Assembly (NCBI GenBank): GCA_963677925.2
Contig: CAXXYH010000004.1
Span: forward strand, 1,120,001-1,184,000
DNA from: Spirochaetia bacterium
Lineage (GTDB): Bacteria; Spirochaetota; Spirochaetia; UBA9216
Direction: 5' to 3'
DNA: 64,000 nucleotides
In this document: piece after piece, positions 1 to 64,000 of the stretch
Position numbering within the stretch: position 1 is the first letter of the stretch
Layout of the letters: each line of letters opens with the position of its first letter
Made by a program: the position numbers and the translations under genes
Notes under the pieces: model-generated
The model's database searches: none
What the model saw: the letters and a program-made list of their open reading frames with translations, nothing else
Told to the model about the DNA's origin: nothing

Positions 1-924
1 GCTCAGACAGGCAAGCCAATCCTTATCATTGCTGAAGATGTTGAAGGCGAAGCACTTGCAACACTCGTTGTAAACAACATGAGAGGAACTCTTAATGCTG
101 TAGCAGTTAAGGCTCCCGGTTTCGGCGACAGAAGAAAAGCAATGCTTGAAGATATTGCTATTCTTACCGGCGGTGAAGTTATTTCTGAAGATATCGGACT
201 TAAGCTCGAATCTGCAGAGATGGAACAGCTTGGTACAGCAAAAACTGTCAAGGTTGAAAAAGAAAACACAACAATCATCAATGGTGCAGGCAAGGCTTCT
301 GACCTCAAAGACAGAATCGGCCAGATTAAGAACCAGATTGAAGATACTTCAAGCGATTACGACAGGGAAAAGCTTCAGGAAAGACTTGCAAAGCTTGCAG
401 GCGGTGTTGCAGTTATCAACGTAGGTGCAGCAACTGAGGTTGAGCTCAAAGAGAAGAAGCACAGAGTTGAAGATGCACTTTCAGCTACAAGAGCAGCTAT
501 CGAAGAGGGAATTATCCCCGGCGGCGGACTTACTCTTATTCAGGCTGTATCATCACTTGAAAAAGCAGATGAAACCGGTCTTGCTGATGACGAACTTGTT
601 GGATTTAAGATTGTTAAGAGAGCTCTTGAAGAACCTATCAGACAGATCGCTGAAAACGCAGGTCTTGACGGTGCTATCGTTGCCGACAAGGCTAAGAATG
701 AAAAGAAAGGCATCGGGTTCAATGCTGCATCAATGGTATGGGAAGACATGATTAAAGCAGGTATTATTGACCCTGCTAAGGTTACAAGAAGCGCACTTCA
801 GAATGCAGCTTCTATTGCAAGCCTCCTTCTTACTACAGAATGTGCAATCACCGACCTTCCTGCCGATGAACCTGCAATGCCTGCAGGCGCTCCCGGAATG
901 GGCGGAATGGGCGGAATGATGTAA
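1..924 (+). CDS. groEL: Chaperonin GroEL, 5'-truncated by the window edge
   Basis: [29 protein letters not shown] and a C-terminal GGM tail; frame is open from position 1. Confidence 0.99.
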
Positions 925-1004
925 TCAAAAGAGCGGAGCTCTTTTGATTCTGCAGTTTCACCTAAGAAGGTGAAACATGCATATGTTTCAATGATTATTT
1001 ATAC

Positions 1005-1034
1005 AGCCCTGCCCGGTTTTGGGCGGGGCTTTTT
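1005..1034 (+). terminator. Rho-independent terminator after groEL
   Basis: agccctgccc-ggtttt-gggcggggct followed by a T run. Confidence 0.85.
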
Positions 1035-1051
1035 ATTAAAAGGGTAAAAGT

Positions 1052-1348
1052 ATGACCAGAGAAGAATTTGTGTTTTCAATCGGGTTCCAGGGTGAATCGG
1101 CAATCATCGACGGAAAGGCTAAAAAGGAATATGGACGGCTCGGCACTAAAGAGCTGGCCGATAAGGGCCTGTACCGTGCCGCTTTCTGTTCAGCGCTTTA
1201 TGAGGATAACGGGGACGATCTTAAATATGTCCTGAATGCCTACAACGAAAAAAGCGGAGCTACCCTTACAGAAATTGATGATATGAAGAAACTGCTTGGT
1301 GTTTATACCGTTCCCGACGGTATAAAGAAGATTTCTGTTATCAGTTAA
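1052..1348 (+). CDS. Hypothetical protein
   Basis: 98-aa ORF with host-like composition; no motif recognised. Confidence 0.7.
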   Translation: MTREEFVFSIGFQGESAIIDGKAKKEYGRLGTKELADKGLYRAAFCSALYEDNGDDLKYVLNAYNEKSGATLTEIDDMKKLLGVYTVPDGIKKISVIS

Positions 1349-1350
1349 GT

Positions 1351-3042
1351 TCAGATTCGCTGGTTATAGGTTCCCAGATTGAGCCGGATGATACATGAAA
1401 AGTGAACATCGTCCGGAAATATAAGATTTCCGTTAAGCTGAGATGTTACAAGATTATTAATTATTGACAGGCCGAGCGATTCGGTTTTTTCTATATCAAA
1501 TCCGGCAGACAGCCCCTGTCCGTTATCCCGGTACCGGACTTCCAGAATGTTATCTTCGCAGATTTTTACCTCTATCTCTATCAATCCATTATCTGTTTCA
1601 TCAAAAGCATATTTAAGACTGTTCATAGTCAGCTCATTAATTACCAGTCCAAGCGGAATGGCGTAATCAATGAGCAGCTGCAGCTCTTCCGAATTAATAT
1701 GATACTTTATCTGCTTTGCCGGTGGGGTAAAGCTGTAAATCAGAATGGGAACAAGCTCTGTGATATAGTTTTTAAAATTTATATGAGAAAGCTCTGCTGA
1801 ATTATAAAAATTTTCATGTACAAGGGCTATGGATTCAATTTTGGATTTTACTTTTTTCAGAATCTGCTGAGGATCTGCATCAGGGTACTGATTTTCATAG
1901 AGCTGCATCAGTGCTATTATCATCTGCATGTTATTCTTTGTCCGGTGATTCAGCTCTGAAAGCAGTGTTTCTCTTTCTGAGATTGCCTCATTAAGCGAAG
2001 TTTCCCTGCTTTGAATTTTACTAATCATTTTTGAGAAACTGTCGGCCAGGGACTGAAATTCCCTGTAGGCTGCGGGTTTCATCTGATCGTATCTGCCTGA
2101 GGCGGCGCTGCTCATCGAGGCCTGAAATTCTGAAAGAGGCAGAAAAAATCTCCTTATAATAAGAAGTGCTATAGTTGTAAAGACTGCTGCAATGAAAATA
2201 ATTGATAGGAGCAGTGAGGTCGTAACGATATATATTTTACGGTACATCAGATCATAATCCTTGAAGACAAGGATCATATATCCGCTGATATCTGCCTTTT
2301 TTACACTGACCAGACCTTTTTTATTGAAGAGATAGTTAATTGAGGTTCCATAATTCCCCCTTATTGAGTTCTGGATCGCAGGCAGGTTGTTAAGGTTTCC
2401 GATAAGTTTGTCTGAATTCTTTGACTGGGTAACAATATTCCCCCTGCTGTCAAGGATAGCAATGAAATCAGACTCATATTCGACCTGTATGGATATATAC
2501 TGCTCCAGCTGTTTCATATTATAGAAGGCTATCAGGATGCCGGCATCACATCTTGTGGACATGGCAATTGTAGGGGCTCCGGAAATAAGTGATAGAAAGC
2601 TGCCCGACCAGTATACTTCATCGGGTTTAAGGTTCTTTTTGTAGAAGGGCTGGTTGGTAATATCAATTCCGAGATAGTTCTCTTCAAAGGGCCACATATC
2701 AGATACTTTTCCGTTCTCATCTACAAGAGCAATTGCCTCAAAAGTCTGCGTATATTCTATCATGTCTGAAATAAAGCAGGGTTCATTGGAACTCCGACCA
2801 GCCTCATTATGATCATTGAAGTAGGTCCTGATTCCTCTAAGATAATTGACCGGTATATAAAAGTTATGATCAATACTTTGAGTCACTATTTCAGTCAGAC
2901 TGTCGATTTCAGACATCATCCGCTTTTTATAAATCCTGTCTGTTGAAATTACCAGCACAAGTGAGATTAGAACTGCAAAAAATGAGAACAGTATCATTCC
3001 TGTCAGAAGCTGAAGCCTGAAACTTTTTACGATTCTTTGCAT
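1351..3042 (-). CDS. Membrane sensor histidine kinase (Cache-like, HAMP, HisKA_2, HATPase)
   Basis: Two TM segments; ELNHRTKNNMQ H-box; ELTMNSLKYAF, DNGQG and SLGL boxes. Confidence 0.9.
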   Translation of the reverse strand: MQRIVKSFRLQLLTGMILFSFFAVLISLVLVISTDRIYKKRMMSEIDSLTEIVTQSIDHNFYIPVNYLRGIRTYFNDHNEAGRSSNEPCFISDMIEYTQTFEAIALVDENGKVSDMWPFEENYLGIDITNQPFYKKNLKPDEVYWSGSFLSLISGAPTIAMSTRCDAGILIAFYNMKQLEQYISIQVEYESDFIAILDSRGNIVTQSKNSDKLIGNLNNLPAIQNSIRGNYGTSINYLFNKKGLVSVKKADISGYMILVFKDYDLMYRKIYIVTTSLLLSIIFIAAVFTTIALLIIRRFFLPLSEFQASMSSAASGRYDQMKPAAYREFQSLADSFSKMISKIQSRETSLNEAISERETLLSELNHRTKNNMQMIIALMQLYENQYPDADPQQILKKVKSKIESIALVHENFYNSAELSHINFKNYITELVPILIYSFTPPAKQIKYHINSEELQLLIDYAIPLGLVINELTMNSLKYAFDETDNGLIEIEVKICEDNILEVRYRDNGQGLSAGFDIEKTESLGLSIINNLVTSQLNGNLIFPDDVHFSCIIRLNLGTYNQRI

Positions 3043-3087
3043 AATCTAAATTATCATACTATTATTAAAGTAAATCTACGTTAAGGA

Positions 3088-4190
3088 ATGTATTTACGAA
3101 AAAGTTAACAATTTTTATAATTCTGATTCTTCTGTTCTCAGGCTGTTCCGGTGAACGGACTCTAAATATTGGAATGGTTGTAAGCTTGAGCGGAAAATAT
3201 TCATCCCTGCTGACCTCTGCCAGAAACGGGGCTCTGCTTGCAGTAGAAGAGATAAACAATGAAAATGAACTGAAAATTGCATTGACTATTAAAGATGACG
3301 AAAGTGATTGGGATATTATTGAAGGCAGGGTTAAAGAGCTTCTTGAAGAGGATGTTAAGTTGCTGGTTATGGCGGTTGTAAGTTCAAACTATGGAGAGGC
3401 CGCCGATCTGATTGACCGAAGCGATGTTCTGGCGCTTTCATCAACGGTGTCTTCAGAGGTCTTTACAGGAAAGGATGATAATCTTATACGAACAGAGGTT
3501 TCGTCTTCTACCTTTGGTACTGTTCTTGGAAAGTATGCTTCAGAGAAAGGAGTCTCACACGCATTAATAATTGCTGACGGCAGTAATCAGATGTATTCAC
3601 AAAGCCTTTCCGACAGCTTTGTCAAACAGCTGAATGGTTCAGGACTCCCAAAAACGATATCCCGGATTAACTACAATACGCTGAACAATCCGAATTTTAA
3701 AAATATTGCTGCAGAGGCCTCCGATATTTTGCCGGATGCTGTTCTTGTTATCGCCAATCCATTTGATTCAGCCCTGATTTTTCAGCACCTGAGTCCCCGC
3801 CCCAGGCTTAAGCTGATTGCCCCCTGGGGCTTTTCCCATGAATTTATTGAAAACGGCGGTCAGGCAGTAGAAGGGGTTGTTGCGATTGTTTCGAACGGCG
3901 GCGATTCGGAATCTGATGCATATGCCGATTTTGTGAATGCATACCATGAAAGATTCGGTACAGAACCGACCTTTCAATCTGTTAAAAACTATGATCTGGT
4001 AAAGCTTCTTTACCAAACAGCGGTTTCTGAAAAAAAGATGGAGCCCGGCAGGATTAAGAGTGAAATAATCAGTAAAGGTCGATACAGCGGTGTGAATCTT
4101 GAATACTTTTTCGATAGGTATGGTGATTGCACAAGCGGAATGACTGCCTACACAATAATTGACGGTGAGATTCAGCTTCTGGATTATTGA
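3088..4190 (+). CDS. Branched-chain amino acid-type ABC substrate-binding lipoprotein, apparently frameshifted near its start
   Basis: NIGMVVSLSG...RNGALLAVEEIN resembles Peripla_BP_6. The signal peptide and lipobox (LLFSGC) are in frame with 3174, but ATG 3088 is out of frame by 1 nt. Confidence 0.75.
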
Positions 4191-4230
4191 TTGTCTTGAC
4201 ACTTTGGATTCAAATGAGCATATTATAAAT

Positions 4231-4600
4231 AACAGCACAGACGGAGACGAGTAAGCGGTTACAGCTGCCAATAGAGAAAGCGCCCAAAGGCTGGAAGGTG
4301 CTGATAGCTGCCCGCCCAAAACCACTCCCGAGCTGCCCGCAGGAACGCGGAAAAATTCGGCAAAAGTCCTTAGAGACTCAGCCCTTTTATTTCTGTAATT
4401 ATTCCGGGCCGTGGACGACACGTTAAAATCTTCCATAAGGTGCGTGGATAAAAACAAGTTTTCTTAAACCTGTTTTTATCTGTCGAAGTAAGGTGGAACC
4501 GCGGATGGCGCAAAAGCAATTAAGCTTTACGGCTTAAAGAGCTCTTATGCTTTTCGTCCTTGCATAATAAGTAAGGATGGCAGGCGTAAGGGCTTTTTTA
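4231..4600 (+). promoter_or_regulatory. Threonine T-box riboswitch leader of thrS
   Basis: Stem I motifs (GAGTA, AGAGA, GCTGGAAG); specifier codon ACC (Thr) at 4321-4323; T-box AAGGTGGAACCGCG at 4490-4503 can pair with downstream CGTCCTT; ends in a T run; TTGACA at 4196. Confidence 0.88.
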
Positions 4601-4633
4601 AATTTTATACCCTTGCCTGCCGGGGAGATAAAT

Positions 4634-6376
4634 ATGGCAGAAGAAAAAAATGAAAAACTTGAATTAATAAGGCACTCTACAGCGCATGTCATGGCCGAGG
4701 CAGTTTTAAAGCTGTTTCCCGAAGCCAAAATAGCAATCGGACCGTCAATAGAAAACGGATTCTATTATGACTTCGATCTGCCGCGCTCAATCGGTCCGGA
4801 TGATCTTGAAGAAATCACCAAGGTCATGCAGGAAATAATCAAAGAGAAAAAAGAGTTTGTACGCGCTGAAGTTTCTAGAGCGGAAGCCCTTGAGCTTTTC
4901 AAGGATCAGCCCTACAAGGTTGAGCTGATCAATGACCTTCCTGAAGATGCAGTCATTACAACCTACAACCAGGGCGGATTTACAGATCTTTGCCGCGGAC
5001 TCCATGTTGAAAATACAGGCAAACTCAATCCTCAGTCATTCAAGCTTCTTTCCATAGCCGGTGCGTACTGGCGCGGCGATGAAAGCAGGCCCATGCTTCA
5101 GCGTGTATACGGTACGGCCTGGAGCAATCCGAAGGAACTGAGGATGCATCTGCAGCATCTTGAAGAGATGGAAAAACGGGACCACAGAAAGCTCGGAAAA
5201 GAACTGGAACTGTTCAGTCTTCATGAAGAGGCTGGCCCGGGAATGGTTTACTGGCATCCGAAGGGCGCACGCATCAGGCTTGCAATAGAGGATTTCTGGA
5301 GACGGGAACACTACAAAAACGGCTATGAGATGATCTACACTCCGCATATCGGTAAATCCTGGCTCTGGGAAACCTCCGGCCATCTTGATTTCTATAAAGA
5401 GGGGATGTTCAACTCCATGGAAATGGATGCAAGCGATTACTACGCCAAGCCGATGAACTGTCCCTTTCATATTATGATCTACAACAACAAGAAGCACAGT
5501 TACCGTGATCTTCCCTGCAGATGGGCGGAGCTTGGAACTGTTTACCGTTATGAGAAATCAGGAGTTCTTCACGGACTGATGCGTGTCCGCGGATTTACCC
5601 AGGATGATGCGCACATTTTCTGTACACCGGATCAGATGGAAGATGAGATTGCAGAAACTCTGCGCTTCTCGCTTTACATGCTTAAATCTTTCGGCTTTAC
5701 CGAGTTCAAAGCCTACCTGTCTACCAAGCCGGGAGGCGGAAAGAGCGTCGGTGATGAATCCAAATGGGAAGCAGCAACTGAATCACTGCGGAAGGCTATT
5801 GTCAAAGAAGGTCTTGAGTATGAGGTTGATGAGGGCGGCGGAGCATTCTATGGTCCGAAAATCGATATCAAAATTAAGGATGCGATGGGACGCGCCTGGC
5901 AGCTGTCAACAATTCAGTTTGACTTCAACCTTCCTGAAAGGTTTAAAATGACCTTCGTAGATCAGGATGGAAAAGAAAAACAGCCCTACATGATTCACCG
6001 TGCACTGCTGGGTTCAATCGAAAGGTTCTTCGGCGTGCTTATCGAACACTTCGGCGGAGCCTTCCCTGTATGGCTTGCTCCAGTCCAGGTTGAAGTTATT
6101 CCTGTAGCTGAGGCCTTTGATGCTTATGCGAAGAAGATTACAGCTGAACTGAAGGCTGCCGGAATCAGGGTTGAGGCGGATCTCTCCGACGACCGCATGA
6201 ATGCCAAAATCAGAAATGCCCAGAACCAGAAGATTCCGTACATGCTTGTTCTTGGCGAGAAGGAAGAGGCTGAAGGTGCTGTCTCCGTCAGACTGCGCTC
6301 AGGAAAGCAGACCAATGGTGTTCCTTTTGCCGATTTTATGAGTCAGCTGAATGAGGCAATTGAGAGTAAGAGCTGA
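4634..6376 (+). CDS. thrS: Threonine--tRNA ligase (short form without the N-terminal TGS domain)
   Basis: RHSTAHV, DLCRGLH, RDHRKLG, KPMNCP, RVRGFTQDDAH, MIHRALLGSIERF; RBS ggggag before ATG 4634. Confidence 0.98.
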   Translation: MAEEKNEKLELIRHSTAHVMAEAVLKLFPEAKIAIGPSIENGFYYDFDLPRSIGPDDLEEITKVMQEIIKEKKEFVRAEVSRAEALELFKDQPYKVELINDLPEDAVITTYNQGGFTDLCRGLHVENTGKLNPQSFKLLSIAGAYWRGDESRPMLQRVYGTAWSNPKELRMHLQHLEEMEKRDHRKLGKELELFSLHEEAGPGMVYWHPKGARIRLAIEDFWRREHYKNGYEMIYTPHIGKSWLWETSGHLDFYKEGMFNSMEMDASDYYAKPMNCPFHIMIYNNKKHSYRDLPCRWAELGTVYRYEKSGVLHGLMRVRGFTQDDAHIFCTPDQMEDEIAETLRFSLYMLKSFGFTEFKAYLSTKPGGGKSVGDESKWEAATESLRKAIVKEGLEYEVDEGGGAFYGPKIDIKIKDAMGRAWQLSTIQFDFNLPERFKMTFVDQDGKEKQPYMIHRALLGSIERFFGVLIEHFGGAFPVWLAPVQVEVIPVAEAFDAYAKKITAELKAAGIRVEADLSDDRMNAKIRNAQNQKIPYMLVLGEKEEAEGAVSVRLRSGKQTNGVPFADFMSQLNEAIESKS

Positions 6377-6406
6377 TTGAGCAGCTTTAGATAATGCATA
6401 ATAATC

Positions 6407-6437
6407 ACCGGGTCCAAAATGGACCCGGTTTTTTTTT
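6407..6437 (+). terminator. Rho-independent terminator after thrS
   Basis: accgggtcc-aaaat-ggacccggt plus a long T run. Confidence 0.9.
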
Positions 6438-6481
6438 GATTTGATGAACGGTGTATTCTGAAGTATATTTGATTAATATCC

Positions 6482-7126
6482 GTGAAGGATATTACCAAGG
6501 AGATAAAATTGTCAGTACCTGTTTTTGAAGTTGGACCCATTGATCATACCATTGTATATTCCTTTGCTGTCGGGTTTATTCTTGCCTGGCTGATATTCGG
6601 AATCAGGATACTGGTACTCAAATCCCGCAGTAAAAAGGCAATCCGGGGGCTTAAACATACGCTTACCAGCAGAATTGACCTTGATTCCGAGTCGATCGAC
6701 CGGATGCGGAAGGAAATTGAATTACTGCGGAAGAAGAATGCAAACCTTCAGTCTTCTATTTCAAACCTTTCACAGAAGTCCGGCCGGAAGGAAAACCTCC
6801 AGCTTAGGATTTATCAGGATGCTGTGGAGAAGATGTCACTTCAGGCTCCCGGCTTTGCGCCGGCCTGGCAGATAGTGCTTCGTGAATGTGAAGAGGAAAA
6901 CGGCCGAAGCCTTGACGGTTCAAAGGTTTTTACAAAAAGGATTACTCCGGCCGCCGGAAGCGGCTGGATAACTGATGCCGGCAGCCGGGAACCTCGTGAG
7001 GCCCGTTCCGCAGAGACTGTAATTGAGCATGATTCCCAGCTTTCCGGTTCACCGTCGGCGGGTGCTTCAGCTAAACCGGAAAAGGCTGCAAAGCAGGGCC
7101 TTCTTGCTAAGCTGCGGAATCGATGA
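6482..7126 (+). CDS. Hypothetical membrane-anchored coiled-coil protein
   Basis: One N-terminal TM helix, a coiled coil and a low-complexity tail. Confidence 0.7.
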   Translation: MKDITKEIKLSVPVFEVGPIDHTIVYSFAVGFILAWLIFGIRILVLKSRSKKAIRGLKHTLTSRIDLDSESIDRMRKEIELLRKKNANLQSSISNLSQKSGRKENLQLRIYQDAVEKMSLQAPGFAPAWQIVLRECEEENGRSLDGSKVFTKRITPAAGSGWITDAGSREPREARSAETVIEHDSQLSGSPSAGASAKPEKAAKQGLLAKLRNR

Positions 7127-7139
7127 ATACGATCAGTCT

Positions 7140-7865
7140 CTATGAGACGAAACTCATTACAAAGCCGATAAGGCCGCCGAATACTCCGCCCCAGACTACA
7201 AGCCATCCAAGATGCCTTCTCATCATTTCTTTTACAAGTTCCTTAACCATCTTCGGTGTAAGTTCATCCAGTCTGCCCTGAACGATACCGTCAACCTTGT
7301 CTTTTATTACTGCGGAGAGGTCGAAATTCCCGGATTCGAGAATACCCTTGATAAACTTGGGATGTGCAACTTCTTCAAGAAGATATTCCCTGATTTTTTC
7401 CTTAAATTTGCCCCGGTATTTCTCAAACAGACCGTCGCCCCCGAACATTGAGAGCATGCTGCCGAATCCGCTTGAGAGAATCTCTTTCTTAACTGTGTCG
7501 TAGATCTTGTCATAGTCGACCTTGTCAACTGCAGACTCAAAGTCTATCGATTCAAGGATCATATCCTGACCCTCGCTGAAATACTTGTGGAGATTTTCAG
7601 TCGTAAAAAACTGGTCCATCACAAGTTCCTTGATCCATACCTTTATCTCGATAAAATGGGCCGGGATTACACCGGAACCGTAGAGTCCGGGAACCTTTTC
7701 AAACAGCATGAAAATCGCAAGCCAGTTTGTAAGAGCTCCAGAAAGAGCAAAGAAGCCTATGCTTCTGATTCTTTCACCCCACACCGGATCAAGGCGGGCG
7801 GCTATGATGTATCCCGCAGCAATTACAGCTGCAGCAATAAGGTTTGTTACAGAGCTTTTGTTCAT
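7140..7865 (-). CDS. DUF445-family membrane protein
   Basis: GALTNWLAIFMLF and a C-terminal HLGWLVVWGGVFGGLIG. Confidence 0.85.
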   Translation of the reverse strand: MNKSSVTNLIAAAVIAAGYIIAARLDPVWGERIRSIGFFALSGALTNWLAIFMLFEKVPGLYGSGVIPAHFIEIKVWIKELVMDQFFTTENLHKYFSEGQDMILESIDFESAVDKVDYDKIYDTVKKEILSSGFGSMLSMFGGDGLFEKYRGKFKEKIREYLLEEVAHPKFIKGILESGNFDLSAVIKDKVDGIVQGRLDELTPKMVKELVKEMMRRHLGWLVVWGGVFGGLIGFVMSFVS

Positions 7866-7985
7866 TAATACCTCTAAAAATTTGTATTTTTACGAATTTA
7901 TCAGTAAAATATACATACGCTTCAGCCCTCCGGCAATACCTATTTGAGAATACCGGAAAAGAGGGCATGTGTATCGGAGATTGAG

Positions 7986-9509
7986 ATGAAAGAGAGCCTG
8001 TCAAACCTTAAACAGCTAGGGCGAGAGATTTATTTAATGCAGCATGCCCAGGCCGTACTTGAATGGGACATGGAAACCCAGATGCCTGAAGACGGCGCCG
8101 AAGAACGTGCCGAACAGCTTGCACTTTTTGAAGGATTAACACACAGAAAAATAACTTCCCCTGAAATTGGACGTCTGCTGTCGTTTCTCGGCGCAGAGGA
8201 AGGTAAACCCGAGGGAAAGGGTGATTTCGATACCGCAGACAAGGCCTTCGTCCGTGAAATGTTCCGGATGTACAGTCATGCTTCCAAGCTGCCTGAAAGC
8301 CTTGTAACTGAACTTGCAAAACAGACCGGAATTTCCCACCAGGTATGGGTTGAGGCGAGAAAGAAGGCTGATTTCAGTATATTTGAAGATTCTCTTACAA
8401 AGATATATGAACTGAACCATCAGAAGGCTGAGAAACTCGGCTATAAAGAACATCCCTATGATGCCCTGCTTGATGAATATGAACCCTGGATGACTGCGTC
8501 CGAGGTTGAAAAGGTTTTTACCCCCCTTGCTGCTGAACTTTCCGCCCTGGTTGCGGATATTAAAAAGGCGGGTGCTCCTGACTCATCGTTTCTGGAAAAA
8601 AGCTACCCGACAGACCTGCAGGATAAGTTCGGCCGTATGCTTATCGACCGGATGGGATACCCGGAAAAGAGGGGCAGGCTGGATATATCGGCACATCCGT
8701 TTACAACGACCCTGGGTGCAGATGATGTAAGAATAACCACCCGCTACGATGAAAAACTCGTAATGAGCGGGGTATTCAGTAATATTCACGAATGCGGACA
8801 CGCCCTCTATGAGCTCGGTGTAGGAGATAATCTGAAAGGCGGAATCCTCGGTACCGGTGTGTCGCTTGGTATCCATGAATCACAGTCACGTTTCTGGGAA
8901 AACCTTGTAGGCCGCAGCCTTCCGTTCTGGAAGCATTTTTATCCTGAGTTTTCAAAGCTCTTTCCAGAGCAGACTAAGGGTGTCGATGTGGAAACCTTCT
9001 ATAAAGCCGTTAACAAGGTGACTCCGTCATTCATACGTATTGAAGCCGACGAGGTTACTTACAGTCTCCATGTGGTTCTCCGCTTTGAGCTTGAAAAGGA
9101 AGTTCTTTCCGGAAACCTCAAGGTTTCAGATCTTCCTGATGAATGGAACAGAAGGATGAAGAAATTTCTGGGTATAACCCCTGCCAACGATTCCGAAGGC
9201 GTGCTCCAGGATGTACACTGGTCTGCGGGGCTGATAGGTTATTTTCCGACCTATGCTCTTGGAAACCTCTACGGCGCCCAGTTTCTCAACAGCATGAAAA
9301 AGCAGCTGGGAGATGTGGACGGAATATTAGAATCAGGCGATCTGGGTACAATACTCGGGTGGCTGCGTGAGAATATCCACAGTCACGGTATGGTTTACCC
9401 CGCCTCCGAGCTCTGCAGAAGAGTCACAGGAGAGGATTTGAACGCCGCCTACTTTACAGACTACCTTCGGGATAAATTCGGCGGAATATATGGACTTCGC
9501 GGGAATTAA
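7986..9509 (+). CDS. Carboxypeptidase M32 (Taq-type)
   Basis: HPF, DVRITTRY, HECGH zinc motif, HESQSRFWEN, IRIEADE, GVLQDVHW. Confidence 0.96.
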   Translation: MKESLSNLKQLGREIYLMQHAQAVLEWDMETQMPEDGAEERAEQLALFEGLTHRKITSPEIGRLLSFLGAEEGKPEGKGDFDTADKAFVREMFRMYSHASKLPESLVTELAKQTGISHQVWVEARKKADFSIFEDSLTKIYELNHQKAEKLGYKEHPYDALLDEYEPWMTASEVEKVFTPLAAELSALVADIKKAGAPDSSFLEKSYPTDLQDKFGRMLIDRMGYPEKRGRLDISAHPFTTTLGADDVRITTRYDEKLVMSGVFSNIHECGHALYELGVGDNLKGGILGTGVSLGIHESQSRFWENLVGRSLPFWKHFYPEFSKLFPEQTKGVDVETFYKAVNKVTPSFIRIEADEVTYSLHVVLRFELEKEVLSGNLKVSDLPDEWNRRMKKFLGITPANDSEGVLQDVHWSAGLIGYFPTYALGNLYGAQFLNSMKKQLGDVDGILESGDLGTILGWLRENIHSHGMVYPASELCRRVTGEDLNAAYFTDYLRDKFGGIYGLRGN

Positions 9510-10227
9510 TCCCGAAAATCAGTACCTGTGGCTGACTCTGGCCGGTTTTGCTCTGGGCAGCGGAATCAGTTTTTTCAGCCACAGAAAGCCGCGCAGGCAT
9601 CCGGCGGCGGCTGTACTATTTATCAGTTTATCAATTCTCTTTCTTACTTTCGGAATATTTTTAAGCAGCTACAGCTTCTGGAATTACAAGGTGCTGCTTG
9701 TATGGTTCGGAGCACTCACAGTTTCCGGCTTCCTCTGTGTCAGGTTCTGGCGCTTTGTAGGTATTCCTGTATTCTCCCTGTTTTTTGCGGCTCTTTTTAT
9801 TTTTTATTACAGTTTCGCCTCCTGGTCGCCGGTTCAGCCGGGACAAAATCTGTGCAGTTTTACACTTCTTTCAGGCGGCGGCGATAAAACTACAATTTTG
9901 AGTGAAGATACGCAAAATAATCAGGATGTACTTGAATTCGGCGCCGGAGGGATCTATCCTGAAATCAGGATGCTTGAACTTCCGCACTGGTTTTTCCTGT
10001 CCAGAACAGGGGCCATATATGAGCCTCTGCATTCACAGTTTGCAGCAGAGGAAAACGGAGATTCTGAGAGCGCTCCGGCGGTTAAGATCAGGCAGCTTTT
10101 CGGACGGATTCCGGGCTTTATTTTTGTAACTGAAAGTGCAGGACCCCTCTATCCGGTTCCCGGAGTCCGATATGATTTGTCATTCAATTCCGACGGTCTG
10201 CCGGCCATAAAAAAAAGAATTGACTGA
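9490..10227 (+). CDS. Hypothetical membrane protein
   Basis: Four N-terminal hydrophobic segments; overlaps the upstream stop. Confidence 0.7.
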   Translation: MDFAGINPENQYLWLTLAGFALGSGISFFSHRKPRRHPAAAVLFISLSILFLTFGIFLSSYSFWNYKVLLVWFGALTVSGFLCVRFWRFVGIPVFSLFFAALFIFYYSFASWSPVQPGQNLCSFTLLSGGGDKTTILSEDTQNNQDVLEFGAGGIYPEIRMLELPHWFFLSRTGAIYEPLHSQFAAEENGDSESAPAVKIRQLFGRIPGFIFVTESAGPLYPVPGVRYDLSFNSDGLPAIKKRID

Positions 10228-10274
10228 TAAAATGATGCTCACGCTATTGAGGAGCGTGCCCGATACAGTAATAT

Positions 10275-10568
10275 ATGCTGATAACATTCTACAAACCAGA
10301 AGAAGACGGAAGTCTCAGATACTACTCGGTCCATGACCGTCAGCCTACATTGTTCAGTAAGTATTCATTCACTTCGATCTACGGTATGAATCAGGGAAGC
10401 GGACGCGAACGCGTTTATTCTTTTACAACCCGGCGTGAAATGGATAAAAAGATGAGAGAAATATTCAACGAAAGAGTGAAAGACGGCTACAAGGTCCTGT
10501 ACTCGTTTGCAAGAAACAAGAAGTACGTCAGCATGTTCGATGAAGTCTCGAAGATGAACGCCGGATAG
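10275..10568 (+). CDS. Small WGR-domain-like protein
   Basis: RYYSVHDRQPTLF...YG...G...KDGY pattern resembles a WGR domain. Confidence 0.55.
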   Translation: MLITFYKPEEDGSLRYYSVHDRQPTLFSKYSFTSIYGMNQGSGRERVYSFTTRREMDKKMREIFNERVKDGYKVLYSFARNKKYVSMFDEVSKMNAG

Positions 10569-10602
10569 AGTATACTGCTCAACCGGTTTTCTGGCTCTCC
10601 GC

Positions 10603-11379
10603 TCAGATACTCCCGATATTCTTTGCAATTTCCTCTGCGGTTTTAATAGTAGCTTTTTTCAGCTCTTCCGTTTCAAGAGCCCTGTTCAGCTGCGACTCTA
10701 TGCAGCATAGCGAAAGCGCCGCTTTCAGCGGGGCAGAATCAGAACCTATGATAACCGCAATATCCGTAACTCCGGCTGTTAGAGTGCTTTTTCTAACTAT
10801 ATAGCGGTTTTTATTGATCTCGTCTATCAGCTTAAGCTCTTGCAGCTTTGCTTCTTCGGACATGTTCTGATATTCATTTAACTGTTGGAGAATTTGTAAT
10901 CGGTTTTCCGGATTGTACTGGGCCAGGAGAGTTCTGCCTGAGGTTGTAGCCAGAAGCGGATATGTTCTTCCTTCTTCCATCGATACGGAAATCGGTCCCG
11001 GGCTCAGTGTAGGGGCTACAATCATAATCTGATTTTCATGCATGACTGTAATGTGACTGGCCTGATTTGCAAATGCTGAAAGTTTTTTCATCAGCGGTCT
11101 GGCCGCTTCTCTAAGTTTTTCAATAGGTGAGTGGCAGTGCGAGAGGTTGTACAGTTTGAGCGTCATCTGGTAGCAGCCTGTTGCCGAATCCCTGCTTATG
11201 TATCCCCGCTCATCAAGACACATCAGCATTCTGTAGATTTCGTTAGGATTGCGGTTTGTGCCCTTTGCTATATCGGTCTGTGTAAGGGGTTCGGCTGATG
11301 ACGCCAGGAACTCAAGGATTTCCAGGCCCTTCTCAAGGGCGGGAGCGCTGTACTTCATCTTCTTATCATCTGTACTCAT
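10603..11379 (-). CDS. IclR-family transcriptional regulator
   Basis: YSAPALEKGLEILEFLA HTH; TTSGRTLLA effector-domain motif; divergent from the sugar-acid operon. Confidence 0.93.
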   Translation of the reverse strand: MSTDDKKMKYSAPALEKGLEILEFLASSAEPLTQTDIAKGTNRNPNEIYRMLMCLDERGYISRDSATGCYQMTLKLYNLSHCHSPIEKLREAARPLMKKLSAFANQASHITVMHENQIMIVAPTLSPGPISVSMEEGRTYPLLATTSGRTLLAQYNPENRLQILQQLNEYQNMSEEAKLQELKLIDEINKNRYIVRKSTLTAGVTDIAVIIGSDSAPLKAALSLCCIESQLNRALETEELKKATIKTAEEIAKNIGSI

Positions 11380-11467
11380 GCTTCATGATATCCGGTTACT
11401 GCAATATTGAAAATAGCTGATTGACAGGAATCAAATTAGAAGTCAATATTTGTAAATAAAAATATTA

Positions 11468-11479
11468 TTCATATATGAA
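11468..11479. promoter_or_regulatory. Candidate IclR operator
   Basis: Perfect palindrome TTCATATATGAA between the divergent genes. Confidence 0.5.
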
Positions 11480-11505
11480 ATATGTATAATTACCCAGGAG
11501 CTGCT

Positions 11506-12546
11506 ATGAAAGCATTCAGAATATTTGAACCGGGGATAACAGGCATTACTGAAGAGCCTGAAATTGATATAATTGAAGATGATGAAGTTCTTCTGAGGCT
11601 GGTTAAGGTCGGGTTCTGCGGAAGCGATTTGAGCACCTTCAGGGGGCTGAACCCTAATGTAAGTTATCCGCGAATTCCCGGGCATGAGATAGCCGCAGTG
11701 GTCATCAGGAAAGGGAAGGATGTGCCGGACTCAATAACCGGTGGGCAGCGGGTTTCTGTTCTTCCATACACAAGCTGCGGAAAGTGTTCATCCTGCCTGT
11801 GCGGCCGGACTAATGCCTGTAAAGACAATCAGACCCTCGGCGTCCAGCGTGAGGGAGCTATGACAGAGTACATCACCGCCCCGTATACAAAATTGATAAC
11901 TGGTGTGGATGAACTGAGTTTTTCAGATATCGCACTTATTGAACCCCTGTCGGTCGGTTTTCATGCGGCCAGGCGGGCAGAAGTAAGCTCCGGTGAATAT
12001 GTCCTGGTTTTCGGCTGCGGCCTTGTCGGTCTGGGCGTAATTTCCAGAGCTGCAGGTGCGGGAGGCCGGGTAATAGCAGTCGATATTGATGATGACAAGC
12101 TGAAGCTGGCTGAAGCGATGGGTGCATCCTATGTGATCAACAGCAGAACTGAAAAACTTATAGGACGGGTTTCGGCCATAACAGGCGGGCATGGACCTGC
12201 CGCTGTTATTGAAGCCATTGGACTTAATGAAACCTATCTTGCATCTATAGAACTCGCTGCATACTGCGGGAGAGTCGTCTATGTGGGATATGCGAAGATG
12301 CCGATTGAATATGACACAAAGCAGTTTATACTCAAGGAGCTTCAGATTCGGGGCTCACGAAATGCCGAACGTAAAGATTTTGAGGATGTCCTTTCATATA
12401 TTGCCGATGGAAAGATTCCGGTAAATAAACTGGTTTCAGATGATGTTACAATGGAACAGGCTGGAAAAGCCCTGGTAGACTGGTCTGCGGATCCCGGGTC
12501 TGTTTCAAAGATCCTGGTAACAATAGCCGATGAGAAAAGCATTTGA
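11506..12546 (+). CDS. Zn-dependent dehydrogenase, L-galactonate 5-dehydrogenase (LgoD/YjjN)-like
   Basis: CGSD, GHE, CxxCxxC-x7-C, GCGLVG; clustered with uxaB and uxaA. Confidence 0.85.
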   Translation: MKAFRIFEPGITGITEEPEIDIIEDDEVLLRLVKVGFCGSDLSTFRGLNPNVSYPRIPGHEIAAVVIRKGKDVPDSITGGQRVSVLPYTSCGKCSSCLCGRTNACKDNQTLGVQREGAMTEYITAPYTKLITGVDELSFSDIALIEPLSVGFHAARRAEVSSGEYVLVFGCGLVGLGVISRAAGAGGRVIAVDIDDDKLKLAEAMGASYVINSRTEKLIGRVSAITGGHGPAAVIEAIGLNETYLASIELAAYCGRVVYVGYAKMPIEYDTKQFILKELQIRGSRNAERKDFEDVLSYIADGKIPVNKLVSDDVTMEQAGKALVDWSADPGSVSKILVTIADEKSI

Positions 12547-14035
12547 GGTTATACAAATGGATTTCCTGAACAGAAAAGATCTGAATATATCACAGCATCC
12601 AGAGAGGATTCTTCAGTTCGGCGAGGGTAATTTCCTGCGCTGCTTTTTCGACTGGCAGATAGATATCCTCAACGAGAAGTGCGGACTTGATGCCGGGGTT
12701 CTTGTAGTAAAGCCCCGGAATACTCCGCGTCCGCTTGATCTGAACAGCCAGGACGGACTCTATACATCCATTATCAGGGGATATGATGATGAGGGTTTGC
12801 TTCGCAATGAAAAGCGTCTTATTACCTGTATAAACCGGGAGATTTCAGTCTACAGTCAGTTTGATGAATATCTTGCAGCAGCGGCCAATCCAAAGCTTCG
12901 CTTTATCATTTCAAATACCACCGAGGCTGGAATTGTTTTCAATCCTGATGACAAATATGAGGACCGGCCCCAGTCTTCTTTTCCGGCAAAACTTACAAGG
13001 TTTCTGCATCAGCGGTATCTTGATTTCAAAGGTTCCGCAGGGTCGGGACTTATCCTGATACCCTGTGAACTGATTGATTATAACGGAGAAGCGCTTAAGG
13101 AAATTGTGCTTAAATATGCCGGTATATGGGAATTAGAAAAAGGATTCACAAACTGGCTTTTAAGCTCAAATACATTCTGTTCGACTCTCGTAGACCGTAT
13201 TGTAACAGGATATCCGGATGACGAGGTTCAGGTACTCACGGATGAGCTTGGATATAAAGATAATTTCATAACGGCCGGCGAATATTTTCATCTTTTTGTT
13301 ATACAGGGGCCGGCAGAGGTCCAGGAAGCACTTAAACTTTCAGGCAGCGGACTTGATGTAAGGTTTGCGGATGATTTAAAGCCTTATAAACAGAGAAAGG
13401 TTGGAATTCTAAACGGATGTCATACTGCCCTGGTTCCGGTTGCCTGGCTTTGCGGCTTTGAGACCGTAGGGGCCGCGGTTGCAGACAGCAGACTTTCAGA
13501 GTTTTTAAGCCGCCTTCTTGAAGCTGAAATCATCCCCGGACTCGTCTCTCCGGTTGCAGGACTGACTGAAGCGGAGCTGATGCAATACGCGGAGAGTGTG
13601 ATTGCCAGATTCAAAAACCCGTTTATAAACCATCAGCTTCTATCCATTTCACTTAATTCAATGACCAAGTTCAAGACGAGGCTTTTACCGCAGTTTCTTG
13701 AATACAACCTTACGAACGGCAAGCTTCCGCCTCTTATCTCCCTGTCTCTTGCTGCACTTGCCGTGTTTTACAGGGGAGAACTTGACGAAAGGACATGGCC
13801 GGTAAGCGATGATGAGGAGTTTATTGAGCTTTTCAGCCGCCTATGGAAGGATGGTGCTCAGCCGAATGAAGATCCCTCACTCAGGGCGGCTTCTGTTGCT
13901 TCCGGTATACTTGGACTCGATGCACACTGGGGGGTATCTCTAGGAAGCATGGCCGGACTGCAGGAAAAGTTGACTGAGAATATACTGAGCATATTGCGCA
14001 ATGGAATGCGGGAAACCCTGGAGGCCTGCCTGTGA
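12530..14035 (+). CDS. uxaB: Tagaturonate reductase (altronate oxidoreductase)
   Basis: ILQFGEGNFLR, SNTTEAGI, LVDRIVTGYP, RFKNPFINHQLLSISLNS. Confidence 0.95.
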   Translation: MRKAFEVIQMDFLNRKDLNISQHPERILQFGEGNFLRCFFDWQIDILNEKCGLDAGVLVVKPRNTPRPLDLNSQDGLYTSIIRGYDDEGLLRNEKRLITCINREISVYSQFDEYLAAAANPKLRFIISNTTEAGIVFNPDDKYEDRPQSSFPAKLTRFLHQRYLDFKGSAGSGLILIPCELIDYNGEALKEIVLKYAGIWELEKGFTNWLLSSNTFCSTLVDRIVTGYPDDEVQVLTDELGYKDNFITAGEYFHLFVIQGPAEVQEALKLSGSGLDVRFADDLKPYKQRKVGILNGCHTALVPVAWLCGFETVGAAVADSRLSEFLSRLLEAEIIPGLVSPVAGLTEAELMQYAESVIARFKNPFINHQLLSISLNSMTKFKTRLLPQFLEYNLTNGKLPPLISLSLAALAVFYRGELDERTWPVSDDEEFIELFSRLWKDGAQPNEDPSLRAASVASGILGLDAHWGVSLGSMAGLQEKLTENILSILRNGMRETLEACL

Positions 14036-15510
14036 AAAAGGAGCTGTTCATCCTTGATAAATCCGACAATGTCGGGGTAACCTTCACAGCTCTGCAGTCG
14101 AGGCAGGAGTCTTCAGCCATAATCCCTGCAGGACATAAAGTTGCTTTATGTGACATTCCCGCCGGCGCCGCCGTAATAAAGTACGGGGCAGTTATAGGCT
14201 ATGCGACTGTCGATATATATGAAGGCGGCCACGTTCATATCCATAACCTGAAAACCGGACTGTCCGACAAATCAGTCTATGAAAAACATGACTACCGTCA
14301 GCCCGACGCAGCCCTTCCCGTATCAGGCCGTCCGCTCATGCTTTACCGACGCGGCAAGACGAAATGTGGAATACGAAATGAGCTCTGGGTTGTTCCGACA
14401 GTCGGCTGTGTCAACGGAACTGCCGCCAGTATTGTCCGCAGGTTTATTGACCGGTACAATGAAAACGGGCTGCCGGGAATTGACGGGGTTTTCAGCTTCC
14501 CCCATCCCTATGGCTGTTCCCAGCTTGGTGATGATCATACCCGTACCAGAACACTGCTTCAAAACCTGGTTCTGCACCCTAATGCGGGAGGAGTTATTGT
14601 GCTGGGGCTCGGCTGTGAGAATAACCAGATAAAAACTTTCAGGGAAACCCTGCCGGATGATGCCGATTTTGAGCGGCTTGAGTTTCTTGAATCACAGTCG
14701 GTGGAGGATGAGATTGAGGCCGGAGTTGAAGCGCTCAGCCGCCTGTATGAGAAGGCCAAAGATGATAAAAGAACCCAAGGGCAATGGTCTGATCTTGTCA
14801 TCGGTCTTGAATGCGGGGGGTCGGATGCACTCTCGGGAATTACGGCTAACCCCTTAATCGGAAGAGTCAGTGACAGGATTATTGCCTCCGGCGGCAGCAC
14901 TGTACTCACCGAAGTTCCGGAGATGTTCGGAGCTGAAAATGTACTGTTAAAACAGTGTCCTGATGATGAACTGTTCAGCCGTACTGCAGAAATGATAAAT
15001 CAGTGGAAGACTTATTATACCGCGCACAATCTGCCTGTTTATGAAAACCCCTCTCCGGGCAATAAAGCCGGCGGAATTACCACGCTTGAAGAGAAATCGC
15101 TTGGATGCATCAGAAAAGCGGGAAGTTCTGCAATAGTGGATGTAGCAGGAATGGAGGAACGGATTTCAAGGCAGGGACTTAATCTTCTGCATGCTCCGGG
15201 GAATGACATAGTTGCAACCACCCTGCTCGGCACCGCGGGCTGCCAGCTTGTGCTTTTTTCAACAGGAAGAGGAACTCCGCTTGGCGGGTTTATTCCCACC
15301 CTCAAGATTTCAAGCAGCACTGAGCTATATGGGCGTAAAAAACACTGGATAGATTTTAATGCCGGCATAATTGCCGAAGGAATCCCCGCCGAAAAGGCTG
15401 CAGAACTCCTGCTTGACCGGCTGGCTGCAGTTGTAAACGGAGAAGAAACAGCCGCCGAGCAAAACGGAATCAGGGAAATTGCACTGTTCAAAGACGGCGT
15501 TACTCTTTAA
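14032..15510 (+). CDS. uxaA: Altronate dehydratase
   Basis: SAF domain (GHKVAL), PTVGCVN, HPYGCSQLGDD, NPSPGNKAGG. Confidence 0.95.
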   Translation: MKKELFILDKSDNVGVTFTALQSRQESSAIIPAGHKVALCDIPAGAAVIKYGAVIGYATVDIYEGGHVHIHNLKTGLSDKSVYEKHDYRQPDAALPVSGRPLMLYRRGKTKCGIRNELWVVPTVGCVNGTAASIVRRFIDRYNENGLPGIDGVFSFPHPYGCSQLGDDHTRTRTLLQNLVLHPNAGGVIVLGLGCENNQIKTFRETLPDDADFERLEFLESQSVEDEIEAGVEALSRLYEKAKDDKRTQGQWSDLVIGLECGGSDALSGITANPLIGRVSDRIIASGGSTVLTEVPEMFGAENVLLKQCPDDELFSRTAEMINQWKTYYTAHNLPVYENPSPGNKAGGITTLEEKSLGCIRKAGSSAIVDVAGMEERISRQGLNLLHAPGNDIVATTLLGTAGCQLVLFSTGRGTPLGGFIPTLKISSSTELYGRKKHWIDFNAGIIAEGIPAEKAAELLLDRLAAVVNGEETAAEQNGIREIALFKDGVTL

Positions 15511-15577
15511 CGCAGAAGTAACACAGCAGCCCGCCCCCCGCGTTGACAATATATGAAAATACGAATACCCTCATATC

Positions 15578-16159
15578 ATGAATCTTCCAACTAAAATAAC
15601 CGTTTTCAGAATCATATTAGCGCCGGTATTTATCATTATCTACATGCTCCCCGAACAGACCGGCAGTTTCATGGGATTATCGGTTGCAATTATGCTTCCG
15701 CTGTTTGTCCTCATGGAGATATCCGATGCTCTGGACGGACACATCGCCAGAAAATACAACATGGTTACAGATCTCGGCAAGATCCTCGACCCGTTTTCGG
15801 ACGTAATAAGCCGGGTAACCTTCTTTATATGCTTTACCTTTACCGGAATCATGCCCCTCTGGGCCTTTGTAATTATCATCTACCGTGAGCTCGGAATCAC
15901 ATTCCTTCGTATGATGATGATGGGCAAGGGAACTGCAATGGCGGCAAGCATCTGGGGCAAGGCCAAGGCAATCACCTATACAATAGCCGGTATAGCAGGA
16001 CTTCTTGTTACATCGTTCAACAGGCTTGAATACTATCCCGACTGGATGCCTCTGTTCGGAACTGTAACCTATATACTTTTTGCGCTGGCAGCTATCTCCT
16101 CAGCTCTTTCTTTTCTTACCTATTTTGCAAGTGCCCGGAAAGTCCTGAAGGGCAGCTGA
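15578..16159 (+). CDS. pgsA: CDP-diacylglycerol--glycerol-3-phosphate 3-phosphatidyltransferase
   Basis: DALDGHIARKYNMVTDLGKILDPFSD CDP-alcohol phosphotransferase motif. Confidence 0.92.
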   Translation: MNLPTKITVFRIILAPVFIIIYMLPEQTGSFMGLSVAIMLPLFVLMEISDALDGHIARKYNMVTDLGKILDPFSDVISRVTFFICFTFTGIMPLWAFVIIIYRELGITFLRMMMMGKGTAMAASIWGKAKAITYTIAGIAGLLVTSFNRLEYYPDWMPLFGTVTYILFALAAISSALSFLTYFASARKVLKGS

Positions 16160-16276
16160 AGCACAAGGGCTGAACAGCTGCAGAGCAGCAGCCGTCCAGT
16201 CCGGAACACTGAACCCGCAGCCCTGCATCGCTGCGGGGAGCTGGGTACAAATCCCTGCACAAGGAAATGCATCAAA

Positions 16277-17065
16277 GTGAAAAATGTAAAAGAGTTTCTT
16301 TCAGACTGCCCTCAAAAGATAAAGTATGTACTTACCGATATCGATGATACCCTGACAGAGGAAGGAAAACTTGGCGCAGATGCATATTCAGCCCTGTGGA
16401 GGCTGCATGATGCGGGCTTTACAGTGATCCCTGTAACCGGACGTCCGGCAGGCTGGTGCGATATGATAATCCGCCAGTGGCCTGTTGATGCAGTAATAGG
16501 TGAGAACGGCGCCTTTGTCTACTATTTTGAAGACCATCAGCTTAAGACCTACACACACCCCTCAGTTGCTGATACCGATGTGAGAAAGAAGCTTGATGAT
16601 GTATACGATGCAGTAAAGACTGAAATTCCCCTGGTCCGGAAGGCAAAAGATCAGTTTGCAAGAATCTATGATCTTGCAATTGATTTCAACGAGGATCCTC
16701 CGCGGCTCGGCTATGAAGCGGCCGGACGGATTAAGGATATATGTGAGGCCCAGGGCGCGATAGCCAAGGTCAGCTCGATTCATGTAAACACCTGGTTCGG
16801 TGATTATTCAAAGATAGGAATGGCAGAGCTCTTTATGAAATACCGCTACGGCCTTGATTCTGATGCTTTTAAACAATCCTCCGTCTTCTGCGGTGACTCT
16901 CCCAACGATGAGCCTATGTTCAACTTCCTGCCTTACTCCTTCGCCGTAGCCAATATCCGCGACTTTGATGATATGCTCGTCCACCGTCCTGCCTACATCG
17001 CAGACTCAAGAGGAGGAAGCGGCTTTGTAGAAATTTCTGATGTGCTTATAAACAGCATCAGCTGA
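16277..17065 (+). CDS. HAD-superfamily subfamily IIB hydrolase
   Basis: DIDDTL, VTGR, GDSPND motifs. Confidence 0.9.
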   Translation: MKNVKEFLSDCPQKIKYVLTDIDDTLTEEGKLGADAYSALWRLHDAGFTVIPVTGRPAGWCDMIIRQWPVDAVIGENGAFVYYFEDHQLKTYTHPSVADTDVRKKLDDVYDAVKTEIPLVRKAKDQFARIYDLAIDFNEDPPRLGYEAAGRIKDICEAQGAIAKVSSIHVNTWFGDYSKIGMAELFMKYRYGLDSDAFKQSSVFCGDSPNDEPMFNFLPYSFAVANIRDFDDMLVHRPAYIADSRGGSGFVEISDVLINSIS

Positions 17066-17067
17066 CT

Positions 17068-18000
17068 GTGACGGGAGGATATGAAGTGGATGAGATAATC
17101 AGATGGCTTCTTGAAGGCGATGCCTCGATCGCGTATCAGACCTGCCGTGACCTTCTTGATACAGACAGACCTGAACTTCAGATAAAAGCCGCTGGCGAGG
17201 GGTGGGGTAAAATTCTTCTTGATGCACAGCGTCCCGACGGTCACTGGGGCCTGAAGTTCTATCAGCCCAAATGGACATCTACCCACTATACGCTGCTGGA
17301 TTTACGCAACCTGTGCATTCCTGCTGAAACTCCAGCAGTGCAGGAAACTGTTGAAATGCTTCTGGAGCAGGAGAAGGGTGTGGATGGAGGAATAAATCCG
17401 CCCGGATCTGTAAAACAGAGTGACGTCTGTTTAAACGGAATGTTTCTGAATTATGCCTGCTATTTTAATGCTGATCCTGAAAAGCTTGTATCAGTAATTG
17501 ATTATATGCTTGATCAGAGACTTCCAGACGGCGGATATAACTGTCAGTTTAACCGCAAAGGTGCTGTTCACAGCTCACTGCATTCCAGTCTTTCCGTAGC
17601 CGAAGGCTTCACCGAATACCTGAAAAACGGCTACTCCTACCGAGCCGATGAAATCAAAAGCTCTCTCGGCGGGATTCGTGATTTTATCTTTCGGCACAGA
17701 CTGTTCCGTTCAGATCGAACCGGTGAAATAATTAAGAAAGATTTCCTCCGTTTTCCGTATCCGCCGAGATGGCGTTATGACATTCTGCGGGCAATGGATT
17801 ATTTCAGGTATTCGGAAACGCTTTACGCCCCGGCTATGGATGAAGCAATAGCTATAATCAAAAGCAAGCAAAAACCTCCCGGTCACTGGAACGCCCAGGC
17901 CTCCCTGCCGGGGCAGGTTCACATTCATTTTGAACAGGCTGGCACCCCCGGCAGGTGGAATACGCTGCGGGCTCTTCGTCTACTTAAATTTTATTGCTGA
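17068..18000 (+). CDS. Hypothetical protein with a prenyltransferase/squalene cyclase-like fold
   Basis: Repeated QxxDGxW-like motifs (QRPDGHW, QRLPDGGY); conserved YDILRAMDYF. Confidence 0.7.
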   Translation: MTGGYEVDEIIRWLLEGDASIAYQTCRDLLDTDRPELQIKAAGEGWGKILLDAQRPDGHWGLKFYQPKWTSTHYTLLDLRNLCIPAETPAVQETVEMLLEQEKGVDGGINPPGSVKQSDVCLNGMFLNYACYFNADPEKLVSVIDYMLDQRLPDGGYNCQFNRKGAVHSSLHSSLSVAEGFTEYLKNGYSYRADEIKSSLGGIRDFIFRHRLFRSDRTGEIIKKDFLRFPYPPRWRYDILRAMDYFRYSETLYAPAMDEAIAIIKSKQKPPGHWNAQASLPGQVHIHFEQAGTPGRWNTLRALRLLKFYC

Positions 18001-18042
18001 TTCGTCACAGGTCTGCTAATATAAAATAAAACGGATAAAGTA

Positions 18043-19116
18043 TTGGCAGTTGAAATCGTTTATGAAGAAAATAATAAAATTGGTATAATTTTCCCTTTTG
18101 ATGCCCAGATTCTGGATATTGTACGCACAATACCCGGAAGACAATGGCAGCCCGCAAATAAAAAATGGACATTTCCGGATACTGATGCAAATATGCAGCA
18201 TTTTCTCTTATCATTATATAAAACCGGCAGGTTTAATGTGGATGAGAAGGCTCTCGAAAATCAGGAACCGTCTCATAGCCGCTATTTGGAAAAAATGCTT
18301 CAGTATCTAAAGCTTAGAGACTATAGTCCTCATACTATTGAAACGTATAAGATGCAGCTCAAGTGGTTCTTTGATAGAACAGAACTTTCTCCTTCAGAAG
18401 TCACGACCGAGGATATCAAATTATATCTGGAGAAAATGCGGACACTGGCGGGGTGTTCAAGAACATACTTTGTACAATGTGTGAGCGCCCTGAAAAGCTT
18501 CTATAAGTATGGTTATCCCGGCGGTCTGTTTAATCCTGCAGCATCGATTCCCATGCCGAAAAAAGAAAAGAAGTATCCGGATATTCTATCCAGGGAAGAA
18601 GTGAAGAAGATAATAACATCTCCGTCGAATATTAAGCACCGATTGCTATTATCATTAATATACTCTGCAGGTCTCCGAGTAAGCGAAGCCGTTATAATAC
18701 AGTTGCAGGATATTGATACCGATAGGAAAGTAATTCATATCAGGCAGGCAAAAGGACGAAAAGATAGATATGTAATGCTTTCAACTGAGATTATTAATAT
18801 GATTAATCAATACAGATCCAAAGTGATGGTGCATACATGGCTTTTTCCTGGCAGTGCAGGTGCGGATACCCATCTTGCTACAAGATCTGCACAGAATGCC
18901 TTTTATAAAGCTATAGAAGCAACAGGTATCGAAAAAAATGTAAGTATACATTCTTTAAGACATGCCTTTGCCACTCATCTGTTGGAAAACGGTACAGACC
19001 TGAGATATATTCAGGAGCTCTTAGGTCACCGTGATCCAAAAACAACACAGATTTATACACATGTAAGTACTAAAGACCTAAAAAATATAAATAGTCCACT
19101 GGACGGGTTATTATGA
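18043..19116 (+). CDS. Tyrosine recombinase, putative non-canonical integron integrase
   Basis: SAM-like domain (YSPHTIETY); catalytic R (GLRVSE), K (AKGRKDR), HxxR (HSLRH), H (LLGH), Y (TQIYTHV); directly abuts the cassette array. Confidence 0.93.
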   Translation: MAVEIVYEENNKIGIIFPFDAQILDIVRTIPGRQWQPANKKWTFPDTDANMQHFLLSLYKTGRFNVDEKALENQEPSHSRYLEKMLQYLKLRDYSPHTIETYKMQLKWFFDRTELSPSEVTTEDIKLYLEKMRTLAGCSRTYFVQCVSALKSFYKYGYPGGLFNPAASIPMPKKEKKYPDILSREEVKKIITSPSNIKHRLLLSLIYSAGLRVSEAVIIQLQDIDTDRKVIHIRQAKGRKDRYVMLSTEIINMINQYRSKVMVHTWLFPGSAGADTHLATRSAQNAFYKAIEATGIEKNVSIHSLRHAFATHLLENGTDLRYIQELLGHRDPKTTQIYTHVSTKDLKNINSPLDGLL

Positions 19117-19190
19117 ATAACAGGTTTATAAGGATTTAAGCTGGAGGGTTATATGAATGATATACCAGTTTATAATTCTGAGTTTATATG
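19105..19190 (+). promoter_or_regulatory. Putative attI-like primary recombination site
   Basis: Repeated GTT(T)ATA motifs (gggttattatgaat..gtttataa and gggttatatgaat..gtttataa); the first cassette left end TTATATGCAATGGACCCGAC starts at about 19184. Confidence 0.6.
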
Positions 19191-19265
19191 CAATGGACCC
19201 GACAAGAGGAAGACGCCCGGACCTCCGGCCGACGGGCGAAGAGACATAAAGGTGGGGGATTTTTT

Positions 19266-20735
19266 ATGCAAGATTTATATATAAAATATAATAAGAAAGA
19301 TAATAAAATTGATTTTGGGCAAACAAAAGGCTCAATAATCGAGATTACTATAAAGCCACCTTCAATCGTTAAAGAAACAAAAGAAACAGGCATAACGAGA
19401 ATATCTGCTATTCAAGAAGATTTTGATAATCTAATTTCGGGAAAGAAGATGATTGACGTTAATAAAACGACTCTCGAACATTGTTATATCTTGGATAAAA
19501 AGGATCCTTACCGATTAGCGGCGACAAATTTTATTTTAAAAAATGAAAAGGATATTGAAGAATATAGTGAAATTCCAAAAGAAAATGATGCTGGTATATA
19601 TAAAAACTATGTAAAAGCATTTTTAGAAGAATTTACAAGATGTACGAAACACATTCCGTTTGCTGAAAAAATTAAAGTCTATCCTTTACCATTGTTGACT
19701 CCATGTAATGTGGAAGTATTAGTAGGTAAAGATGGTGTGTGCTTTATTTTCTCATCAGAAAGTAGACCTGAAAAAGTAAGTGTTTCCTTAGATATAAATA
19801 AAATAATAGAGGAACTTCTTCTGCCTCATCCTACTAATAGAAGATATTCATCATATGGACCTAATACTATTTTTAATTTTATCTGCTCAGATGAGAATTT
19901 TATACATGTGGTAGGGGATGGGAATGCGTTTTTAGATTCTATGCTAGGGAATCCAGTATTTTTGATTTTTGAAAAATCGTTTCATGGTTATTATTCCAAT
20001 ATGAATTTTATAAGAAATTATCCTGATACGGGACTTCAAGTTAAAAAGAAAGTTGAATATTGTGAAATATTTGGTAATAACCATATCTCTAACTTTTCAC
20101 TTGAAAACGCAAGGAGTAGAGCTAGGATAGTTGCGTATAAATCAATTTTGAGTAGTGTTACAGGAAATGTTAATAAAGTAGAAGAACTTAAAAATGTCTT
20201 GATAGAATTGAAAAACAAAATAAACAATGATGTCGGTGAAATAGAAATTGAGAAATTTATTGATTCAAATAAATGGATTTTAGAGAAAGGGATAGGGTGT
20301 CAAAAATATTTTTCACAAATTTCGATACCGAAAGATTTATTATATGATGCTGATGGTGGAATTAAACCTGATAAATATATGATGAATAATGACGGATATT
20401 GTGATATTTTAGATTTAAAAAAACCATCAGCCAAACTAATTGTAATAAAGAATAACCGCAGTCATCAATCTAGTTCTTTAACCGAAGCGGAGGCACAAAT
20501 TGATAAATATATTGATTTCTCTCGTGAACCAAAGGTTAGAGATTATTTATTAACGCTTAATATAAAAATTACGAAACCTGATGGAATTGTATTGATTGGG
20601 AGAACCCCGAAGGAATATTTAAAAGAATGGATTGATATAAAAAAGAGATTACAAATAAAAGTATATACTTATGATGATTTAGTTAATAATTTGGATAATT
20701 TAATTGATTGGATAGATAAGATTCTTACAATTTGA
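19266..20735 (+). CDS. Cassette 1: Shedu (SduA/DUF4263)-like anti-phage nuclease
   Basis: C-terminal EKFIDSNKWIL...KPD...ILDLKKP...LTEAEAQ...PDGIVLIGR...VYTYDDL; RBS ggtggggg before ATG 19266. Confidence 0.75.
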   Translation: MQDLYIKYNKKDNKIDFGQTKGSIIEITIKPPSIVKETKETGITRISAIQEDFDNLISGKKMIDVNKTTLEHCYILDKKDPYRLAATNFILKNEKDIEEYSEIPKENDAGIYKNYVKAFLEEFTRCTKHIPFAEKIKVYPLPLLTPCNVEVLVGKDGVCFIFSSESRPEKVSVSLDINKIIEELLLPHPTNRRYSSYGPNTIFNFICSDENFIHVVGDGNAFLDSMLGNPVFLIFEKSFHGYYSNMNFIRNYPDTGLQVKKKVEYCEIFGNNHISNFSLENARSRARIVAYKSILSSVTGNVNKVEELKNVLIELKNKINNDVGEIEIEKFIDSNKWILEKGIGCQKYFSQISIPKDLLYDADGGIKPDKYMMNNDGYCDILDLKKPSAKLIVIKNNRSHQSSSLTEAEAQIDKYIDFSREPKVRDYLLTLNIKITKPDGIVLIGRTPKEYLKEWIDIKKRLQIKVYTYDDLVNNLDNLIDWIDKILTI

Positions 20736-20788
20736 ATTAAGAATCCAGACCTAACTCCGTTGAACGGTCTGGATGTCGGGTCCAAAGC

Positions 20789-20882
20789 ATAAAACAGGGG
20801 CTATGTGTATCGTCGCTATGCGCTCCTCGGGCTGCGCCACATACGGCTACGCCGTACGTCACATAACACCGGGACGTTATGA
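20789..20882 (+). repeat. attC-like site 1
   Basis: ataaaac-aggggctatgtg...cacataacacc-gggac-gttatga. Confidence 0.88.
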
Positions 20883-20993
20883 GCAATAAGCCCGACAAGT
20901 AAAAGACGCCCGGACCTCCGGCCGACGGGCAAAGAGAGACAGTGTGATAAAATATTATACTAAAAAAGTAAATATAGAATTAAGGGTTTTCAT

Positions 20994-21587
20994 ATGAAAA
21001 AAATAATATGTGTTCTAATCCTTTACATATTATCTATTTTTAGTTGTGTTACAACAGAAACTGTAAATATCAAGAAAGATAGTATGGAAAAGAGTGATTC
21101 TGTCTCTAAAGAAGAATTCAAAATTAGCATAAAAGAATTTGATGATATTTCAAAATATAAAAAGCTTATAAATTTATATGCATTTAAATATAGTGATGAG
21201 AGCAATACAGAATTTCGAGTTTTTACAGGTAGATGTTCAGCTTTTGTCAGGGACAATGGATATTCATCAATATTGCTGAACAATTCTGATGAGAGAGAAA
21301 TAATAAATAGTTATGAAGGTGATTATGAAAAAATTGCTATTATAAATGTCCATACAGTTGATTTAGATAAAGAAAATGGGAAAATTATAATAATCATGTT
21401 TGGAATAAATGATGATGATAAAGAAAAAATATTGTATGTACCTTTTTGGATTGCTACAGCAGAAGGTAAAAGTGTTGAGATTTTGAAATTAAAAAGTAGA
21501 GAAGAAGTTGGAAAATACATGATAGATTGTTTTTTTAATAATATGGAAATTTCTAATGAGTTGATTTATACATTAAGTGGAAATTAG
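20994..21587 (+). CDS. Cassette 2: hypothetical lipoprotein
   Basis: MKK + hydrophobic core + IFSC lipobox. Confidence 0.8.
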   Translation: MKKIICVLILYILSIFSCVTTETVNIKKDSMEKSDSVSKEEFKISIKEFDDISKYKKLINLYAFKYSDESNTEFRVFTGRCSAFVRDNGYSSILLNNSDEREIINSYEGDYEKIAIINVHTVDLDKENGKIIIIMFGINDDDKEKILYVPFWIATAEGKSVEILKLKSREEVGKYMIDCFFNNMEISNELIYTLSGN

Positions 21588-21660
21588 ATTATTCATAACA
21601 ATGAAGGATAAAGAATCCAGCCCTAACTCCGTTGGACGGTCTGGATGTCGGGCTTAAAGC

Positions 21661-21755
21661 TCATAACAGGGGCTATGTGCTTCGTCGCTATACGCTCCTC
21701 GGGCTGCGCCACATACGGCATTCGCCGTACGTCACATAACCCCGGGACGTTATAG
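21661..21755 (+). repeat. attC-like site 2
   Basis: tcataac...cccgggac-gttatag. Confidence 0.9.
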
Positions 21756-21848
21756 CGCAATGAGCCTGACAAGATGAAAATCGCCCGGACCTCCGGCCGA
21801 CGGGCGAAGATATATATATGCTAAGTATCCAAAAAAGGTGATATGTAA

Positions 21849-22385
21849 ATGAATTATCAAACAGTCTATGATATTTCTAAATCTTCTTATAATTGGGTAT
21901 TCCCCTTTTTAGGAATACTTATAACCATTTTATTAATAATTTTTACTAAAGTGGTAAGAAGAAACTTGAAAGTTTTAAATAGGATAGAGGCAGAAAAAGA
22001 AAAAAAGGAAATTTTCTATAATTTTAATAATCCATATGTGAGTAATATGTTGAGACGATTACCCATGGTTTTCACGATATTGGCTTCTATAGCGACCGTT
22101 TTTATAACTTATGGATCTATAAATTATTATGTGAAATTAAATGAAGTGATTCAAAATCAAGAGTATTCAGTTGTTGAAGATAAAATAAAAATTATTAATA
22201 AGTTTGAAACAAATAGAATTCAAAATTTCAAAGTTGGAAAATTTATTTTTAATGTTGCGGATATAAACTCCATCAGAATCTCATTTTGGAAATCTGGAAC
22301 ATATGAAGATTTTTTAGTTGAAGGTCAAGATGTTAAAGTTTATTTTTATGGAAAGTATATTTTGCGTGTTGATTTAATGAAATGA
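21849..22385 (+). CDS. Cassette 3: hypothetical two-TM membrane protein
   Basis: Two hydrophobic segments; RBS aggtga. Confidence 0.75.
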   Translation: MNYQTVYDISKSSYNWVFPFLGILITILLIIFTKVVRRNLKVLNRIEAEKEKKEIFYNFNNPYVSNMLRRLPMVFTILASIATVFITYGSINYYVKLNEVIQNQEYSVVEDKIKIINKFETNRIQNFKVGKFIFNVADINSIRISFWKSGTYEDFLVEGQDVKVYFYGKYILRVDLMK

Positions 22386-22520
22386 ATATGCATGCAAAAT
22401 TTCTATTCATATAGTTACTATTAAAGAGTAATTACTAAGAAATTTGAGTATTATTTTAGCATATAAGAGTGGGAATCCAGACCTAACTCCGTTGAACGGT
22501 CTGGATGTCAGGCTCAAAGC

Positions 22521-22843
22521 GCATAACAGGGGCTATATGCTCGTCGCTAAACGCTCCTTGGGCTTCGCCACATTTTTATTTTCTGAATTGGGTAATTGGG
22601 TACAGCATTTAACAAGAGATTTGGAGTAGTCAAAACCTTTGTCACAGTTCTGGCTAAAGACACTCCGCGCTGATCGCGCTACGTTCCAGAACTGCGCCAA
22701 GCCTCGGAGACTCGGCCGGTTTCGCTACTCAAATCGTCGTTAAATGCACAGAAATGTGCCAATAGTTTATGATTGAGAAATACGGGTAAGTGGTGGTAAA
22801 ATTAAGAAAAATAAAAACGTCATATAACCCCGGGGCGTTATGA
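22521..22843 (+). repeat. Long attC-like site 3 with a nested attC
   Basis: Same outer stem as the short sites; contains gcatttaac (22605)...gttaaatgc (22747). Confidence 0.88.
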
Positions 22844-22960
22844 GCAATGAGCCCAACAAGAGGAAGACGCCCGGACCTCCGGCCGACGGGCGAAGAATCG
22901 ATTGGTTTGATTTTTATAACTGATAAGTGATGTCAAAAGTAATATAAAGAATAGGTTGGT

Positions 22961-23680
22961 ATGGATATACAAGAGGATAAAGTAAATAATAATTTGATTG
23001 CGCAAGATTTAGAATTAGGAGTAATAACTATGGGGGCAGCAACGATTGATCAAAGACATAATTTTGCATACCAACATATGCACTCAGCTATTGAATTTAG
23101 GAATCAAACTTATAAAATTGAAGAAGATAATAAAAACGAAAAATTTGGATATTTTTTTGAGTTGATTAGAACATATGTAAGTGGTTGTATATTCTTTTCA
23201 GTGGCTTCAGTAGAGGCAAATATAAATGAAATTATATGTGATATTATTGAAAATAAAATAAAATTAGGTGAGTTTGAAAAAAAGAAAATTATTGAAATAA
23301 ATGATAGAGAGTCTACTCTTAAAAAATACGAAATCATATTAAACGAGGTAATGAAGTTTGAATTATCAAAAGATAAAGAAATTTATCAAAATATGAAAAT
23401 TTTAATAGATGTAAGAAATGCTTTTACTCATTTCAAACCAGAATGGGAATCAAATCAGAAATGGCATGATAAAATTGGAAGAAAATTATCTGGGAAAATC
23501 AAGATGACTCCATACATAGAAGATAGCAGTCCGATTTTTCCGATGCGTTGCATGACTTATGATTTTTGTTGTTGGTCCACAATATCAAGTTATAATTTTA
23601 TGAAAGAAATTTTTAGTTTACTATCAATAAGAAATAAATTTGAGAAATTTGAAGAAACAATTTATAAGGGTAGTAATTAA
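22961..23680 (+). CDS. Cassette 4: putative HEPN-domain protein
   Basis: Helical protein with SVEANIN and an RNAFTH (Rx4H) motif. Confidence 0.6.
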   Translation: MDIQEDKVNNNLIAQDLELGVITMGAATIDQRHNFAYQHMHSAIEFRNQTYKIEEDNKNEKFGYFFELIRTYVSGCIFFSVASVEANINEIICDIIENKIKLGEFEKKKIIEINDRESTLKKYEIILNEVMKFELSKDKEIYQNMKILIDVRNAFTHFKPEWESNQKWHDKIGRKLSGKIKMTPYIEDSSPIFPMRCMTYDFCCWSTISSYNFMKEIFSLLSIRNKFEKFEETIYKGSN

Positions 23681-23761
23681 TATAATTATATAGCTTATTT
23701 TTATAGTGTAAGGGAATCCAGACCTATCTCCGTCGAACGGTCTGGATGTTGGGCTCAAAGC

Positions 23762-24085
23762 GCATAACAGGGGCTATATGCATCGTCGCTAAATGCTCCT
23801 CGGGCTGCGCCACATTTTTATTTTGTAATTGGGTTAATAGGGTATAGCATTTAACAAAAGATTTGGAGTAGTCACAACCTTTGTCACAGTTCTGGCTAAA
23901 GACACTCCGCGCTGATCGCGCTGCGTTCCAGAACTGCGCCAAGCCTCGGTGACTCGGCCGGTTTCGCTACTCAAATCGTCGTTAAATGCACAGACATGTG
24001 CCAATAGTTTATGATTGTGAAATACGGGTAAGTGGTGGTAAAATTAAGAAAAATAAAAACGTCATATAACCCCGGGACGTTAGCT
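23762..24085 (+). repeat. Long attC-like site 4 with a nested attC
   Basis: Near-identical to site 3; inner element at 23847-23989. Confidence 0.88.
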
Positions 24086-24213
24086 GCAATTTCGGTCATG
24101 GTAATTATCTAATTAGTAGGAGCCCGCCTTCCATGGCGGTCAGGATAGAAGAAGTAAATATCTACATTTTGATACATTTTTTAAATAAACAATCTAAATA
24201 ATAAGGAATTTTA

Positions 24214-24933
24214 ATGAAAAAAAAGAGAATTATATCAATACTTCTATGTCTTTTTTCAACATCGGTCTATGCAGAAACAAATGATGTTCCAAATGGAATG
24301 ATCATAGAATCATCTTCTAATAATGGACAATCAATTCTTGTAAGAAAACATGACCAAGTTTTGACGATTGATTACTCTGCGCACGATTTTCAAATGGTTA
24401 TTTATGATTCTCCAATAAATAAAGAAAAAATTGGGGAATTGAAAAAGAAGGATGTAATACGAATAAAAGAAATACATATTATTGATGATAACGAAATGTG
24501 GTTTAAAATTTCTGCTTCTGAGAAAAATGGTTATATCTTATTTAAAATTGGTGAAAATATTTATGATTTCTACGCTGATAATTTATGGCAACCAGTAGAA
24601 ACTATTCAGAGTGGGGAGCAAACTTGGCATACATTAAAATGTAATCAGAGTTTTATTGTTTATACTAATTTGTTTATTCGTGATAAACCTGGATTTGGTG
24701 GGGAAAAAATAGGAATGATAACTGCAAATAATAGCAATTCCGAAATAGTAAGCACTTCAGAAGTTACTGTTGAAAAAGAGAAGATTGATGGAAAAACTGA
24801 ACGCTGGGCTAAAATTGAATATTAAGGACTAATTGGTTGGGTATTTGCAGGTTATTTGAGTTATGAAAGAGGTGGGCCTAGGTTTAATACTCCCGAATCA
24901 ATGATAGCAATGAGTCTTGGCGCAGGTATTTAA
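24214..24933 (+). pseudogene. Cassette 5: secreted SH3b-domain protein with an in-frame stop
   Basis: Signal peptide; IRDKPG...WAKIEY*GLIGWVFAGYL reads through TAA 24823-24825 to a stop at 24933. Confidence 0.8.
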
Positions 24934-25040
24934 ATTTTTAGATATTATTATAATTCGTGGAAATTTAAATTGTTTTACAGAGTCAAATACATCCTTGTAT
25001 TTGACAGAATTAATCACTTGACAACCATGACGGAAACAGC

Positions 25041-25367
25041 AGCTAACAGGGGTTATTTGCTTCGTCGCTATGTGCTCCTCGGGCTTCGCAACATTTTTAT
25101 TTTTGTAAATGGACGATATGACAAAAGGCATTTAACAATGATTTGCAGCAGTCCTGGCTATTTTCACGGTTTTAGCTAAAGACGTTCCGCGCTGATCGCG
25201 CTGCACTCTAAAACCGAGCCAATGCCGTAGGAGACTACGGCCGCCAGGCAGCTGAAATCGGCGTTAAATGCACAGACATGTGCCAATAGTTTATGATTGA
25301 GAAATACGGGTAAGTGGTGGTAAAATTAAGAAAAATAAAAACGTCATATAACCCCGGGACGTTATAC
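25041..25367 (+). repeat. Long attC-like site 5 with a nested attC
   Basis: agctaac...gttatac; inner element at 25128-25271. Confidence 0.88.
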
Positions 25368-25399
25368 GACATATCACATATCTAAAATGGAGTAAAAAA

Positions 25400-25807
25400 G
25401 TGAGTGAAAGACCGTTTAAAGAAAAATCGAATGAACCTACAAACGAAAAAATAAATGAAGCACTCGGTGCTGTTTCCGAATATTATCATGATTTAAATAA
25501 ATTGACAAAAGATTTTCAACACACCTGGAATCATTCAAAATCCAGTGGCTGGATGGAAAAAGTAGAAGATAATAAAAAAGCTCTTTACTATTTTATTCCG
25601 TTGAATGATTCCTTTATTCTGAGTATGGCTATTAGAGAAAATGAAAAAGAATATTTTGAGTCTAAAGAGGGTATGGTAAAATATAAAGATATAGTATCAA
25701 CCGCCAGAAAATATTCGGAAGGATATAATATAAAATTTGAGGTAGAAAACTCTGAGCAATACGATTTTTCAAAAGAGTTTGTAAAAGAAATAATTGCTCA
25801 AAGGTAG
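25400..25807 (+). CDS. Cassette 6: DUF3788-like protein
   Basis: PTNEKINEALG...W...GW...KKALYYFIP pattern; GTG start with RBS ggag. Confidence 0.7.
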   Translation: MSERPFKEKSNEPTNEKINEALGAVSEYYHDLNKLTKDFQHTWNHSKSSGWMEKVEDNKKALYYFIPLNDSFILSMAIRENEKEYFESKEGMVKYKDIVSTARKYSEGYNIKFEVENSEQYDFSKEFVKEIIAQR

Positions 25808-25821
25808 ATATGTGAAACGTC

Positions 25822-25915
25822 GTATAACAGGGGCTATGTGCTTCGTCGCTATACGCTCCTCGGGCTGCGCCACATACGGCTTCGCCGTACGTCACATAAC
25901 CCCGGAACGTTATCT
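25822..25915 (+). repeat. attC-like site 6
   Basis: gtataac...cccggaac-gttatct. Confidence 0.9.
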
Positions 25916-25977
25916 GACATACCCAGAAAAGTTCCGACCCTCACCATCCGTGGTTCGGGTTTTAAGAAGAAGAGAAA

Positions 25978-26724
25978 ATGAATATTGAATGTATTATTAA
26001 AGAAGCTGGAAGAAAGTTAAAGAACGAATATTTGGAAACGCCTCTTGTCTCAGTTAAAGAAAGATATGATTTAGTAAGTCAAAGTGATAAGAGGATTGAA
26101 GAGGAATTAATAAAAGAGATTATAAAGTTGTTTCCAAATGATGATATTTATTCAGAAGAAATTGGAGAAATTAAGAATGAAGGAAGATCAAGATGGATTA
26201 TAGATCCAATTGATGGAACCGCTGATTTTATTTTTGGAGTCCCGTACTTTGCAATATCAATCGCAAAAGAAGTAGATGGGATAATTGAAGAAGGTTATGT
26301 ATATAATCCAATATCGGAAGAGTTTTATAAATCAATTAAAAATGAAAGAAAATCCTACCTCAATGATGTAGAAATAAAAGTTTCAGAAAAAAATGTAATT
26401 GAAGAATCTTTAATTGCTTTCGGATTTAGTGCCAATGAAGAGAATATGAATTTATATCTTTCTGAATGGTCTAATCTCATGAATGATTGTAGAAAGGCAA
26501 TGCCATTAATCACTCCTGCATTAACAATTTGTAATGTCGCAAGAGGAAGGATCGACGCTTACATAGATTTTGGTTCAAGTATGGAAGGAAAAGCTGCTGC
26601 CAGTATGATATTGCTGAATGCAGGAGGAAGTATTCGGAATTATTATAGAGAGGGTTTTGATCATAGAGAAAAAGGACATATATGTAGCAATGGAAGATTG
26701 GATCTTGAAGAAGGAAGAGGTTAG
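25978..26724 (+). CDS. Cassette 7: inositol monophosphatase family protein
   Basis: SEE and WIIDPIDGT motifs; VARGRIDAY. Confidence 0.9.
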   Translation: MNIECIIKEAGRKLKNEYLETPLVSVKERYDLVSQSDKRIEEELIKEIIKLFPNDDIYSEEIGEIKNEGRSRWIIDPIDGTADFIFGVPYFAISIAKEVDGIIEEGYVYNPISEEFYKSIKNERKSYLNDVEIKVSEKNVIEESLIAFGFSANEENMNLYLSEWSNLMNDCRKAMPLITPALTICNVARGRIDAYIDFGSSMEGKAAASMILLNAGGSIRNYYREGFDHREKGHICSNGRLDLEEGRG

Positions 26725-26783
26725 GAAGAAAAATAAGTACATCCCTGTACTTATTTTAGAGGTATAATAAAAATGGGTACGTC

Positions 26784-26875
26784 AGATAACAAGGGTTACA
26801 CGCTCCGGCCATACGGCCTGCGGGCTGAGCCACATTCGGCTACACCGAACGTCGTGTAACCCTGGAACGTTATCT
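26784..26875 (+). repeat. attC-like site 7
   Basis: agataac-aagggttacac...gtgtaaccct-ggaac-gttatct. Confidence 0.88.
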
Positions 26876-26990
26876 GCAATGTTTCCGCCAAGAGGAAGAT
26901 GCCCGGACCTCCGGCCGACGGGCGAAGAAGAATGAGGTTTGAATATACTAATTAGTGAGATAAGATAAAATAAAAAAATGAGGTAGCATT

Positions 26991-27560
26991 ATGAAAGTGT
27001 TTATTTTAACTGTTTTAGGAGTAGTCTCAACAAGAATTTTGGATTTATTCACTACATATAAAATTACTCCGGATTTAGAGAAAGAAAGTAATTTATTTGT
27101 AAAGTTGCTTGGGGAAACTGGAGGTTGGGCAGCGATTTGGATATTTCAAGCAATTGTAGTAATTTTACTTCTCTATTTAGAATATTTAAGAATAAAAAGT
27201 CCAACCGTCGAATATGTAGAAGATGAGGGTTTGAAATTTAAAGAATATTTTTCATTAAATTATTCGAGTAAGAAAGATGATTTAATAAAATCAGTAATGA
27301 ATTTACCATTAAAGAAGAGGTTGATGATCGATCTATTAGGATATATTGGTACAAGAACTTTACTATTTGGAACAATTCCTGTCTGTTTATCAAGTCTGTT
27401 TGCGATTTTAAACTCTTCTTATCGAAGTTTCTATGTAGATAATAGTTTATGGAGAATACTGTATTTAATAATGGCAGTAGTATTAGTGAGTTTTTATATA
27501 AGATTTTTTTGGATAAGATTTAAGGATTATGAGAAGAAAGATATTTTAAAGAAAATGTAA
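26991..27560 (+). CDS. Cassette 8: hypothetical multi-TM protein
   Basis: Four hydrophobic segments; RBS gaggt. Confidence 0.75.
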   Translation: MKVFILTVLGVVSTRILDLFTTYKITPDLEKESNLFVKLLGETGGWAAIWIFQAIVVILLLYLEYLRIKSPTVEYVEDEGLKFKEYFSLNYSSKKDDLIKSVMNLPLKKRLMIDLLGYIGTRTLLFGTIPVCLSSLFAILNSSYRSFYVDNSLWRILYLIMAVVLVSFYIRFFWIRFKDYEKKDILKKM

Positions 27561-27637
27561 GAAAGAGAGAAAGAGAGAAAGAGAGAAACCAGCCCTGGCT
27601 CCGCCGTACGGTCTGGCTGAAGAGGCGGAAACACAGC

Positions 27638-27816
27638 AGATAACAGCGGCTATGTGCGGCGTCGCTAAACGCTCCTTGGCCTACGGCATATTTTGTTTTG
27701 GCATCGCTTTTGCGAAGAGGTAGAAAAATATAGGGTAAAGGCGTCGAATGCAAAAGTGCTGCCAATCGGCCTGTAGGGCCGACCACAAAACATCACATAA
27801 CCGCGGGACGTTATAG
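27638..27816 (+). repeat. attC-like site 8 (extended apical arm)
   Basis: agataac-agcggctatgtg...cacataaccgc-gggac-gttatag. Confidence 0.85.
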
Positions 27817-27930
27817 GAAATATTTTGGCTAAGAGAAAGACGCCCGGACCTCCGGCCGACGGGCAATAAGGAAAAAAAGAATAAATTTTAAAATTGATAT
27901 ATTATGTCAATATATAAGAAATGAAACGTA

Positions 27931-29057
27931 TTGAAAAGGATTCTATTATTTTTATTATTATTAGGAATAACCTCATGTAAAAACTTTTTTCCATATTATC
28001 AAAATGGATACCATTTCAATCAAATATTTTCTAAAGATACAAAACTTATTTTAGATGAAAAAGCAGATTCATTCTCTGCGTTTATATCTGAGACTTCTAA
28101 AGTTTTAGTATATTATAGTACTGATGGGATGGTGCACTTGATAGATTTGGAAGGATTGATTGAAGTTTCCACCATCCCTTGGGTTGATAATTCAAATTAT
28201 TATAATGATATTGTTCCTGATTTTAAACAATTGTATATTTATGAAAATTATTTGTATCTTCTAGGGTCAACAGATTGTCTGGTATATTTGATTGAGGATA
28301 TATCAAATCCATCTTTTAAATATTCTATTAGTGAAAATAATACCTATAATTTAAACACTACCTATTATTTAAGTTTAAGATGTATGGATAATAAAATATA
28401 TATTTTAGATTCTAATTCATTTTCATACTATAAACTATTATTAATTTTGGATGCAGATAATATGCTAGAAATTGAAAGACATTATTTAGATTCTTTTGAA
28501 GGAGTAATTGATAAAGAAATTTACTTAAATTCAAATTATTTATACACTTTTTCAAGTGAGCTTAAAATTGATAAAGATGGTAATCCTTTTACAATAACAA
28601 ATCAAATGATTGTTTATGATATTACTGATATTTCTAATAATTATGAATTGGTCGATATAAATTCTATCAGTTTAGAGGACAATGGATTTAATATATATAA
28701 TGATATTATAGTAAGTGATGGAGCAATAGGTTTAAATTCAGAAGAGTATTTTTGGAGCATAATAAAATTAGATAGTGAAAAAAATATGAATTTCTACAAA
28801 AATGTAATTCAACAGATGAAATAAACTTGTTTAGTTATTTTGATTTAGATTTTGATTTTAATAATATTTTAATCGGGAATTATTTTGTTTATGATATAAG
28901 AGAGTTAAATAGTCCAAGATGGATTGGGACTATTGATGAGGATTTGAAAGACATCGAAGTTGTAAGAAAACTTCAAACTGGAGATAACTTATTTTTATTT
29001 GAAAAAGGTAGTGATAGTGAGAATGAAATAGCTTTAGTGAAGTATGCTTTTAATTGA
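27931..29057 (+). pseudogene. Cassette 9: LVIVD-repeat-like lipoprotein split by a frameshift
   Basis: ITSC lipobox; DISNP, YDITDI and YDIRELNSP repeats; the frame changes near the A run at about 28798-28802. Confidence 0.7.
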
Positions 29058-29156
29058 TAAAGTTTGTTTTGGGATACTGTTAAAGTTGAAAGTTGTATGT
29101 TTAAGAGTCCAGCCCTATCTCCGATGTACGGTCTGGCTCAAGAGCCAAAATACTTC

Positions 29157-29479
29157 CTATAACAGGGGCTATATGCTCAGCCCATTCGGGCTTCGGGCTG
29201 CGCCACATTTTTATTTTATGGATTGGGCTATTTGGGTATAGCATTTAACAAAAGTTTTGGAGCAGTCCTGGCTATTGTCATGATTCTGGCAGAGACGTTC
29301 CGCGCTGATCGCGCTGCACTCCAGAATCACGCCAATGCGCGCGAAGACACGCGCCGCCATGCAGCTCAAAACGTCGTTAAATGCACAGACATGCGCCAAT
29401 AGTTTGTGATTGGTAAATACGGGTAAGTGGTGGTAAAATTAAAAAAATAAAAACGTCATATAACCCCGGGACGTTATGC
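29157..29479 (+). repeat. Long attC-like site 9 with a nested attC
   Basis: ctataac...gttatgc; inner element at 29241-29384. Confidence 0.88.
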
Positions 29480-29950
29480 GGACATCGCCGGAGCATGGTT
29501 ATGGGGTGGAGAAAGTTCCGAACAAGAAGTGATTACCAAATAGTTTGCAATATTCAATTCGCCCTAGATTGAGGAAGATTTTTGATTTTGATTTGGATGT
29601 TGTTGGAAGAAGGTCGTTAAAATTGACGAAGCTTGTTCTGGCGTGAAAGAAAAAGTATTGTCTTAAAATTATCAAAATCTTTTTTGAAGATGGAGCAGGT
29701 TTTACCATTTTGCAAGTCTGATTCACTCGCATAGCTCGTTGACTTGCGACTTAATAAAAATGATTGTTTTACTTGCAAAGGGCGAATAGAATATTGAGAA
29801 GAAATAGAAAGAGAAGATTGTATAGATTATTTGATTGATCGGAATCTTTCTCTAATAAAGGCGACGTCGCATAACAGGGCACATGCGGCTACGGGGTCAA
29901 GCCCCTTCGCCCAAATTGGCCTGCGGCCAACTTCGCATATGCCCGGGACG
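29474..29950 (+). other. Cassette 10: ORF-less structured cassette (includes attC-like site 10, 29869-29956)
   Basis: No credible + strand ORF; nested inverted repeats; diverged tandem copy follows. Confidence 0.8.
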
Positions 29951-30426
29951 TTATGCGGACATCGCCGTAGCATGATCTTGGGGTGGAGAAAGTTCCGAAC
30001 CAGAAGTGATTACCAAATAGTTTGCAATATTCAATTCGCCCTGGATTGAGGGAGATTTTGGATTTTGATTTTGTGGTTGTCAGAAGAAAGCCGTTGCATC
30101 TGACGAAGTTTATTCTGACGTGGAAAAAAGTATTGTTTTATAATTATCAAAATCTGCTTCGTGGACTTGGCAGGGTTTTCCGTTTGGCAAGTCTGCCTCA
30201 CTCGCTTTGCTCGTTGACTTGCAGGTGAAATAAAAATGATTGTGAAAGTCGCAAAGGGCGAATAGAATATTGGGTAGAAATGGTAAGAGGAGATTTGTTA
30301 GGTCATTTGATTGATCGGAATCTTTCTCTAATAAAGGCGACGTCGCATAACAGGGCACATGCGGCTACGGGGGCAAGCCCCTTCGCCCAAATTGGCCTGC
30401 GGCCAACTTCGCATATGCCCGGGACG
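29951..30426 (+). other. Cassette 11: ORF-less structured cassette, paralogue of cassette 10 (includes attC-like site 11, 30345-30432)
   Basis: 476 bp versus 477 bp; stems conserved while linkers have diverged. Confidence 0.8.
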
Positions 30427-30500
30427 TTATAGGAAATGCCCATCAAAATCTTTGAAAGATCCTCGCCATCCATGGCTCGGTTTAGAAGAATAGAAAGAAG

Positions 30501-30529
30501 TTGACAATCCACTACAATGTAATTACAGT
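30501..30529 (+). promoter_or_regulatory. Sigma70 promoter of the brnT-brnA cassette
   Basis: TTGACA-17 bp-TACAGT, overlapping palindrome tgtaattaca. Confidence 0.7.
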
Positions 30530-30535
30530 ATAAAT

Positions 30536-30820
30536 ATGGAACATATCCAGTTTGAATGGGATAATAAGAAAGATGAGCTAAATCAGAAGAAGCATAAGAT
30601 AGGTTTTGACGAGGCAAAAACTGTATTTTATGATCCATCTGCATTGTTGATTCATGATCCAGATCATTCTGAAGATGAAGAAAGATTCATAATTATGGGG
30701 ATGAGTCAAAGCTTGAAGATCTTAGTTGTTTGTCATTGTTATAGATCTAATGATGAAGTTATACGAATAATATCTGCTAGAAAAGCAGAGAAAGAAGAGA
30801 TTAGGCAATATGGAGGATGA
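30536..30820 (+). CDS. brnT: Cassette 12: BrnT-family toxin
   Basis: FEWDNKK...NQKKHKIGF...EERFIIMG...IRIISARKA. Confidence 0.93.
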   Translation: MEHIQFEWDNKKDELNQKKHKIGFDEAKTVFYDPSALLIHDPDHSEDEERFIIMGMSQSLKILVVCHCYRSNDEVIRIISARKAEKEEIRQYGG

Positions 30821-30824
30821 AGAT

Positions 30825-31040
30825 ATGAGAGATTCATATGATTTTTCGAATGCAAGAAAGAATCCTTACATTACAAAATTAAAGAAGCAAATCACAATCA
30901 GATTGGATGAAGAAACCATAGATTATTTTAAAGAGATGTCAGAAGAATCAGGGATAAAATATCAGCAATTAATAAATCTTTATCTGGCTGATTGTGCAAA
31001 GAAAAATCTAAAATTAAATATAAATTGGAAAGCCTCTTAA
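30825..31040 (+). CDS. brnA: Cassette 12: BrnA-family antitoxin
   Basis: YDFSNARKNPY...KKQITIRLD...YQQLIN. Confidence 0.9.
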   Translation: MRDSYDFSNARKNPYITKLKKQITIRLDEETIDYFKEMSEESGIKYQQLINLYLADCAKKNLKLNINWKAS

Positions 31041-31093
31041 AGCCCAAAGTACGTCCTGTACTTTGGGTAAATAATAAAAGTGATGGGCACTTC

Positions 31094-31188
31094 CTATAAC
31101 AGGGGCTATGTGCTTCGTCGCTATGCGCTCCTCGGGCTGCGCCACATACGGCTTACGCCGTACGTCACATAACCCCTGGACGTTAGCT
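31094..31188 (+). repeat. attC-like site 12
   Basis: ctataac...gttagct. Confidence 0.9.
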
Positions 31189-31313
31189 GAAATGCCCCCG
31201 CGAAGAGAAAGACGCCCGGACCTCCGGCCGGCGGGCGATAAGGAAATTATAATATGCATAATTGATTTACAAGTCTAAATATAGTACTATATAAGCACTA
31301 ATAGGAGTTTATT

Positions 31314-31598
31314 ATGAATTTAAGAGAAGATATTAAGCCGATTTCATATATTAAAACAAACGCAGCAGACATGTTAAAACGTGTTAATGATACTCACAAC
31401 CCGATTGTAATAACCCAGAATGGTGAAGCAAAAGCAGTTTTGATGGATACTGAATCATATCAAGAAATGAGGAATAGTCTTGGAATTTTAAAATTGCTTG
31501 CAGAAGGTGAACGTGATATCGAAAAGGGAGATATCTATACACAAGATGAAGTTTTTGAAGAAATTGAAGCAAAACTGTTAAATATGAAGAAGAAATAA
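31314..31598 (+). CDS. Cassette 13: Phd/YefM antitoxin
   Basis: IKPISYIK...PIVITQNGEAKAVLMD. Confidence 0.92.
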   Translation: MNLREDIKPISYIKTNAADMLKRVNDTHNPIVITQNGEAKAVLMDTESYQEMRNSLGILKLLAEGERDIEKGDIYTQDEVFEEIEAKLLNMKKK

Positions 31599-31602
31599 TG
31601 AT

Positions 31603-31917
31603 ATGGAAGTTATTTGGACTAAAACAGCAAAAAATGATTTAAATGAGATAGTTGAATATATAGCAAATGACTCTGTAGAAATAGCATTAAATAAATTTTA
31701 TGAAATTAGAGAAAGTACTAAACCCTTAGAGAAATTTCCTGAACAAGGAAGACTGATTCCAGAATTAAGAAATGAAAACATCTTGCGATATAGGGAAATT
31801 ATAATAAACCCATGGCGGATAATGTATAAAATAGAAGATAAGAAAGTTTATATTATAGCAGTCATAGATGGAAGAAGAAATGTTGAAGATGTTTTAATGA
31901 AAAGGCAACTTCGTTAA
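31603..31917 (+). CDS. Cassette 13: RelE/ParE-family toxin
   Basis: VIWTKTAKNDLNEIVEYIA...FPEQGR...WRIMY...VIDGRR. Confidence 0.9.
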   Translation: MEVIWTKTAKNDLNEIVEYIANDSVEIALNKFYEIRESTKPLEKFPEQGRLIPELRNENILRYREIIINPWRIMYKIEDKKVYIIAVIDGRRNVEDVLMKRQLR

Positions 31918-31982
31918 AGAAACATTAAAAGAATCCAGACCTAACTCCGTCGAACGGTCTGGATGAAGAGCGGGGGCACTAC

Positions 31983-32075
31983 AGCTAACAGGGGCTATGT
32001 GCATCGTCGCTATACGCTCCTCGGGCGCGCCACATACGGCTTCGCCGTACGTCACATAACCCCGGGACGTTAGAC
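31983..32075 (+). repeat. attC-like site 13
   Basis: agctaac...gttagac. Confidence 0.9.
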
Positions 32076-32128
32076 GAAATCACGAACCTAAGAGAAAGAG
32101 GATGCTTGCCATCCTTGGCAAGCAAAGA

Positions 32129-32157
32129 TTGACAAATTTATGTAATTACTATATAAT
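32129..32157 (+). promoter_or_regulatory. Consensus sigma70 promoter of the mazEF cassette
   Basis: TTGACA-17 bp-TATAAT overlapping gtaattac palindromes. Confidence 0.85.
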
Positions 32158-32176
32158 TACAATAAAGAGGTGTATT

Positions 32177-32425
32177 ATGTTAGTTTCAGTGGTTCCTATA
32201 GGCAATTCAAAAGGAATACGAATTCCGAAGAGCATTTTGCAACAGTTAAATATTGAAGAAAAAGTTGAATTAGAAGTGCATAATACAGAAATACTGATTA
32301 GACCAATAAAGAAAAAGCCAAGGGAAGGATGGTCCGAAGAGTTTATGAAGATGCATCAAAATGGGGATGATTCATTACTTTTAGACAATTTGACTGAACA
32401 GGGTGATTTTGAATGGGAATGGTAA
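32177..32425 (+). CDS. mazE: Cassette 14: AbrB/MazE antitoxin
   Basis: IGNSKGIRIPK motif; RBS gaggtg. Confidence 0.9.
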   Translation: MLVSVVPIGNSKGIRIPKSILQQLNIEEKVELEVHNTEILIRPIKKKPREGWSEEFMKMHQNGDDSLLLDNLTEQGDFEWEW

Positions 32426-32742
32426 TTCATCAATATGAGGTATATTTAATAAACTTAGATCCAACAGTTGGCCATGAAATAAAAAAGACAAGACCTTGTT
32501 TAGTGATTTCACCAAATGAAATGAATGAAACAATCCAGACTATTATTATCGCTCCAATGACAACAAAATCACATACATATCCTACTCGTGTAGCTGTTAA
32601 GTTTCAAAATAAAGATGGATGGATTGTTTTAGATCAATTAAGAACTGTTGATAGGAAGAGATTAATTAAAAAGATTGGTAAAATAAATAGAAAAGAAGTA
32701 GATCTCGTCAAGAATGTGCTACAGGAAATGTTAATAGATTAA
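32413..32742 (+). CDS. mazF: Cassette 14: PemK/MazF toxin
   Basis: LDPTVGHEIKKTRPCLVIS...DQLRTVD. Confidence 0.94.
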   Translation: MGMVIHQYEVYLINLDPTVGHEIKKTRPCLVISPNEMNETIQTIIIAPMTTKSHTYPTRVAVKFQNKDGWIVLDQLRTVDRKRLIKKIGKINRKEVDLVKNVLQEMLID

Positions 32743-32791
32743 AGCCAAACAACATCCATGTTGCTTGGCTTTGAAGAAGGTTCGTGACATC

Positions 32792-32882
32792 GTCTAACAA
32801 GGGTTATTCGCTCGTCACTACGCTCCTCGGGCTGCGCCACATACGGCTTCGCCGTACGTCACATAACCCCGGAACGTTATCC
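32792..32882 (+). repeat. attC-like site 14
   Basis: gtctaac...gttatcc. Confidence 0.88.
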
Positions 32883-32973
32883 GAAATATTGTGGCTTGAA
32901 GAAACTCGCCTTCCTTGGCTCGTTAGAAAGAATTAAGATTGATAAAAATTAAAAAGTGTTGTACAATGTACAT

Positions 32974-33366
32974 ATGAGCATATTGGTAGATGCAAACATA
33001 TATTTAGCAGTAATTCTCGATGAGCCGGAAAAAAGCAAAATTATTGGATTAACTCAGGAAGATGATCTGATATCACCGGTTGTTTTACCTTTCGAAGTGG
33101 GAAACGCTCTATCTGCAATGTATAAAAGAAATAGATTAGATAAAAGTCAAATAATTGATTGTTATTCAATATTTCAGAAAATACCAGTGCGTTTGATTGA
33201 TGTTAATATTCAAAACTCATTAGTAATAGCAGCAGATTATGGAATATATGCCTACGATGCGTATTATTTGGAGATAGCAAAACGATACAAATGCAGTTTG
33301 TTGAGTTTGGATAATAGAATGAAAGAAGTGGCTAATGATTTAGGAGTTCACTTATTGGAGGTCTGA
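32974..33366 (+). CDS. vapC: Cassette 15: PIN/VapC toxin (toxin-first order)
   Basis: ILVDAN, EVGNAL, YDAYYL, SLD acidic PIN residues. Confidence 0.9.
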   Translation: MSILVDANIYLAVILDEPEKSKIIGLTQEDDLISPVVLPFEVGNALSAMYKRNRLDKSQIIDCYSIFQKIPVRLIDVNIQNSLVIAADYGIYAYDAYYLEIAKRYKCSLLSLDNRMKEVANDLGVHLLEV

Positions 33367-33591
33367 ATGAGAGTTTTTAATTATTCAGAAGCAAGGCAGA
33401 ATTTCGCTTCAATATTGAATATGGCAGCAGAAGAAGATGTCATAATAGCAAAGAAGGATGGAAGCAGATTTAAGATTGTACCGCTTACTAAAAATGAAAG
33501 CAAATCACCATTTGATGTTCCAGGAATTAAAAGTAAAGTTACAACCAAAGAAATTCTTGATGTAATTAGAGAAACTCGAGAGTTATCGTAG
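33367..33591 (+). CDS. Cassette 15: Phd-like antitoxin
   Basis: FNYSEARQNFASILN...VIIAKKDG. Confidence 0.85.
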   Translation: MRVFNYSEARQNFASILNMAAEEDVIIAKKDGSRFKIVPLTKNESKSPFDVPGIKSKVTTKEILDVIRETRELS

Positions 33592-33643
33592 AGAAGAAAG
33601 CCGTAATTACGTCCTGTAATTACGGCTTAAGCCACAATACTTC

Positions 33644-33725
33644 AGATAACAAGGGTTACACGCTCCGGCCATTCGGCCTACGCCCAAATTGCTGCGCAAC
33701 TTCGCTTAACCCTGGAACGTTAGCT
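33644..33725 (+). repeat. attC-like site 15
   Basis: agataac-aagggtta...taaccct-ggaac-gttagct. Confidence 0.88.
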
Positions 33726-33846
33726 GAAATGCAACCGCTAAGAGAAAGACGCCCGGACCTCCGGTCGACGGGCGATCATGAAGAGAAAGAATATAAAAAT
33801 TGACATGATATATATCAAGGTATATACTTAAAATAGAGGTGGGTAT

Positions 33847-34077
33847 ATGCAAACGGCAAAAATTTTTCAAAATGGAAGATCTCAAGCTATTAGGATACCG
33901 AAAGAATATCAGTTTAAAGGTGATGAAGTATACATTCAAAAGCATGGCGATGCTGTACTGTTGATTCCGCATGAAAAAGCTTGGGAAGTCTTTATGGAAG
34001 GCATAAATGAGTTCACAGAAGATTTTATGAAAGATGGAAGAGAACAAGGCGAAGTACAAGAGAGAGAAGCATTTTAA
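33847..34077 (+). CDS. vapB: Cassette 16: VapB antitoxin
   Basis: AKIFQNGRSQAIRIPKEY; promoter TTGACA-17-TATACT upstream. Confidence 0.94.
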   Translation: MQTAKIFQNGRSQAIRIPKEYQFKGDEVYIQKHGDAVLLIPHEKAWEVFMEGINEFTEDFMKDGREQGEVQEREAF

Positions 34078-34475
34078 TGTATTTACTTGATACTAATATT
34101 TGTATATTCGCGATTAAACGTAAGCCTTCAAAAGTATTTGAATTAATAAAAGAAAGATCTAAAGAAGGAATATATATTTCATCATTAACAGTAGCAGAGT
34201 TGGAATTTGGTGTTCAAAATAGTGAACGAGAAGAGCAAAACAGAATAGCTCTTCTAAAATTTCTTTCTGTATTCAATATTTTAAATTTTGATGATTCAGA
34301 CGCAATAGATTATGGGAGGATGAAAGTAGATTTAAGAAAGAATGGTAATGTAATTGGACCAATTGATATGTTATTGGCTGCGCAAGCTTTGAATAAAGAT
34401 ATGATATTTGTAACCAATAATGTAAAAGAATTTGAAAGAGTAAAAGGTTTAAGAATAGAAGATTGGAGTGTTTAG
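34077..34475 (+). CDS. vapC: Cassette 16: VapC toxin
   Basis: YLLDTNICI, AELEFG, IGPIDMLLAAQA, VTNNVKEFERV. Confidence 0.95.
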   Translation: MYLLDTNICIFAIKRKPSKVFELIKERSKEGIYISSLTVAELEFGVQNSEREEQNRIALLKFLSVFNILNFDDSDAIDYGRMKVDLRKNGNVIGPIDMLLAAQALNKDMIFVTNNVKEFERVKGLRIEDWSV

Positions 34476-34529
34476 AAGAATCCAGCCCTAACTCCGTCGA
34501 ACGGTCTGGATGAGGAGCGGTGGCACTAC

Positions 34530-34623
34530 AGCTAACAGGGACTATGTGCTCGTCGCTTTATGCTCCTCGGCCTTCGCCACATACGGCTTACGCCGTACGT
34601 CACATAACCCCGGGACGTTATGT
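34530..34623 (+). repeat. attC-like site 16
   Basis: agctaac...gttatgt. Confidence 0.88.
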
Positions 34624-34686
34624 TCAATGCCCGGCTTAAGAGCTTAATAGTCCTCGGCAATCCGTGGCCTCGGGAAGGAAGAAGAA

Positions 34687-35676
34687 ATGAAAAGTAATGC
34701 AGAAAAAACAATACAATCTCTTAGAAAGATTAATGATTTCCCTTTTTATATCGCAAAATATTATGGTGACTATAAAATTACTGAATATAAGAATGGAGCG
34801 ATAAAAAGTCCAAATGATATAGTTCCTTTTTTTAAAAATCTTTTTTCAGAATTAGGACAACCAACAGAGTTAAGTTTTCCAAAGCCTCCTGAAATCAATT
34901 TAGGTTGTAGTGCTTTTTTCTGCCGCGATAAAAAAAACTCTGCTATCATTGGTAAAAACAATGACTGGAAAAGAGATCCAATTCTTTTACTCAAGACAAC
35001 ACCAGATGAAGGCTATACATCATTTTCTATGGTTAATTTGAGTTTCTGTGATTTATTTCAATTAGGTTCTTTTGATCACAATCTATTATTATCACCTTAT
35101 GTTCCACTCGATGGTATGAATGAGATTGGGCTTGTTGTAACAACATTGGCTGTTCATGAAGGTTCAGAATATCCGCTAAAATCAAATCATTTATCAGTTG
35201 GTGATTTTAATTTAGTAAGAATTATCCTTGATACATGTGCCAATATAGATGAAGCAATCGTTATAATTGATCAGTATAATATAATGCAAACAGGTCCGCT
35301 TCCAATACATCTTCTTATCGCTGATAAAAGTGACTCTTGTATAGTTGAATTCTTTGATGGAAAGAAACATATAAAAAGAGATCAAGATTTAAACTACTTA
35401 ACAAATTTTCTTAAACTGAAAACTTCTGATTATGAGAATCAAAGGAATCTTTGTAATCGGTATCAGACTATAGAAAGACGGTTTAAGCAAGATAAAATTA
35501 TCATTAAAATTCATGAAGCAAAGAAAATTTTTTCAGAAGTATCAGTTTGTACTGGAAATTTTCAAATTCCAAGTACCATCTATTCAACAATATATTGTCC
35601 GAATGATTTAAGTCTGAAAATAAAGATAGGTGATGAATCAAAATATTACTCGTTATCGCTACAGGAGAGTAAATGA
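34687..35676 (+). CDS. Cassette 17: Ntn hydrolase (C45/choloylglycine hydrolase-like)
   Basis: GCSAF nucleophile, GKNNDW, DGMNEIGL, HLLIAD, LTNF. Confidence 0.85.
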   Translation: MKSNAEKTIQSLRKINDFPFYIAKYYGDYKITEYKNGAIKSPNDIVPFFKNLFSELGQPTELSFPKPPEINLGCSAFFCRDKKNSAIIGKNNDWKRDPILLLKTTPDEGYTSFSMVNLSFCDLFQLGSFDHNLLLSPYVPLDGMNEIGLVVTTLAVHEGSEYPLKSNHLSVGDFNLVRIILDTCANIDEAIVIIDQYNIMQTGPLPIHLLIADKSDSCIVEFFDGKKHIKRDQDLNYLTNFLKLKTSDYENQRNLCNRYQTIERRFKQDKIIIKIHEAKKIFSEVSVCTGNFQIPSTIYSTIYCPNDLSLKIKIGDESKYYSLSLQESK

Positions 35677-36239
35677 CAGATATTGAAATCCTGGGGCTAA
35701 ATAATAGCTTCTCTTTTGAAGAATTAAAGAGAGCTTTCAGACAAAAATCAAAACAATTTCATCCTGATAAAAATCAGGATAACTTGAATAGCCATCTTGC
35801 GATGATTCAATTGAATCAAGCATATTCAAATCTTCAGAAGAAAATCAAAGAAAAGCCTGTTTTGAATAATCGGGACCTATCCATAGATACTGCATATTCA
35901 ATATATAAAGATGGAATCTCAAAGTTTCAGAGTATCCATCCTTCCAAATGGAAATCATATTCTATCGATGGACTTTTTGATCCAAGTGCAATTAACACTC
36001 ATTCTGAAACACCTTTAATTTTACAATCTTTAATAACACTGATGGCAGAAGCTTATCATCGTTTTTCAACTGTAGTGAACGAACATGAAAATAGTTCTTG
36101 GTATTCAGATTCAATAACGAAAATGAAAGAAATTGAGAAAATGACACAACGGTATATCAAGATAAAGGAATCATATGAAATAGAAATGAATGATAGAAAG
36201 CGGATCAGAAAATCTGTCCATGGACTTTCTGAAAATTGA
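35673..36239 (+). CDS. Cassette 17: J-domain protein
   Basis: ILGL...LKRAFRQKSKQFHPDKN...LNQAY. Confidence 0.88.
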   Translation: MTDIEILGLNNSFSFEELKRAFRQKSKQFHPDKNQDNLNSHLAMIQLNQAYSNLQKKIKEKPVLNNRDLSIDTAYSIYKDGISKFQSIHPSKWKSYSIDGLFDPSAINTHSETPLILQSLITLMAEAYHRFSTVVNEHENSSWYSDSITKMKEIEKMTQRYIKIKESYEIEMNDRKRIRKSVHGLSEN

Positions 36240-36261
36240 AACCAAACCTGCCGGGCAATAA

Positions 36262-36408
36262 ACATAACAGCGAATATGCGGTTGCGCTTCGCTCCACCCA
36301 AATTGCTTCTTTGATAAAATCTGAAAAAAGTATGTTATACTTTTTCCAGATTTTATCAAGCCCCGCAAGGGGGCTGAAGCAACTTCGCATATTCGCGAAA
36401 CGTTATAT
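36262..36408 (+). repeat. attC-like site 17 (extended)
   Basis: acataac-agcgaatatgcg...cgcatattcgc-gaaac-gttatat. Confidence 0.87.
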
Positions 36409-36557
36409 GATATAATTGAGCAGGCGGCAAATAGACACTCGCCGTCCTGGCTTGTGTGTAAGAGAATATAAATGATTTAACAATTAATAAATGATTAAAA
36501 ATTTCAAATAGAATATAAAATCATTTAGGTTTATTTTTAGGAGAAGAAAGAAGAAGA

Positions 36558-37043
36558 ATGAAAAAATATCATTTAAATAATCGTCCAAACCGTGAATTAA
36601 CAAATGAGATTGATATTACAGCAATTTTAGAAAGTGGGAAATATGCTGTAATTGCTATGTGTCGTGATAATGAACCATATATTGTTACTTTAAGTTATGG
36701 TTATGATTCATTAAAAAAATGTTTATATTTTCATTGTTCACCTATTGGGCTAAAGCTCGATTTTATAAAATATAATGCGAAAGTTTGTGCGACAGTAATT
36801 GAAGATGGTGGATATATAGTTGATGAATGTGGTCATAATTATAGAACAGCAGTTTTCTGGGGTAATATAAATATAGTTTTAGATTTAGATGAAAAAAAGC
36901 ATGGAATGAAAATGATACTAAATCATCTTGAGGAAAATCCATCAATAATTAAGGATAAGTTATTAAAGTCAGGCGACTTTTATTCAAAGATGGAAATATT
37001 AAGGCTTGATATTTCTCAGATTCATGGGAAAGCAGGAAGATGA
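36558..37043 (+). CDS. Cassette 18: pyridoxamine 5'-phosphate oxidase/Nim-like flavin-binding protein
   Basis: PYIVTLSYGY, LYFHC, GLKL, KVC motifs. Confidence 0.85.
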   Translation: MKKYHLNNRPNRELTNEIDITAILESGKYAVIAMCRDNEPYIVTLSYGYDSLKKCLYFHCSPIGLKLDFIKYNAKVCATVIEDGGYIVDECGHNYRTAVFWGNINIVLDLDEKKHGMKMILNHLEENPSIIKDKLLKSGDFYSKMEILRLDISQIHGKAGR

Positions 37044-37116
37044 TTTTAAGAGAAGTCGAAAGGCCCAAAAAACGTCCATATATTTGGGGGGGTAAATGAT
37101 AGTGCTCAAGTACGTC

Positions 37117-37211
37117 ATATAACAGGGGCTATGTGCTTCATCGCTGTGCGCTCCTCGGGCTGCGCCACATACGGCTTGCGCCGTACGTCACATATCCCCG
37201 TGAAGTTAGAT
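37117..37211 (+). repeat. attC-like site 18
   Basis: atataac...gttagat; slightly degenerate. Confidence 0.82.
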
Positions 37212-37229
37212 TCAATATGTCAATAAACA

Positions 37230-37880
37230 ATGAAAAAGGAGATTCCTATGACACAATTTGGTAAACCAACAGGGAAAATGGGCAAAATACTGGCAAAAGG
37301 ATTTGCTTTTGGTCATAAGGATTTTTATAAGAACACAGCATTCATTGCTGGATTAACAGAATCTGATGAATTGCTGGAAATCGGGTTTGGTTCCGGAATG
37401 TTTATTAATAAATATGCAAAGCATATAAAACATATTGCCGGATTAGATATTTCACCGGATATGGTTGAATTAGCAAAAGAGATTAACAGTAAATTGCTTG
37501 ATGAAAAAAAGCTAGAACTTATAGAAGGAAACATTTTATCATTACCTTGGAATGATAATTCTTTTTCAGTCATCATTAGTATAGAATCATTTTTCTTTTG
37601 GGAAAATGTCGAAAAAGCCGTGTTAGAAATTTATCGTGTTCTAAAACCGGGAGGAAGGATTGTTATAGAAATGGCATTTAATTTGGAAGACGGTCAAGAT
37701 CATACAAAAGATATAAAGAAAATTGGATTTCAACTTTATGAGGAGAAGAATATCCGGAATCTTTTGAACGAATCAGGTTTTATTGATGTTTCTTTCAATT
37801 ATTATAAAGCATTTTGGATTCCTATTAAGGGATATATTGTCACAAAAGGTATGATCTTTAAGGCTTGTAAGCCCCATTGA
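37230..37880 (+). CDS. Cassette 19: class I SAM-dependent methyltransferase
   Basis: LLEIGFGSG, GLDIS, RVLKPGG. Confidence 0.9.
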   Translation: MKKEIPMTQFGKPTGKMGKILAKGFAFGHKDFYKNTAFIAGLTESDELLEIGFGSGMFINKYAKHIKHIAGLDISPDMVELAKEINSKLLDEKKLELIEGNILSLPWNDNSFSVIISIESFFFWENVEKAVLEIYRVLKPGGRIVIEMAFNLEDGQDHTKDIKKIGFQLYEEKNIRNLLNESGFIDVSFNYYKAFWIPIKGYIVTKGMIFKACKPH

Positions 37881-37888
37881 CATACTAC

Positions 37889-37967
37889 AGCTAACAGGGG
37901 CTATACGCTCCTCGGGCTGCGCCACATTCGGCTGCGCCGAACGGCACATAATCCCGAAACGTTATGT
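37889..37967 (+). repeat. attC-like site 19 (internally deleted)
   Basis: agctaac-aggggctatacgctcc lacks one arm; ends gttatgt. Confidence 0.8.
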
Positions 37968-37992
37968 GTCATCTGTTGAAATATCTGGAGGT

Positions 37993-38472
37993 ATGATGAA
38001 TATAAATAAGGGAGTTGAATTAAGAAAAGAAGGCAAACTAATAGAATCAAATAACTTCTTTATAAAACTTGCAATTGAATACCCTAATGATGCCATAGTT
38101 CAGTATCAATGTGCATGGAGCTTTGATGTTTTAGAGAAAGAGACAGAAGCGATCTATTATTATGAGAAAGCAATAGAACTTGGTCTGCAAGATAATGATC
38201 TGAAAGAAGCATTGCTAGGTTTGGGTAGTACTTACCGGTCAATTGGTGAATATGAGAAATCAAAACAGACATTTGAGAAGGGAATCTCATTATTCAATGA
38301 TAATTCCTTAAAGGTTTTTTATGCGATGACCTTATACAATTATGGAGAATATTCCAGGTCTATGGATTTATTACTCAATATTATTGCGAACACAACCCAA
38401 GATAAATCTATATTAACATATAAAAAGGCAATAAAGTTTTATTCAGGGAGATTGGATGAGGTATTTAACTAA
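37993..38472 (+). CDS. Cassette 20: TPR protein
   Basis: EAIYYYEKAIELG...LGLGSTYRSIGEY; RBS ggagg. Confidence 0.88.
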   Translation: MMNINKGVELRKEGKLIESNNFFIKLAIEYPNDAIVQYQCAWSFDVLEKETEAIYYYEKAIELGLQDNDLKEALLGLGSTYRSIGEYEKSKQTFEKGISLFNDNSLKVFYAMTLYNYGEYSRSMDLLLNIIANTTQDKSILTYKKAIKFYSGRLDEVFN

Positions 38473-38484
38473 GGAAAGAATGAC

Positions 38485-38560
38485 ACATAACAGCGAATAT
38501 ACGGTTCCGCTTTGATTCACCCAAACTGGCCGTTGACCAGCTTCGCATATTCGCGGGATG
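38485..38560 (+). repeat. attC-like site 20 with its GTT crossover deleted
   Basis: acataac-agcgaatat...atattcgc-ggga is followed directly by tggcaataagcac. Confidence 0.8.
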
Positions 38561-38629
38561 GCAATAAGCACTATATTTATTGAGAAAAGCTGAATCTGCC
38601 ATCCATGGCAGATAAAAGGATTTAAATGC

Positions 38630-39454
38630 ATGATTTATGAATTGGACAAAGCAGATTATTATAGGGCCGAGAATCTTTTTACCAAGTTGAAAACAAACAC
38701 AGCAATTGAGTCAATTTTTAACCATAAAAACGAAGCTCGTCTGTTTGTTGATAATCCAAGTAAACCGAAAAGCATCTTCATTCTTAATTCATGGGCTTAC
38801 TACTATCTGGCTGGTGAATCCGAAAATGAAAAATTTAATTCTTCATTAGTTAAGTTTCTTGAAAATGATTTTTTTCCAGAATGTCTCAAAACAAATTCTA
38901 ATACAGTTTTCGCATTTTATCCCGATAGTAACCAGTGGTGTAAAAAATCTGAAGAAATATTTTCTCATTTGAATATTGAAAAATCGGGAAAAACCTATTT
39001 TAACTATGATGAAAAACGTTTCAATAAAAACTGGAGAGAAAATATTCCTGAAGGTTTCAGTGTAAAAAGAATCAGCTCGGAAATTATTAATTCAATTGAA
39101 AATAATGAAGAATTTGTAAATTACATAAAATTTGCCTGGACAACAACTGATCAGTATTTTGACAAAGGATTGGGATACTGTGCTATTGATGCAAATGATT
39201 TTGCAACAATTTGTATTTCTGTTTTTGCTTCTGAAAATGAGCGAGAAGTGGGGATTAAAACATTTCCTGACTTTCAAAGAAAGGGATTGGCATATGTTAC
39301 AGCCTGTGCCTATATTGAAGAATGTTTAAAAAATAATTTTGTTCCTGTCTGGTCATGTTTTAGCGAAAATAAAGTATCAATAAGATTAGCAGAAAAACTT
39401 GGCTACAAAATCGAAGCCTCGCATCCGATTTATTTTGCGAAGATTGGTGATTGA
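38630..39454 (+). CDS. Cassette 21: GNAT acetyltransferase
   Basis: EVGIKTFPDFQRKGLA...PVWSC...NKVSIRLAEKLGY. Confidence 0.9.
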   Translation: MIYELDKADYYRAENLFTKLKTNTAIESIFNHKNEARLFVDNPSKPKSIFILNSWAYYYLAGESENEKFNSSLVKFLENDFFPECLKTNSNTVFAFYPDSNQWCKKSEEIFSHLNIEKSGKTYFNYDEKRFNKNWRENIPEGFSVKRISSEIINSIENNEEFVNYIKFAWTTTDQYFDKGLGYCAIDANDFATICISVFASENEREVGIKTFPDFQRKGLAYVTACAYIEECLKNNFVPVWSCFSENKVSIRLAEKLGYKIEASHPIYFAKIGD

Positions 39455-39514
39455 AGAAAACGTATCGCTGGGCATCCATGCCTCTCTACAGGCTTGCATT
39501 CCTGTGCTTGCTGC

Positions 39515-39663
39515 CTATAACAGAGAATATACACTGCGGCTCGCCTTGGCATTCTGCAAATCGCCTTTGACAAATACCTGATGAAATGTGATACAATTTC
39601 CCATATATTTATTACCCCTATAGGGGTGCCAGGCGACTTTCGTATATTCGAGGAACGTTAGGC
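39515..39663 (+). repeat. attC-like site 21 (extended)
   Basis: ctataac-agagaatatac...gtatattcga-ggaac-gttaggc. Confidence 0.8.
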
Positions 39664-39682
39664 CATAATTTATGGAGAAAAA

Positions 39683-40141
39683 ATGGATGTACATATAAGT
39701 AAATTAAACTCCAATACGGATGTTCCTATGGATTTATTGCTACTTGCCGATCCATCGGAAGAATTAGTTAAAAGTTATCTTAAAAAGGGAACATGCTATA
39801 TCGCTGAATTTGATGAAGAAACAGTTGGCGTTATTCTTATTGTGGAGACAAAACCACATACTGTTGAAGTTATGAATCTTGCGGTTAAAGAAGAACTGCA
39901 TAATAACGGTATAGGCAAAAAACTCCTCTTGCACGTTATTGAAGAAATAAAAAAAAGTGATACAAAAACAATTGAAATCGGAACTGGAAATCCCGGAGTA
40001 GTACAAATGTTATTGTATCAAAAGTGTGGTTTCCGTATCGTAGGGATAGATTTTGATTTTTTTAGAAGGACGCATCCTGAACCGATATATGAGAATGGAA
40101 TAGAATGCCGTGATATGATAAGAATGAGAATTGAGTTATAG
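39683..40141 (+). CDS. Cassette 22: GNAT acetyltransferase
   Basis: LLLLADPS, HNNGIGK, LYQKCGFR. Confidence 0.92.
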   Translation: MDVHISKLNSNTDVPMDLLLLADPSEELVKSYLKKGTCYIAEFDEETVGVILIVETKPHTVEVMNLAVKEELHNNGIGKKLLLHVIEEIKKSDTKTIEIGTGNPGVVQMLLYQKCGFRIVGIDFDFFRRTHPEPIYENGIECRDMIRMRIEL

Positions 40142-40175
40142 TATGGAGGGTCTTAACGGTTTTATCCATAAACAG

Positions 40176-40257
40176 CCCTAACAGCGAATATGCGGTTCTA
40201 CATGGCTTCAACCAAATTAGCCTGCGGCCAACTTCGCATATTCGCGGGACGTAATCT
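40176..40257 (+). repeat. attC-like site 22 (last site; GTT mutated to GTA)
   Basis: ccctaac-agcgaatatgcg...cgcatattcgc-gggac-gtaatct. Confidence 0.8.
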
Positions 40258-40375
40258 GAAATGCCACCGCGAAGATGTAGCTGCCCGGGTCTCCGGCCGG
40301 CGGGTGATTCTGCAGAGAAAGAATTAAAAACTGTCACGATATATCAAGGTCTATACTTTAAGTAGAGCTGAGTAT

Positions 40376-40860
40376 ATGTAAAACTGCAAAAATATTTCAG
40401 AATGGAAGATCTCAAGCCATTCAAATCCCGATAGAATATCAGTTTAAAGGTTATGAAGTATACATTAAAAAACATGGTGATGCTGTATTGCTGATTCCAC
40501 ATGAAAAAGTATGTGAATTAATAAAAGAAAGATCGAAAGAATATAATCCGGTTTATGATGGTCCTCAATTTAAAAATATTAATATCAAACCTTTCAGAAT
40601 AAATGAGTCTGCATCTGAAGAACTCTTTAAGATTAGATATTTTTTCAATCAAAATAAAAATACATTTTACTTTCTTTTCAAGAAAAAAGAGTTAATTGGT
40701 GCAACTCTATATCTGTGAAATTATATTCAATCGCTCTGCATTAACCGAAAGTACCAAAGAATGGGATATGGTGCTAAGCTAACAAAATTCGTTGTAAATA
40801 AAATACTATCAGATGGTCATGACAAGGTTACATTAAAAGTTGTAATTGAAAATATTCATA
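40376..40860 (+). pseudogene. Cassette 23 remnant: broken vapB-vapC copy fused to a GNAT fragment
   Basis: DNA similar to 33847-33978 joined to 34129-34170, then LYL*NYIQSLCINRKYQRMGYG. Confidence 0.8.
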
Positions 40861-40923
40861 ATTAATGTTATTAATTATAAGTTTGTCTTTTGTGACAGGC
40901 TAATTCAAAAGTAGGAGAAACGT

Positions 40924-41391
40924 ATGAGTTTCAAAAGCAAAAATGAATTAGGTCTATCTGACGTATGTTGTAAGAATTTTTTAAATGATTTAGAAACCGA
41001 AAATGTTTGGAGTTTTTTTCAAAGATTTGAAAAAGATTCAGACCCCACCGATTTAACTGTAGCCGAAGAGTCTTATTTTGATAATTTTCTGTTTTGTGAT
41101 CCAAGTAGTGCTAATTCAATTAAGAAAGAAGATTTCTTGAAATTTTTACCAATTATGACAACTAAATATAAAGAGTTGGGGTACAAAGATAAAAAGTTAA
41201 AAGGACTAGATGTCATCAAATTGAATGATTATTATCTATTAGTCAATGTTACCTGGAATATGATATTTGTAAAGAATGATTTATTAAATGAATATGATGA
41301 TATTAAAGCTACTTATATTTTAAAAAAAGAAAAAAATGGGCATAAAATTATATTTCATTTGGATCATCAAAAATTAAGTGAGATTGTCTAA
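40924..41391 (+). CDS. NTF2/SnoaL-like hypothetical protein
   Basis: LVNVTW...ATYILKKEKNGHKI pattern; RBS aggag. Confidence 0.6.
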   Translation: MSFKSKNELGLSDVCCKNFLNDLETENVWSFFQRFEKDSDPTDLTVAEESYFDNFLFCDPSSANSIKKEDFLKFLPIMTTKYKELGYKDKKLKGLDVIKLNDYYLLVNVTWNMIFVKNDLLNEYDDIKATYILKKEKNGHKIIFHLDHQKLSEIV

Positions 41392-41538
41392 AAAAAGATA
41401 AGAAATGAAGATAAATCCGTGACTCTTAATAATTAAAATTTCCTCAATCTTTTAAAGATAAAAAGTGAGAAAAATTCTTGCAAATCATGTAATAACATAG
41501 TAAGCTATATGTAATTACATCAATATTTAGGGGCCTCA

Positions 41539-41952
41539 ATGCGTATACCAATAATTAATATCGGAAATTCTAAGGGGATAAGGATTCCTCAGGCAATTCT
41601 TAAACAGGTTAGCTTTAGTGGTGAGATTGACTTAGAAATTGATAATGGAAAAATTGTTTTAAACAGATCCAATAGTCCCGATATAGTACCGGATTTTGAT
41701 TCAATACCGGAAATGGATGATATTACTATACAAAGAATGTTAAGAAAAATAACCGGTATGGATCTGATCACTTCCTTAATAGATGCAGATCAAAGTATTA
41801 AAGAAGCTGTCTATAGAAATCTATCAGAACGCGTTAGAAATTATGTGGTTTTAAAAGTAGAAAAGTTGGAGAAGGGAGATGCTAAAGATTTAATTATTGA
41901 GCAAAGCCGTAATGCTATAAGTGAAGCCTTTATGGATTTAAAAAATGAATAA
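41539..41952 (+). CDS. AbrB/MazE DNA-binding domain fused to a FliG C-terminal-like domain
   Basis: IGNSKGIRIP followed by FDSIPEMDDITIQRMLR...VYRNLSER. Confidence 0.75.
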   Translation: MRIPIINIGNSKGIRIPQAILKQVSFSGEIDLEIDNGKIVLNRSNSPDIVPDFDSIPEMDDITIQRMLRKITGMDLITSLIDADQSIKEAVYRNLSERVRNYVVLKVEKLEKGDAKDLIIEQSRNAISEAFMDLKNE

Positions 41953-42148
41953 AGTAAAGGAGGCTTTAATGGAGAATTTGAATAAGATAATGGAAATGAG
42001 TGACGGGCAAATTCAGGAATCTTTCGACTTATGCAAGGTCTGCAATTGAAAATTCTGTTAATAAATTTAAAAAAGCAGAAATAAAGATTTAGAGATACAA
42101 ACGAGTATTCAATTAATTAAAAGTTTAATTGAAAAAAAGGCAATTGCT

Positions 42149-42505
42149 ATGGATATTTTTAAAGCCATAAAAAATGGAAATATAGAATTTATTCGCAATT
42201 ACATTAAAAGTGGAAATGATTTAAGCATAAGAGATTAATATGAAATGACTCCACTGATTGTAGCAACTGATGAAGGTAGATTAGAGCTTGTTAAATTGCT
42301 GATAGAAGCCAAGGCTGATATAAATGATCAAGACACAGTCGGGCAGACTGCTTTGCATTTAGCTGCAGGCAGAAATTACACTGAAATCATAAAACTTTTA
42401 ATAAAAGCAAAAGCAAGAATAGATATTAAAGCTGTTAATCGTTTGACAGCATTTGAATATGCTACGGAAAATGGAATGAAAGAAGCTGCACTGCTTTTAA
42501 AGTAG
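42149..42505 (+). pseudogene. Ankyrin-repeat protein with an in-frame stop
   Basis: MDIFKAIKNGN...RD*YEMTPLIVA...GQTALHLAA; TAA at 42236-42238. Confidence 0.75.
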
Positions 42506-42662
42506 GTAGAGAAAATGAGAAATATGTGTATTCATTCCTTGGAACGGTTTATAATATGAGTCGGGATAAATTGATATCAGGCACTATTTAGAATTGTTAA
42601 AAAAAGAGGAATCCATAGCCGTATAGAAAGCTCTTGTTGTATATGCGGTTTTGAGTTATCTA

Positions 42663-43454
42663 ATGAAGATTGAAAACTTAATAAATTCATATGATTCAAC
42701 AGCTGAAGTTTATGATGAAGAAACAAGTACTTTTCATCATAAAATTTGTGAATTTCTCACAATAAAAAACATGCTTTTAGAATTACCTGAAGATACAAAT
42801 ATAAAAATATTAGATGCTGGCGGCGGCACGGGTAAATATTCAATTATTCTGAATGATTATGGATACTCTCCTGAACTAATTGATATAAGCAGTAAAAGTG
42901 TCGAGGTATTTAATAAGAAAATGGAACAAAGAGGACTGGCTCTCAAGTCGTTTGTATGCAATGCAGAATCAACTCCTTTTAAAAGAGAACGGTTTGATTT
43001 TATTATGATGAACGGCGGGGTGATTGGTTATACTCTTAATCCTTCAATGTTGCTCAAAGAAGTTCATAGAATTTTAAAAGCAGATGGTAAGCTCTGGTTT
43101 GATTTTCCTAACACATTAGGCTGGGCAATTGAAGTACAAGATCCGGGTTTGAAAATTGAATTATCTAAGGCTGATGATAAAATGATTCAGATGCCTGACT
43201 GGGATTATCCAGTAAGACTGTTTAGCTTGAGGAAGATTGAAAAGATGCTGAATGATGCAGGATTTGAGATAAAATCAAAATACGGATTAATTTTTTTGTC
43301 TAATTCCCTTCCTTTGAAAGAAAGATATTCAAAAAAATATAATCTTGAGTTGCTTGAAAAATATAAAATAGCCGAGCTGGAATTAAGCAGAAAAAAAGAT
43401 TGCGTAAGGGCCTCTTGGGCGTGTTCCATTTGTGCAAAAAAAATATTCCATTGA
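42663..43454 (+). CDS. Class I SAM-dependent methyltransferase
   Basis: ILDAGGGTG, IDIS, RILKADG. Confidence 0.88.
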   Translation: MKIENLINSYDSTAEVYDEETSTFHHKICEFLTIKNMLLELPEDTNIKILDAGGGTGKYSIILNDYGYSPELIDISSKSVEVFNKKMEQRGLALKSFVCNAESTPFKRERFDFIMMNGGVIGYTLNPSMLLKEVHRILKADGKLWFDFPNTLGWAIEVQDPGLKIELSKADDKMIQMPDWDYPVRLFSLRKIEKMLNDAGFEIKSKYGLIFLSNSLPLKERYSKKYNLELLEKYKIAELELSRKKDCVRASWACSICAKKIFH

Positions 43455-43486
43455 ATCACCTTGCGTTTCAGTAAAAGAGAGGTCTT

Positions 43487-43969
43487 ATGAGTAATGCAGT
43501 TTTAATTTTTTTTGCAATAGCAATAATAATGATTGTTGGTTTTTATAAAAATAAAAAATCAAAAAGCATCAGTACCCATGAAAGATTAGAGGATGAAGCG
43601 CTTGATTATAATCAGGAATTTATTGAAAATTCAGAGGGTAAAGATATTATCCCGTTTGTTCGAATTTTTGCACAATCAGATAAACTGATGCTCCGATCTC
43701 TGCTTTCTTCAGAAGGTGTATGCACATACATTACAAATGAAAACACAAACAATCTGTTTCCAGGCAGAATGGTACAGGGCTATACTGATACTGTAATATA
43801 TATTTTCAAAGAGGATCAGGCTATGGCTCGACCAATAATTGAAGACTATATTTTGAATCTTATTGAAAATATAAATCCGGAAATTAAAACAAAGGCAATA
43901 GATTTGGTTGCGGCAATGGCTTTGCTGCCTACCAGTATGAATCAGATATTACCGGAGTTTATTGATTGA
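43487..43969 (+). CDS. Membrane-anchored DUF2007-like protein
   Basis: N-terminal TM; LRSLLSSEGV..ITNEN pattern. Confidence 0.55.
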   Translation: MSNAVLIFFAIAIIMIVGFYKNKKSKSISTHERLEDEALDYNQEFIENSEGKDIIPFVRIFAQSDKLMLRSLLSSEGVCTYITNENTNNLFPGRMVQGYTDTVIYIFKEDQAMARPIIEDYILNLIENINPEIKTKAIDLVAAMALLPTSMNQILPEFID

Positions 43970-44826
43970 GTACTGAAATTTATTATTTTTCCGGTACAGG
44001 AAACTGTCTGTACACAGCCAGAATGATAGGGACAGAAAATAATTTTAAAGTAATCTCAATACCTCAGTTCCTGAAGAGCTCTGATAATACTGTACAGGCC
44101 GAACGGATAATTATTGTCTTTCCGTCATATCTGGCTGCTGCTTGCGGAGTTCCTCTGATTGTAGAAAGGTTCGTTAGGGCAATTGAGGATATTGAACTGA
44201 AAAAGATAACCGCTGTCTGTACATGCGGGGGGTATGAAATAGTAAACGCCAATCCTTCATTGATAAAGCTGAAAAAAATAATTGAATCGGCTGGGGGCAG
44301 GTTGGAAACAAGGTTTTCACTGCGGCTTCCGATGAATAACCTTGATTATGAACATATCCCGGTTCCTATAGAAAAAAGAACCGAGCATATATTAACGCAA
44401 GCCGAGTCAAAATTACAAAAAATCAGTAAACAAATTGGAAGCAGCACAGGGGGGCAATTTGAAATTTCGAATACATTATTCAATTTTATAATACAACCCC
44501 TTTTTAAAATAATGAAAAATGCTACATTAAACAGCTTGAGAGGATATGCAGAAGAGGTTAACCCTTCTTTAAGCTGTAATGAATTATTACCTCTGACAGA
44601 TAGAAGAATTAAAGTTAAGGAAAATTGTAACGGCTGTGGAGTCTGTGCAAGGATATGTCCTGTAGAAAATATTGAATTAATAAATGGAAGTCCCCAATTC
44701 ATGCACAAGTGTGAAGTGTGTTTTGCCTGTGATGAATGGTGTCCGCAGGGCGCTATACAGCACTGGGGCAGATCCCGCGGCGTTAAATACCATCATCCAA
44801 AGATAAAAATAAACGATATGTTTTAG
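43966..44826 (+). CDS. EFR1-type flavodoxin plus 4Fe-4S ferredoxin protein
   Basis: YFSGTGN; two CxxCxxCxxxCP motifs. Confidence 0.9.
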   Translation: MSTEIYYFSGTGNCLYTARMIGTENNFKVISIPQFLKSSDNTVQAERIIIVFPSYLAAACGVPLIVERFVRAIEDIELKKITAVCTCGGYEIVNANPSLIKLKKIIESAGGRLETRFSLRLPMNNLDYEHIPVPIEKRTEHILTQAESKLQKISKQIGSSTGGQFEISNTLFNFIIQPLFKIMKNATLNSLRGYAEEVNPSLSCNELLPLTDRRIKVKENCNGCGVCARICPVENIELINGSPQFMHKCEVCFACDEWCPQGAIQHWGRSRGVKYHHPKIKINDMF

Positions 44827-44872
44827 TTTCCTGCGAAGCAGGAACTTAGTATTATTCAATCAGGAGTGAATT

Positions 44873-45166
44873 ATGGGAATGCATTGTGTTGTCTTTCATT
44901 ATCCAGGACCAAAATGGCAGGATGAATATGATTTTAGAAATCAGCCTGGAATTATGGAACATGTGGAGCATTATTCAAAACTGATGGAGTCAGGGAAACT
45001 TCGAATGGGTGGACCCTTTTCTGATGCAGATTCCGGAGGGATGATGATTGCAGAAGATGGTGTTTCCATGGAAGAAATTGAAAAGTTTGCCTCCGACGAT
45101 CCAGCTGTAAAGAAAGGCCTGCTTACTTTTAAAGTAAGATTGTGGTATGTTCCTATGAGTAAATGA
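44873..45166 (+). CDS. YCII-related protein
   Basis: EHVEH...GGPF...DPAVKKG. Confidence 0.85.
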   Translation: MGMHCVVFHYPGPKWQDEYDFRNQPGIMEHVEHYSKLMESGKLRMGGPFSDADSGGMMIAEDGVSMEEIEKFASDDPAVKKGLLTFKVRLWYVPMSK

Positions 45167-45906
45167 AAAGAATAATTATCGCCGGTCTTCTGACTGTATT
45201 TGTTCTCGTAATAGCTGCAGCTGCTTCATTTCAGTACAGCAGGTCTTGGCAGAATGCCCTGTTTGTACACCCATTGTACCGGCTTCCGGGAGATGAAAAA
45301 GTTGTGGCACTTACCTTTGATGACGGGCCGTCTGAGAAAAGAACGCCGGCTCTTTTAGCTATGCTTGAAGAAAATAATGTTAAAGCTTCTTTTTTTATGC
45401 TTGGCGAAAATATTGAAAGATATCCTGATATCGCCCGGCAGGTGTATGAAAAGGGACATCTCATAGGAAATCACTCTTATGACCATCCGCGAATGATTTT
45501 TAAATCTTTCAGTTTTGTCAGAAATCAGATAACCAGGACCGACGGTCTTATTAAATCAGCAGGCCAGATTAATATTCAGTATTTTCGGCCGCCATATTCT
45601 TCAAAATATATTGTTCTGCCGCTGGTTCTTAAAGCAATGGATAAAACTCTTGTGACCGGTTCCTATGATCCGCCCTCTGAATATATCAGACCGTTTGATG
45701 CGGAAAAAGTTGCAGCCGAGGTTATTGAAAATGCAGAACCAGGTGCTGTGATCTATCTTCATGACGGCAAAGATTCTGATGTGCAAGAGTTTATTGAATC
45801 CGTTAGACTAATCATAAGCGGTCTTCGAGCTGAAGGTTATAGATTTGTAAGGCTTGATTATCAGAATGAGCATTTAAAAGAAAGCTTTGCACTTGAGATA
45901 CACTAA
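45163..45906 (+). CDS. Polysaccharide deacetylase (NodB family)
   Basis: LTFDDGP, NHSYDH, FRPPY, YLHD. Confidence 0.93.
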   Translation: MKRIIIAGLLTVFVLVIAAAASFQYSRSWQNALFVHPLYRLPGDEKVVALTFDDGPSEKRTPALLAMLEENNVKASFFMLGENIERYPDIARQVYEKGHLIGNHSYDHPRMIFKSFSFVRNQITRTDGLIKSAGQINIQYFRPPYSSKYIVLPLVLKAMDKTLVTGSYDPPSEYIRPFDAEKVAAEVIENAEPGAVIYLHDGKDSDVQEFIESVRLIISGLRAEGYRFVRLDYQNEHLKESFALEIH

Positions 45907-45947
45907 GCAGAACCGTATACTGGAGCCGGCAATCAAGGAGTACAATT

Positions 45948-46193
45948 ATGAAAATAGATAAAAATGAAATAATCAGACTGCTTAATGAAAAAAAGGCACT
46001 GCTTCCATGTCATAGATGTGGAACAGAAAACTTTACTGTAATGAACAGTTTTTCAAAGGTAATATTGCAGGATGATATAAACAGCGAGACTGATATAGAA
46101 GGAGCCTCTGTGCCCGTGGCAATAATTGCGTGCAGGAACTGTGGTGCTATTACTTTTCATGCCCTCGGCGCTCTCGGTGTTCTTCAGGGTTAA
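45948..46193 (+). CDS. Small zinc-ribbon protein
   Basis: CHRC and CRNCG; RBS aggag. Confidence 0.7.
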   Translation: MKIDKNEIIRLLNEKKALLPCHRCGTENFTVMNSFSKVILQDDINSETDIEGASVPVAIIACRNCGAITFHALGALGVLQG

Positions 46194-46202
46194 TAACTTT
46201 AA

Positions 46203-46643
46203 GTGATGATAAAAACAGCAGGAAAGGATGACCTGCATGATGTCCTGAAACTGTATTCACAGCTGCATCCTGATGAGGATTATTCTATTCCAGACCATTA
46301 TGCAGATACCTGGCTGCAGATTATTAAAGACCCTAAAATCAGCTGCCTGATAGCCTATTCTGATGAACAGCCGGTTTCCTCCTGTACGGTCTCTGTTATT
46401 CCCAACATCACCAGAAGCCAAAGACCCTTCGCTGTAATTGAGAATGTGGTAACCGACCAAGCTTTCCGCAGACAGGGCTACGCCCGGAGCATAATAATAA
46501 AAGCTGTTGAGCTTGCCCGTGAACAGAACTGCTATAAGGTTATGCTTCTCAGCAGTTCGGAACGTGAAGATGCACACCGGTTTTATGAGAAAATAGGATT
46601 TGACGGAAACTCCAAGAAGGGCTATCAGATGCGTCTTGCCTGA
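46203..46643 (+). CDS. GNAT acetyltransferase
   Basis: IENVVTDQAFRRQGYA...CYKVML...FYEKIGF. Confidence 0.92.
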   Translation: MMIKTAGKDDLHDVLKLYSQLHPDEDYSIPDHYADTWLQIIKDPKISCLIAYSDEQPVSSCTVSVIPNITRSQRPFAVIENVVTDQAFRRQGYARSIIIKAVELAREQNCYKVMLLSSSEREDAHRFYEKIGFDGNSKKGYQMRLA

Positions 46644-46664
46644 AAACACTAAAAAGGTTATTTC

Positions 46665-47177
46665 ATGGAAAAAGTTATATTTCATAAAGAAGGATTAAAT
46701 GTTGACGGGAAGGGGCATATAAGAACAGCAGTCAGGGCCGTAATTGTTCGGAACCGCAGTATCCTTGTGATTCACTCCGGCGTTAACGGAGATTATAAAT
46801 TTCCAGGCGGAGGACTGGAAACAGGTGAGAGCCATGAGCAGGCACTTACTCGGGAAGTAAGTGAAGAGTGCGGACTTGACGGCACTGAAGTTGGCGAACT
46901 GCTCGGGCATATTGCCGAGTATGATGCTCCTGTGGAAGAAGCCCTTGATTTTTTCAGGATGGATTCTTTCTATTACCGCTGCGGTATATCAAATACAATG
47001 ACCTCAGGACAAAATCTGGACCAATACGAAAAAGAGCTGGAGTTTACTCCGATCTGGGTGGATATTGAAACAGCCGTTAAAAACAATAAAAGAATAATTG
47101 AATCAAAAAACGATTTCCCCCGCTGGGTCATCAGAGATACTATGTTTCTAGAGTATCTTTTAAAACAGATAATTTAA
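46665..47177 (+). CDS. NUDIX hydrolase
   Basis: GGGLETGESHEQALTREVSEECG Nudix box. Confidence 0.92.
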   Translation: MEKVIFHKEGLNVDGKGHIRTAVRAVIVRNRSILVIHSGVNGDYKFPGGGLETGESHEQALTREVSEECGLDGTEVGELLGHIAEYDAPVEEALDFFRMDSFYYRCGISNTMTSGQNLDQYEKELEFTPIWVDIETAVKNNKRIIESKNDFPRWVIRDTMFLEYLLKQII

Positions 47178-48134
47178 AAGGTAAATCATCGCTGTCGAGA
47201 ATACGATCTGTCCGCCGAAAGTTATGAATCCTGTAAGCAGGGCTTTTTTGCCGCTTGTAAGCAGTGTCTTAAACCTGATATTCATTCCTGTCGCCGCCAT
47301 TGCAGTTATCAGGCTAAACTCCGAAATCCACTTTAAAATTGAAATTAACCGGGCAGGAATTATTCCGGTTGACGATACAATGGAAAATATTATAAACAAA
47401 ATGATGTAAACAGGAATTCCCGGAATCCTGCCTGTAGTTTTTGTTTTACCGGTTTTTCGAAAATTGAGAAGAATAACTATCGGAGATATCAGCAGAACCC
47501 TGCCCATTTTAACTATAGTTGCAATCTTGCCCGGTTCATCACCTATCGAAAATCCGGCAGCAGTAACCTGGCCTACCGCCTGAAGTGTATTGCCGATCAG
47601 CATTCCTGATTCCCTGTCGGAAAAACCCGGAAGTATAAGAGCAAGGAATGGCAGCAGGAAGATGCCAAGGGTTCCAAGCAGATTAATGATTCCTATCGAT
47701 ATGCCTGCGTACTCATCTTTTGTTTTAATGACGCCCTGGGCCGCCGCAATTGCAGAGCTCCCGCAGACTGCGTTGCCGATTCCTACCAGAAGGTTAAGCT
47801 CTCTATCCATTCCAAGCAGTTTTCCTGTAAACATTGAAAAGCTTATGGTAAAGGCAACACCGCATATAATCATGATGATGACCGGCAGTCCAAGTTCTAT
47901 GAGTATTGTGTAATTAAGACTGAAGCCCATTAGGGCAATTGCCACAGGAAGGAGTTTTTTTTCAGAGAATTTTATTCCGCCTGAAAGAGCATCAGGTATC
48001 TTTATCAGGTTTCCGATTATAATTCCTGCCAGTATGGCAATTGTGACACCGCCGATAATAAAAAAATCTGAGGTGATAAGCGCAAGCAGGGCAATGACAA
48101 GACAAAGGCCAAGCCCCGGCAGTATATTCAGCAT
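47160..48134 (-). CDS. YeiH-family membrane protein
   Basis: GNAVCGSSAIAA, QVTAAG, VKMGRV; many TM segments. Confidence 0.9.
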   Translation of the reverse strand: MLNILPGLGLCLVIALLALITSDFFIIGGVTIAILAGIIIGNLIKIPDALSGGIKFSEKKLLPVAIALMGFSLNYTILIELGLPVIIMIICGVAFTISFSMFTGKLLGMDRELNLLVGIGNAVCGSSAIAAAQGVIKTKDEYAGISIGIINLLGTLGIFLLPFLALILPGFSDRESGMLIGNTLQAVGQVTAAGFSIGDEPGKIATIVKMGRVLLISPIVILLNFRKTGKTKTTGRIPGIPVYIILFIIFSIVSSTGIIPARLISILKWISEFSLITAMAATGMNIRFKTLLTSGKKALLTGFITFGGQIVFSTAMIYLLNYLF

Positions 48135-48170
48135 GTATGTCTCCTCTCTGCATTATGATATAATTTTTAA

Positions 48171-48695
48171 ATGAAATATACAGCACTCTTAAGAGGAATA
48201 AATGTTGGCGGGAAACGTAAAGTTGATATGAAGATTCTCCGCAAACTTTTTGAAGAGGCATCGCTTAACGATGCCGAGACATATCTTAACTCGGGGAATG
48301 TGATTTTTAACTCTGACAGGGAAGCCTGTGAACTTACCGGGATTATTATGAAGCTGATTGAGGACGGGTTCGGCTTTGAGGTGCCGACTCTGGTTATTTC
48401 ACAGGATGAGATTAAGCGCATTGTGTCTCAAATTCCGGAATCATGGCAGAATGACTCAGAGCAGAAAACAGATGTAGCCTTTCTTTTCTCAGCTATCGAT
48501 TACCCGGAGATTATTGATGAACTTCCGGTTAAGAAGGATTATCTTGATATCTGCTACACGCCCGGCGCAGTTATCTTGCATGTGGAGCGTCAGGATCAGA
48601 ATAAAAGTCAGCTCAGCAAGCTGGCCGGTCACAAACATTACCGGCAGATGACTGTACGCAATATCAACACTGCAAGATATCTCTCCGGATTGTGA
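48171..48695 (+). CDS. DUF1697-family protein
   Basis: YTALLRGINVGG, TYLNSGNVIF, TVRNINT. Confidence 0.9.
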   Translation: MKYTALLRGINVGGKRKVDMKILRKLFEEASLNDAETYLNSGNVIFNSDREACELTGIIMKLIEDGFGFEVPTLVISQDEIKRIVSQIPESWQNDSEQKTDVAFLFSAIDYPEIIDELPVKKDYLDICYTPGAVILHVERQDQNKSQLSKLAGHKHYRQMTVRNINTARYLSGL

Positions 48696-48729
48696 TATTA
48701 TTATATCAAATGAAAACGGAGGATTAAAA

Positions 48730-49686
48730 ATGAGGATTAAAAATGTAGTATCACTATGCCTGCTTGCCGTGACTACGGTCTCAGCTTTCGGCACTGATGT
48801 ATTTTCATCGAAGGATTCGTTTCTGTTTGAATGCGGAACGGGAATGAACTATACATTTGATCAGAGTTCCGGTGAGTTTAATACCAATCCTGATTTTACT
48901 TTTTACTTTGGCAGGGTTGAACGGAATGGAGCCCCTTCGGAAGAAGCCGCCTTTCTCAACCAGATCGGATGGGCTGATATTCAGGCGCAGTTTTTTACCA
49001 ATCTCAAACAGACTTCAATCGATGGTACCGTCAACAGCCTGGACAATACAACAGTCGGTTTTGATCTTGATCTGCGGTGGGTCTATGACGGCTTTCCTTT
49101 AATTATTGAAATACCCCTGGAAGACAAGCGGATAAGGTGGAAAACAGATGAAACCACTGTAGCTGTCCTAAGGTATCATATCCTTGCTCTTAGGGCCGGG
49201 TATTATATCTTTCCGGAAACCGAAATTTCTCTTGGATGGGGATATCTGCAGCCTGATCTTTTTTACAAGACAGACTGGGATTCGACCATATATTCCTACC
49301 TTGCCGCCGACGTGGGTATAATCACAGCAAGGATGAAATCTGTAATGGATCTCTCAAACGGAATGTGGCTTTCGACAACCCCCGAAATTGCAGTTCTCTA
49401 TGATGATAACGGAAACCTCCTTTATAACTATGCAGCAGAACTTGCTTTTTATCCGGTAGACTCACTGCGTATAGGTTTGAATGCTTCCTCCTCCGACTTT
49501 GTTGAAGGGGATTCTTCGGTTAATCCATTTATTGAAGTTCTTGGTGCAAGCAGTCTTGCCGCCTCGGTGAAAACTGACCTCTTTGATATTTTTTCGCTTG
49601 AAGTTATGGGTTCTGTAAAGATTGCAGCGGATCCGGAATATGATCCGGTATTTGAAGCCGGGGGAGTAATTTCGGCAAGATACTGA
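48730..49686 (+). CDS. Secreted or outer-membrane beta-rich protein
   Basis: Signal peptide, alternating beta-strand pattern, C-terminal aromatic residue. Confidence 0.65.
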   Translation: MRIKNVVSLCLLAVTTVSAFGTDVFSSKDSFLFECGTGMNYTFDQSSGEFNTNPDFTFYFGRVERNGAPSEEAAFLNQIGWADIQAQFFTNLKQTSIDGTVNSLDNTTVGFDLDLRWVYDGFPLIIEIPLEDKRIRWKTDETTVAVLRYHILALRAGYYIFPETEISLGWGYLQPDLFYKTDWDSTIYSYLAADVGIITARMKSVMDLSNGMWLSTTPEIAVLYDDNGNLLYNYAAELAFYPVDSLRIGLNASSSDFVEGDSSVNPFIEVLGASSLAASVKTDLFDIFSLEVMGSVKIAADPEYDPVFEAGGVISARY

Positions 49687-49712
49687 GATATTTTTCTGGT
49701 ATACTTTTAGCC

Positions 49713-51062
49713 ATGAGAAAGAATGTTTTTGCCGGTTGTTTTGTCCTGGCCTGTGTAATAATTTTAAGCGCCTGCGCCGGCTTTCAGTGGCAGGTTTACA
49801 GCCTTCCTGTTGATGCAGATCTGAGTGTTTCTCCGGAGGCTGCTCCGCTTGATAACCCGCTTAAAGGTTTCATGCCTTATTACGACCAGGATTTTAACTT
49901 CCCCTGCAGCCTTGAGTGGTTTTATGTTCCAATGAATGCCATCATGGACGGGCCGTCAAGCTTTACATTTGACAGCGGAATAGAACCGCTTCTTGATGAT
50001 ATTGCAGGCCGGGGACATCAGGCGGTTTTCAGGGTTTATCTTGATTATCCTGATCTTGAAACCGGTATCCCTGCCTTTATTCTTTCTGATATTGCAACAA
50101 ATACCTACACTGATTACGGCGGAGGAATTTCTCCGGATTATGATGATGAAGATTTAATTGGACCTGTGGAGGATTTAATTGAGGAACTGGGCCGGGTATA
50201 TAACGGCGACCCGCGTATAGGGTTTATCACAATTGGAATTCTTGGTTTCTGGGGAGAATGGCACACCTATCCGCATGATGACTGGTTTGCTTCACGGGAT
50301 ACCCAGCTCAGGGTCATTACCGCCATGAATGACGCTTTTCCTGATACTGAGATCCTGCTGCGGTATCCAGGGCATAAGGCTGACGGCATATCAACCGGTT
50401 ACCACGATGACAGCTTTGCTTATGAAACACTCCCGGAGGAGGACTGGAGTTTTCTTCAGATAATGGCTGATTCAGGTGAGATTAATGCATGGAAAACAAA
50501 ACCAATCGGGGGCGAACTTTACCCTGATATTCAGGCTGATATATTTAACCTGCTGCCGCCGCTCAACTCAGAAAATTATACGAAATGTGTTGAACAGACA
50601 CATGCTTCCTGGCTTCTCAATTATGAAGTATTTGAAAGTTTCCCGTCCTGGAGTTCTGCAAAGCAGGAGAGGGCGGAGAATGGTGCGGCTAAGCTCGGAT
50701 ATACAATATCAGTCAAGCATATACAGATAGGTAACTCAGGCACGGGGCTGTCGGTTGCCTGCAGATTTATAAACACAGGTGTCGCTCCGTTTTACTACCG
50801 GTGGCCGGTTACAATTAAGGTTTTAGATGCTGCCGGAAATACAGTTGCAGAAAAAAACGCTGACTGGGATATAACAACAATCCTGCCCGGGGATTCAGGT
50901 TATGATTTTTCTGCTGAAATAGAATGGGATATTCCTGCTTCCGGAGAATATACTCTGGGAATCTCCGTGGATAACCCGATGGAAGGCGGAAAGCCCCTTG
51001 TTTTTGCGAATGATGAGTCTACAAGGGACGGTAAAACACTGATGATAGATTTTACACTTTAA
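49713..51062 (+). CDS. Glycoside-hydrolase-like lipoprotein (DUF4832-type)
   Basis: LSAC lipobox, [28 protein letters not shown]. Confidence 0.75.
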
Positions 51063-53136
51063 AGCGTCCGATTACATCTTCCATTTCGCTGATGTTTCTG
51101 TTCATTTCATCCGAAAGTGTTGATACTTCCTGCGATGACTGATTTATCTGCTGGGTCCCGGTAGCCATTTCATCCATACTGCCAAGCACTGTCGATGAAG
51201 TCTGCTTAAGATCCTGCATTGCACTGAGTGCTTCTCCGGCACTGCTGTTTACTCTTCCGGCCATGGTTTTAACTTCCTCGCCGATATCATTTATCTCGGT
51301 CAGAGCAATAAGGACCTGCTTTGAGCCTTCCCGCTGTTCGGCCATCGCTCTCTCAATCTGCTTTACAAGAATATCTGTCGTGTCTATTTCTGAGGTTATT
51401 GAAGCAAAGACTGTCTCCGACTCTCTGGAGGTTTCAACAACTTCGGCAATAGTTTCTGATATCTTGCTAAGCTCCGCCCCGATGCTTCTGGACTGTTCCG
51501 CAGAGGTTTCAGAGAGTCTTCTTATCTCATCTGCAACAACAGAGAATCCCTTTCCCGCCTCGCCGGCATGCGCAGCTTCAATTGCTGCATTCATTGCCAG
51601 CAGGTTCGTCTGTGAGGCTATTCCGGCAATAACTTCATTTGCTTCCATCAGCAGCTCGGACTGACTGGCAATCTCACGGACGCTTGAATCGACTGCGGAT
51701 TGTTTTACCTTGCCGATTGATGCTTCTTCTGTCAGCTTGCTGAACTTTGCAGCCATCTTCTCGACTGTATCGGTAACTGAGGCGATATTGCTCACCATCT
51801 GCTCAACGGCTGCGGATGATTCCACACTGCCGGAAACCTGACTGTCGATCATTGATTCAAGGCTGCTGATACTGTTTGCCATCTCACTGACAGCCTCCGA
51901 AGCTGAATTGGTGCTCTCTGCCTGGTGAGAGGACTGTCTTCTTACTCCTTCAATATTTGCAAGAATCTCACTGATTGCACTTGCGGTGTCATAGGAGCTG
52001 TTAGCAAGCCTTTCTCCTATACCTCCAAGCGCCTCCTGTGTCTGTTTGAGTGAGCTGACAATTTTATGGAGATTTTCAACAAAATGGTTGAAGCCGCCCG
52101 CAAGTCTGCCGATTTCATCCTTGCGGTCAATTTCAATTCTCTTTGTAAGATCTCCTTCCCCGCTGGCAATGCCCTTAATAGTCTCGGCGATGGTTTGCAC
52201 CGGTTTAGCAAATGCTGTTCCGACAAGAACAGAGATAAGTATGCCGGCGATTACCATAGTAAGTGATATTCCAATAAAAATATTCTTTAATCCGTCAACC
52301 GGAGCAAAAGCAACATCCTGGGGTGACCCTATTGATACACTCCAGTTATATTTCGGGATGGGGGAATATGCAGAAATTATAGAGATGCCGCTCATTTTAA
52401 TGGTCAGGATCCCCCGTTCTCCGGCTGTCATCTTTTCAGCCAGCTGGGACAGGGGCTGCATTGTGCTGTTTTCATCCGCTAGTTCAAAAATTGATTTCTG
52501 CAGCTGAACCATCTCCATGTCAGTACTGGCAATGGGTATTCCTTCCTCTGTAAGTACCATGTTGAGAGTCTCGTCGCCGTAGAAGATCGTATTTATTTTT
52601 TCACTGAGATATTCAGCGTTGCGCTGTCCTATAAGTGCTCCGAACAGTTTTCCGTCCTTATAGATTGGCGCTGCAAACAGAACGGTCAGAAGATCTTCTT
52701 CGCCCTTTACAGCACTGAATACCGGATTTGAAACAACTGATTTTCCGGTACTGAACAGTTTCTGAAGATAGGCACGATTGGAAATATCAATTACCGGACC
52801 TCCGGAAACATGGAGTTTTCCGAAAATATCTGCTGCCGACATTGAGTTGAAACCTAATCGTTCTGCCTCCTGAAGCAGTTTCTGTTCAATCTCAGGACTG
52901 AAGTCAAAATCAAAATTTGCGGCTACAACTTCAAGCTGCCCAAGCTGAAGGTCTACCCATGATTCATAGGTTTGTGCCATAAGGTCGGCTTCCCGCTGAA
53001 GGGTATTGCTTACTTCACTTTCCAGAATACGAATTGAACCGATATAAGCTGCTGTGCTCATTATCAGGCTTATGACTACCGCCATGCCTGCATACGAAAA
53101 TATGTGTTTATTTTTAACAGATGATGATAAAAACAT
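51052..53136 (-). CDS. Methyl-accepting chemotaxis protein (Cache, HAMP, MCP signal)
   Basis: [33 protein letters not shown]. Confidence 0.97.
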
Positions 53137-53212
53137 CTTTTCTCCTATTTATTCCTTTCTAATTAAATCTTAGTAAAGGCCCAGGAGAATAGCAAATTCC
53201 AGAATTGGAAAA

Positions 53213-55453
53213 TTATTTTCTATGTTTTATTTTCCAGCTTCTGTGGATGCGGTAATTCCTTTTAAAATCCGGATCTATGGTCTGTTCCGAGATCTCTTTT
53301 ATGTCCAAATCGGAGGAAAGCTCCTCATCCATTTGAAATTTTCGATAATTATTGCAGAAGATCAGGGTTCCGTCAGAACTGAGCCGTGATGCAGTCAGCC
53401 GTATAAGATTTACGTGATCTCTTTGAATGTCGAATATATCATCCCTGTCCTTGGAGTTGGAGAAAGTTGGAGGATCCAGAAATATTAAATCATACTCTCC
53501 TATACTCGATTCAAGCCATTTCATACAGTCTTCCCGCACAAAACTGTGATTTCCTGAATCAAATTTGTTGAGTTTCATGTTCTCTTCCGCCCAGTCCAGA
53601 TATGTCCTTGAGGTGTCTACTGATGTTGTTGCGTAAGCTCCGCCTGCAGCTGCATACACAGAAGCTGTCCCTGTATAGCAGAAAAGATTCAGAAAGGTTT
53701 TACCATCGGCCAGTTCTCTGATACGCATACGGAGAGGCCGGCTGTCCAGGAAAATACCGGTATCAAGGTAGTTGTTCAGATCTATTAGAAACTTTAGTCC
53801 ATGTTCCTTTATAATGAGTTTTTGACTGCCGTATCGATTTTCATCTTTTTTGGTGTACTGGCTTGAGCCCTTCTGTCTTTTTCGCTGTTTCAGAATAACT
53901 GATTTCTCGGGCAGTTCAAGGTAGGCTGATACTGCGGAAAGCGCCTCACGCAGACGTCCGGCAGCTGCCACAGGATCGATTGTTTTCGGAGGTGCATATT
54001 CCTGAACAACAGCATTCGGCGGATATATATCAACCGCTACCGAATATTCGGGCATATCAGCGTCATACAGCCGGTAGCATTCAAGTCCTGTGTTCTTAAG
54101 CCACTTTTTCAGGTTCTTTGAGTTCTTTTTCAGCCGGTTGTACAGCATCTGTGCTCCGGGACTGAGCTCTTCAAATGAAGGCCAGGCAGTCTTTTTGGTG
54201 TTATTTTCCGGCTTTTTTGAGGCTGATTCAGCACCATCGGCAATCTGTGTGTCTTCCTGCTTTTCGTAAATCCTGAAATGCGAAAGAGAGCATCGGATTC
54301 CGCCGTTATACACAGTATTGATTTTATCAGCCTTTAGGCCGGTGGCTTCTGAAAGCTGTCTGTCTCCTGTCAGGATTGAAATGTTCCAGCCGGGAAAGCT
54401 GTTTTTAATATGTTCGCCAAGCCGTCCGTAGAACATCAGCATGTTCTGGTCTTTGCCCAGTCTTTCGCCATACGGCGGGTTTACCGCAAGAAGTCCGGGA
54501 TGCAGTATTACCGGTTTATCATCCTTGAAAAAATCTGCCTTTGATATGTCAAAATATCCGTCATTCCAGAGATCCGCAGCAGGGCTTGCCTTTATATTGT
54601 TGATTGCAGTCCGTACCGCAAAGCCCTCACTGTCCCTGCCGTAAAAAAGAGGAGTGCTGCATTTGCGAACAAATTCAAGTCCCTCGGCTCTTCGTTTCTG
54701 AGCAGCTGCTTTAATCTTTTCCCAGAGCGGGGCCTGGAAATTTTTAAGTTTCATGAATCCGAAGTATTTCCGGTCAATTGCCGGCGCCATGTCCGCCGCT
54801 ATCATCGCAGCTTCAATAAGCAGGGTTCCCGAGCCGCACATGGGATCAAGAAAGGGGCGGCATGATTCTTCTGCAGTGAAGGTGTTCCATCCTGCACGCA
54901 TAAGTACTGCGGCGGCTGTATTTTCACGTACAGCAGCCTTTGCGGCGCTGAGCCGGTAGCCGCGTCTGTGCAGCGGTTCGCCTGAAAGGTCTATGCTCAC
55001 TGATGCCTGCTTCAGTCTTATATGAAGGTGGAGGCGGGCATCCGGATTTTTTGTATCAACTGCGGGCCTGGTCCCTGTAAGGTTTCTTGCCCTGTCAACT
55101 ATTCCGTCTTTTACAAGCAGGGCGGAGTAATCGGGTGTACAGATTTTTGATTTTGATATTGTAGATGTAACGGCAATACTTGAAGTGAGATTAAAAAAAT
55201 CCTCCCATGCAAACTCTTCAACAGCCTTTTTAATGTCTTCAGGAGCAATCGCTTCAAAATCAAGAACAGGAAGCAGAAGCCGGTTGGCAGTCCGAGACCA
55301 CAGGCATATGCTGTATGCACTTTCAAGGCTTCCCTGAAACTCTACACCGCCGTGTACGACCTTTGGCTCTTTGCCGCCGAAGGTCAGAACTTCTTCTTTG
55401 AGCAGTTCCTCCAGGTAAACCGGGCAGGTTGCAAATAATCTGTGTTCACTCAT
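53213..55453 (-). CDS. rlmKL: Bifunctional 23S rRNA methyltransferase RlmKL
   Basis: THUMP domain, LHRRGYR, DPMCGSGT, NPPYGER, DTGIFLD, DPPTFSNSK. Confidence 0.95.
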   Translation of the reverse strand: MSEHRLFATCPVYLEELLKEEVLTFGGKEPKVVHGGVEFQGSLESAYSICLWSRTANRLLLPVLDFEAIAPEDIKKAVEEFAWEDFFNLTSSIAVTSTISKSKICTPDYSALLVKDGIVDRARNLTGTRPAVDTKNPDARLHLHIRLKQASVSIDLSGEPLHRRGYRLSAAKAAVRENTAAAVLMRAGWNTFTAEESCRPFLDPMCGSGTLLIEAAMIAADMAPAIDRKYFGFMKLKNFQAPLWEKIKAAAQKRRAEGLEFVRKCSTPLFYGRDSEGFAVRTAINNIKASPAADLWNDGYFDISKADFFKDDKPVILHPGLLAVNPPYGERLGKDQNMLMFYGRLGEHIKNSFPGWNISILTGDRQLSEATGLKADKINTVYNGGIRCSLSHFRIYEKQEDTQIADGAESASKKPENNTKKTAWPSFEELSPGAQMLYNRLKKNSKNLKKWLKNTGLECYRLYDADMPEYSVAVDIYPPNAVVQEYAPPKTIDPVAAAGRLREALSAVSAYLELPEKSVILKQRKRQKGSSQYTKKDENRYGSQKLIIKEHGLKFLIDLNNYLDTGIFLDSRPLRMRIRELADGKTFLNLFCYTGTASVYAAAGGAYATTSVDTSRTYLDWAEENMKLNKFDSGNHSFVREDCMKWLESSIGEYDLIFLDPPTFSNSKDRDDIFDIQRDHVNLIRLTASRLSSDGTLIFCNNYRKFQMDEELSSDLDIKEISEQTIDPDFKRNYRIHRSWKIKHRK

Positions 55454-56061
55454 ACAAGATTTGTCTTTATAAAGGCAGTAAGTACTTCAAGTGCTGTCTG
55501 GTTATATCCGCCTTCGGGGATTATGAGGTCCGCAAAGGTTTTTGTCGGTTCGATGAACTCTATATGTCCCGGACGGACCACTTCCATGTACTGGGTGATT
55601 ACTGATTCCATTGTACGGCCGCGTTCTTCTATGTCGCGCTTCATTCTGCGTATAAATCGGATGTCGCTCGGGGTATCAACAAAAAGCTTCAGATCGATAA
55701 GGTCCCGGACTTTTCTGTCGGAATAGATCATGATTCCTTCAAAAATAATTACTTTCCGCGGTTCAACCCTTACTGTTTCATCGGCTCTGCGGTGATGAAC
55801 AAAGTCATACTGGGGCATGTCCACGGCCTTGCCCTTTTTCAGATCTTTTAACTGGCTTATCAGCAGATCGTTGTCAAAGGCGTCGGGGTGGTCGAAATTG
55901 AAGGCTGTAATATTCTGGTTGTTGATATATTCAGCCGATTTATAATAATTATCCTGAGGTATAAAAACAAAATCCGGTACAATTTTCTCAATCTGTTTAA
56001 CGATTGTAGTCTTTCCGGAGCCTGAGCCTCCGCATATTCCAATAAGGTAAACTTTGTCCAT
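55450..56061 (-). CDS. udk: Uridine kinase
   Basis: GGSGSGKTT, QDNYY, NFDHPDAFD, RDIEERGR. Confidence 0.96.
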   Translation of the reverse strand: MDKVYLIGICGGSGSGKTTIVKQIEKIVPDFVFIPQDNYYKSAEYINNQNITAFNFDHPDAFDNDLLISQLKDLKKGKAVDMPQYDFVHHRRADETVRVEPRKVIIFEGIMIYSDRKVRDLIDLKLFVDTPSDIRFIRRMKRDIEERGRTMESVITQYMEVVRPGHIEFIEPTKTFADLIIPEGGYNQTALEVLTAFIKTNLV

Positions 56062-56199
56062 ATATGAAATATAGAATAATTAACATCCGGTTGTCGAGGG
56101 GAGAACTCATATATAGTCAATTTCATTTCGTTGTTGATTTTTTTTCACACTGAGCTTAATATAATCCTGACCGTTTAGTCGGATTAATCAATAAACTAT

Positions 56200-56847
56200 A
56201 TGAAATCTACTTTCGAAAGGCTCCCCCGGGAGAAAAAACAGCGTATCATAAACGCCTGTGTGAACGAGTTCGGCAGTTATTCCTACGAGAAAAGTTCTAC
56301 CGACAGAATCATTAAAAAGGCGGGCATCTCAAAGGGCGGCCTTTACGAGTATACCTCCAGCAAGGAAGAGCTTTTTCTTTACATCGTTAAATACGGTTAT
56401 GAGAGAATTTCAGCCCACCTTGCCTGGGAAGCCAGACATGAAGGAAAGGAACTTCCGGCGTCGCTGATTGACCGTATGTTTCTATATGCCAGCCTTGCCA
56501 TAGATTTCTATATCAGTAATCCCAAGTATGTATCGCTGATCGTAAATACCCATAAGATCAGCGACCGGAAGCTTGAGAAAAAGGTTCTCGAAATAGGCAG
56601 TACCCACTTCAGCCGGCTTTTCGACGACTGCGACTTTTCTTCGATAAATATACCGAAGAGACGGGCGATGGATTTAGTATCATGGTTCATTATGAAAACA
56701 AGGTATGATTTTATATCCGAAATCGAAACCGAAACGGATATCGAGAAGATAAAGGAAGATTACCTTAATGACTGGACCTACGTTGTTAGAATACTGCGTT
56801 ACGGAATAACCGGAATGACAGAAGGAGTAAGATATGATTTGGAATGA
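56200..56847 (+). CDS. TetR-family regulator
   Basis: [18 protein letters not shown]. Confidence 0.9.
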
Positions 56848-58135
56848 AAAAATGGAGACTATGCCCCAGGCTGAGCTTGAAAAAGTACAGACTGAAAGTC
56901 TCGCAAAACTTGCAGAGAACCTTTACGCAAAGGTTCCTTTCTATAAAAAGAAATTTGATGAACTTGGTGTTAAACCTTCTGACATCCAGGATATTAAGGA
57001 TATTTCAAAACTTCCTTTTACTACTAAGGATGAAATGCGTGAGACATACCCCTATGGGCTTCTTGCCGTAGATGAATCAGAAATTGTTGAGATACATCAG
57101 TCCTCCGGAACCACAGGAACTCCCGTTGTTGATGCCTACACACAGAAGGATATTGATATCTGGGGTGAATGCATGGCCCGCTGTCTTACCATGGCCGGTG
57201 CCGGAAAGAATGATGTAATTCAGAATGCCTACGGATACGGTCTTTTTACCGGCGGTCTCGGTGTGCACTACGGAGCAAGAACAATTGGTGCTAATGTTAT
57301 TCCCATCTCAGGCGGTAATACCGGACGGCAGCTTACCGTAATGAAAGACTTCGGAACGACCTTTCTTACCTGTACTCCGTCCTACTCGCTGTATATTGCC
57401 GAGTTTGCTGCAGAGAACGGCTTTTCAATGAAGGACATGAAGGTTAAGGCCGGATGTTTCGGAGCCGAGCCCTGGACTGAGGAAATGAGAAAGGAAATGG
57501 AGGCTCAGCTTCACCTGGATGCCTTTGATATCTACGGACTTACTGAAATTATCGGCCCGGGTGTTGCAAATGAATGCGAATGCAAGGACGGTCTCCACGT
57601 AAATGAAGACCTCTTTTATCCTGAAATTATCGATCCGGTAAGCGGAGAGGTTCTTCCCGACGGTGAGAAGGGTGAACTGGTTTTTACAACCCTTACAAAG
57701 CAGGGTACTCCCATTCTCCGTTACCGAACACGCGACATCACCTACCTTAGCAGAGGGAAATGTGCCTGCGGCAGAACATCGGTAAAAATGCATAGACTTA
57801 TGGGCAGGACCGATGATATGCTGATTATCAGGGGTGTGAATGTGTTCCCGACCCAGATCGAGGAAATCCTTGTTCAGATGGAGGAAACACAGCCGCATTA
57901 CCAGATAGTTGTTGACCGGGGACAGAAGCATCTTGATGAAGTTGAAGTCTGGGTGGAAGTGAAGGAACAGTTCTTCTCGGATGAAACCAAAAATATGGAA
58001 AGTCTTCGTTCAAAGATCAAGGGAGAGATGAAGAACAGGCTTGGGGTGAATGCGACAATCAAACTTGTTGAACCAAAGACTATTGAAAGAAGCATCGGTA
58101 AAGCCAAAAGAGTCATCGACAAGAGAAATCTATAG
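56834..58135 (+). CDS. paaK: Phenylacetate--CoA ligase family protein
   Basis: [42 protein letters not shown]. Confidence 0.92.
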
Positions 58136-58158
58136 GACAGCATATTTTAGGAGGCATT

Positions 58159-58575
58159 ATGGCTTTAAAGCAGATATCAGTTTTTCTTGAAAATAAATCA
58201 GGCCGTCTGGCCGAGGTATCCGGATTACTCGGAGAAGCGGGATTCAATCTTCGTGCAATAAGTATAGCCGACACCGCTGATTTCGGAATTCTCAGGATAA
58301 TTATAGACAAACCGGATGAAACCCTGGCTCTTCTTGAAAAGAACGGTTTCACAGCCAAGGAAAACCTTGTTTTAGGGGTTGAGGTCGGCGACACTCCGGG
58401 CGGACTTGCCCATGTTATGAAGATTTTCGATGAAAACGGGGTAAACATCGAGTACCTTTATTCATCACTTGAGAGTAATTCGGACAAGGCTGTGATTATC
58501 TTCAAGGTTGAGGATGTACAGCATGGTATTAAAATTCTTGAAAAATACAATGTAAGCAGGATTTCCCGGTTTTAA
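58159..58575 (+). CDS. ACT-domain protein
   Basis: QISVFLENKSGRL, DTADFGILR, NIEYLY; typical paaK neighbour. Confidence 0.92.
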   Translation: MALKQISVFLENKSGRLAEVSGLLGEAGFNLRAISIADTADFGILRIIIDKPDETLALLEKNGFTAKENLVLGVEVGDTPGGLAHVMKIFDENGVNIEYLYSSLESNSDKAVIIFKVEDVQHGIKILEKYNVSRISRF

Positions 58576-58576
58576 A

Positions 58577-59275
58577 ATGAAGCCGGGACTGCTTTTACTT
58601 TTAGTTTCCTTTCTTTTGCTGAGCTCCTGTTCGCTTGCGCCTGATTATTCCGATTCGGACCTTGCGGCAGGAGTTTCTGTTTCCGAACTCTCAGATTATT
58701 ACCTCATTGAACCTGACAGCGGTGCCGTTGATTCAAAGCTTCTCATCTTCTATCCCGGCGGACTTGTCGACGAGACTGCCTATCTGCCTGTTCTGACTAT
58801 GATTGCTGCTGAAGGTATAAGCATTGTACTTGTGAAGATGCCCTTCGACCTGGCTGTCTTTAAGCAGAATGCTGCCCTTGATGTTATAGAAGATTTTCCC
58901 GGAAGGGATTACTGGATAGCCGGACATTCACTTGGCGGTGCAATGGCTTCGGGGGTGGTTTTCCGCAATCCAGAGCTGTTCACAGGTATTGCCTTCTGGG
59001 CTTCCTACCCGTCAGCTGACTGGGACTTAAGCGGTAATACAGTTATTGATGTTCTTTCACTCCGGGGCAGCCTTGATGGTGTTGCTGCTCCGGAAGAAAT
59101 TGAAGATGCCGACTATCTTCTTCCCGAAGGATTTACTACTATAGTTATAGAAGGCGGAAATCACTCCGGCTTCGGTTCATACGGTCCGCAGAACGGCGAC
59201 AATGTGGCCTCTATAACAAAGGAAGAGCAGCACCTGCAGATTACTGAAGCTATGATTACTTTTCTTGGAGAATAA
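58577..59275 (+). CDS. Alpha/beta hydrolase lipoprotein
   Basis: LSSC lipobox, FYPGG, GHSLGG, GGNH. Confidence 0.9.
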   Translation: MKPGLLLLLVSFLLLSSCSLAPDYSDSDLAAGVSVSELSDYYLIEPDSGAVDSKLLIFYPGGLVDETAYLPVLTMIAAEGISIVLVKMPFDLAVFKQNAALDVIEDFPGRDYWIAGHSLGGAMASGVVFRNPELFTGIAFWASYPSADWDLSGNTVIDVLSLRGSLDGVAAPEEIEDADYLLPEGFTTIVIEGGNHSGFGSYGPQNGDNVASITKEEQHLQITEAMITFLGE

Positions 59276-60638
59276 AATGAATATTGAAAAAATAATGCAC
59301 AATGACGCCAGAGAAATCTTTATGGCGGGGCTTGATGTTGTAGATCCGGAAAAGCTGATCCATGACAGAATGAAACTTGAAGACGGTATTCTGAAGATTA
59401 CTGCTGACGGCAGGGAACTGAGCATTAATCTTGATGATTATTCCAGACTGCTGCTGCTTGGTGTGGGGAAGGCTTCGGCAAGAATGGCTCTTGCAGCGGA
59501 GGCGGTGCTCGGATGCCGGATAAGCGGCGGGCTGATTGTTGTAAAATACGGTCATACTGAAGAACTGAAATATGTGAGGCTTATTGAGTCCGGTCATCCG
59601 GTTCCCGATGAGAACAGTATTCAGGCTGCTGATGAGATAATAAAGCTCTGCTCCGATGCTGATGAAAATACCCTCATAATCAATCTTATATCCGGCGGAG
59701 GTTCAGCCCTGCTGTGCAAACCGTATAAGGATGAGGAATTCGCACTCAGCCTTGCTGAAAAGCAGGAAGTCACAAAGCAGCTTCTTGCCTGCGGAGCCGA
59801 GATCCAGGAGATTAACTGCTTCAGAAAGCACCTGTCCGGGGTTAAGGGCGGAAGACTTGCCGCTCTTATGTATCCTGCAAGATCTGTTAATCTGATCCTC
59901 TCCGATGTTGTCGGTGATGACCTGAGTTCAATAGCATCCGGAATGACGGCTCCGGATAATACTGCATATGATGATGTTTTTGATCTCATAAAAAAATATG
60001 ATCTTGAAGACGATCTTCCGAAGTCGGTTATCCGTTTTCTGCTGTCCGGACAGGCCGGGAACACTCCGGATACTCCAAAAGCCGGAGATGAGGTTTTCAG
60101 CAAAACCGATAATGTGCTTGTGGGTTCGAATTATCTTGCACTTAAAGCCGCATATAATAAGGCGGAGGAGCTGGGATACAATACTACAATCCTCTCTTCG
60201 AGGATTACCGGTGAAGCCCGGGAGGCCGCAAAATTCTACTTCGGAATAGCCTCTGATCTCACTGCTCATGATAATATCAGCGGTCTGCCTGCCTGCATTA
60301 TTGCCGGAGGTGAAACAACCGTAATTCTCCACGGAACAGGTCTCGGAGGACGCAATCAGGAGATGGCCCTTGCTTTTATGACAGAACTGAAGCAGAAACC
60401 CGAGCTGTGGAACAGGATTGCCTTTCTCTCCGGAGCAACTGACGGAAATGACGGTCCTACTGATGCGGCAGGCGGTCTTGTCTGCAGTGATATCCTTCAT
60501 AATGCTGAGCAGGTTGATCTTCTTTCCTTTTTGAAAGACAACGACAGCTACCATGCACTTGAACTTACGAATTCACTGCTTAAAACCGGTCCTACAAATA
60601 CAAACGTCTGTGATATTCAGGTTATTCTAGTAATCTAA
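59265..60638 (+). CDS. Glycerate 2-kinase (MOFRL/TtuD type)
   Basis: GHPVPD, ISGGGSAL, GGETTV, GGRNQE, TGPTNTNVCD. Confidence 0.93.
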   Translation: MENKMNIEKIMHNDAREIFMAGLDVVDPEKLIHDRMKLEDGILKITADGRELSINLDDYSRLLLLGVGKASARMALAAEAVLGCRISGGLIVVKYGHTEELKYVRLIESGHPVPDENSIQAADEIIKLCSDADENTLIINLISGGGSALLCKPYKDEEFALSLAEKQEVTKQLLACGAEIQEINCFRKHLSGVKGGRLAALMYPARSVNLILSDVVGDDLSSIASGMTAPDNTAYDDVFDLIKKYDLEDDLPKSVIRFLLSGQAGNTPDTPKAGDEVFSKTDNVLVGSNYLALKAAYNKAEELGYNTTILSSRITGEAREAAKFYFGIASDLTAHDNISGLPACIIAGGETTVILHGTGLGGRNQEMALAFMTELKQKPELWNRIAFLSGATDGNDGPTDAAGGLVCSDILHNAEQVDLLSFLKDNDSYHALELTNSLLKTGPTNTNVCDIQVILVI

Positions 60639-60785
60639 GTTACTCCTAATAAAATTAATCTTTAGCTTTACAGATATGATCTCCTGTTGTAAACTGTATA
60701 TATAAATCAATATATATCGATATAACATTATTAAAACACTAATATATGAGTGATTCTAATAAACTTATATCAGCAGGAGGCAGAA

Positions 60786-62480
60786 ATGTCAGGACCATAT
60801 GTAATAGTCGGCGGATCAGCTGCCGGCCCGAAGGCCGCTTCCAAGATCAGGAGAATGGACCCTGAAGCGGAAATAGTAATGATTCAGAAAGGAAATTTTC
60901 TTTCAATGGCATCATGCGGTTACCCGTATTTTGTCGGCGGAGTATTCGACGATCCGGGCCAGCTTATTGCAACGCCTACCGGAGTTCCCAGAGATCCGGG
61001 ATTTTTTATGAATGTGAAGAACATCAGGGCCATTACCGGAACCGAAGTTACCGATATTGACCGGAAGGCAAAAAAGCTCAGAATGATGAATGTTACCACC
61101 GGAGTTGAATCTACACAGGAGTATTCGAAACTTTTTCTTGCTACCGGAGCAAATCCGGTTGTTCCGCCTCTGCCCGGGAAGGAGCTTGAGGGGGTTACAA
61201 CACTTCAGAGCATGGAAGATGCAATGTATCTCAAAAAGCGTCTGAATGAAGGCAGCCTGAAAAAAGCTGTTATCGTCGGCGGCGGTTTGATCGGTATAGA
61301 AACATGTGAAGCCCTGGAACTTGCCGGAGTAGAGATAACTGTGGTTGAGATGATGGATCAGATTCTATCCTTCCTTGACTGGGAAATGGCAAAGCATGTT
61401 GAAAACCACATAAAAACAAAGGGCAGTGAGGTTATAACAGGAATCGGTGTTTCAGAGTTTCTTGGAGATGACGGAAAATTAACCGGTGTAAAACTGTCAA
61501 ACGGTGAGGAGCTTGAATGCGATCTTGCTGTTGTTTCAATCGGTGTACGGCCTAACTCTGCACTTGCTGCATCCGCCGGCCTTGAAGTAGGGCTTCGGGG
61601 CGGAATATCAGTTAATTCTTTCATGCAGACCTCTGATCCTGACATTTATGCCGGCGGCGACTGTGTTGAGGTGACAAACCTGGTTACGCATAACAAGTCG
61701 CACTGGCCGATGGGCGACGCGGCAAACCTTCAGGGCAGGGTGGCCGCCCAGAACATGGTGCTTGGAAACAATGCTGAATACAAGGGAATGATCGGTACCG
61801 GTATCTGCAAGGTTTTTGACTACACAGCCGGAAGCTCCGGCCTTTCTGTGAGTCAGGCGAAAAAACTCGGCTACTCAAACATCCTCACAGCCATTCAGGC
61901 TTCACCCGATAAGCCGGGATTCATGGGAGCGCTTCCTGTAATTATCAAGCTTGTTGCTGATAAGACAACCGGAAAGCTGCTTGGAATTCAGGCCGTGGGA
62001 ACCGGCGATGTTTCCAAGCGTATTTCAACGGGCGCCATGGCTATTCAGGCAGGGATGTGCGTGCATGATCTGGTCAATCTGGATCTTCCCTATGCACCGC
62101 CTTTCTCACCGGCAATCGATAACTTTATAGCGGCGGCCCATGTTCTTCAGAATAAATTTCTGGGCAGGATGACTGGCATCTCCGCCACAGAAGTTTATGA
62201 ACGCAGAAATGCAGGAGAAAAACTATACCTGCTCGACGTGAGAGGTCCCGATGAGTTTGAGCAGATGCGCCTGGGAATAGGCGAGACCCTTCTGCCGCTT
62301 GGAATGATCAGAAAGAAGGCTGATAGTCTCCCGAAAGATAAAAACCAGGAGATTATCCTCTACTGCAAGATTTCTCTGAGAGGTTATGAGGGAGCATGCA
62401 TACTTAAGGGGCTTGGATACACCAACGTAAAGGTTCTTGAAGGCGGTGTGATCGGATGGCCTTATCCGAGAGAAAAATAA
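60786..62480 (+). CDS. CoA-disulfide reductase/NADH oxidase with a C-terminal rhodanese domain
   Basis: GGSAAG, SCGYP, ATGA, GGGLIG, YAPPFS, LDVR and YCKISLRG; RBS ggagg. Confidence 0.92.
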   Translation: MSGPYVIVGGSAAGPKAASKIRRMDPEAEIVMIQKGNFLSMASCGYPYFVGGVFDDPGQLIATPTGVPRDPGFFMNVKNIRAITGTEVTDIDRKAKKLRMMNVTTGVESTQEYSKLFLATGANPVVPPLPGKELEGVTTLQSMEDAMYLKKRLNEGSLKKAVIVGGGLIGIETCEALELAGVEITVVEMMDQILSFLDWEMAKHVENHIKTKGSEVITGIGVSEFLGDDGKLTGVKLSNGEELECDLAVVSIGVRPNSALAASAGLEVGLRGGISVNSFMQTSDPDIYAGGDCVEVTNLVTHNKSHWPMGDAANLQGRVAAQNMVLGNNAEYKGMIGTGICKVFDYTAGSSGLSVSQAKKLGYSNILTAIQASPDKPGFMGALPVIIKLVADKTTGKLLGIQAVGTGDVSKRISTGAMAIQAGMCVHDLVNLDLPYAPPFSPAIDNFIAAAHVLQNKFLGRMTGISATEVYERRNAGEKLYLLDVRGPDEFEQMRLGIGETLLPLGMIRKKADSLPKDKNQEIILYCKISLRGYEGACILKGLGYTNVKVLEGGVIGWPYPREK

Positions 62481-62534
62481 AAGCTGTTTTTGATTAAATG
62501 CAGGGCTGAGACGGTTTCTTCCTCTCAGCCTTTT

Positions 62535-63506
62535 TTAATCTGTTATGGAGTTTACACGTATCATCAGCTGCAGTTTTCCCGAGACTTTCATCTTCTTGTA
62601 TATGTTCTGCAGATGAGTTTTAACCGTGTTGACGGAAATGAACAGTTTATCAGCAATGTTCTTGTGATCCTCTCCCTGTATAACCAGGTTGAGTACATCT
62701 TTTTCCCTGTCTGAAATACCGAACTTTTCACATATATGATCAAGGCGGTCGCTGTTTTGTATTTCCGATGCTTCCTTTGTTCCGGGTTTAGCCCTGAAAT
62801 CAAGAAAACTGATAATTACAAGAGGCATTATGGCTAAGTAGGAAAAACGTACATAAGCCTGAGCACTGCTGTTGGCAAGGACAATAATGTCAACGAGCGA
62901 CAGTATCAGATATGGAGCCAGAATTATCAGGCCTTTAAGGTTTTCCTTTTTCTTTTCGGGATCCTTTGTAACAAGGAAGGTTATAAAAAGGGTAACAGCC
63001 TGTGACCCGGCAACAAGACATGCAAGCGGGAATATGAACCCGTCTGTTACAGCTCCGGCGTTGAGGAACAGCTGGTCGGAAGCCTGTCTTTTAATAATTA
63101 TCAGGAAAATAAGCAGAAGAACAAAGATTACAAGAATAAATAGAAGTACAAGCTTGTTTCGGCGTTTGACCTGAATAGGCAGGAAATGCACTGTAAGGTG
63201 GTTTATTCCGTAAAGCATTATTGCAATAAGAGCCAGTTTGAAGAACGCGAATACAAGACTCCAGTAAGTATCATCATTAAAAAGTTTGAGACTGCTGTCG
63301 GCAAAGACTATATTGGCAAGCTGAAGGTAGTTTCCCAACAGTATTCCTGCTATGTATACAATTGTTGCGCTGCTTACAATCATAGTCCAGAAAAGTCTGG
63401 GGTGCTGTTGTCTTCTCCATGAGTTGATGCTTGAAATAATCACTGCGAACAATGTGGAAAAGATCAGTACTAAGGCTATGTCATAAATCATTCTGGTCTG
63501 GATCAT
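62535..63506 (-). CDS. Membrane-bound LuxR-family regulator
   Basis: Multiple TM segments plus ISDREKDV...IADKLFISVNTVKTHLQNIYKK. Confidence 0.9.
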   Translation of the reverse strand: MIQTRMIYDIALVLIFSTLFAVIISSINSWRRQQHPRLFWTMIVSSATIVYIAGILLGNYLQLANIVFADSSLKLFNDDTYWSLVFAFFKLALIAIMLYGINHLTVHFLPIQVKRRNKLVLLFILVIFVLLLIFLIIIKRQASDQLFLNAGAVTDGFIFPLACLVAGSQAVTLFITFLVTKDPEKKKENLKGLIILAPYLILSLVDIIVLANSSAQAYVRFSYLAIMPLVIISFLDFRAKPGTKEASEIQNSDRLDHICEKFGISDREKDVLNLVIQGEDHKNIADKLFISVNTVKTHLQNIYKKMKVSGKLQLMIRVNSITD

Positions 63507-63628
63507 GTACCCCCATTCTACAGTCTGAGTTATGCTTAGTCTACAATTGTATTGAAGAAATAATAGTGAATACAATATATAAAGTATGTTATTATTGAAT
63601 GCAGTCTATCAAAAAGGCGGATTTATAA

Positions 63629-64000
63629 ATGAATTTTCTTATCAAGCCTCTGGCGAAGCTTATTGCAGCTCTTAATTCAAACTCAAAACCTCAGTCTGTA
63701 GCCGCTGCGGTATCATTCGCGCTCCTTCTTGCAATGATGCCCGCATTTAACCTGACCTGGCTCTGCCTGTTTATTATCACAATGCTGTTCAGAATCAACT
63801 ATGGTCTGGAGTTTGCATTTCTAATACTGTTCAAGCTGATTATTCCCCTTGCAGATCCGCTTATTGAACCTGTCGGATGGAAGATAATGAATATTCCCGC
63901 TGTCTCGGCTCTTATATATGACTCGCTTGATATCCCGGTACTGATTCTTTTTGATTTTAATAATTCACTGCTTATCGGAGGCTTCGCCGCCGGTCTTGCG
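63629..64000 (+). CDS. TIGR03546-like membrane protein, 3'-truncated by the window edge
   Basis: Manual translation MNFLIKPLAKLIAALNSNSKP...FNNSLLIGG. Confidence 0.7.
   Translation, partial: MNFLIKPLAKLIAALNSNSKPQSVAAAVSFALLLAMMPAFNLTWLCLFIITMLFRINYGLEFAFLILFKLIIPLADPLIEPVGWKIMNIPAVSALIYDSLDIPVLILFDFNNSLLIGGFAAGLA

Follow-up and report, generated by a model that had tools for sequence, protein, structure and literature searches.

The 22 attC-like sites found between positions 20792 and 40254 of the window, the 64-kb stretch of DNA that was analyzed here, are best explained as sites at which the cassettes of a chromosomal integron-like array recombine, and their geometry is genuinely different from that of canonical attC sites: a 4-nt bulge is located on the bottom-strand AAC arm, and extrahelical bases are missing. 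Comparisons at the sequence level further suggest, with a probability of roughly 55%, that the array belongs to a second integron-like system of this genome, which would possess its own recombinase as well as its own site geometry. The cognate enzyme would be the adjoining Xer/XerA-like tyrosine recombinase, which has an intact catalytic hexad and no I2 helix.

Site architecture, predicted fold and cassette junctions

The sites of the array follow the consensus TAAC-A-[11-bp stem]...[stem]-GRRAC-GTTA. The first-pass annotation had proposed both a 22-site array and a TAAC-A...GGGAC-GTTA consensus with a 1-versus-5-nt bulge near the crossover, and both proposals stood up to closer analysis. A covariance model (R1), built from 46 short sites and applied to the 64-kb window at E<=1, returned 22 matches that coincide with the 22 sites of the hand-made list, all of them on one strand and none outside 20.8-40.3 kb. 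The spacers measure 1 nt (A) on one side and 5 nt (GGGAC, GGAAC, GAAAC or similar) on the other in 20 of the 22 sites, the exceptions being one site with a 0/4 arrangement and site 20, which is devoid of R'. Likewise, the TAAC...GTTA core is found in 19 sites, the remaining three being site 1 (AAAC), site 22 (GTAA) and site 20 (R' lost). Within the 5-Mb genome, repeats of the bulged type are confined to two arrays, both adjoining a tyrosine recombinase. The repeats form GC-rich hairpins within AT-rich intergenic DNA and are located at the 3' ends of ORFs. A perfect-stem scan (>=7 bp) overlooked most sites, as did a 10-bp scan of contig C3, and these scans were replaced by blastn and looser scans; the strict scan is insensitive because of the C.A positions within the stems. 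Rfam, which contains no attC model, gave no match in the window at gathering thresholds and two chance-level matches (E<=1) in 19100-23000, and a sequence-level blastn search of 72,556 plasmids with two representative sites gave no match.

All features of the locus lie on the plus strand. The gene for the 357-aa tyrosine recombinase (18043-19116) has the same direction as the cassettes and is followed, up to the first cassette, by a candidate attI-like region (19117-19187) that contains three copies of GTTTATA(A/T) as direct repeats, the third of which adjoins the leader of the first cassette; the conserved leader motif D6 begins at 19184. Site 1 (20792-20879, within the region 20789-20882; R1 79.9 bits) reads AAAC-A-GGGGCTATGTG...CACATAACACC-GGGAC-GTTA and is slightly degenerate, showing AAAC for TAAC and one additional L' mismatch. 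Its stem type, GGGGCTATGTG, recurs in site 2 (21664-21752; 92.1 bits) and site 6 (25825-25912; 97.8 bits). The type AGGGTTACACG is found in site 7 (26787-26872; 95.3 bits), where all 11 pairs are Watson-Crick, and in site 15 (33647-33722; 73.1 bits), and the type GCGAATATGCG in site 17 (36265-36405; 47.6 bits), which has the spacer GAAAC and a long apex, and in site 22 (40179-40254; 55.0 bits; R' = GTAA). Sites 10 (29872-29953; 69.4 bits) and 11 (30348-30429; 68.8 bits) share the type GGGCACATGCG, the cassette of the latter being a tandem copy of that of the former. Four sites are composites, in which a complete canonical-type site of 133 nt is nested in the apex of a bulged outer site: site 3 (22524-22840; partial R1 match, E 0.25), site 4 (23765-24082; partial match, E 0.11), site 5 (25044-25364; 21.8 bits) and site 9 (29160-29476; 27.0 bits). 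Long apices also characterize site 8 (27641-27813; stem GCGGCTATGTG; 43.2 bits) and site 21 (39518-39660; stem GAGAATATAC; 20.6 bits). The array is completed by sites 12 (31097-31185; 88.9 bits), 13 (31986-32072; 82.8 bits), 14 (32795-32879; 83.4 bits), of which a near-identical copy lies at 125740-125830 of contig C3 of the same genome (G000), 16 (34533-34620; 80.5 bits), 18 (37120-37208; spacer GTGAA, partly degenerate; 80.0 bits), 19 (37892-37964; short, without one arm; 65.6 bits) and 20 (38488-38566; degenerate, R' core lost; 38.9 bits). The genes carried by the cassettes are of the kind typical for integrons, among them toxin-antitoxin pairs, acetyltransferases and one that is Shedu-like.

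Several structural claims of the first-pass annotation, namely compensatory stem variants, top-strand C/A mismatches that become bottom-strand G-T pairs, d(GCGNAGC)-like arms and a multi-branched apex, were borne out when the sites were folded. Each of the four 11-bp L-stem types, GGGGCTATGTG to GGGCACATGCG, is complementary to its own partner. Among the 242 L-stem positions of the 22 sites, 213 are Watson-Crick pairs, 21 are C.A on the top strand, one is a top-strand G.T and seven are other combinations; the 21 C.A positions are G.T pairs on the bottom strand, many of them representing one inherited position and hence not independent events. No site carries an extrahelical or unpaired base within the 11-bp L stem (0/22), and, with the lone spacer T paired to a G on the bottom strand, the other four nucleotides bulge out on one side, namely the AAC arm. 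With DNA parameters, the minimum free energy (MFE) is lower for the bottom strand in all 22 sites, by 1.3 to 11.6 kcal/mol (mean difference -4.53 kcal/mol), a strand bias that is accompanied by 3.23 G:T pairs per site on the bottom strand vs 0.86 on the top strand. All 20 C-GNA-G triloop hairpins, which are distributed over 16 of the 22 sites, belong to the bottom strand, and the top strand has none; the bottom-strand MFE structure has at least two hairpin loops in 19.

The same picture emerges from a wider set of 46 distinct short sites from eight genomes, for which RNAalifold yields a bottom-strand consensus of -18.66 kcal/mol with 16 pairs, seven of them showing compensatory changes, vs -1.85 kcal/mol and 8 pairs for the top strand. 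In 44 of the 46 sites, a G.U pair adjoins the R box. Arm 1, present in 45 of them, occurs with 20 distinct stems, and its third pair is a G.T in 43 of the 45. In a count of 94 sites, in which the sites from relatives had been pre-filtered on asymmetry, the A after TAAC is invariant (94/94), and GTTA is preceded by C in 91 and A in 87. Collectively, the consensus energy, the compensatory pairs, the conserved G.T and arm 1 indicate that the predicted fold is under selection. This fold would comprise a short R helix made of TAAC/GTTA and the conserved G.T pair, an 11-bp L helix without extrahelical bases, an arm 1 that directly continues the L helix and bears a conserved G.T wobble, and an apex of one or two more small arms, often closed by a C-GNA-G triloop. 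The sites would act as folded single strands, and we infer that the strand recombined is most likely the bottom one. An observation that speaks against the bottom strand is the placement of the extra bases on the AAC arm, opposite to what the canonical rule prescribes; this rule, if applied here, would designate the top strand as the substrate.

The order of the sites carries a record of their exchange. At 15 of the 20 window junctions, the R'' of a site is the reverse complement of the R' of the preceding site, and R'' matches its own R' at just 2 of 21 sites; in 10,000 shuffled R' orders, the mean number of matching junctions was 2.1 and the maximum was 8. In the sister genome L047, the rule holds at 22 of 22 junctions. 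Since the three bases outside each R'' fit the preceding R' and not its own, the crossover can be placed inside the TAAC/GTTA core, so that the cassette boundary lies within R' and every R' is made up of parts from two cassettes. The chained junctions thus show, at the level of these repeats, that each cassette of the window is a discrete recombination unit. Evidence of excision was sought in the contig joints of one sequencing run, as assembled, all of which fell at repeated motifs and were uninformative.

The adjoining recombinase and the canonical integron of the same genome

The product of 18043-19116 scores 232.5 bits against NF040815 (cut-off 220), a family that NCBI names 'site-specific tyrosine recombinase/integron integrase', and falls below the cut-offs of the IntI profile TIGR02249 (194.2 bits, cut-off 265, with a match broken into two stretches), of XerC (204.8 bits, cut-off 335) and of XerD (200.8 bits, cut-off 330). 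When it is aligned with VchIntIA (2a3v), query residues 253-276 (24) stand opposite chain residues 176-240 (65), and an alignment with the IntI of the same genome (30% identity) shows gaps of 31 and 8 residues at the I2 region. In agreement with these alignments, the AlphaFold model (mean pLDDT 88.1), whose top PDB matches are 2a3v and XerA, places a single helix (248-260) between beta strands. By alignment and model, therefore, the recombinase lacks the ~40-residue IntI-specific (I2) insertion. R212, K237, H303, R306, H329 and Y338, to which putative catalytic roles are assigned by position, are invariant in 37 homologues, indicating an intact hexad. Set against the defining features of IntI, the enzyme thus retains R-K-H-R-H-Y and has neither I2 nor a score that reaches the TIGR02249 cut-off.

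An additional feature of this recombinase is an N-terminal HARP-like domain (residues 1-62). PF07443 matches 21 of the 37 homologues, and the HARP profile found no match in the IntI of the same genome. This domain is also missing from shorter, divergently oriented homologues and is therefore not essential to the system. It could conceivably provide structure-specific recognition, alone or together with a kink induced by the bulge, or the kink could do so by itself.

A housekeeping role at dif, for which one conserved set per genome is expected, does not fit this enzyme, because separate Xer genes are present, the gene abuts a cassette array and its homologues occur in 32 of 401 genomes of the class. 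The two other Xer-like genes of the genome (contig C4, 2.273-2.279 Mb) branch apart from the array-associated clade: in a quick tree, both housekeeping Xer proteins split from a group formed by this clade and IntI (99% SH-aLRT). Within that group, IntI nests in a grade of I2-less enzymes, which makes these enzymes possible candidates for the 'missing intermediate' between Xer and IntI.

The same genome also encodes a canonical IntI on contig C3 (128199-129455; 382.9 bits against TIGR02249), located beside its own symmetric-spacer array. The canonical-type sites have a 4/3-nt spacer and one extra base opposite the bottom-strand AAC arm (29/29), and their bottom strand is the lower in energy in 24 of 24. 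Inside the IntI array there is a small number of bulged sites and split composites, of which one lies at a distance of two cassettes from IntI. There, the chain rule links one canonical site to the next at 23 of 28 junctions if the intervening bulged sites are ignored, and the composites are split at the inner canonical site; in the window, the rule operates at the bulged sites, and all four composites are intact. The bulged sites of the IntI array thus ride as passengers, and IntI seems to use its own site type, so that the C3 enzyme would work on sites with a 4/3-nt spacer. In the genomes that hold both, IntI lies hundreds of kilobases from the bulged arrays.

Occurrence among Spirochaetia and alternative explanations

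Within the class, where TIGR02249 matches above cut-off occur in 127 of 401 genomes, the close homologues of the I2-less recombinase are frequently accompanied by bulged sites. Homologues of 36-58% identity have an array of the same geometry downstream in nine of the ten loci for which downstream sequence exists, and of 11 additional genomes with shorter homologues (33-42% identity), six have an array of this kind at most 5 kb from the homologue, which is mostly in divergent orientation. Together, homologue and array co-occur in at least 15 Spirochaetia genomes from several genera, which, being related, are not independent samples. The bulged geometry is conserved across these genera while the stems covary. 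R1, which is insensitive to long or divergent sites, has matches in 16 of 31 genomes with a close homologue. Three genomes (G273, G023 and G241) argue against the pairing by carrying bulged sites without a recombinase homologue nearby. Arrays beside canonical IntI have symmetric-spacer sites in G000, G039, G091 and G237, and R1 matches none of 13 genomes of f34, the family with the highest-scoring IntI. Distant homologues from a Pacearchaeota MAG, a Nitrospinae MAG, another archaeon and a Bacilli MAG (L002-L005) have no array, and the system is accordingly shown within Spirochaetia. What is new in these associations is that the bulged geometry appears to accompany a recombinase without the IntI element that reads extrahelical bases.

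An alternative explanation is that the sites are a local variety of ordinary attC and that the array is a CALIN served in trans by the IntI of contig C3, the Xer-like neighbour being a bystander or having another role. Because an intact IntI is present alongside the homologue in 18 of 32 genomes, and three of five re-examined genomes without an intact IntI carry a split or pseudogenised one, this explanation is possible, if unlikely. Besides the high-scoring IntI of the genome itself, it draws on the presence of bulged sites and split composites inside the IntI array, and on the tolerance of integron integrases for diverse attC sites, some of which still recombined after deletion of the extrahelical bases, according to published work. 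It does not account for the IntI-array junctions that skip the bulged sites, for the adjacency of bulged arrays and I2-less clade over several genera with IntI at a great distance, or for the conservation of all six catalytic residues in a supposed bystander. Nor does it fit G189 and G293 (99% complete), which have the homologue and no IntI, G293 with six R1 matches, even though the re-examined genomes limit the IntI-less support to these two.

If, instead, the adjoining recombinase acted on a double-stranded core (RRAC-GTTA / TAAC-A), the hairpins would serve another purpose, such as transcription termination. Duplex sites are the usual substrate of Xer-type enzymes, conservation of the core bases is strong, and the 3' end of an ORF is where a terminator is expected; this reading is nevertheless improbable, since the 11-bp stems vary within one array and covary, which a sequence-reading enzyme would not tolerate. 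Moreover, strand-specific G.T wobbles conserved at three positions and the exclusive occurrence of C-GNA-G loops on one strand argue that a folded DNA strand is selected, the wobble-rich strand would as RNA be antisense to the cassette genes and thus unfit for a terminator, and the junction rule mirrors integron cassettes. A role unrelated to recombination, with the repeats being REP-like elements or terminators that spread in another way, would suit GC-rich hairpins in AT-rich surroundings and is contradicted by the junction rule in both the window (15/20, beyond the shuffle maximum) and L047 (22/22). With the conserved TAAC/GTTA cores, the restriction to two arrays that each lie beside a tyrosine recombinase, and the integron-typical cassettes, this leaves such a role hardly credible.

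The preferred reading, in which a second system possesses both a recombinase and a site geometry of its own, can be extended tentatively, at slightly less than even odds, to Spirochaetia as a whole: they would harbor a second, IntI-independent integron lineage, whose recombinases, many of them HARP-like, never acquired I2 or lost it, use bulge-marked hairpins and are orthogonal to the canonical integron of the same cell. In PMC7790495, PMC9668308 and PMC4889954, the I2 helix is described as the innovation that enabled recombination of single-stranded attC sites, as the hallmark of integron integrases and as having no natural intermediates. If the reading is true, there would be an alternative structural solution for the recognition of hairpin DNA, hairpin single-strand recombination would be older than I2, and the origin of integrons would become directly testable. 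Software that depends on IntI profiles would miss a whole class of cassette platforms or file it as CALIN. In addition, two orthogonal cassette systems joined by composite sites in one genome would constitute a natural pair of tools for structure-specific recombination.

Comparison with known integrons and hairpin recombination systems

Much of the fold described above is known from ordinary attC sites. For 263 mobile-integron attC sites, Nivina 2016 (PMC5027507) gives a bottom strand whose stability exceeds that of the top strand by a mean of 2.12 kcal/mol, G:T pairs numbering 1.24 and 0.39 for the bottom and top strand, respectively, and a conserved GAA at the bottom-strand apex; it describes the canonical site as having 5-6 unpaired nt per arm and 2-3 extrahelical bases near L'', opposite the bottom-strand AAC arm. 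A more stable bottom strand, G:T wobbles, branched apices and GAA loops have been published for attC, and the canonical sites of the present genome show the same bias, so these properties do not distinguish the window sites. Consequently, the different recognition geometry claimed in the first-pass annotation holds for the one-sided 4-nt bulge and the lack of extrahelical bases, and not for the other features. The window sites share with attC the inverted R''/R' boxes with AAC and GTT, an L helix that is kept structurally, a better-folded, G:T-richer bottom strand and a purine-rich apex. They depart from it in their spacers, which are 1 vs 5 nt instead of 5-6 nt per arm, and in having extra bases solely on the AAC arm instead of opposite AAC.

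[quoted passage not shown] It differs from them in the conserved junction architecture of the apex and in a neighbouring recombinase that is without the ~40-residue insertion and below the TIGR02249 cut-off. The 'reverse' integrons of Spirochaetota, in which integrase and cassettes have the same direction (Coleman 2004, cited in PMC4909258; PMC9668308), are found in the same bacterial class and also have a recombinase gene co-directional with the array, whereas their integrases are described as true IntI with the specific domain. Analogously to a CALIN (Cury 2016), the window holds an attC-type array that has no IntI in its vicinity, and IntegronFinder would probably file it as such, provided that its attC model accepts the sites; unlike a CALIN, it is part of a pattern in which a conserved, intact non-IntI recombinase clade consistently adjoins the array. 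Cury 2016, which covered 18,808 recombinases, notes 50 co-localisations of this type and dismisses them, and the I2-less clade may be among those of its supplementary figures. The literature covered by our search, which left aside most subscription journals and supplements, describes no I2-less recombinase with attC-type arrays.

Archaeal XerA carries out chromosome dimer resolution at dif. It provides the best sequence matches to the window recombinase among solved structures and curated families (PDB 4a8e, 5hxy; NF040815), and it differs in having neither a HARP-like N-terminal domain nor a cassette array. Finally, in the IMEX elements, XerCD, which is without I2, acts on the folded single-stranded attP of the CTX phage and thereby integrates it; this hairpin mimics a duplex with an imperfect central region, and a single strand is exchanged (PMC7790495). 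Unlike the window locus, the CTX system relies on the housekeeping XerCD and dif of the host for the integration of one phage genome and lacks a dedicated recombinase, a cassette array and a TAAC/GTTA core; what the two would have in common, as proposed here for the window system, is an Xer-type enzyme without I2 that acts on a folded hairpin substrate.

Sites and cassettes of the window array

Site 1 (window 20789-20882, + strand) is the first of 22 GC-rich repeats that follow the + strand pattern NNN-TAAC-A-[11 nt]...[11 nt]-GRRAC-GTTA-NNN, the short ones having 57% G+C within AT-rich DNA of 32% G+C and lying between small ORFs that are all on the + strand. Across the window, a covariance model (R1) trained on 46 distinct short sites yields 22 hits (E<=1), in a single orientation and all within 20.8-40.3 kb, and across the 5-Mb genome similar sequence is confined to this array and one array on contig C3. 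The ORFs encode a Shedu-like protein, BrnT/BrnA, Phd/ParE, MazE/PemK and two VapBC-like pairs, as well as several GNAT acetyltransferases and methyltransferases, cargo that is typical for integrons.

The first-pass annotation had described an asymmetric, branched core with compensatory stem variants, built for bottom-strand folding, and the traits observed were confirmed. The spacer is 1 versus 5 nt in 20/22 sites, with one site at 0/4 and site 20 devoid of R', and the four stem sequences present are each paired to their own complement. The cells of the 11-bp L stem comprise 213 Watson-Crick pairs, 7 others, a single top-strand G.T and 21 top-strand C.A mismatches (many of them one inherited position), which become G.T on the bottom strand; the L helix has an unpaired base in 0/22 sites. 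The bottom-strand MFE is the lower in 22/22 sites (mean difference -4.53 kcal/mol), under DNA parameters that give no bonus to d(GCGNAGC) hairpins, which are unusually stable; C-GNA-G triloop mini-hairpins occur 20 times on the bottom strand, in 16/22 sites, and never on the top. The apex is multi-branched, with at least two hairpin loops in the bottom-strand MFE fold of 19/22 sites.

Several further features accompany the cassettes. The product of the first cassette (window 19188-20735) is 515 aa long and has a C-terminal Shedu SduA domain (E 1.9e-12); the cassette gene nearest the recombinase is therefore one of anti-phage defence. At window 29452-30430, with sites 10 and 11, a cassette of ~476 bp stands in tandem duplicate (86-92% identity), and no convincing ORF of at least 60 aa fills it. 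For ~7 kb past site 22 (window 40258-47200), low-GC small ORFs continue in one direction (FliG_C-like, ankyrin, methyltransferase, YCII, polysaccharide deacetylase, GNAT, NUDIX) and R1 has no hit among them (E<=1); the stretch may consist of old cassettes whose sites have decayed, or of ordinary genes.

Nine cassettes open at their 5' end with a conserved, hairpin-capable leader of ~59 nt (core GCCCGGACCTCCGGCCGACGGGC; window 19184-19242, 20877-20935, 21752-21810, 22838-22896, 26870-26928, 27811-27869, 31183-31241, 33720-33778 and 40252-40310), which begins at the crossover TTA, is also present in the C3 array and has no match in Rfam. Its first copy is immediately 3' of the recombinase gene, where an attI-like region (window 19117-19190) holds GTTTATA(A/T) as three direct repeats, a ATAACAGG motif that overlaps the stop codon of that gene and a GGGTTATATG motif that matches the L stem of the most frequent site type. 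A second conserved hairpin of 41 nt (CCAGACC...GGTCTGG) stands between stop codon and R'' in eight cassettes (window 20740-20780, 21612-21652, 22472-22512, 23713-23753, 27584-27624, 29104-29144, 31930-31970 and 34477-34517). In the C3 array it also precedes canonical-type sites and is therefore independent of site type; it may act as a terminator or as an RNA element.

Traces of recombination and of a selected fold

Integron crossover takes place inside R', so that the bases past GTT belong to the next cassette. In agreement with this, 15/20 window junctions have an R''(k) that is exactly reverse-complementary to R'(k-1), and R'' matches its own R' in only 2/21 sites; 10,000 shuffles of R' order averaged 2.1 matches and never exceeded 8. 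In the sister genome (L047) the rule holds at 22/22 junctions. Judged by this signature, the window repeats are real recombination sites. The same rule excludes that they are REP-like or purely terminator repeats.

Aligned strand by strand, the 46 training sites of R1, drawn from eight genomes, yield a bottom-strand consensus of -18.66 kcal/mol with 16 pairs, 7 of them with compensatory changes, laid out as a 5-bp R helix, a bulge and an 11-bp L helix; the top-strand consensus reaches -1.85 kcal/mol with 8 pairs (RNA parameters for both). The lone T of the bottom strand forms a pair with the G of GTYYC (G.U in 44/46 aligned sites), and what remains of the spacer is a 4-nt bulge confined to the AAC arm. 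Arm 1 directly abuts the L helix in 45/46 sites with 20 different stems, its third pair being G.T in 43/45, and the inner region holds conserved junction motifs, so the apex is not simply variable. Among 94 sites, the relatives' share of which was preselected for 2-5 nt spacer asymmetry, A follows TAAC in 94, and GTTA is preceded by A in 87 and C in 91. From these patterns we infer that the fold is selected, on one strand.

The neighbouring recombinase, its relatives and the canonical integron

The tyrosine recombinase beside the array (window 18043-19116, + strand) is encoded in the same direction as the cassettes. Its product scores above the cut-off of the XerA-type NCBIfam model (232.5 bits against 220) and below that of the integron-integrase model (194.2 bits, in two pieces, against 265). 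It has 24 residues where the sequence of the VchIntIA structure has 65, and it is 30% identical to the genome's own IntI, with gaps of 31 and 8 residues at the IntI-specific segment (I2) and a common C-terminal SPLD tail. Six residues, read as a putative catalytic R-K-H-R-H-Y set, are invariant in 37 homologues. To judge from its sequence, this enzyme is not an IntI.

The whole-protein model finds its best structural matches in VchIntIA and archaeal XerA. Its N-terminal domain (residues 1-62, window 18043-18230) is confidently modelled, over residues 1-60, as beta-beta-alpha-beta-beta-alpha; Pfam HARP matches it in 21/37 homologues (best E 4e-8), the window recombinase itself scoring 22.3 bits, under the cut-off of 25. 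HARP domains bind forked DNA. An invariant W42 and the motif IPGRRW..P..K.W..P mark the domain, which is kept in closer homologues; neither the shorter, divergently oriented homologues nor the genome's own IntI have it. In a quick tree (two outgroup sequences, midpoint rooting), two housekeeping Xer proteins separate from the rest (99% SH-aLRT), and the 12 IntI sequences group in a single clade (100%) that is nested, with weak support of 80-87%, in a grade of I2-less enzymes, a topology compatible with IntI having arisen from such enzymes.

In a class sample of 401 genomes, in which related genomes are not independent, 32 carry an I2-less homologue (E<=1e-60), 127 an IntI over cut-off and 18 both. 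Many homologues lie at contig ends; ten loci had downstream sequence that could be used, and nine of them show same-orientation arrays of the same geometry with different stems, whereas the downstream scan of L048, a locus of only 4.3 kb, found no array. R1, which is insensitive to long or divergent sites, detects sites in 16/31 genomes with a close homologue, 12/37 IntI-positive genomes without one and 2/12 with neither. A re-search at E<=1e-20 in 11 of the 14 R1-positive genomes lacking a close homologue placed a weaker one within 5 kb of the sites in 6/11 and within 17 kb in 2 more, and found none near the sites in G273, G023 and G241. These weaker homologues (33-42% identity, frames of 270-350 residues) lack the HARP region, and four adjacent ones are divergent from their array, as in a classical integron; IntI in these genomes is hundreds of kilobases off. 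Arrays adjoining IntI in G039, G091 and G237 have symmetric-spacer sites. Re-examination of five homologue-positive genomes for IntI revealed a split or pseudogenised gene in three and none in G189 and G293.

Contig C3 of the source genome carries a true IntI (382.9 bits), divergent from an array at about 51.6-126.8 kb with 29 detected canonical-type sites. Their spacer is 4/3 nt (or 3/3 nt), and in keeping with the canonical rule the 5' arm of the top strand has one extra base, opposite the bottom-strand AAC. The junction rule holds at 23/28 junctions between successive canonical sites, even across intervening bulged ones, for example in the unit from 126646 to 124416, which holds a bulged site nearly identical to window site 14. 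Sites 3, 4, 5 and 9 of the window (22524-22840, 23765-24082, 25044-25364 and 29160-29476) are composites of 317-321 nt: nested in the apex of a bulged outer site is an entire canonical-type site of ~133 nt, whose own R boxes (ATTTAAC/GTTAAAT) are self-complementary. Composites are intact in the window and split at the inner site in the C3 array. Read most simply, recombination in each array uses that array's own site type, and the bulged cassettes of the C3 array were taken along by IntI as passengers. Additionally, the first cassette at the canonical attI (C3 127975) shares its start (TTATCTATAATTCGGGTACAGG...) with a cassette 10 kb onward (117775), which suggests recent excision and re-insertion by IntI.

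The recombined strand and comparison with canonical attC

Recombination of the top strand would accord with the canonical rule, the extra bases being opposite the AAC arm; folding energy, three conserved G.T positions and GNA loops favour the bottom strand. By GC skew, the bottom strands of both arrays are on the leading-strand template, as reported for 25/30 sedentary chromosomal integrons (Loot 2017). We consider the bottom strand the likelier substrate, with a probability of roughly 0.6, in which case the geometry truly differs from the canonical one.

The bottom strand would fold on single-stranded DNA or through extrusion. One monomer would bind the R helix and cleave within AAC, and the next six bases (C plus GTYYC), unpaired or weakly paired, would serve as central region on the cleaved strand. 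Since such bases are nearly absent from the opposite arm, the site would have a built-in kink between its R and L helices, and the L helix, stacked on arm 1, would be bound by a second monomer. The HARP-like domain may read the junction or bulge; it cannot be indispensable, since shorter homologues lack it. A single strand exchange would follow, with replication resolving the product, as described for integrons and for CTX phage integration by XerCD (PMC7790495).

The IntI-specific domain is treated as defining for integron integrases (PMC4889954, PMC7790495, PMC9668308), and 50 non-IntI recombinases near attC sites were set aside by Cury 2016. Neither an I2-less recombinase clade associated with attC-type arrays nor a 1-versus-5 bulged attC is described in the literature covered, although supplementary figures S1 and S5 of Cury 2016 and the Spirochaetes attC set of Ghaly 2021 may include such sites or genes.

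The first-pass annotation had proposed a different recognition geometry, and the geometry of spacer and bulge does differ. Nothing is unusual about the strand bias, the wobbles, the GNA loops or the branching, because canonical attC and the genome's own canonical-type sites (bottom strand lower in 24/24, mean -6.47 kcal/mol) behave alike. Over 263 canonical attC sites, the bottom strand has a mean stability advantage of 2.12 kcal/mol, with 1.24 G:T pairs against 0.39 on the top strand and an apex that is usually GAA (Nivina et al. 2016, PMC5027507). What sets the window sites apart is geometry: whereas canonical attC has spacers of five to six bases per arm and two or three extrahelical bases opposite the bottom-strand AAC triplet (PMC5027507), the window sites have a pure 4-nt bulge on that AAC arm and, in 22/22 cases, an L helix without any unpaired base.

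What the first reader, a model, noticed from the sequence alone, without database searches (positions are those of the whole stretch)
22521..22843. An attC nested inside an attC: four sites of about 325 bp carry a canonical-looking inner site
Seen: in sites 3, 4, 5 and 9 the small apical hairpin is replaced by an arm of about 250 nt (tttttatttt...aaaaataaaaa). It contains gcATTTAAC...GTTAAATgc at 22605-22747, 23847-23989, 25128-25271 and 29241-29384. The inner boxes match RYYYAAC/GTTRRRY exactly and are followed by a short unpaired spacer and a stem with one extra base that co-varies: gatttGgagt/actcaaatc, gatttGcagc/gctgaaatc, gttttGgagc/gctcaaaac. This looks more like a classical attC than the outer site does. 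Inference: these are dual-specificity adaptor sites linking this system to classical IntI integrons, or a small non-coding element that targets att sites.
Basis: partly seen in the sequence, partly recalled or inferred. Interest (0 to 1): 0.85.

Follow-up and report, generated by a model that had tools for sequence, protein, structure and literature searches.

The report
Integron attC nested inside another site
Four recombination sites in one gene-cassette array carry, at their tip, a complete attC site of the classical integron found elsewhere in the same genome, and this appears to let cassettes pass between the two arrays.

Summary
Sites at 22524-22840, 23765-24082, 25044-25364 and 29160-29476 are outer ('A') sites. 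Their 14-nt apical hairpin is replaced by about 250 nt holding an inner ('B') hairpin (22605-22748, 23847-23990, 25128-25272, 29241-29385).

The inner element is the attC family of a second, classical integron outside the window. That integron is on contig C3: 39 copies plus a divergent IntI carrying the IntI-specific domain. A covariance model built only from C3 sites hits exactly these four places in the window (110-162 bits).

The local recombinase (18043-19116) is Xer-like and lacks that domain.

The IntI array holds five ordered pairs of half-nested sites, each bracketing A-type cassettes. Two cassettes are shared between the arrays at 98.4% and 99.8% identity.

Both site families follow the integron rule that cassette ends are complementary across G|TT. 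Complete nested sites, and matching half-site pairs, recur in another genus, with compensatory changes in both stems.

Best reading: a composite dual-substrate site that shuttles cassettes between two recombinase systems. I found no report of this in five literature searches. Enzyme specificity is inferred, not tested. The rival 'small mobile element' reading is rejected.

The parts
18043..19116 (+). Xer-like tyrosine recombinase directly upstream of the array, on the same strand. It lacks the IntI-specific stretch.
   Evidence: NF040815 232.5 bits (cut-off 220); TIGR02249 194.2 bits (below 265), in two stretches; 30% identity to the C3 IntI, with gaps of 31 and 8 residues where IntI has its extra domain; a 53% identical ortholog lies upstream of the A array in G007.
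22524..22840 (+). Nested site 3, outer (A-type) site. Left half R''/L'' from 22524, AT stem TTTTTATTTT/AAAATAAAAA, right half L'/R' ending at GTTA 22840.
   Evidence: The minus strand folds with outer stem, AT stem and inner hairpin together, -53.4 kcal/mol, z -4.63.
22605..22748 (+). Inner (B-type) attC of site 3
   Evidence: Covariance model R1, built from C3 sites only: 162 bits, E 1.8e-43, model positions 1-145.
23765..24082 (+). Nested site 4, outer site
   Evidence: Its outer R' GTTAGCTGC is the exact complement of site 5's outer R'' GCAGCTAAC.
23847..23990 (+). Inner attC of site 4
   Evidence: R1: 155.6 bits, E 1.2e-41.
25044..25364 (+). Nested site 5, outer site
   Evidence: Its outer R' GTTATACGA is the complement of the next site's R'' TCGTATAAC.
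25128..25272 (+). Inner attC of site 5, a diverged subtype with compensated stems
   Evidence: R1: 110.4 bits, E 7.4e-29; pair counts.
29160..29476 (+). Nested site 9, outer site
   Evidence: Its outer R'' TCCTATAAC is the complement of site 8's R' GTTATAGGA.
29241..29385 (+). Inner attC of site 9
   Evidence: R1: 155.2 bits, E 1.5e-41.
22749..22821 (+). Right flank of the insert, the best-conserved part. It carries a promoter-like TTGAGA-18-TAAAAT with TG before the -10, reading toward the next cassette. Equivalents lie at 23991-24063, 25273-25345 and 29386-29458.
   Evidence: near-invariant columns; 22773-22802 and 25297-25326 match 10 of 12, 24015-24044 matches 9 of 12. This is a consensus match only. 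TGnTAnAAT is also seen by eye in the G007, G006 and C3 variants.
20792..37964 (+). The A-type array. nhmmer gives 18 A-family hits between 20788 and 37968: 13 full-length or near, and 5 left halves (the four nested sites and the long-apex site 8). The nine clean short sites are at 20792, 21664, 25825, 31097, 31986, 32795, 34533, 37120 and 37892. More diverged ones are at 26787, 33647, 36265, 29868 and 30346. Site 8 (27641-27813) has a different ~100-nt apex.
27787..29386 (+). Cassette (ORF 27931-28824) with its nested site 9. It is also present in the IntI array at C3:120890-119291.
   Evidence: 98.4% identity over 1601 nt. In C3 it is bracketed by inner site + right flank + outer right half, and outer left half + left flank + inner site.
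32049..32880 (+). MazE/MazF cassette. It is also present in the IntI array at C3:126573-125742.
   Evidence: 99.76% identity over 832 nt. PF04014 and PF02452. Similarity ends at the outer-type GTTAT.

Best explanation
Each long site is a composite of two hairpin recombination sites, one inside the other.

The outer stem is a normal member of the window's own site family ('A'): TAAC, 1 nt, an 11-bp L stem, the apex, the L stem, 5 nt, GTTA. Its variable apex holds a complete attC ('B') of the classical integron on contig C3. The attC is held between an AT-rich stem and two flanks.

As folded single strands both hairpins can form at once. The site can therefore be cut at the outer G|TT or at the inner G|TT. 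The outer cut is presumably made by the Xer-like recombinase at 18043-19116, and the inner cut by the C3 IntI.

A cassette excised as a circle by either enzyme carries the whole composite site. The other enzyme can then integrate it into the other array. Integration or excision at the inner site splits the outer site into a right half at the start and a left half at the end of an IntI-level cassette. IntI can in this way move one or several A-type cassettes as a single unit.

Shown: the anatomy, the family membership of the inner site, the half-site recombinants, the shared cassettes, and conservation with compensatory changes.

Inferred: which enzyme acts on which site, single-strand folding in vivo, and that the arrangement is selected for shuttling.
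For: 1. Family membership. nhmmer with the B profile gives 43 hits in the 5.04-Mb genome: 39 in C3 51.6-126.8 kb, all on one strand, and 4 in the window, all nested. Model R1, built from 33 C3 sites only, scores the four at 110-162 bits; its training members score 102-165 bits.

2. True integron. The C3 gene (C3:128199-129458) scores 382.5 bits on TIGR02249 in one stretch covering 5-315 of 315. It is divergent from the array. attI GTTATCTAT at about C3:127975 is the complement of the first cassette's R''.

3. attC structure. On 50 sites, 92.6% of cells are paired and 28 of 45 pairs have changes on both sides. 0 of 500 shuffles reach this, and slid controls stay at or below 40.3%.

4. Crossover at G|TT. 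The complement of each R'' extension matches the previous site's R' extension at 6 or more of 9 positions in 35 of 38 consecutive C3 pairs. It matches its own R' that well in only 9 of 39. A sites follow the same rule, nested ones included: 9 of 9 for 4 to 5, 5 to 6 and 8 to 9.

5. Recombinants. Five ordered pairs lie in the IntI array: inner site + right flank + outer right half, then outer left half + left flank + inner site. They are at 126781/124420, 121093/119435, 110195/108987 (outer halves decayed), 107772/106410 and 54352/53415 (inner site truncated). No unpaired half was seen.

6. Shared cassettes at 98.4% and 99.76% identity.

7. Separation of the families. Every B site in the A array is nested (4 of 4). 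Every A element in the B array lies inside such a pair. This argues for two specificities.

8. Conservation. There is a complete nested site in G001 (same genus) and in G007 (other genus). All 25 outer pairs are kept in all 6 complete nested sites, with 3 compensatory double changes in G007. G007's IntI array also has an ordered half-site pair. IntI sits next to the B array and the Xer-like gene next to the A array in all three genomes.
Against: - No enzyme assay exists. Assigning the outer site to the Xer-like enzyme rests on adjacency in three related genomes.
- The inner-site body is so conserved that a crossover anywhere in it, for example by homologous recombination, would give the same half-site products.
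- The right flanks in C3 pairs 1 and 2 are a subtype not now present in the window's array (about 81-90% identity). No one-step donor-to-recipient event can therefore be reconstructed.
- Some half sites are decayed or truncated.
- The G007 IntI reading frame holds one TAG.
- The public run gave only fragmented contigs, so no excision product was seen.
- How the nested arrangement first arose is unexplained. Neither enzyme's normal reaction would place one site in the apex of the other.
Confidence: 0.7

Rival explanations
1. One enzyme does everything. The C3 IntI recombines both site families, and the Xer-like gene next to the window's array is a bystander. The array would be a cluster of attC sites lacking an integrase. 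The nested site would then be an attC inside an attC for a single integrase.
For: IntI enzymes recognise structure rather than sequence (introduction of PMC4889954, read). A sites have the same TAAC...GTTA ends and obey the same cassette-end rule. Distant homologs of the Xer-like enzyme are not always next to arrays; the Pacearchaeota locus L047 shows no array.
Against: The two families stay apart. There is no plain B site in the A array (0 of 18 A-family hits in the window) and no A element in the B array outside a half-site pair. The Xer-like gene directly abuts the first cassette in G000, G001 and G007. The unpaired spacer is on opposite arms in A (1 nt left, 5 nt right) and B (4 left, 3 right).
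Confidence: 0.13
2. Relic. The nested arrangement arose once by accident and persists by descent. The half sites in the IntI array are old debris with no present function in exchange.
For: Copies are few: 4 in G000, 1 seen in the G001 stretches read, 2 in G007. Some halves are decayed or truncated.
Against: Compensatory changes keep both the outer and the inner stems paired across genera. One cassette is 99.76% identical in the two arrays. Nested sites are in perfect register with the A-level cassette-end rule.
Confidence: 0.1
3. Homologous recombination between the ~143-nt inner-site repeats, not site-specific recombination, produced the half sites and moved segments between the arrays.
For: Inner-site copies are up to 99% identical. 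A crossover inside the body cannot be told from one at G|TT.
Against: Placing a segment needs two crossovers each time. All five cases are clean cassette-level units in the right order. The whole array shows the G|TT end rule (35 of 38), which is the mark of integrase action.
Confidence: 0.05
4. The 250-nt arm is a small non-autonomous mobile element that targets the apex of att sites.
For: It has terminal inverted AT-rich repeats (TTTTTATTTT / AAAATAAAAA) and always sits at the same place in the outer site.
Against: No copy lies outside the two arrays. It replaces the apical hairpin rather than interrupting it, and there is no target duplication. Copies are 80-94% alike with compensated stems, not near-identical. 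Its core is the ordinary attC of the IntI array. There is no Rfam match, group II introns included.
Confidence: 0.02

Closest known systems
Classical integron attC sites in a sedentary chromosomal integron (homogeneous attC family next to intI)
   Same: The inner element has RYYYAAC/GTTRRRY boxes, an unpaired spacer, L stems with an extrahelical base and a variable branched apex. It has 39 copies beside a domain-bearing IntI, and cassette ends complementary across G|TT.
   Different: Four copies do not lie between cassettes of that integron. They sit in the apex of a different site family in another array, with fixed flanks on both sides.
Chimeric attC sites made by attC x attC or attI x attC recombination (introduction of PMC4889954, read)
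   Same: The half-nested sites in the IntI array are chimeras of exactly this kind. The upstream part comes from one partner and everything after G|TT from the other.
   Different: Here the exchanged downstream part carries half of a second recombination site. The IntI-level cassette therefore begins and ends with halves of the outer site.
Clusters of attC sites lacking an integron integrase, CALIN (PMC4889954)
   Same: The window's array has attC-like sites and no IntI-type integrase beside it.
   Different: A conserved Xer-like recombinase lacking the IntI domain abuts the first cassette in three genomes. Whether IntegronFinder's attC model would call the A sites could not be tested.
Synthetic attC sites embedded in arbitrary sequence (PMC7439510; search listing and abstract start only)
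   Same: The idea that the non-conserved part of an attC can hold foreign sequence while the site still folds and recombines.
   Different: That is an engineered system. Here the embedded sequence is itself a second natural recombination site.
Group IIC-attC introns, which insert into attC sites (recalled, from no call)
   Same: A foreign element sitting inside an integron recombination site.
   Different: There is no intron RNA match in Rfam and no reverse transcriptase ORF. The arm is only about 250 nt, and its core is an attC.

Membership tests
Integron attC site (inner element) | Inverse core RYYYAAC at the 5' end and core GTTRRRY at the 3' end | tested here: met
   ATTTAAC and GTTAAAT in 4 of 4 nested copies. 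AAC and GTT are invariant in 50 of 50 aligned sites.
Integron attC site (inner element) | Imperfect palindrome: paired R and L boxes, unpaired central spacer, extrahelical base, variable terminal structure (features as listed in PMC4889954) | tested here: met
   92.6% of cells paired, 28 of 45 pairs with double changes, 0 of 500 shuffles as high. Spacer is 4 nt on one arm and 3 nt on the other. One invariant bulged G lies in the L'' arm. The apex is branched, with length variants of about 138-207 nt.
Integron attC site (inner element) | Occurs as an array beside an intI gene | tested here: met
   True for the family: 39 copies at C3 51.6-126.8 kb, next to a divergent intI. The four nested copies themselves lie about 3.5-10 kb downstream of a non-IntI recombinase instead.
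Integron attC site (inner element) | Cassette boundary at G|TT: the start of a cassette is complementary to the R'' of its own site | tested here: met
   35 of 38 consecutive C3 pairs match at 6 or more of 9 positions. IntI-level cassettes that start TTAAATGC+right flank end with left flank+GCATTTAAC.
Integron attC site (inner element) | Detected by the generic attC covariance model (attC_4 of IntegronFinder) | not testable with these tools
   The model is not available here, and Rfam gave no match in the window at either threshold. As a substitute, a model of the resident IntI array's sites was used.
Integron attC site (inner element) | Recombined by IntI as a folded bottom strand | not testable with these tools
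   Indirect only: the half-site recombinants. With DNA parameters the bottom strand folds better than the top (-34.9 against -28.7 kcal/mol).
Integron integrase IntI (C3 enzyme) | Tyrosine recombinase with the ~35-residue extra domain near patch III; passes TIGR02249 | tested here: met
   382.5 bits against a cut-off of 265, in one stretch covering 5-315 of 315.
Integron integrase IntI (window enzyme 18043-19116) | Same | tested here: not met
   194.2 bits, below 265, split into two stretches. Gaps of 31 and 8 residues lie opposite the IntI stretch. It passes NF040815, the Xer-like model (232.5 against 220).
Miniature inverted-repeat or other small mobile element (the 250-nt arm) | Dispersed copies, target-site duplication, near-identical copies | tested here: not met
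   All 43 copies of its core lie in the two arrays. The arm replaces the apex, with no duplication. Copies differ by up to 20%.

The most novel reading that the evidence does not exclude
A two-level cassette system. A classical IntI integron and a second array, run by a Xer-like recombinase without the IntI domain, share one cassette pool through evolved nested sites that are substrates of both enzymes. IntI then moves blocks of the other system's cassettes as single cassettes, and the nested site's right flank supplies a promoter to whatever lands downstream.
Probability: 0.5. Interest if true: 0.9.

Novelty: new variant of a known kind. Interest (0 to 1): 0.8.

Why it matters
Integron cassettes are thought to move only through sites that their integrase recognises. 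Here one natural site is built to be read at two levels. That gives a concrete route by which cassettes cross between recombination systems of different specificity.

- It makes a testable case that a recombinase lacking the IntI-specific domain runs an integron-like array.
- It shows that the variable apex of a folded site can hold a whole second site and stay functional, judging by compensatory changes in both stems.
- It offers a natural design for orthogonal, nested single-strand recombination sites in genome engineering.

The host is an uncultured Spirochaetia lineage. Spirochaetes are among the taxa whose attC types have been matched to resistance cassettes (PMC8352920, passages read).

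Tried and rejected
- Rfam at gathering and at E<=5 gave no relevant family.
- Reads: one metagenome run, held only as short contigs that break at every att repeat. The listed joints, such as tail hairpin to inner site, equal arrangements that already exist in the C3 array. They say nothing about excision. Contigs 2 and 3 of that run do bridge outer left half, left flank and the start of the inner site for sites 4 and 5 with no differences. The run may be the sample the genome came from.
- The attC_4 model and IntegronFinder are not available.
- The Pacearchaeota homolog locus L047 (39% identity) shows no repeat array, so distant relatives of the Xer-like enzyme say nothing either way.
- The metagenome pattern scan for left flank + inner R'' gave 4 hits. 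Two are real half sites (L057, L059) and two are chance (L058, L060). The pattern was narrow, so this is no measure of spread.
- The promoter in the right flank is only a consensus match in AT-rich DNA (19 sites found against 12.7 expected).
- Literature: searches found no paper on a nested, composite or double attC, nor on an integron-like array with a Xer-type enzyme. Only listings and abstract starts were seen, apart from PMC4889954 (introduction and passages) and PMC8352920 (passages). Supplements were not seen.
- I could not reconstruct a single-step donor-to-recipient event for either shared cassette. The right flanks beside them in C3 are a subtype absent from the window.

Full report
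**Setting**

The window is G000:C4:1120001-1184000. The genome is 5.04 Mb in 4 contigs. A same-genus record is titled as a Spirochaetia MAG.

From about 19.1 to 38 kb the window holds an array of small + strand ORFs separated by a repeated site. Directly upstream, on the same strand, lies a 357-aa tyrosine recombinase (18043-19116).
- It passes the Xer-like NCBIfam model NF040815 (232.5 bits, cut-off 220).
- It fails the integron-integrase model TIGR02249 (194.2 bits against 265, in two stretches).

I call the array's repeat the A site. It reads TAAC, 1 nt, an 11-nt L'' box, about 50 nt ending in a small hairpin ACGGCnnnGCCGT, the L' box, 5 nt, GTTA.
- The L boxes exist in several subtypes that stay complementary. 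Examples are GGGGCTATGTG/CACATAACCCC, AGGGTTACACG/CGTGTAACCCT and GCGAATATGCG/CGCATATTCGC.
- The 9 nt from each GTT onward are the complement of the 9 nt ending in AAC at the next site. The match is 9 of 9 for sites 1 to 2, 4 to 5, 5 to 6, 6 to 7, 7 to 8 and 8 to 9.
- This is the mark of cassettes cut and rejoined at G|TT.

**The observation**

Four sites are about 320 nt long: 22524-22840, 23765-24082, 25044-25364 and 29160-29476. In them the small apical hairpin is replaced by about 250 nt. The arm consists of:
- an AT stem (TTTTTATTTT with AAAATAAAAA);
- a left flank;
- a 143-145-nt hairpin bounded by GCATTTAAC and GTTAAATGC;
- a well-conserved right flank.

As single-stranded DNA the whole site folds with outer stem, AT stem and inner hairpin together. 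The minus strand gives -53.4 kcal/mol, z -4.63, and 0 of 100 shuffles do as well. The plus strand gives z -2.16.

**What the inner element is**

I searched the genome with the 246-nt arm. This gave 36 matches: 4 in the window and 32 on contig C3, all on one strand and spaced about 1-1.5 kb apart.

A profile of the inner site (B) finds 43 copies in the genome:
- 39 at C3:51.6-126.8 kb;
- the 4 nested ones;
- none elsewhere.

At C3:128199-129458, divergent from that array, lies a 419-aa protein. It scores 382.5 bits on TIGR02249 in one stretch covering 5-315 of 315. Aligned with the window's enzyme (30% identity), it has 31 + 8 extra residues where integron integrases carry their specific domain (the domain as described in PMC4889954).

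On 50 B sites from three genomes:
- 92.6% of cells pair;
- 28 of 45 pairs show changes on both sides;
- 0 of 500 shuffles reach this, and slid controls stay at or below 40.3%;
- AAC and GTT never vary;
- one G in the L'' arm is an invariant bulge.

The complement of each R'' extension matches the previous site's R' extension at 6 or more of 9 positions in 35 of 38 consecutive pairs. It matches its own R' that well in only 9 of 39. The first cassette's R'' (ATAGATAAC) matches GTTATCTAT at about C3:127975, in front of intI. That places attI.

So contig C3 holds a classical integron, and B is its attC family. A covariance model built only from 33 C3 sites finds exactly four full-length matches in the window: 162, 155.6, 155.2 and 110.4 bits. 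The model's own training members score 102-165 bits.

**Evidence that the inner site has been used**

The IntI array contains pieces of the outer site, always in one order. First comes a B site followed by TTAAATGC, the right flank and the outer right half. Then come one or two A-type cassettes. Then comes the outer left half, the left flank and a B site.

| Pair | B-site positions on C3 | Note |
|---|---|---|
| 1 | 126781 / 124420 | a plain A site lies in between, at 125832-125741 |
| 2 | 121093 / 119435 | |
| 3 | 110195 / 108987 | both outer halves decayed |
| 4 | 107772 / 106410 | |
| 5 | 54352 / 53415 | the last B site is internally deleted |

This is what recombination at the inner G|TT of a nested site must produce. 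That holds whether a circle carrying a nested site was integrated, or a segment between two nested sites was excised and re-integrated. No unpaired half was seen.

Two cassettes are shared between the arrays:
- Window 27787-29386 equals C3:120890-119291 (98.4% over 1601 nt). It ends at the inner R' of nested site 9.
- Window 32049-32880, a MazE/MazF pair, equals C3:126573-125742 (99.76% over 832 nt). It ends at the outer-type GTTAT.

The right flanks beside these cassettes in C3 are a subtype not present in the window. The history therefore includes further exchanges at both levels and cannot be reduced to one step.

**Two specificities**

Every B site in the A array is nested (4 of 4). Every A element in the IntI array lies inside a half-site pair. 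If one enzyme used both families freely, plain sites of each kind should be mixed in both arrays.

The unpaired spacers also sit on opposite arms. A has 1 nt left and 5 nt right. B has 4 nt left and 3 nt right.

The Xer-like gene abuts an A array, and IntI abuts a B array, in G000, G001 and G007. This is inference from position and no enzyme was tested.

**Conservation**

Of 61 genomes searched (G000 plus 60 relatives), 13 match some part of the site. That includes 8 of 10 other genomes of the same family.
- G001 has one complete nested site in its A array.
- G007, another genus, has one complete and one disrupted nested site in its A array. Its IntI array has an ordered half-site pair.

In the six complete nested sites all 25 outer pairs are kept. 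G007 differs by three compensatory double changes: L'' GGGAATATAAG against L' CTTATATTCCC. Its inner stems are compensated too.

A right flank and outer half of the G007 type sit in G000's own IntI array at 54.1-54.4 kb, so cassettes of both lineages circulate.

Two of four metagenome pattern hits are further half sites. One of them is joined to a different attC family.

**What is not explained**

How one site first came to lie in the apex of the other is open. Neither enzyme's normal reaction gives that order.

The right flank is the most conserved part. It carries TTGAGA-18-TAAAAT with a TG extension, and the TGnTAnAAT element persists in diverged variants (by eye). A promoter for the downstream cassette is plausible but untested.

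**Literature**

Five full-text searches found no report of a nested or composite attC, or of such a two-array system. Supplements could not be seen.

**Verdict**

It is a new variant of a known kind, and enzyme assays are the decisive missing step.

Noticed in passing
window 19215-19237, 20908-20930, 21783-21805, 22869-22891, 26901-26923, 27842-27864, 31214-31236, 33751-33773, 40283-40305; also C3 (e.g. 125713-125691, 119221-119199, 93009-92987): A GC-rich hairpin (GCCCGGACCTCCGGCCGACGGGC, preceded by AAGAGnAAGA) sits about 25 nt after the site, at the start of many cassettes in both arrays. It also sits right after the recombinase gene. It has no Rfam match and could be a leader or translation signal shared by the cassette pool.
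   Followed up: partly
window 20745-20772, 21617-21644, 22477-22504, 23718-23745, 27589-27616, 29109-29136, 31935-31962, 34482-34509; C3 117947-117920, 104784-104757: A second conserved hairpin (CCAGACC...GGTCTGG) lies about 15 nt before many sites at cassette ends. It occurs before A, nested and plain B sites alike.
   Followed up: no
window 27641-27813: Site 8 is a third form of the A site. It has a ~100-nt apical arm on a stem TTTTGTTTTGG/CCACAAAAC and no inner attC. The same form occurs twice in the G001 stretches read (172 nt).
   Followed up: partly
window 29452-30430: After nested site 9, a ~476-nt unit is repeated twice (86-92% identity). Each unit ends in a weak A-type site (29868-29956, 30346-30433). 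They look like two ORF-poor cassettes.
   Followed up: no
window 19188-20735: The first cassette after the recombinase encodes a 515-aa protein with a Shedu SduA C-terminal domain (PF14082, 48.1 bits). The G007 array begins with a 520-aa ORF at the same place.
   Followed up: no
G000 C3:60.4-83.5 kb: The IntI array is interrupted by about 23 kb without attC sites. The cassette-end rule breaks there (2 of 9). A tyrosine-recombinase-like match lies at C3:62041-62814. This is probably an inserted element.
   Followed up: no
G007:C1:4525065-4526315: The IntI ortholog of G007 (51% identity) has one in-frame TAG. It is either a pseudogene or a sequencing error.
   Followed up: no
L057 (metagenome contig SDBT01210236.1), oriented 695-1000: An outer left half and left flank of the G007 type are joined to an attC of a different family. 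It keeps the GCATTTAAC box but has another L stem and apex, and ends GTTATGCTG. The adaptor module may be combined with more than one attC family.
   Followed up: no
window 27560-27590: A short AG-rich simple repeat (AGAAAGAGAG-like) lies at the end of the ORF before site 8. Contigs of the public run are cut there.
   Followed up: no

Follow-up and report, generated by a model that had tools for sequence, protein, structure and literature searches.

A mobile, multi-copy, non-coding integron cassette family with a conserved cassette-wide fold in Spirochaetia

RESULTS

Two tandem gene-free cassettes in a chromosomal integron

The DNA analysed here (the window) is a 64,000-nt stretch of a Spirochaetia bacterium (assembly GCA_963677925.2, contig CAXXYH010000004.1, positions 1,120,001 to 1,184,000). 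Within its cassette array lie two tandem units, which we call W1 (29474..29950, + strand) and W2 (29951..30426, + strand). Taking the limits of a cassette from the TT of one G/TTAT crossover to the G of the next, W1 comprises 477 nt (a 402-nt non-coding core plus attC) and W2 comprises 476 nt (a 401-nt non-coding core plus attC), exactly the coordinates and lengths given in a preliminary description made from the sequence alone. The attC of W1 (29869..29956, + strand) extends from the R'' box, GCATAAC, to the R' box, GTTATGC, and its final 6 nt are part of W2; that of W2 (30345..30432, + strand) similarly ends with 6 nt of the following BrnT/BrnA cassette. Both units conform to the definition of an integron cassette (inverse-core RYYYAAC, core GTTRRRY, crossover between G and TT), as GCATAAC and G/TTATGC are present in each. 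Core identity is 83.6%, and a single base separates the two attC sites.

The array and its attI site (crossover near 19182-19185) are both found beside the gene for an integron-integrase-like tyrosine recombinase (18043..19116, + strand), which is co-oriented with the cassettes. On the NCBIfam model TIGR02249 'integron integrase' (cut-off 265) the recombinase reaches 194 bits, split over two stretches, and it exceeds the cut-off for NF040815 'tyrosine recombinase/integron integrase' (232.5 vs 220). Its best solved relatives are XerA-like proteins, with IntI4 (2a3v) in third place. Across three attC variants, the L boxes covary. We take the array to be a chromosomal integron of the Treponema type.

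Directly downstream of W2 is a block of toxin-antitoxin genes, beginning with BrnT/BrnA (30536-31040) and continuing with Phd/ParE, MazE/PemK and PIN pairs. The preliminary description placed the two cassettes immediately upstream of this block, which is accurate, but a link between them does not hold: in a related genome (OZ223272.1, see below) copies of the family adjoin many different cassettes, and the adjacency is therefore incidental.

The insert is a hairpin that continues the attC stem

In each cassette, five nested stems (P1 to P5) make the entire insert of ~400 nt a single imperfect hairpin, which continues the cassette's own attC stem. In W1, P1 (29474..29875; arms 29474-29489 and 29860-29875) prolongs the R-box duplex of attC and is generic to the cassettes of the array. 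It encloses P2 (29509..29852; arms 29509-29521 and 29839-29852), P3 (29548..29796; arms 29548-29565 and 29779-29796, 18 nt with 94% complementarity), P4 (29584..29679; arms 29584-29592 and 29671-29679) and the apical hairpin P5 (29712..29747; arms 29712-29718 and 29741-29747), whose loop is bordered by two covarying pairs and keeps its sequence across the two families described below. The corresponding stems of W2 are P1 (29951..30351; arms 29951-29966 and 30336-30351), P2 (29986..30328; arms 29986-29998 and 30315-30328), P3 (30025..30272; arms 30025-30042 and 30255-30272), P4 (30061..30154; arms 30061-30069 and 30146-30154) and P5 (30187..30222; arms 30187-30193 and 30216-30222).

Four nested pairings had been proposed in the preliminary description, and we located all of them in both cassettes. 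Beyond these there is a fifth pairing, at the cassette termini (TTATGCGGACATCGCC / GGCGACGTCGCATAAC). Pairing of the termini is a generic feature of the array, with 20-21 nt of complementarity between start and end in four neighbouring ORF-bearing cassettes. Since the hairpin runs end-to-end across the cassette and is coaxial with the attC stem, a single-stranded cassette is predicted to fold into a rod, its two ends formed by attC and by the P5 loop. A score based on chains of nested exact inverted repeats, computed for 15 cassettes of the window, gave z = 3.8-4.0 for W1 and W2, but discriminates poorly, as two ORF cassettes reached 3.5 and 4.9.

Copies in a related genome

W1 and W2 are members of a mobile, multi-copy, non-coding cassette family (nhmmer family match of W1, E = 6e-116). 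The related Spirochaetia genome OZ223272.1 contains 15 further copies, ten of them close (family A) and five at ~60% identity (family B), which together make up 15 of the 28 cassette intervals delimited there. Cores in the main family-A cluster are 96-100% identical, and the nearest copy to W2 is A5 (core identity 92.3%, with the same attC type). The copy at attI, A1, is identical to a distal copy, A10, at 483 of 483 positions, while their flanks are different and homology stops at the cassette borders. The family therefore moves precisely, as a discrete cassette unit, into attI. Cores that hardly differ have swapped attC modules: those of A5 and A7 are 99.8% identical but carry different attC types. 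Duplication is not unique to the hairpin family, as other cassettes of this array also occur 2-4 times each. An "empty cassette scaffold", as suggested in the preliminary description, does not fit a core that is amplified and retains conserved sequence blocks.

An 18-mer scan matched OZ223272.1 only within its array, and the 42 other loci that it returned had no further similarity. With an nhmmer profile of the 17 cores, no third family and no more copies were found in the window, the related array or these 42 loci. Among the matches of the scan there were no copies outside arrays, either elsewhere in the window or outside the OZ223272.1 array. Searches with blastn in distant mode gave no match to the W1 core (29474-29866) or a family-B core in a plasmid collection, nor to the W2 core in a phage collection. 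The family was found in two closely related genomes only. Copies lie next to each other as W1-W2, A2-A3, A7-A8 and in five A/B adjacencies. The idea of a functional A-B pairing was dropped, given that non-coding cassettes in the related array form 8 runs vs ~7.8 expected (hand calculation), with no excess of clustering.

Conservation follows the pairing

RNAalifold, applied to an alignment of the 17 cores (W1, W2 and the 15 copies in OZ223272.1), gave a consensus of 61 pairs, eight of which have compensatory changes, being altered on both sides with pairing kept. Paired cells amount to 99.3%, vs 33-48% when the partners are slid, and the slid controls have 0-1 compensatory pairs. The number of pairs with a change on both sides was reached by 204 of 500 shuffles and so does not exceed the shuffle control; all eight compensatory pairs split only lineages A and B, and hence rest on one branch, and three of the eight are in the array-generic stem P1. 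The 47 pairs of the preliminary description were drawn from the window alone and could then be tested on family B, with its ~60% identity. There, 42 of the 47 still pair (38 Watson-Crick, 4 G-T), as do six of the seven that are changed on both sides, compared with 15-18 Watson-Crick pairs in slid controls.

Divergence between copies was concentrated outside the stems. W1 and W2 differ at 6 of 122 paired columns vs 60 of 281 unpaired columns (4.9% vs 21.4%), W2 and A5 at 1.6% vs 10.3%, and A5 and B1 at 17% vs 48%. The unpaired columns diverge 3-20 times more than the paired ones, and the linkers have diverged as the preliminary description noted. For the flanking genes, a comparison of the two genomes gives 8-12% difference at third codon positions and 0.8-2.5% at first and second positions; unpaired parts of the cassettes diverge at about the former rate and stems at about the latter. 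The P5 loop, TTCTGACGTT and AAATAAAAA-GATTGTGAAAGTC are conserved blocks that families A and B share and that the consensus leaves unpaired. The proposal that selection here is on structure is supported in part: conservation tracks pairing and no reading frame, and the family is kept for its shape rather than for a protein.

Coding potential and other element classes

W1 and W2 had been said to share no ORF. Two short frames are in fact common to both, one of 25 aa (29495-29572, + strand) and one of 27 aa (29474-29557, - strand), but neither is coding-like in homologues. In the 25-aa frame, W1 and W2 are separated by two synonymous and two conservative changes; two of 12 copies (A2 and A8) have premature stops in it, and its residue 11 is R, I, T or K. 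A 68/69-aa frame on the + strand is open in 7 of 12 family-A copies and is stopped or shifted in the other five, three of which lack the start codon; its middle is read in different frames by W2 and A1, and in family B it stops after 13 codons. The 68-aa version had no homologue among proteins of 37-119 aa in a library of 5.8 billion clusters. The sole frame common to all lineages, of 21-48 aa on the minus strand, terminates at the invariant TAA within the crossover site, and its four residue differences between W1 and W2 are all amino-acid changing. Likewise, all 5 variable sites of a 50-aa frame in family B change the protein, one of them by removing the stop, and the copies differ from one another by indels of 1, 2 and 3 nt. 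Longer minus-strand frames, of 77 aa in W1 and 82 aa in W2, are not conserved in homologues, though their length alone exceeds the limit of Blanco et al. (2024), who define a gene-less cassette as one with no annotated gene and no ORF >210 bp. No frame is conserved across the family under purifying selection, and a small-protein gene was therefore rejected.

Among 50 ORFs scanned with Pfam in and around the array, there was neither a transposase nor a reverse transcriptase. A retron non-coding RNA was discarded, there being no reverse transcriptase domain among these 50 ORFs, and so was a MITE or IS-derived element, as inspection by eye showed no direct repeat next to the arms of P2 and the matches of the scan included no non-array copy.

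The fold on either strand

RNA folding of the W2 core gave z = -4.6 on the + strand and -6.2 on the - strand, and of the whole of W1, z = -3.9 and -6.5, respectively; in both cases 0 of 100 dinucleotide shuffles folded as well. These scores are thus significant on both strands, the minus being at least as strong. The RNAalifold consensus folds are similarly matched, at -50.0 kcal/mol with 61 pairs vs -46.3 kcal/mol with 62 pairs, the 62 minus-strand pairs including 9 with compensatory changes. In absolute RNA folding energy, family A favours the + strand (-109 to -125 vs -88 to -97 kcal/mol). When folded as circular DNA, either strand is predicted to form attC together with the nested stems P1-P5 (-67 to -73 kcal/mol), the strands being about equal in energy. 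G-T oppositions outnumber A-C oppositions on the + strand by 2.4-3.4 to 1, where composition leads one to expect 1.6-2.0, which is a weak and non-significant lean towards the top strand. The preliminary description had suggested a non-coding RNA or a structured single-stranded DNA. The pairing-driven conservation on which that suggestion rested stands; as to the molecule, both strands fold equally well, with equivalent consensus folds, so that RNA and single-stranded DNA are not distinguishable on this basis.

A promoter-like site within stem P3

The sole promoter-like site common to all 17 copies is a sigma-70-like motif on the sense strand (TTGTGA, 17 nt, TAGAAT), located ~75 nt ahead of attC and pointing outward into the next cassette. 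It is found at 29764..29792 (+ strand) in W1, as TTGTTT, 17 nt, TAGAAT, with the -10 hexamer within the 3' arm of P3, and at 30240..30268 (+ strand) in W2, as TTGTGA, 17 nt, TAGAAT. The site may be an active promoter. The motif scores 8-9 of 12, and nine such sites occur in the AT-rich 1.6 kb vs 3.5 expected. The BrnT/BrnA cassette has a promoter-like site of its own (30501-30529). There is also a promoter-like TATAAT just before the attI crossover (by eye), and transcripts starting from it would include a first-position copy from its first base onward. We found no promoter-like site common to the families at the 5' end of the unit, and a scan of 29100-30700 predicted no terminator.

DISCUSSION

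Possible roles of the fold

We tentatively read W1 and W2, with less than even confidence, as self-propagating non-coding cassettes whose fold serves their own recombination. The selected property would be the fold of the DNA when the cassette is single-stranded, be it a circle after excision or part of an intermediate of replication or transfer. Such a fold might keep the attC R-box paired and the cassette compact, allowing the array recombinase to excise it efficiently and to re-insert it at attI, and the cassette would multiply within arrays as an integron parasite, comparable to a MITE that depends on a transposase. As a side effect, the cassette that follows could be transcribed anew from the outward sigma-70-like site. 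That the fold acts on DNA is suggested by the end-to-end hairpin coaxial with attC, the equivalence of the strands, and the lack of a 5' promoter-like site or a predicted terminator; it would in addition raise the efficiency of recombination. Several observations count against this reading. Other cassettes of the array are duplicated too, the compensatory pairs rest on one branch and did not exceed the shuffle control, three of the eight are in the array-generic P1, and the family comes from two closely related genomes. A mere clamp would not need the conserved unpaired A-B blocks, and the G-T lean is towards the top strand, whereas attC sites recombine as the bottom strand.

A bolder possibility, which we regard as unlikely though not negligible, is that the cassette is in effect a gene-free, rod-shaped, viroid-like circle of single-stranded DNA, whose sole "phenotype" would be that the array recombinase excises and re-inserts it efficiently. 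Its duplexed -10 box and its loop motifs might then serve the priming or protection of the circle, in the manner of a single-strand origin.

Alternatively, the core may be a structured non-coding RNA, transcribed by read-through or from a promoter, either that of the array or one in a preceding copy, and serving as a trans-acting sRNA or as a cis element that processes or stabilises the polycistronic cassette transcript. This is conceivable, if on balance improbable. In its favour are the multi-stem fold with compensatory changes and the conserved loops, including that of P5 between its covarying pairs. The + strand is the lower in absolute folding energy in family A, the TATAAT before attI would transcribe a first-position copy, and PMC6557892 and PMC8876359 cite a precedent for an sRNA encoded by an integron (sRNA-Xcc1). 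However, an Rfam search, as proposed in the preliminary description, gave no match: Rfam 15 had 0 matches at gathering score across the window, and at up to E = 10 on 29100-30600 there was one chance snoRNA match only (13.8 bits). An autonomous RNA gene would need a 5' promoter-like site and a terminator, neither of which was found at the unit. There is no strand asymmetry in consensus fold or z-score, and a transcript from the only promoter-like site present in all copies would miss the 5' arms, as that site lies inside the fold.

W1 and W2 could also be ordinary promoter cassettes that restart downstream transcription, their inverted repeats being incidental or having a regulatory use such as protein binding. 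In favour of this rather doubtful reading, the motif faces the next cassette in all 17 copies, sense-strand activity is described for most of 29 gene-less Vibrio cassettes in the main text of PMC11014356, and activity is reported for Treponema ORF-less cassettes in that of PMC6557892. The preliminary description named a simple promoter as something that could refute its structural reading, and the motif is indeed kept. Nevertheless, a promoter of 29 nt inside one stem does not account for five nested covarying stems over 400 nt, and its -10 hexamer would be conserved anyway by virtue of lying in P3. Moreover, the match is partial, in DNA with more such sites than expected; many copies precede another non-coding copy; 15 promoters among 28 cassettes would be excessive; and BrnT/BrnA has its own promoter-like site.

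It is quite unlikely that the hairpin is a functionless relic, either an old inverted duplication or a decayed MITE-like palindromic insertion whose complementarity is kept by gene conversion. Homogenisation is plausible among so many near-identical copies, and the swap of attC modules between A5 and A7 agrees with it. Families A and B, however, are too diverged (~60%) for mutual conversion and still keep their stems with compensatory changes, and the contrast between unpaired parts and stems resembles that between codon positions under constraint. The negative results given above for target-site duplications, non-array copies, transposases and reverse transcriptases also speak against a relic. 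Finally, a small protein encoded by the 25-aa or 68-aa (+) or 27-aa (-) frame is very improbable. The two shortest frames are kept in W1 and W2 and the 68/69-aa frame is open in seven copies, but all of them behave as non-coding sequence across the family.

Relation to known elements

MITEs, REP and ERIC sequences are short, non-coding, multi-copy elements with long hairpins that are propagated by an enzyme encoded elsewhere. The W1/W2 family is likewise short, non-coding, multi-copy and hairpin-folding. It differs from MITEs in that its ends are attC crossovers rather than terminal inverted repeats with target-site duplications, and its copies are confined to arrays. The single-strand origins and single-strand promoters of rolling-circle and F-type plasmids (ssoA, Frpo) are imperfect hairpins of 200-300 nt that work only as single-stranded DNA, in which promoter hexamers are made duplex by the stem. 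W1 and W2 bear a resemblance to them, as their sole conserved -10-like hexamer lies inside stem P3, but the -35-like hexamer is not in a long stem and we saw no sso signature motif in the sequence.

Closest in setting are the promoter-bearing gene-less cassettes of Treponema and Vibrionaceae (Tansirichaiya et al., 2019, PMC6557892; Blanco et al., 2024, PMC11014356), which, as described in the main texts, are also bounded by attC and gene-less. Further features in common with these descriptions are a length of ~480 nt, a Treponema-type array, a co-oriented recombinase and a sense-strand sigma-70-like site. The main texts of both papers describe no conserved secondary structure, and the terms "secondary structure" and "hairpin" occur 0 times in them. 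Compared by description, the present family differs from the published promoter cassettes in having five covarying nested stems and in occupying 15 of 28 intervals, and its promoter is only predicted. The TAGAAT box is absent from the BPROM table in the supplement of PMC6557892, which lists predicted hexamers only.

sRNA-Xcc1 (Chen et al., 2011), an sRNA from an ORF-less integron cassette of Xanthomonas campestris that is cited in PMC6557892 and PMC8876359, is similar in being a non-coding cassette for which a function at the RNA level is proposed. In the W1/W2 family the fold extends from one end of the cassette to the other, and the two strands form it equally well. A multistem motif, DUF1874, is suspected by Weinberg et al. 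(2017, PMC5737381) to be an unusual attC, and these authors state that single-stranded DNA and RNA motifs are inseparable by sequence analysis. Folded attC sites and the DUF1874 motif resemble W1 and W2 as structure-recognised single-stranded DNA hairpins with covarying arms, and the W1/W2 stems continue the attC R-box duplex. The W1/W2 core nevertheless has no R''/L''/L'/R' boxes, lies on the other side of the R-box, spans 400 nt and belongs to a cassette with a normal attC. In the literature searched, which was that outside subscription-only papers, we found no paper describing a conserved fold of an ORF-less cassette.

Gene-less cassettes are a sizeable share of chromosomal integrons (6-49% in Vibrio, according to the main text of PMC11014356) and are now explained mainly as promoters. 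A family maintained for a cassette-wide fold, at about half of an array, would be a second category of gene-less cassette, either an integron-borne structured RNA or a cassette that propagates itself and adjusts its own recombination. Should the bolder idea of a parasitic single-stranded DNA circle be true, no earlier case of a selfish element exploiting integron recombination would be known, and large parts of arrays (about half of the cassettes examined, in one genome) could be self-propagating junk. The family would also offer a natural test object for the effects of non-attC sequence on attC folding and cassette dynamics.

Array context and recombinase

The two cassettes belong to a Treponema-type integron, chromosomal and sedentary. 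Its array lies downstream of a tyrosine recombinase gene (18043-19116, + strand; Pfam Phage_integrase, E = 2e-42), its GC content is low (31-37% vs 41-50% in the flanks), and its ORFs have the same orientation as the recombinase gene. The cassette junction motif GGGACGTTA occurs 22 times, against 7.2 expected. The cargo is typical. A Shedu-like protein is encoded in the first cassette, and the array also has many type II toxin-antitoxin pairs as well as acetyltransferases and methyltransferases; a Pfam scan of 50 ORFs found neither a reverse transcriptase nor a transposase. Identification of the recombinase as an integron integrase is only borderline. Its match to NCBIfam TIGR02249 is split into two stretches and scores 194 bits, below the cut-off of 265, its score for NF040815 is above the cut-off, and the protein is closest, among solved structures, to archaeal XerA-like proteins, ahead of IntI4.

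The product of the first cassette after the insertion site attI (19188-20735) is 515 aa long and has a Shedu SduA C-terminal domain; the gene in first position would be one for anti-phage defence. Inspection by eye of 19140-19185 revealed a TATAAT box at ~19171-19176, a few bases 5′ of the attI crossover, and transcription of the array may therefore begin with the first cassette's first base.

The two gene-free cassettes and their terminal pairing

The cassettes W1 (29474-29950) and W2 (29951-30426) each run from the TT of the G|TTAT crossover to the next G. They differ by a single base in the attC (recombination site) portion of the alignment, and identity between their 400-nt cores is 83.6%, falling to 75% in the middle third. 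All four pairs of arms listed in the preliminary description are present, together with an additional terminal pair, P1, in both cassettes. Like complementarity of 20-21 nt, between the first bases and the bases ending in the inverse core, is found in four neighbouring ORF-bearing cassettes, and P1 is therefore a trait of the attC sites of this array and not of the fold described here. The core folds are more stable than those of shuffled sequences on both strands, for W2 (z = -4.6 on the + strand and -6.2 on the - strand) and for one core of family B, a related family described below (z = -3.4 and -4.1), with 0/100 shuffles as good in each case.

Complementarity of 20-21 nt between start and end was observed in every cassette examined, including 27810-27830/29143-29163, 30426-30445/31081-31100, 31182-31201/31970-31989 and 32069-32089/32778-32798, so that in a circular cassette the attC has an R-box duplex about three times as long as the 7-bp inverse-core and core boxes (RYYYAAC/GTTRRRY).

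Amplification and mobility in a related genome

Relatives were sought with one exact 18-mer scan of the genome collection, which would miss diverged relatives elsewhere (family B alone, for example). Nine of the 51 loci overlap one another on OZ223272.1, a contig of a Spirochaetia MAG, and the other 42 are single chance matches with no further similarity. The MAG is closely related but has another array; its recombinase gene and flank are 95.5% identical to window 16258-19184. The 24 kb of its array that were covered hold 10 close copies of 472-483 nt (family A, A1-A10) and five copies of 561-563 nt (family B; minus strand, L017:2280-2842, L016:3803-4365, L012:2288-2849, L010:2049-2609 and L037:4610-5172), whose cores can be aligned over their full length with those of family A at ~60% identity. 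Together, they occupy 15 of the 28 delimited cassette intervals. No further copies were found elsewhere in the window, nor any in plasmid or phage collections, and only two closely related genomes are known to carry the family.

The copies fall into five lineages (W1, W2, A4, the main A cluster and B); W1 and W2, being separate lineages, did not arise by tandem duplication in recent times. Different attC types are found on nearly identical cores (those of A5 and A7 are 99.8% identical). A1, which lies directly at attI, is identical at 483/483 positions to the distal copy A10, with homology stopping at the cassette borders, and this is the signature of recombinase-mediated copying into attI. 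We conclude that this is a gene-free cassette family, mobile as a cassette unit and strongly amplified in one genome. The position next to the toxin-antitoxin block, to which the preliminary description had drawn attention, is incidental, because the MAG copies adjoin many kinds of cassette.

Several ORF-bearing cassettes of the MAG array likewise have 2-4 diverged copies (reverse-complement coordinates 7092-11266, 3973/13225/24074 and 15735/16869), so that cassette duplication is generally frequent there. The attC region of family B (~165 nt) is much longer than that of family A, and its type also ends an ORF-bearing cassette of the window, at 27640-27814.

Conservation of the fold

RNAalifold applied to 17 cores (12 of family A, including W1 and W2, and five of family B) gave 61 pairs, forming nested stems P1 (outermost) to P5 (apical) and two small hairpins. 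On this structure, which was chosen on the same 17 sequences used to score it, 99.3% of cells are paired; sliding the partners by 1-3 columns lowers this to 33-48%. Eight pairs still pair through changes on both sides, compared with 0-1 in the slid controls. However, all eight separate A from B and thus rest on one branch, three lie within the generic P1, and their number did not exceed the shuffle control (204/500). Because of these caveats, we turned to an independent test, in which the 47 pairs of the preliminary description, derived solely from the window, were read in the family-B consensus. They proved to be 38 Watson-Crick, 4 G-T, 2 A-C and 3 mismatches, with 15-18 Watson-Crick pairs in slid controls; 32 are unchanged, and six of the seven changed on both sides still pair.

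The uneven spread of substitutions expected from the preliminary description was borne out in every pair of lineages, with paired columns far less diverged than unpaired ones (4.9% vs 21.4% for W1-W2, 0.8% vs 17.0% for W2-A4 and 17% vs 48% for A5-B1). Between W2 and A5, which share an attC type, divergence is 1.6% at paired and 10.3% at unpaired columns. In the genes flanking the array, third codon positions differ between the two genomes by 8-12%, and first and second positions by 0.8-2.5%. On this yardstick, drift in the linkers is at about the third-position rate of these genes, and the stems are held like first and second positions. The cassette-wide hairpin, coaxial with attC, is held by selection.

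Interpretation of the fold

The consensus fold is as good on the reverse complement (-46.3 kcal/mol, 62 pairs, 9 compensatory) as on the + strand (-50.0 kcal/mol, 61 pairs, 8 compensatory), and the excess of G-T over A-C oppositions on the + strand (2.4-3.4 vs 1.6-2.0 predicted from composition) is not significant. As circular single-stranded DNA, either strand folds to the same rod (-67 to -73 kcal/mol), with the attC hairpin at one end followed by nested P1 to P5. No terminator was predicted by a scan of 29100-30700, and the family has neither a strand bias nor a 5′ promoter or terminator of its own. Of the earlier suggestion of an ncRNA or structured ssDNA, the conserved structure stands, and folds do not distinguish RNA from DNA, or one strand from the other; the same point is made in a part of Weinberg et al. 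2017 (PMC5737381) dealing with ssDNA and RNA motifs.

The reading that best fits these facts, and which we favour tentatively, is that the fold acts on the single-stranded DNA of the cassette, serving its own recombination and spread, with a possible cis effect of the promoter-like site described below. Such a role leaves the conserved unpaired blocks unexplained, and these keep two other readings in play. The first, a structured RNA, we regard as possible but somewhat doubtful; Rfam gave no match. The second, a plain promoter cassette, is a little less probable again. It would draw on TTGTGA (TTGTTT in W1), 17 nt and TAGAAT, at 29764-29792 and 30240-30268 (+ strand), the sole sigma-70-like site common to all 17 copies, which is directed through attC into the following cassette. 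The -10 hexamer lies within stem P3, and its conservation is therefore not independent evidence. Gene-less cassettes with promoter activity are reported in sections of papers on Treponema (PMC6557892) and Vibrio (PMC11014356), from whose main texts the terms "secondary structure" and "hairpin" are absent. A functionless relic is unlikely.

The family is not a gene, and a small protein is very improbable. A 25-aa + frame common to W1 and W2 is intact in 10/12 family-A copies, with premature stops in A2 and A8. A 68/69-aa + frame is open in 7/12, lacks its start codon in three, is read in different frames in W2 and A1 in its middle part, and, in family B, ends after 13 codons; the 68-aa version has no homologue among the 37-119-aa proteins of a large protein library. 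Copies also differ from one another by indels of 1, 2 and 3 nt, and all five variable sites of a 50-aa family-B frame are protein-changing.

Other elements of the array

An unusually long attC-type unit (~325 nt) is present in four copies, at 29151-29476 and ending at 22834, 24076 and 25358. It has normal R′′/L′′ and L′/R′ ends, between which lies a GC-richer insert of ~240 nt with an inverted repeat (29274-29289/29321-29336) and two open frames, one of 59 aa and, on the opposite strand, one of 62 aa. W1 directly follows one of the copies, and the unit also precedes A4 in OZ223272.1.

A GC-rich leader hairpin is common to eight different ORF-bearing cassettes, in which it lies ~28 nt downstream of the start of the cassette. 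Its 20-nt motif, GACGCCCGGACCTCCGGCCG (≤3 mismatches), starts at 19212, 20905, 21780, 22866, 26898, 27839, 31211 and 33748 on the + strand, compared with 0 occurrences expected by chance. The stem, CGCCCG/CGGGCG, encloses an anti-Shine-Dalgarno-like CCTCC in the loop and is followed by a purine-rich stretch; the hairpin may be an element, translational or at the RNA level, that cassette leaders have in common.
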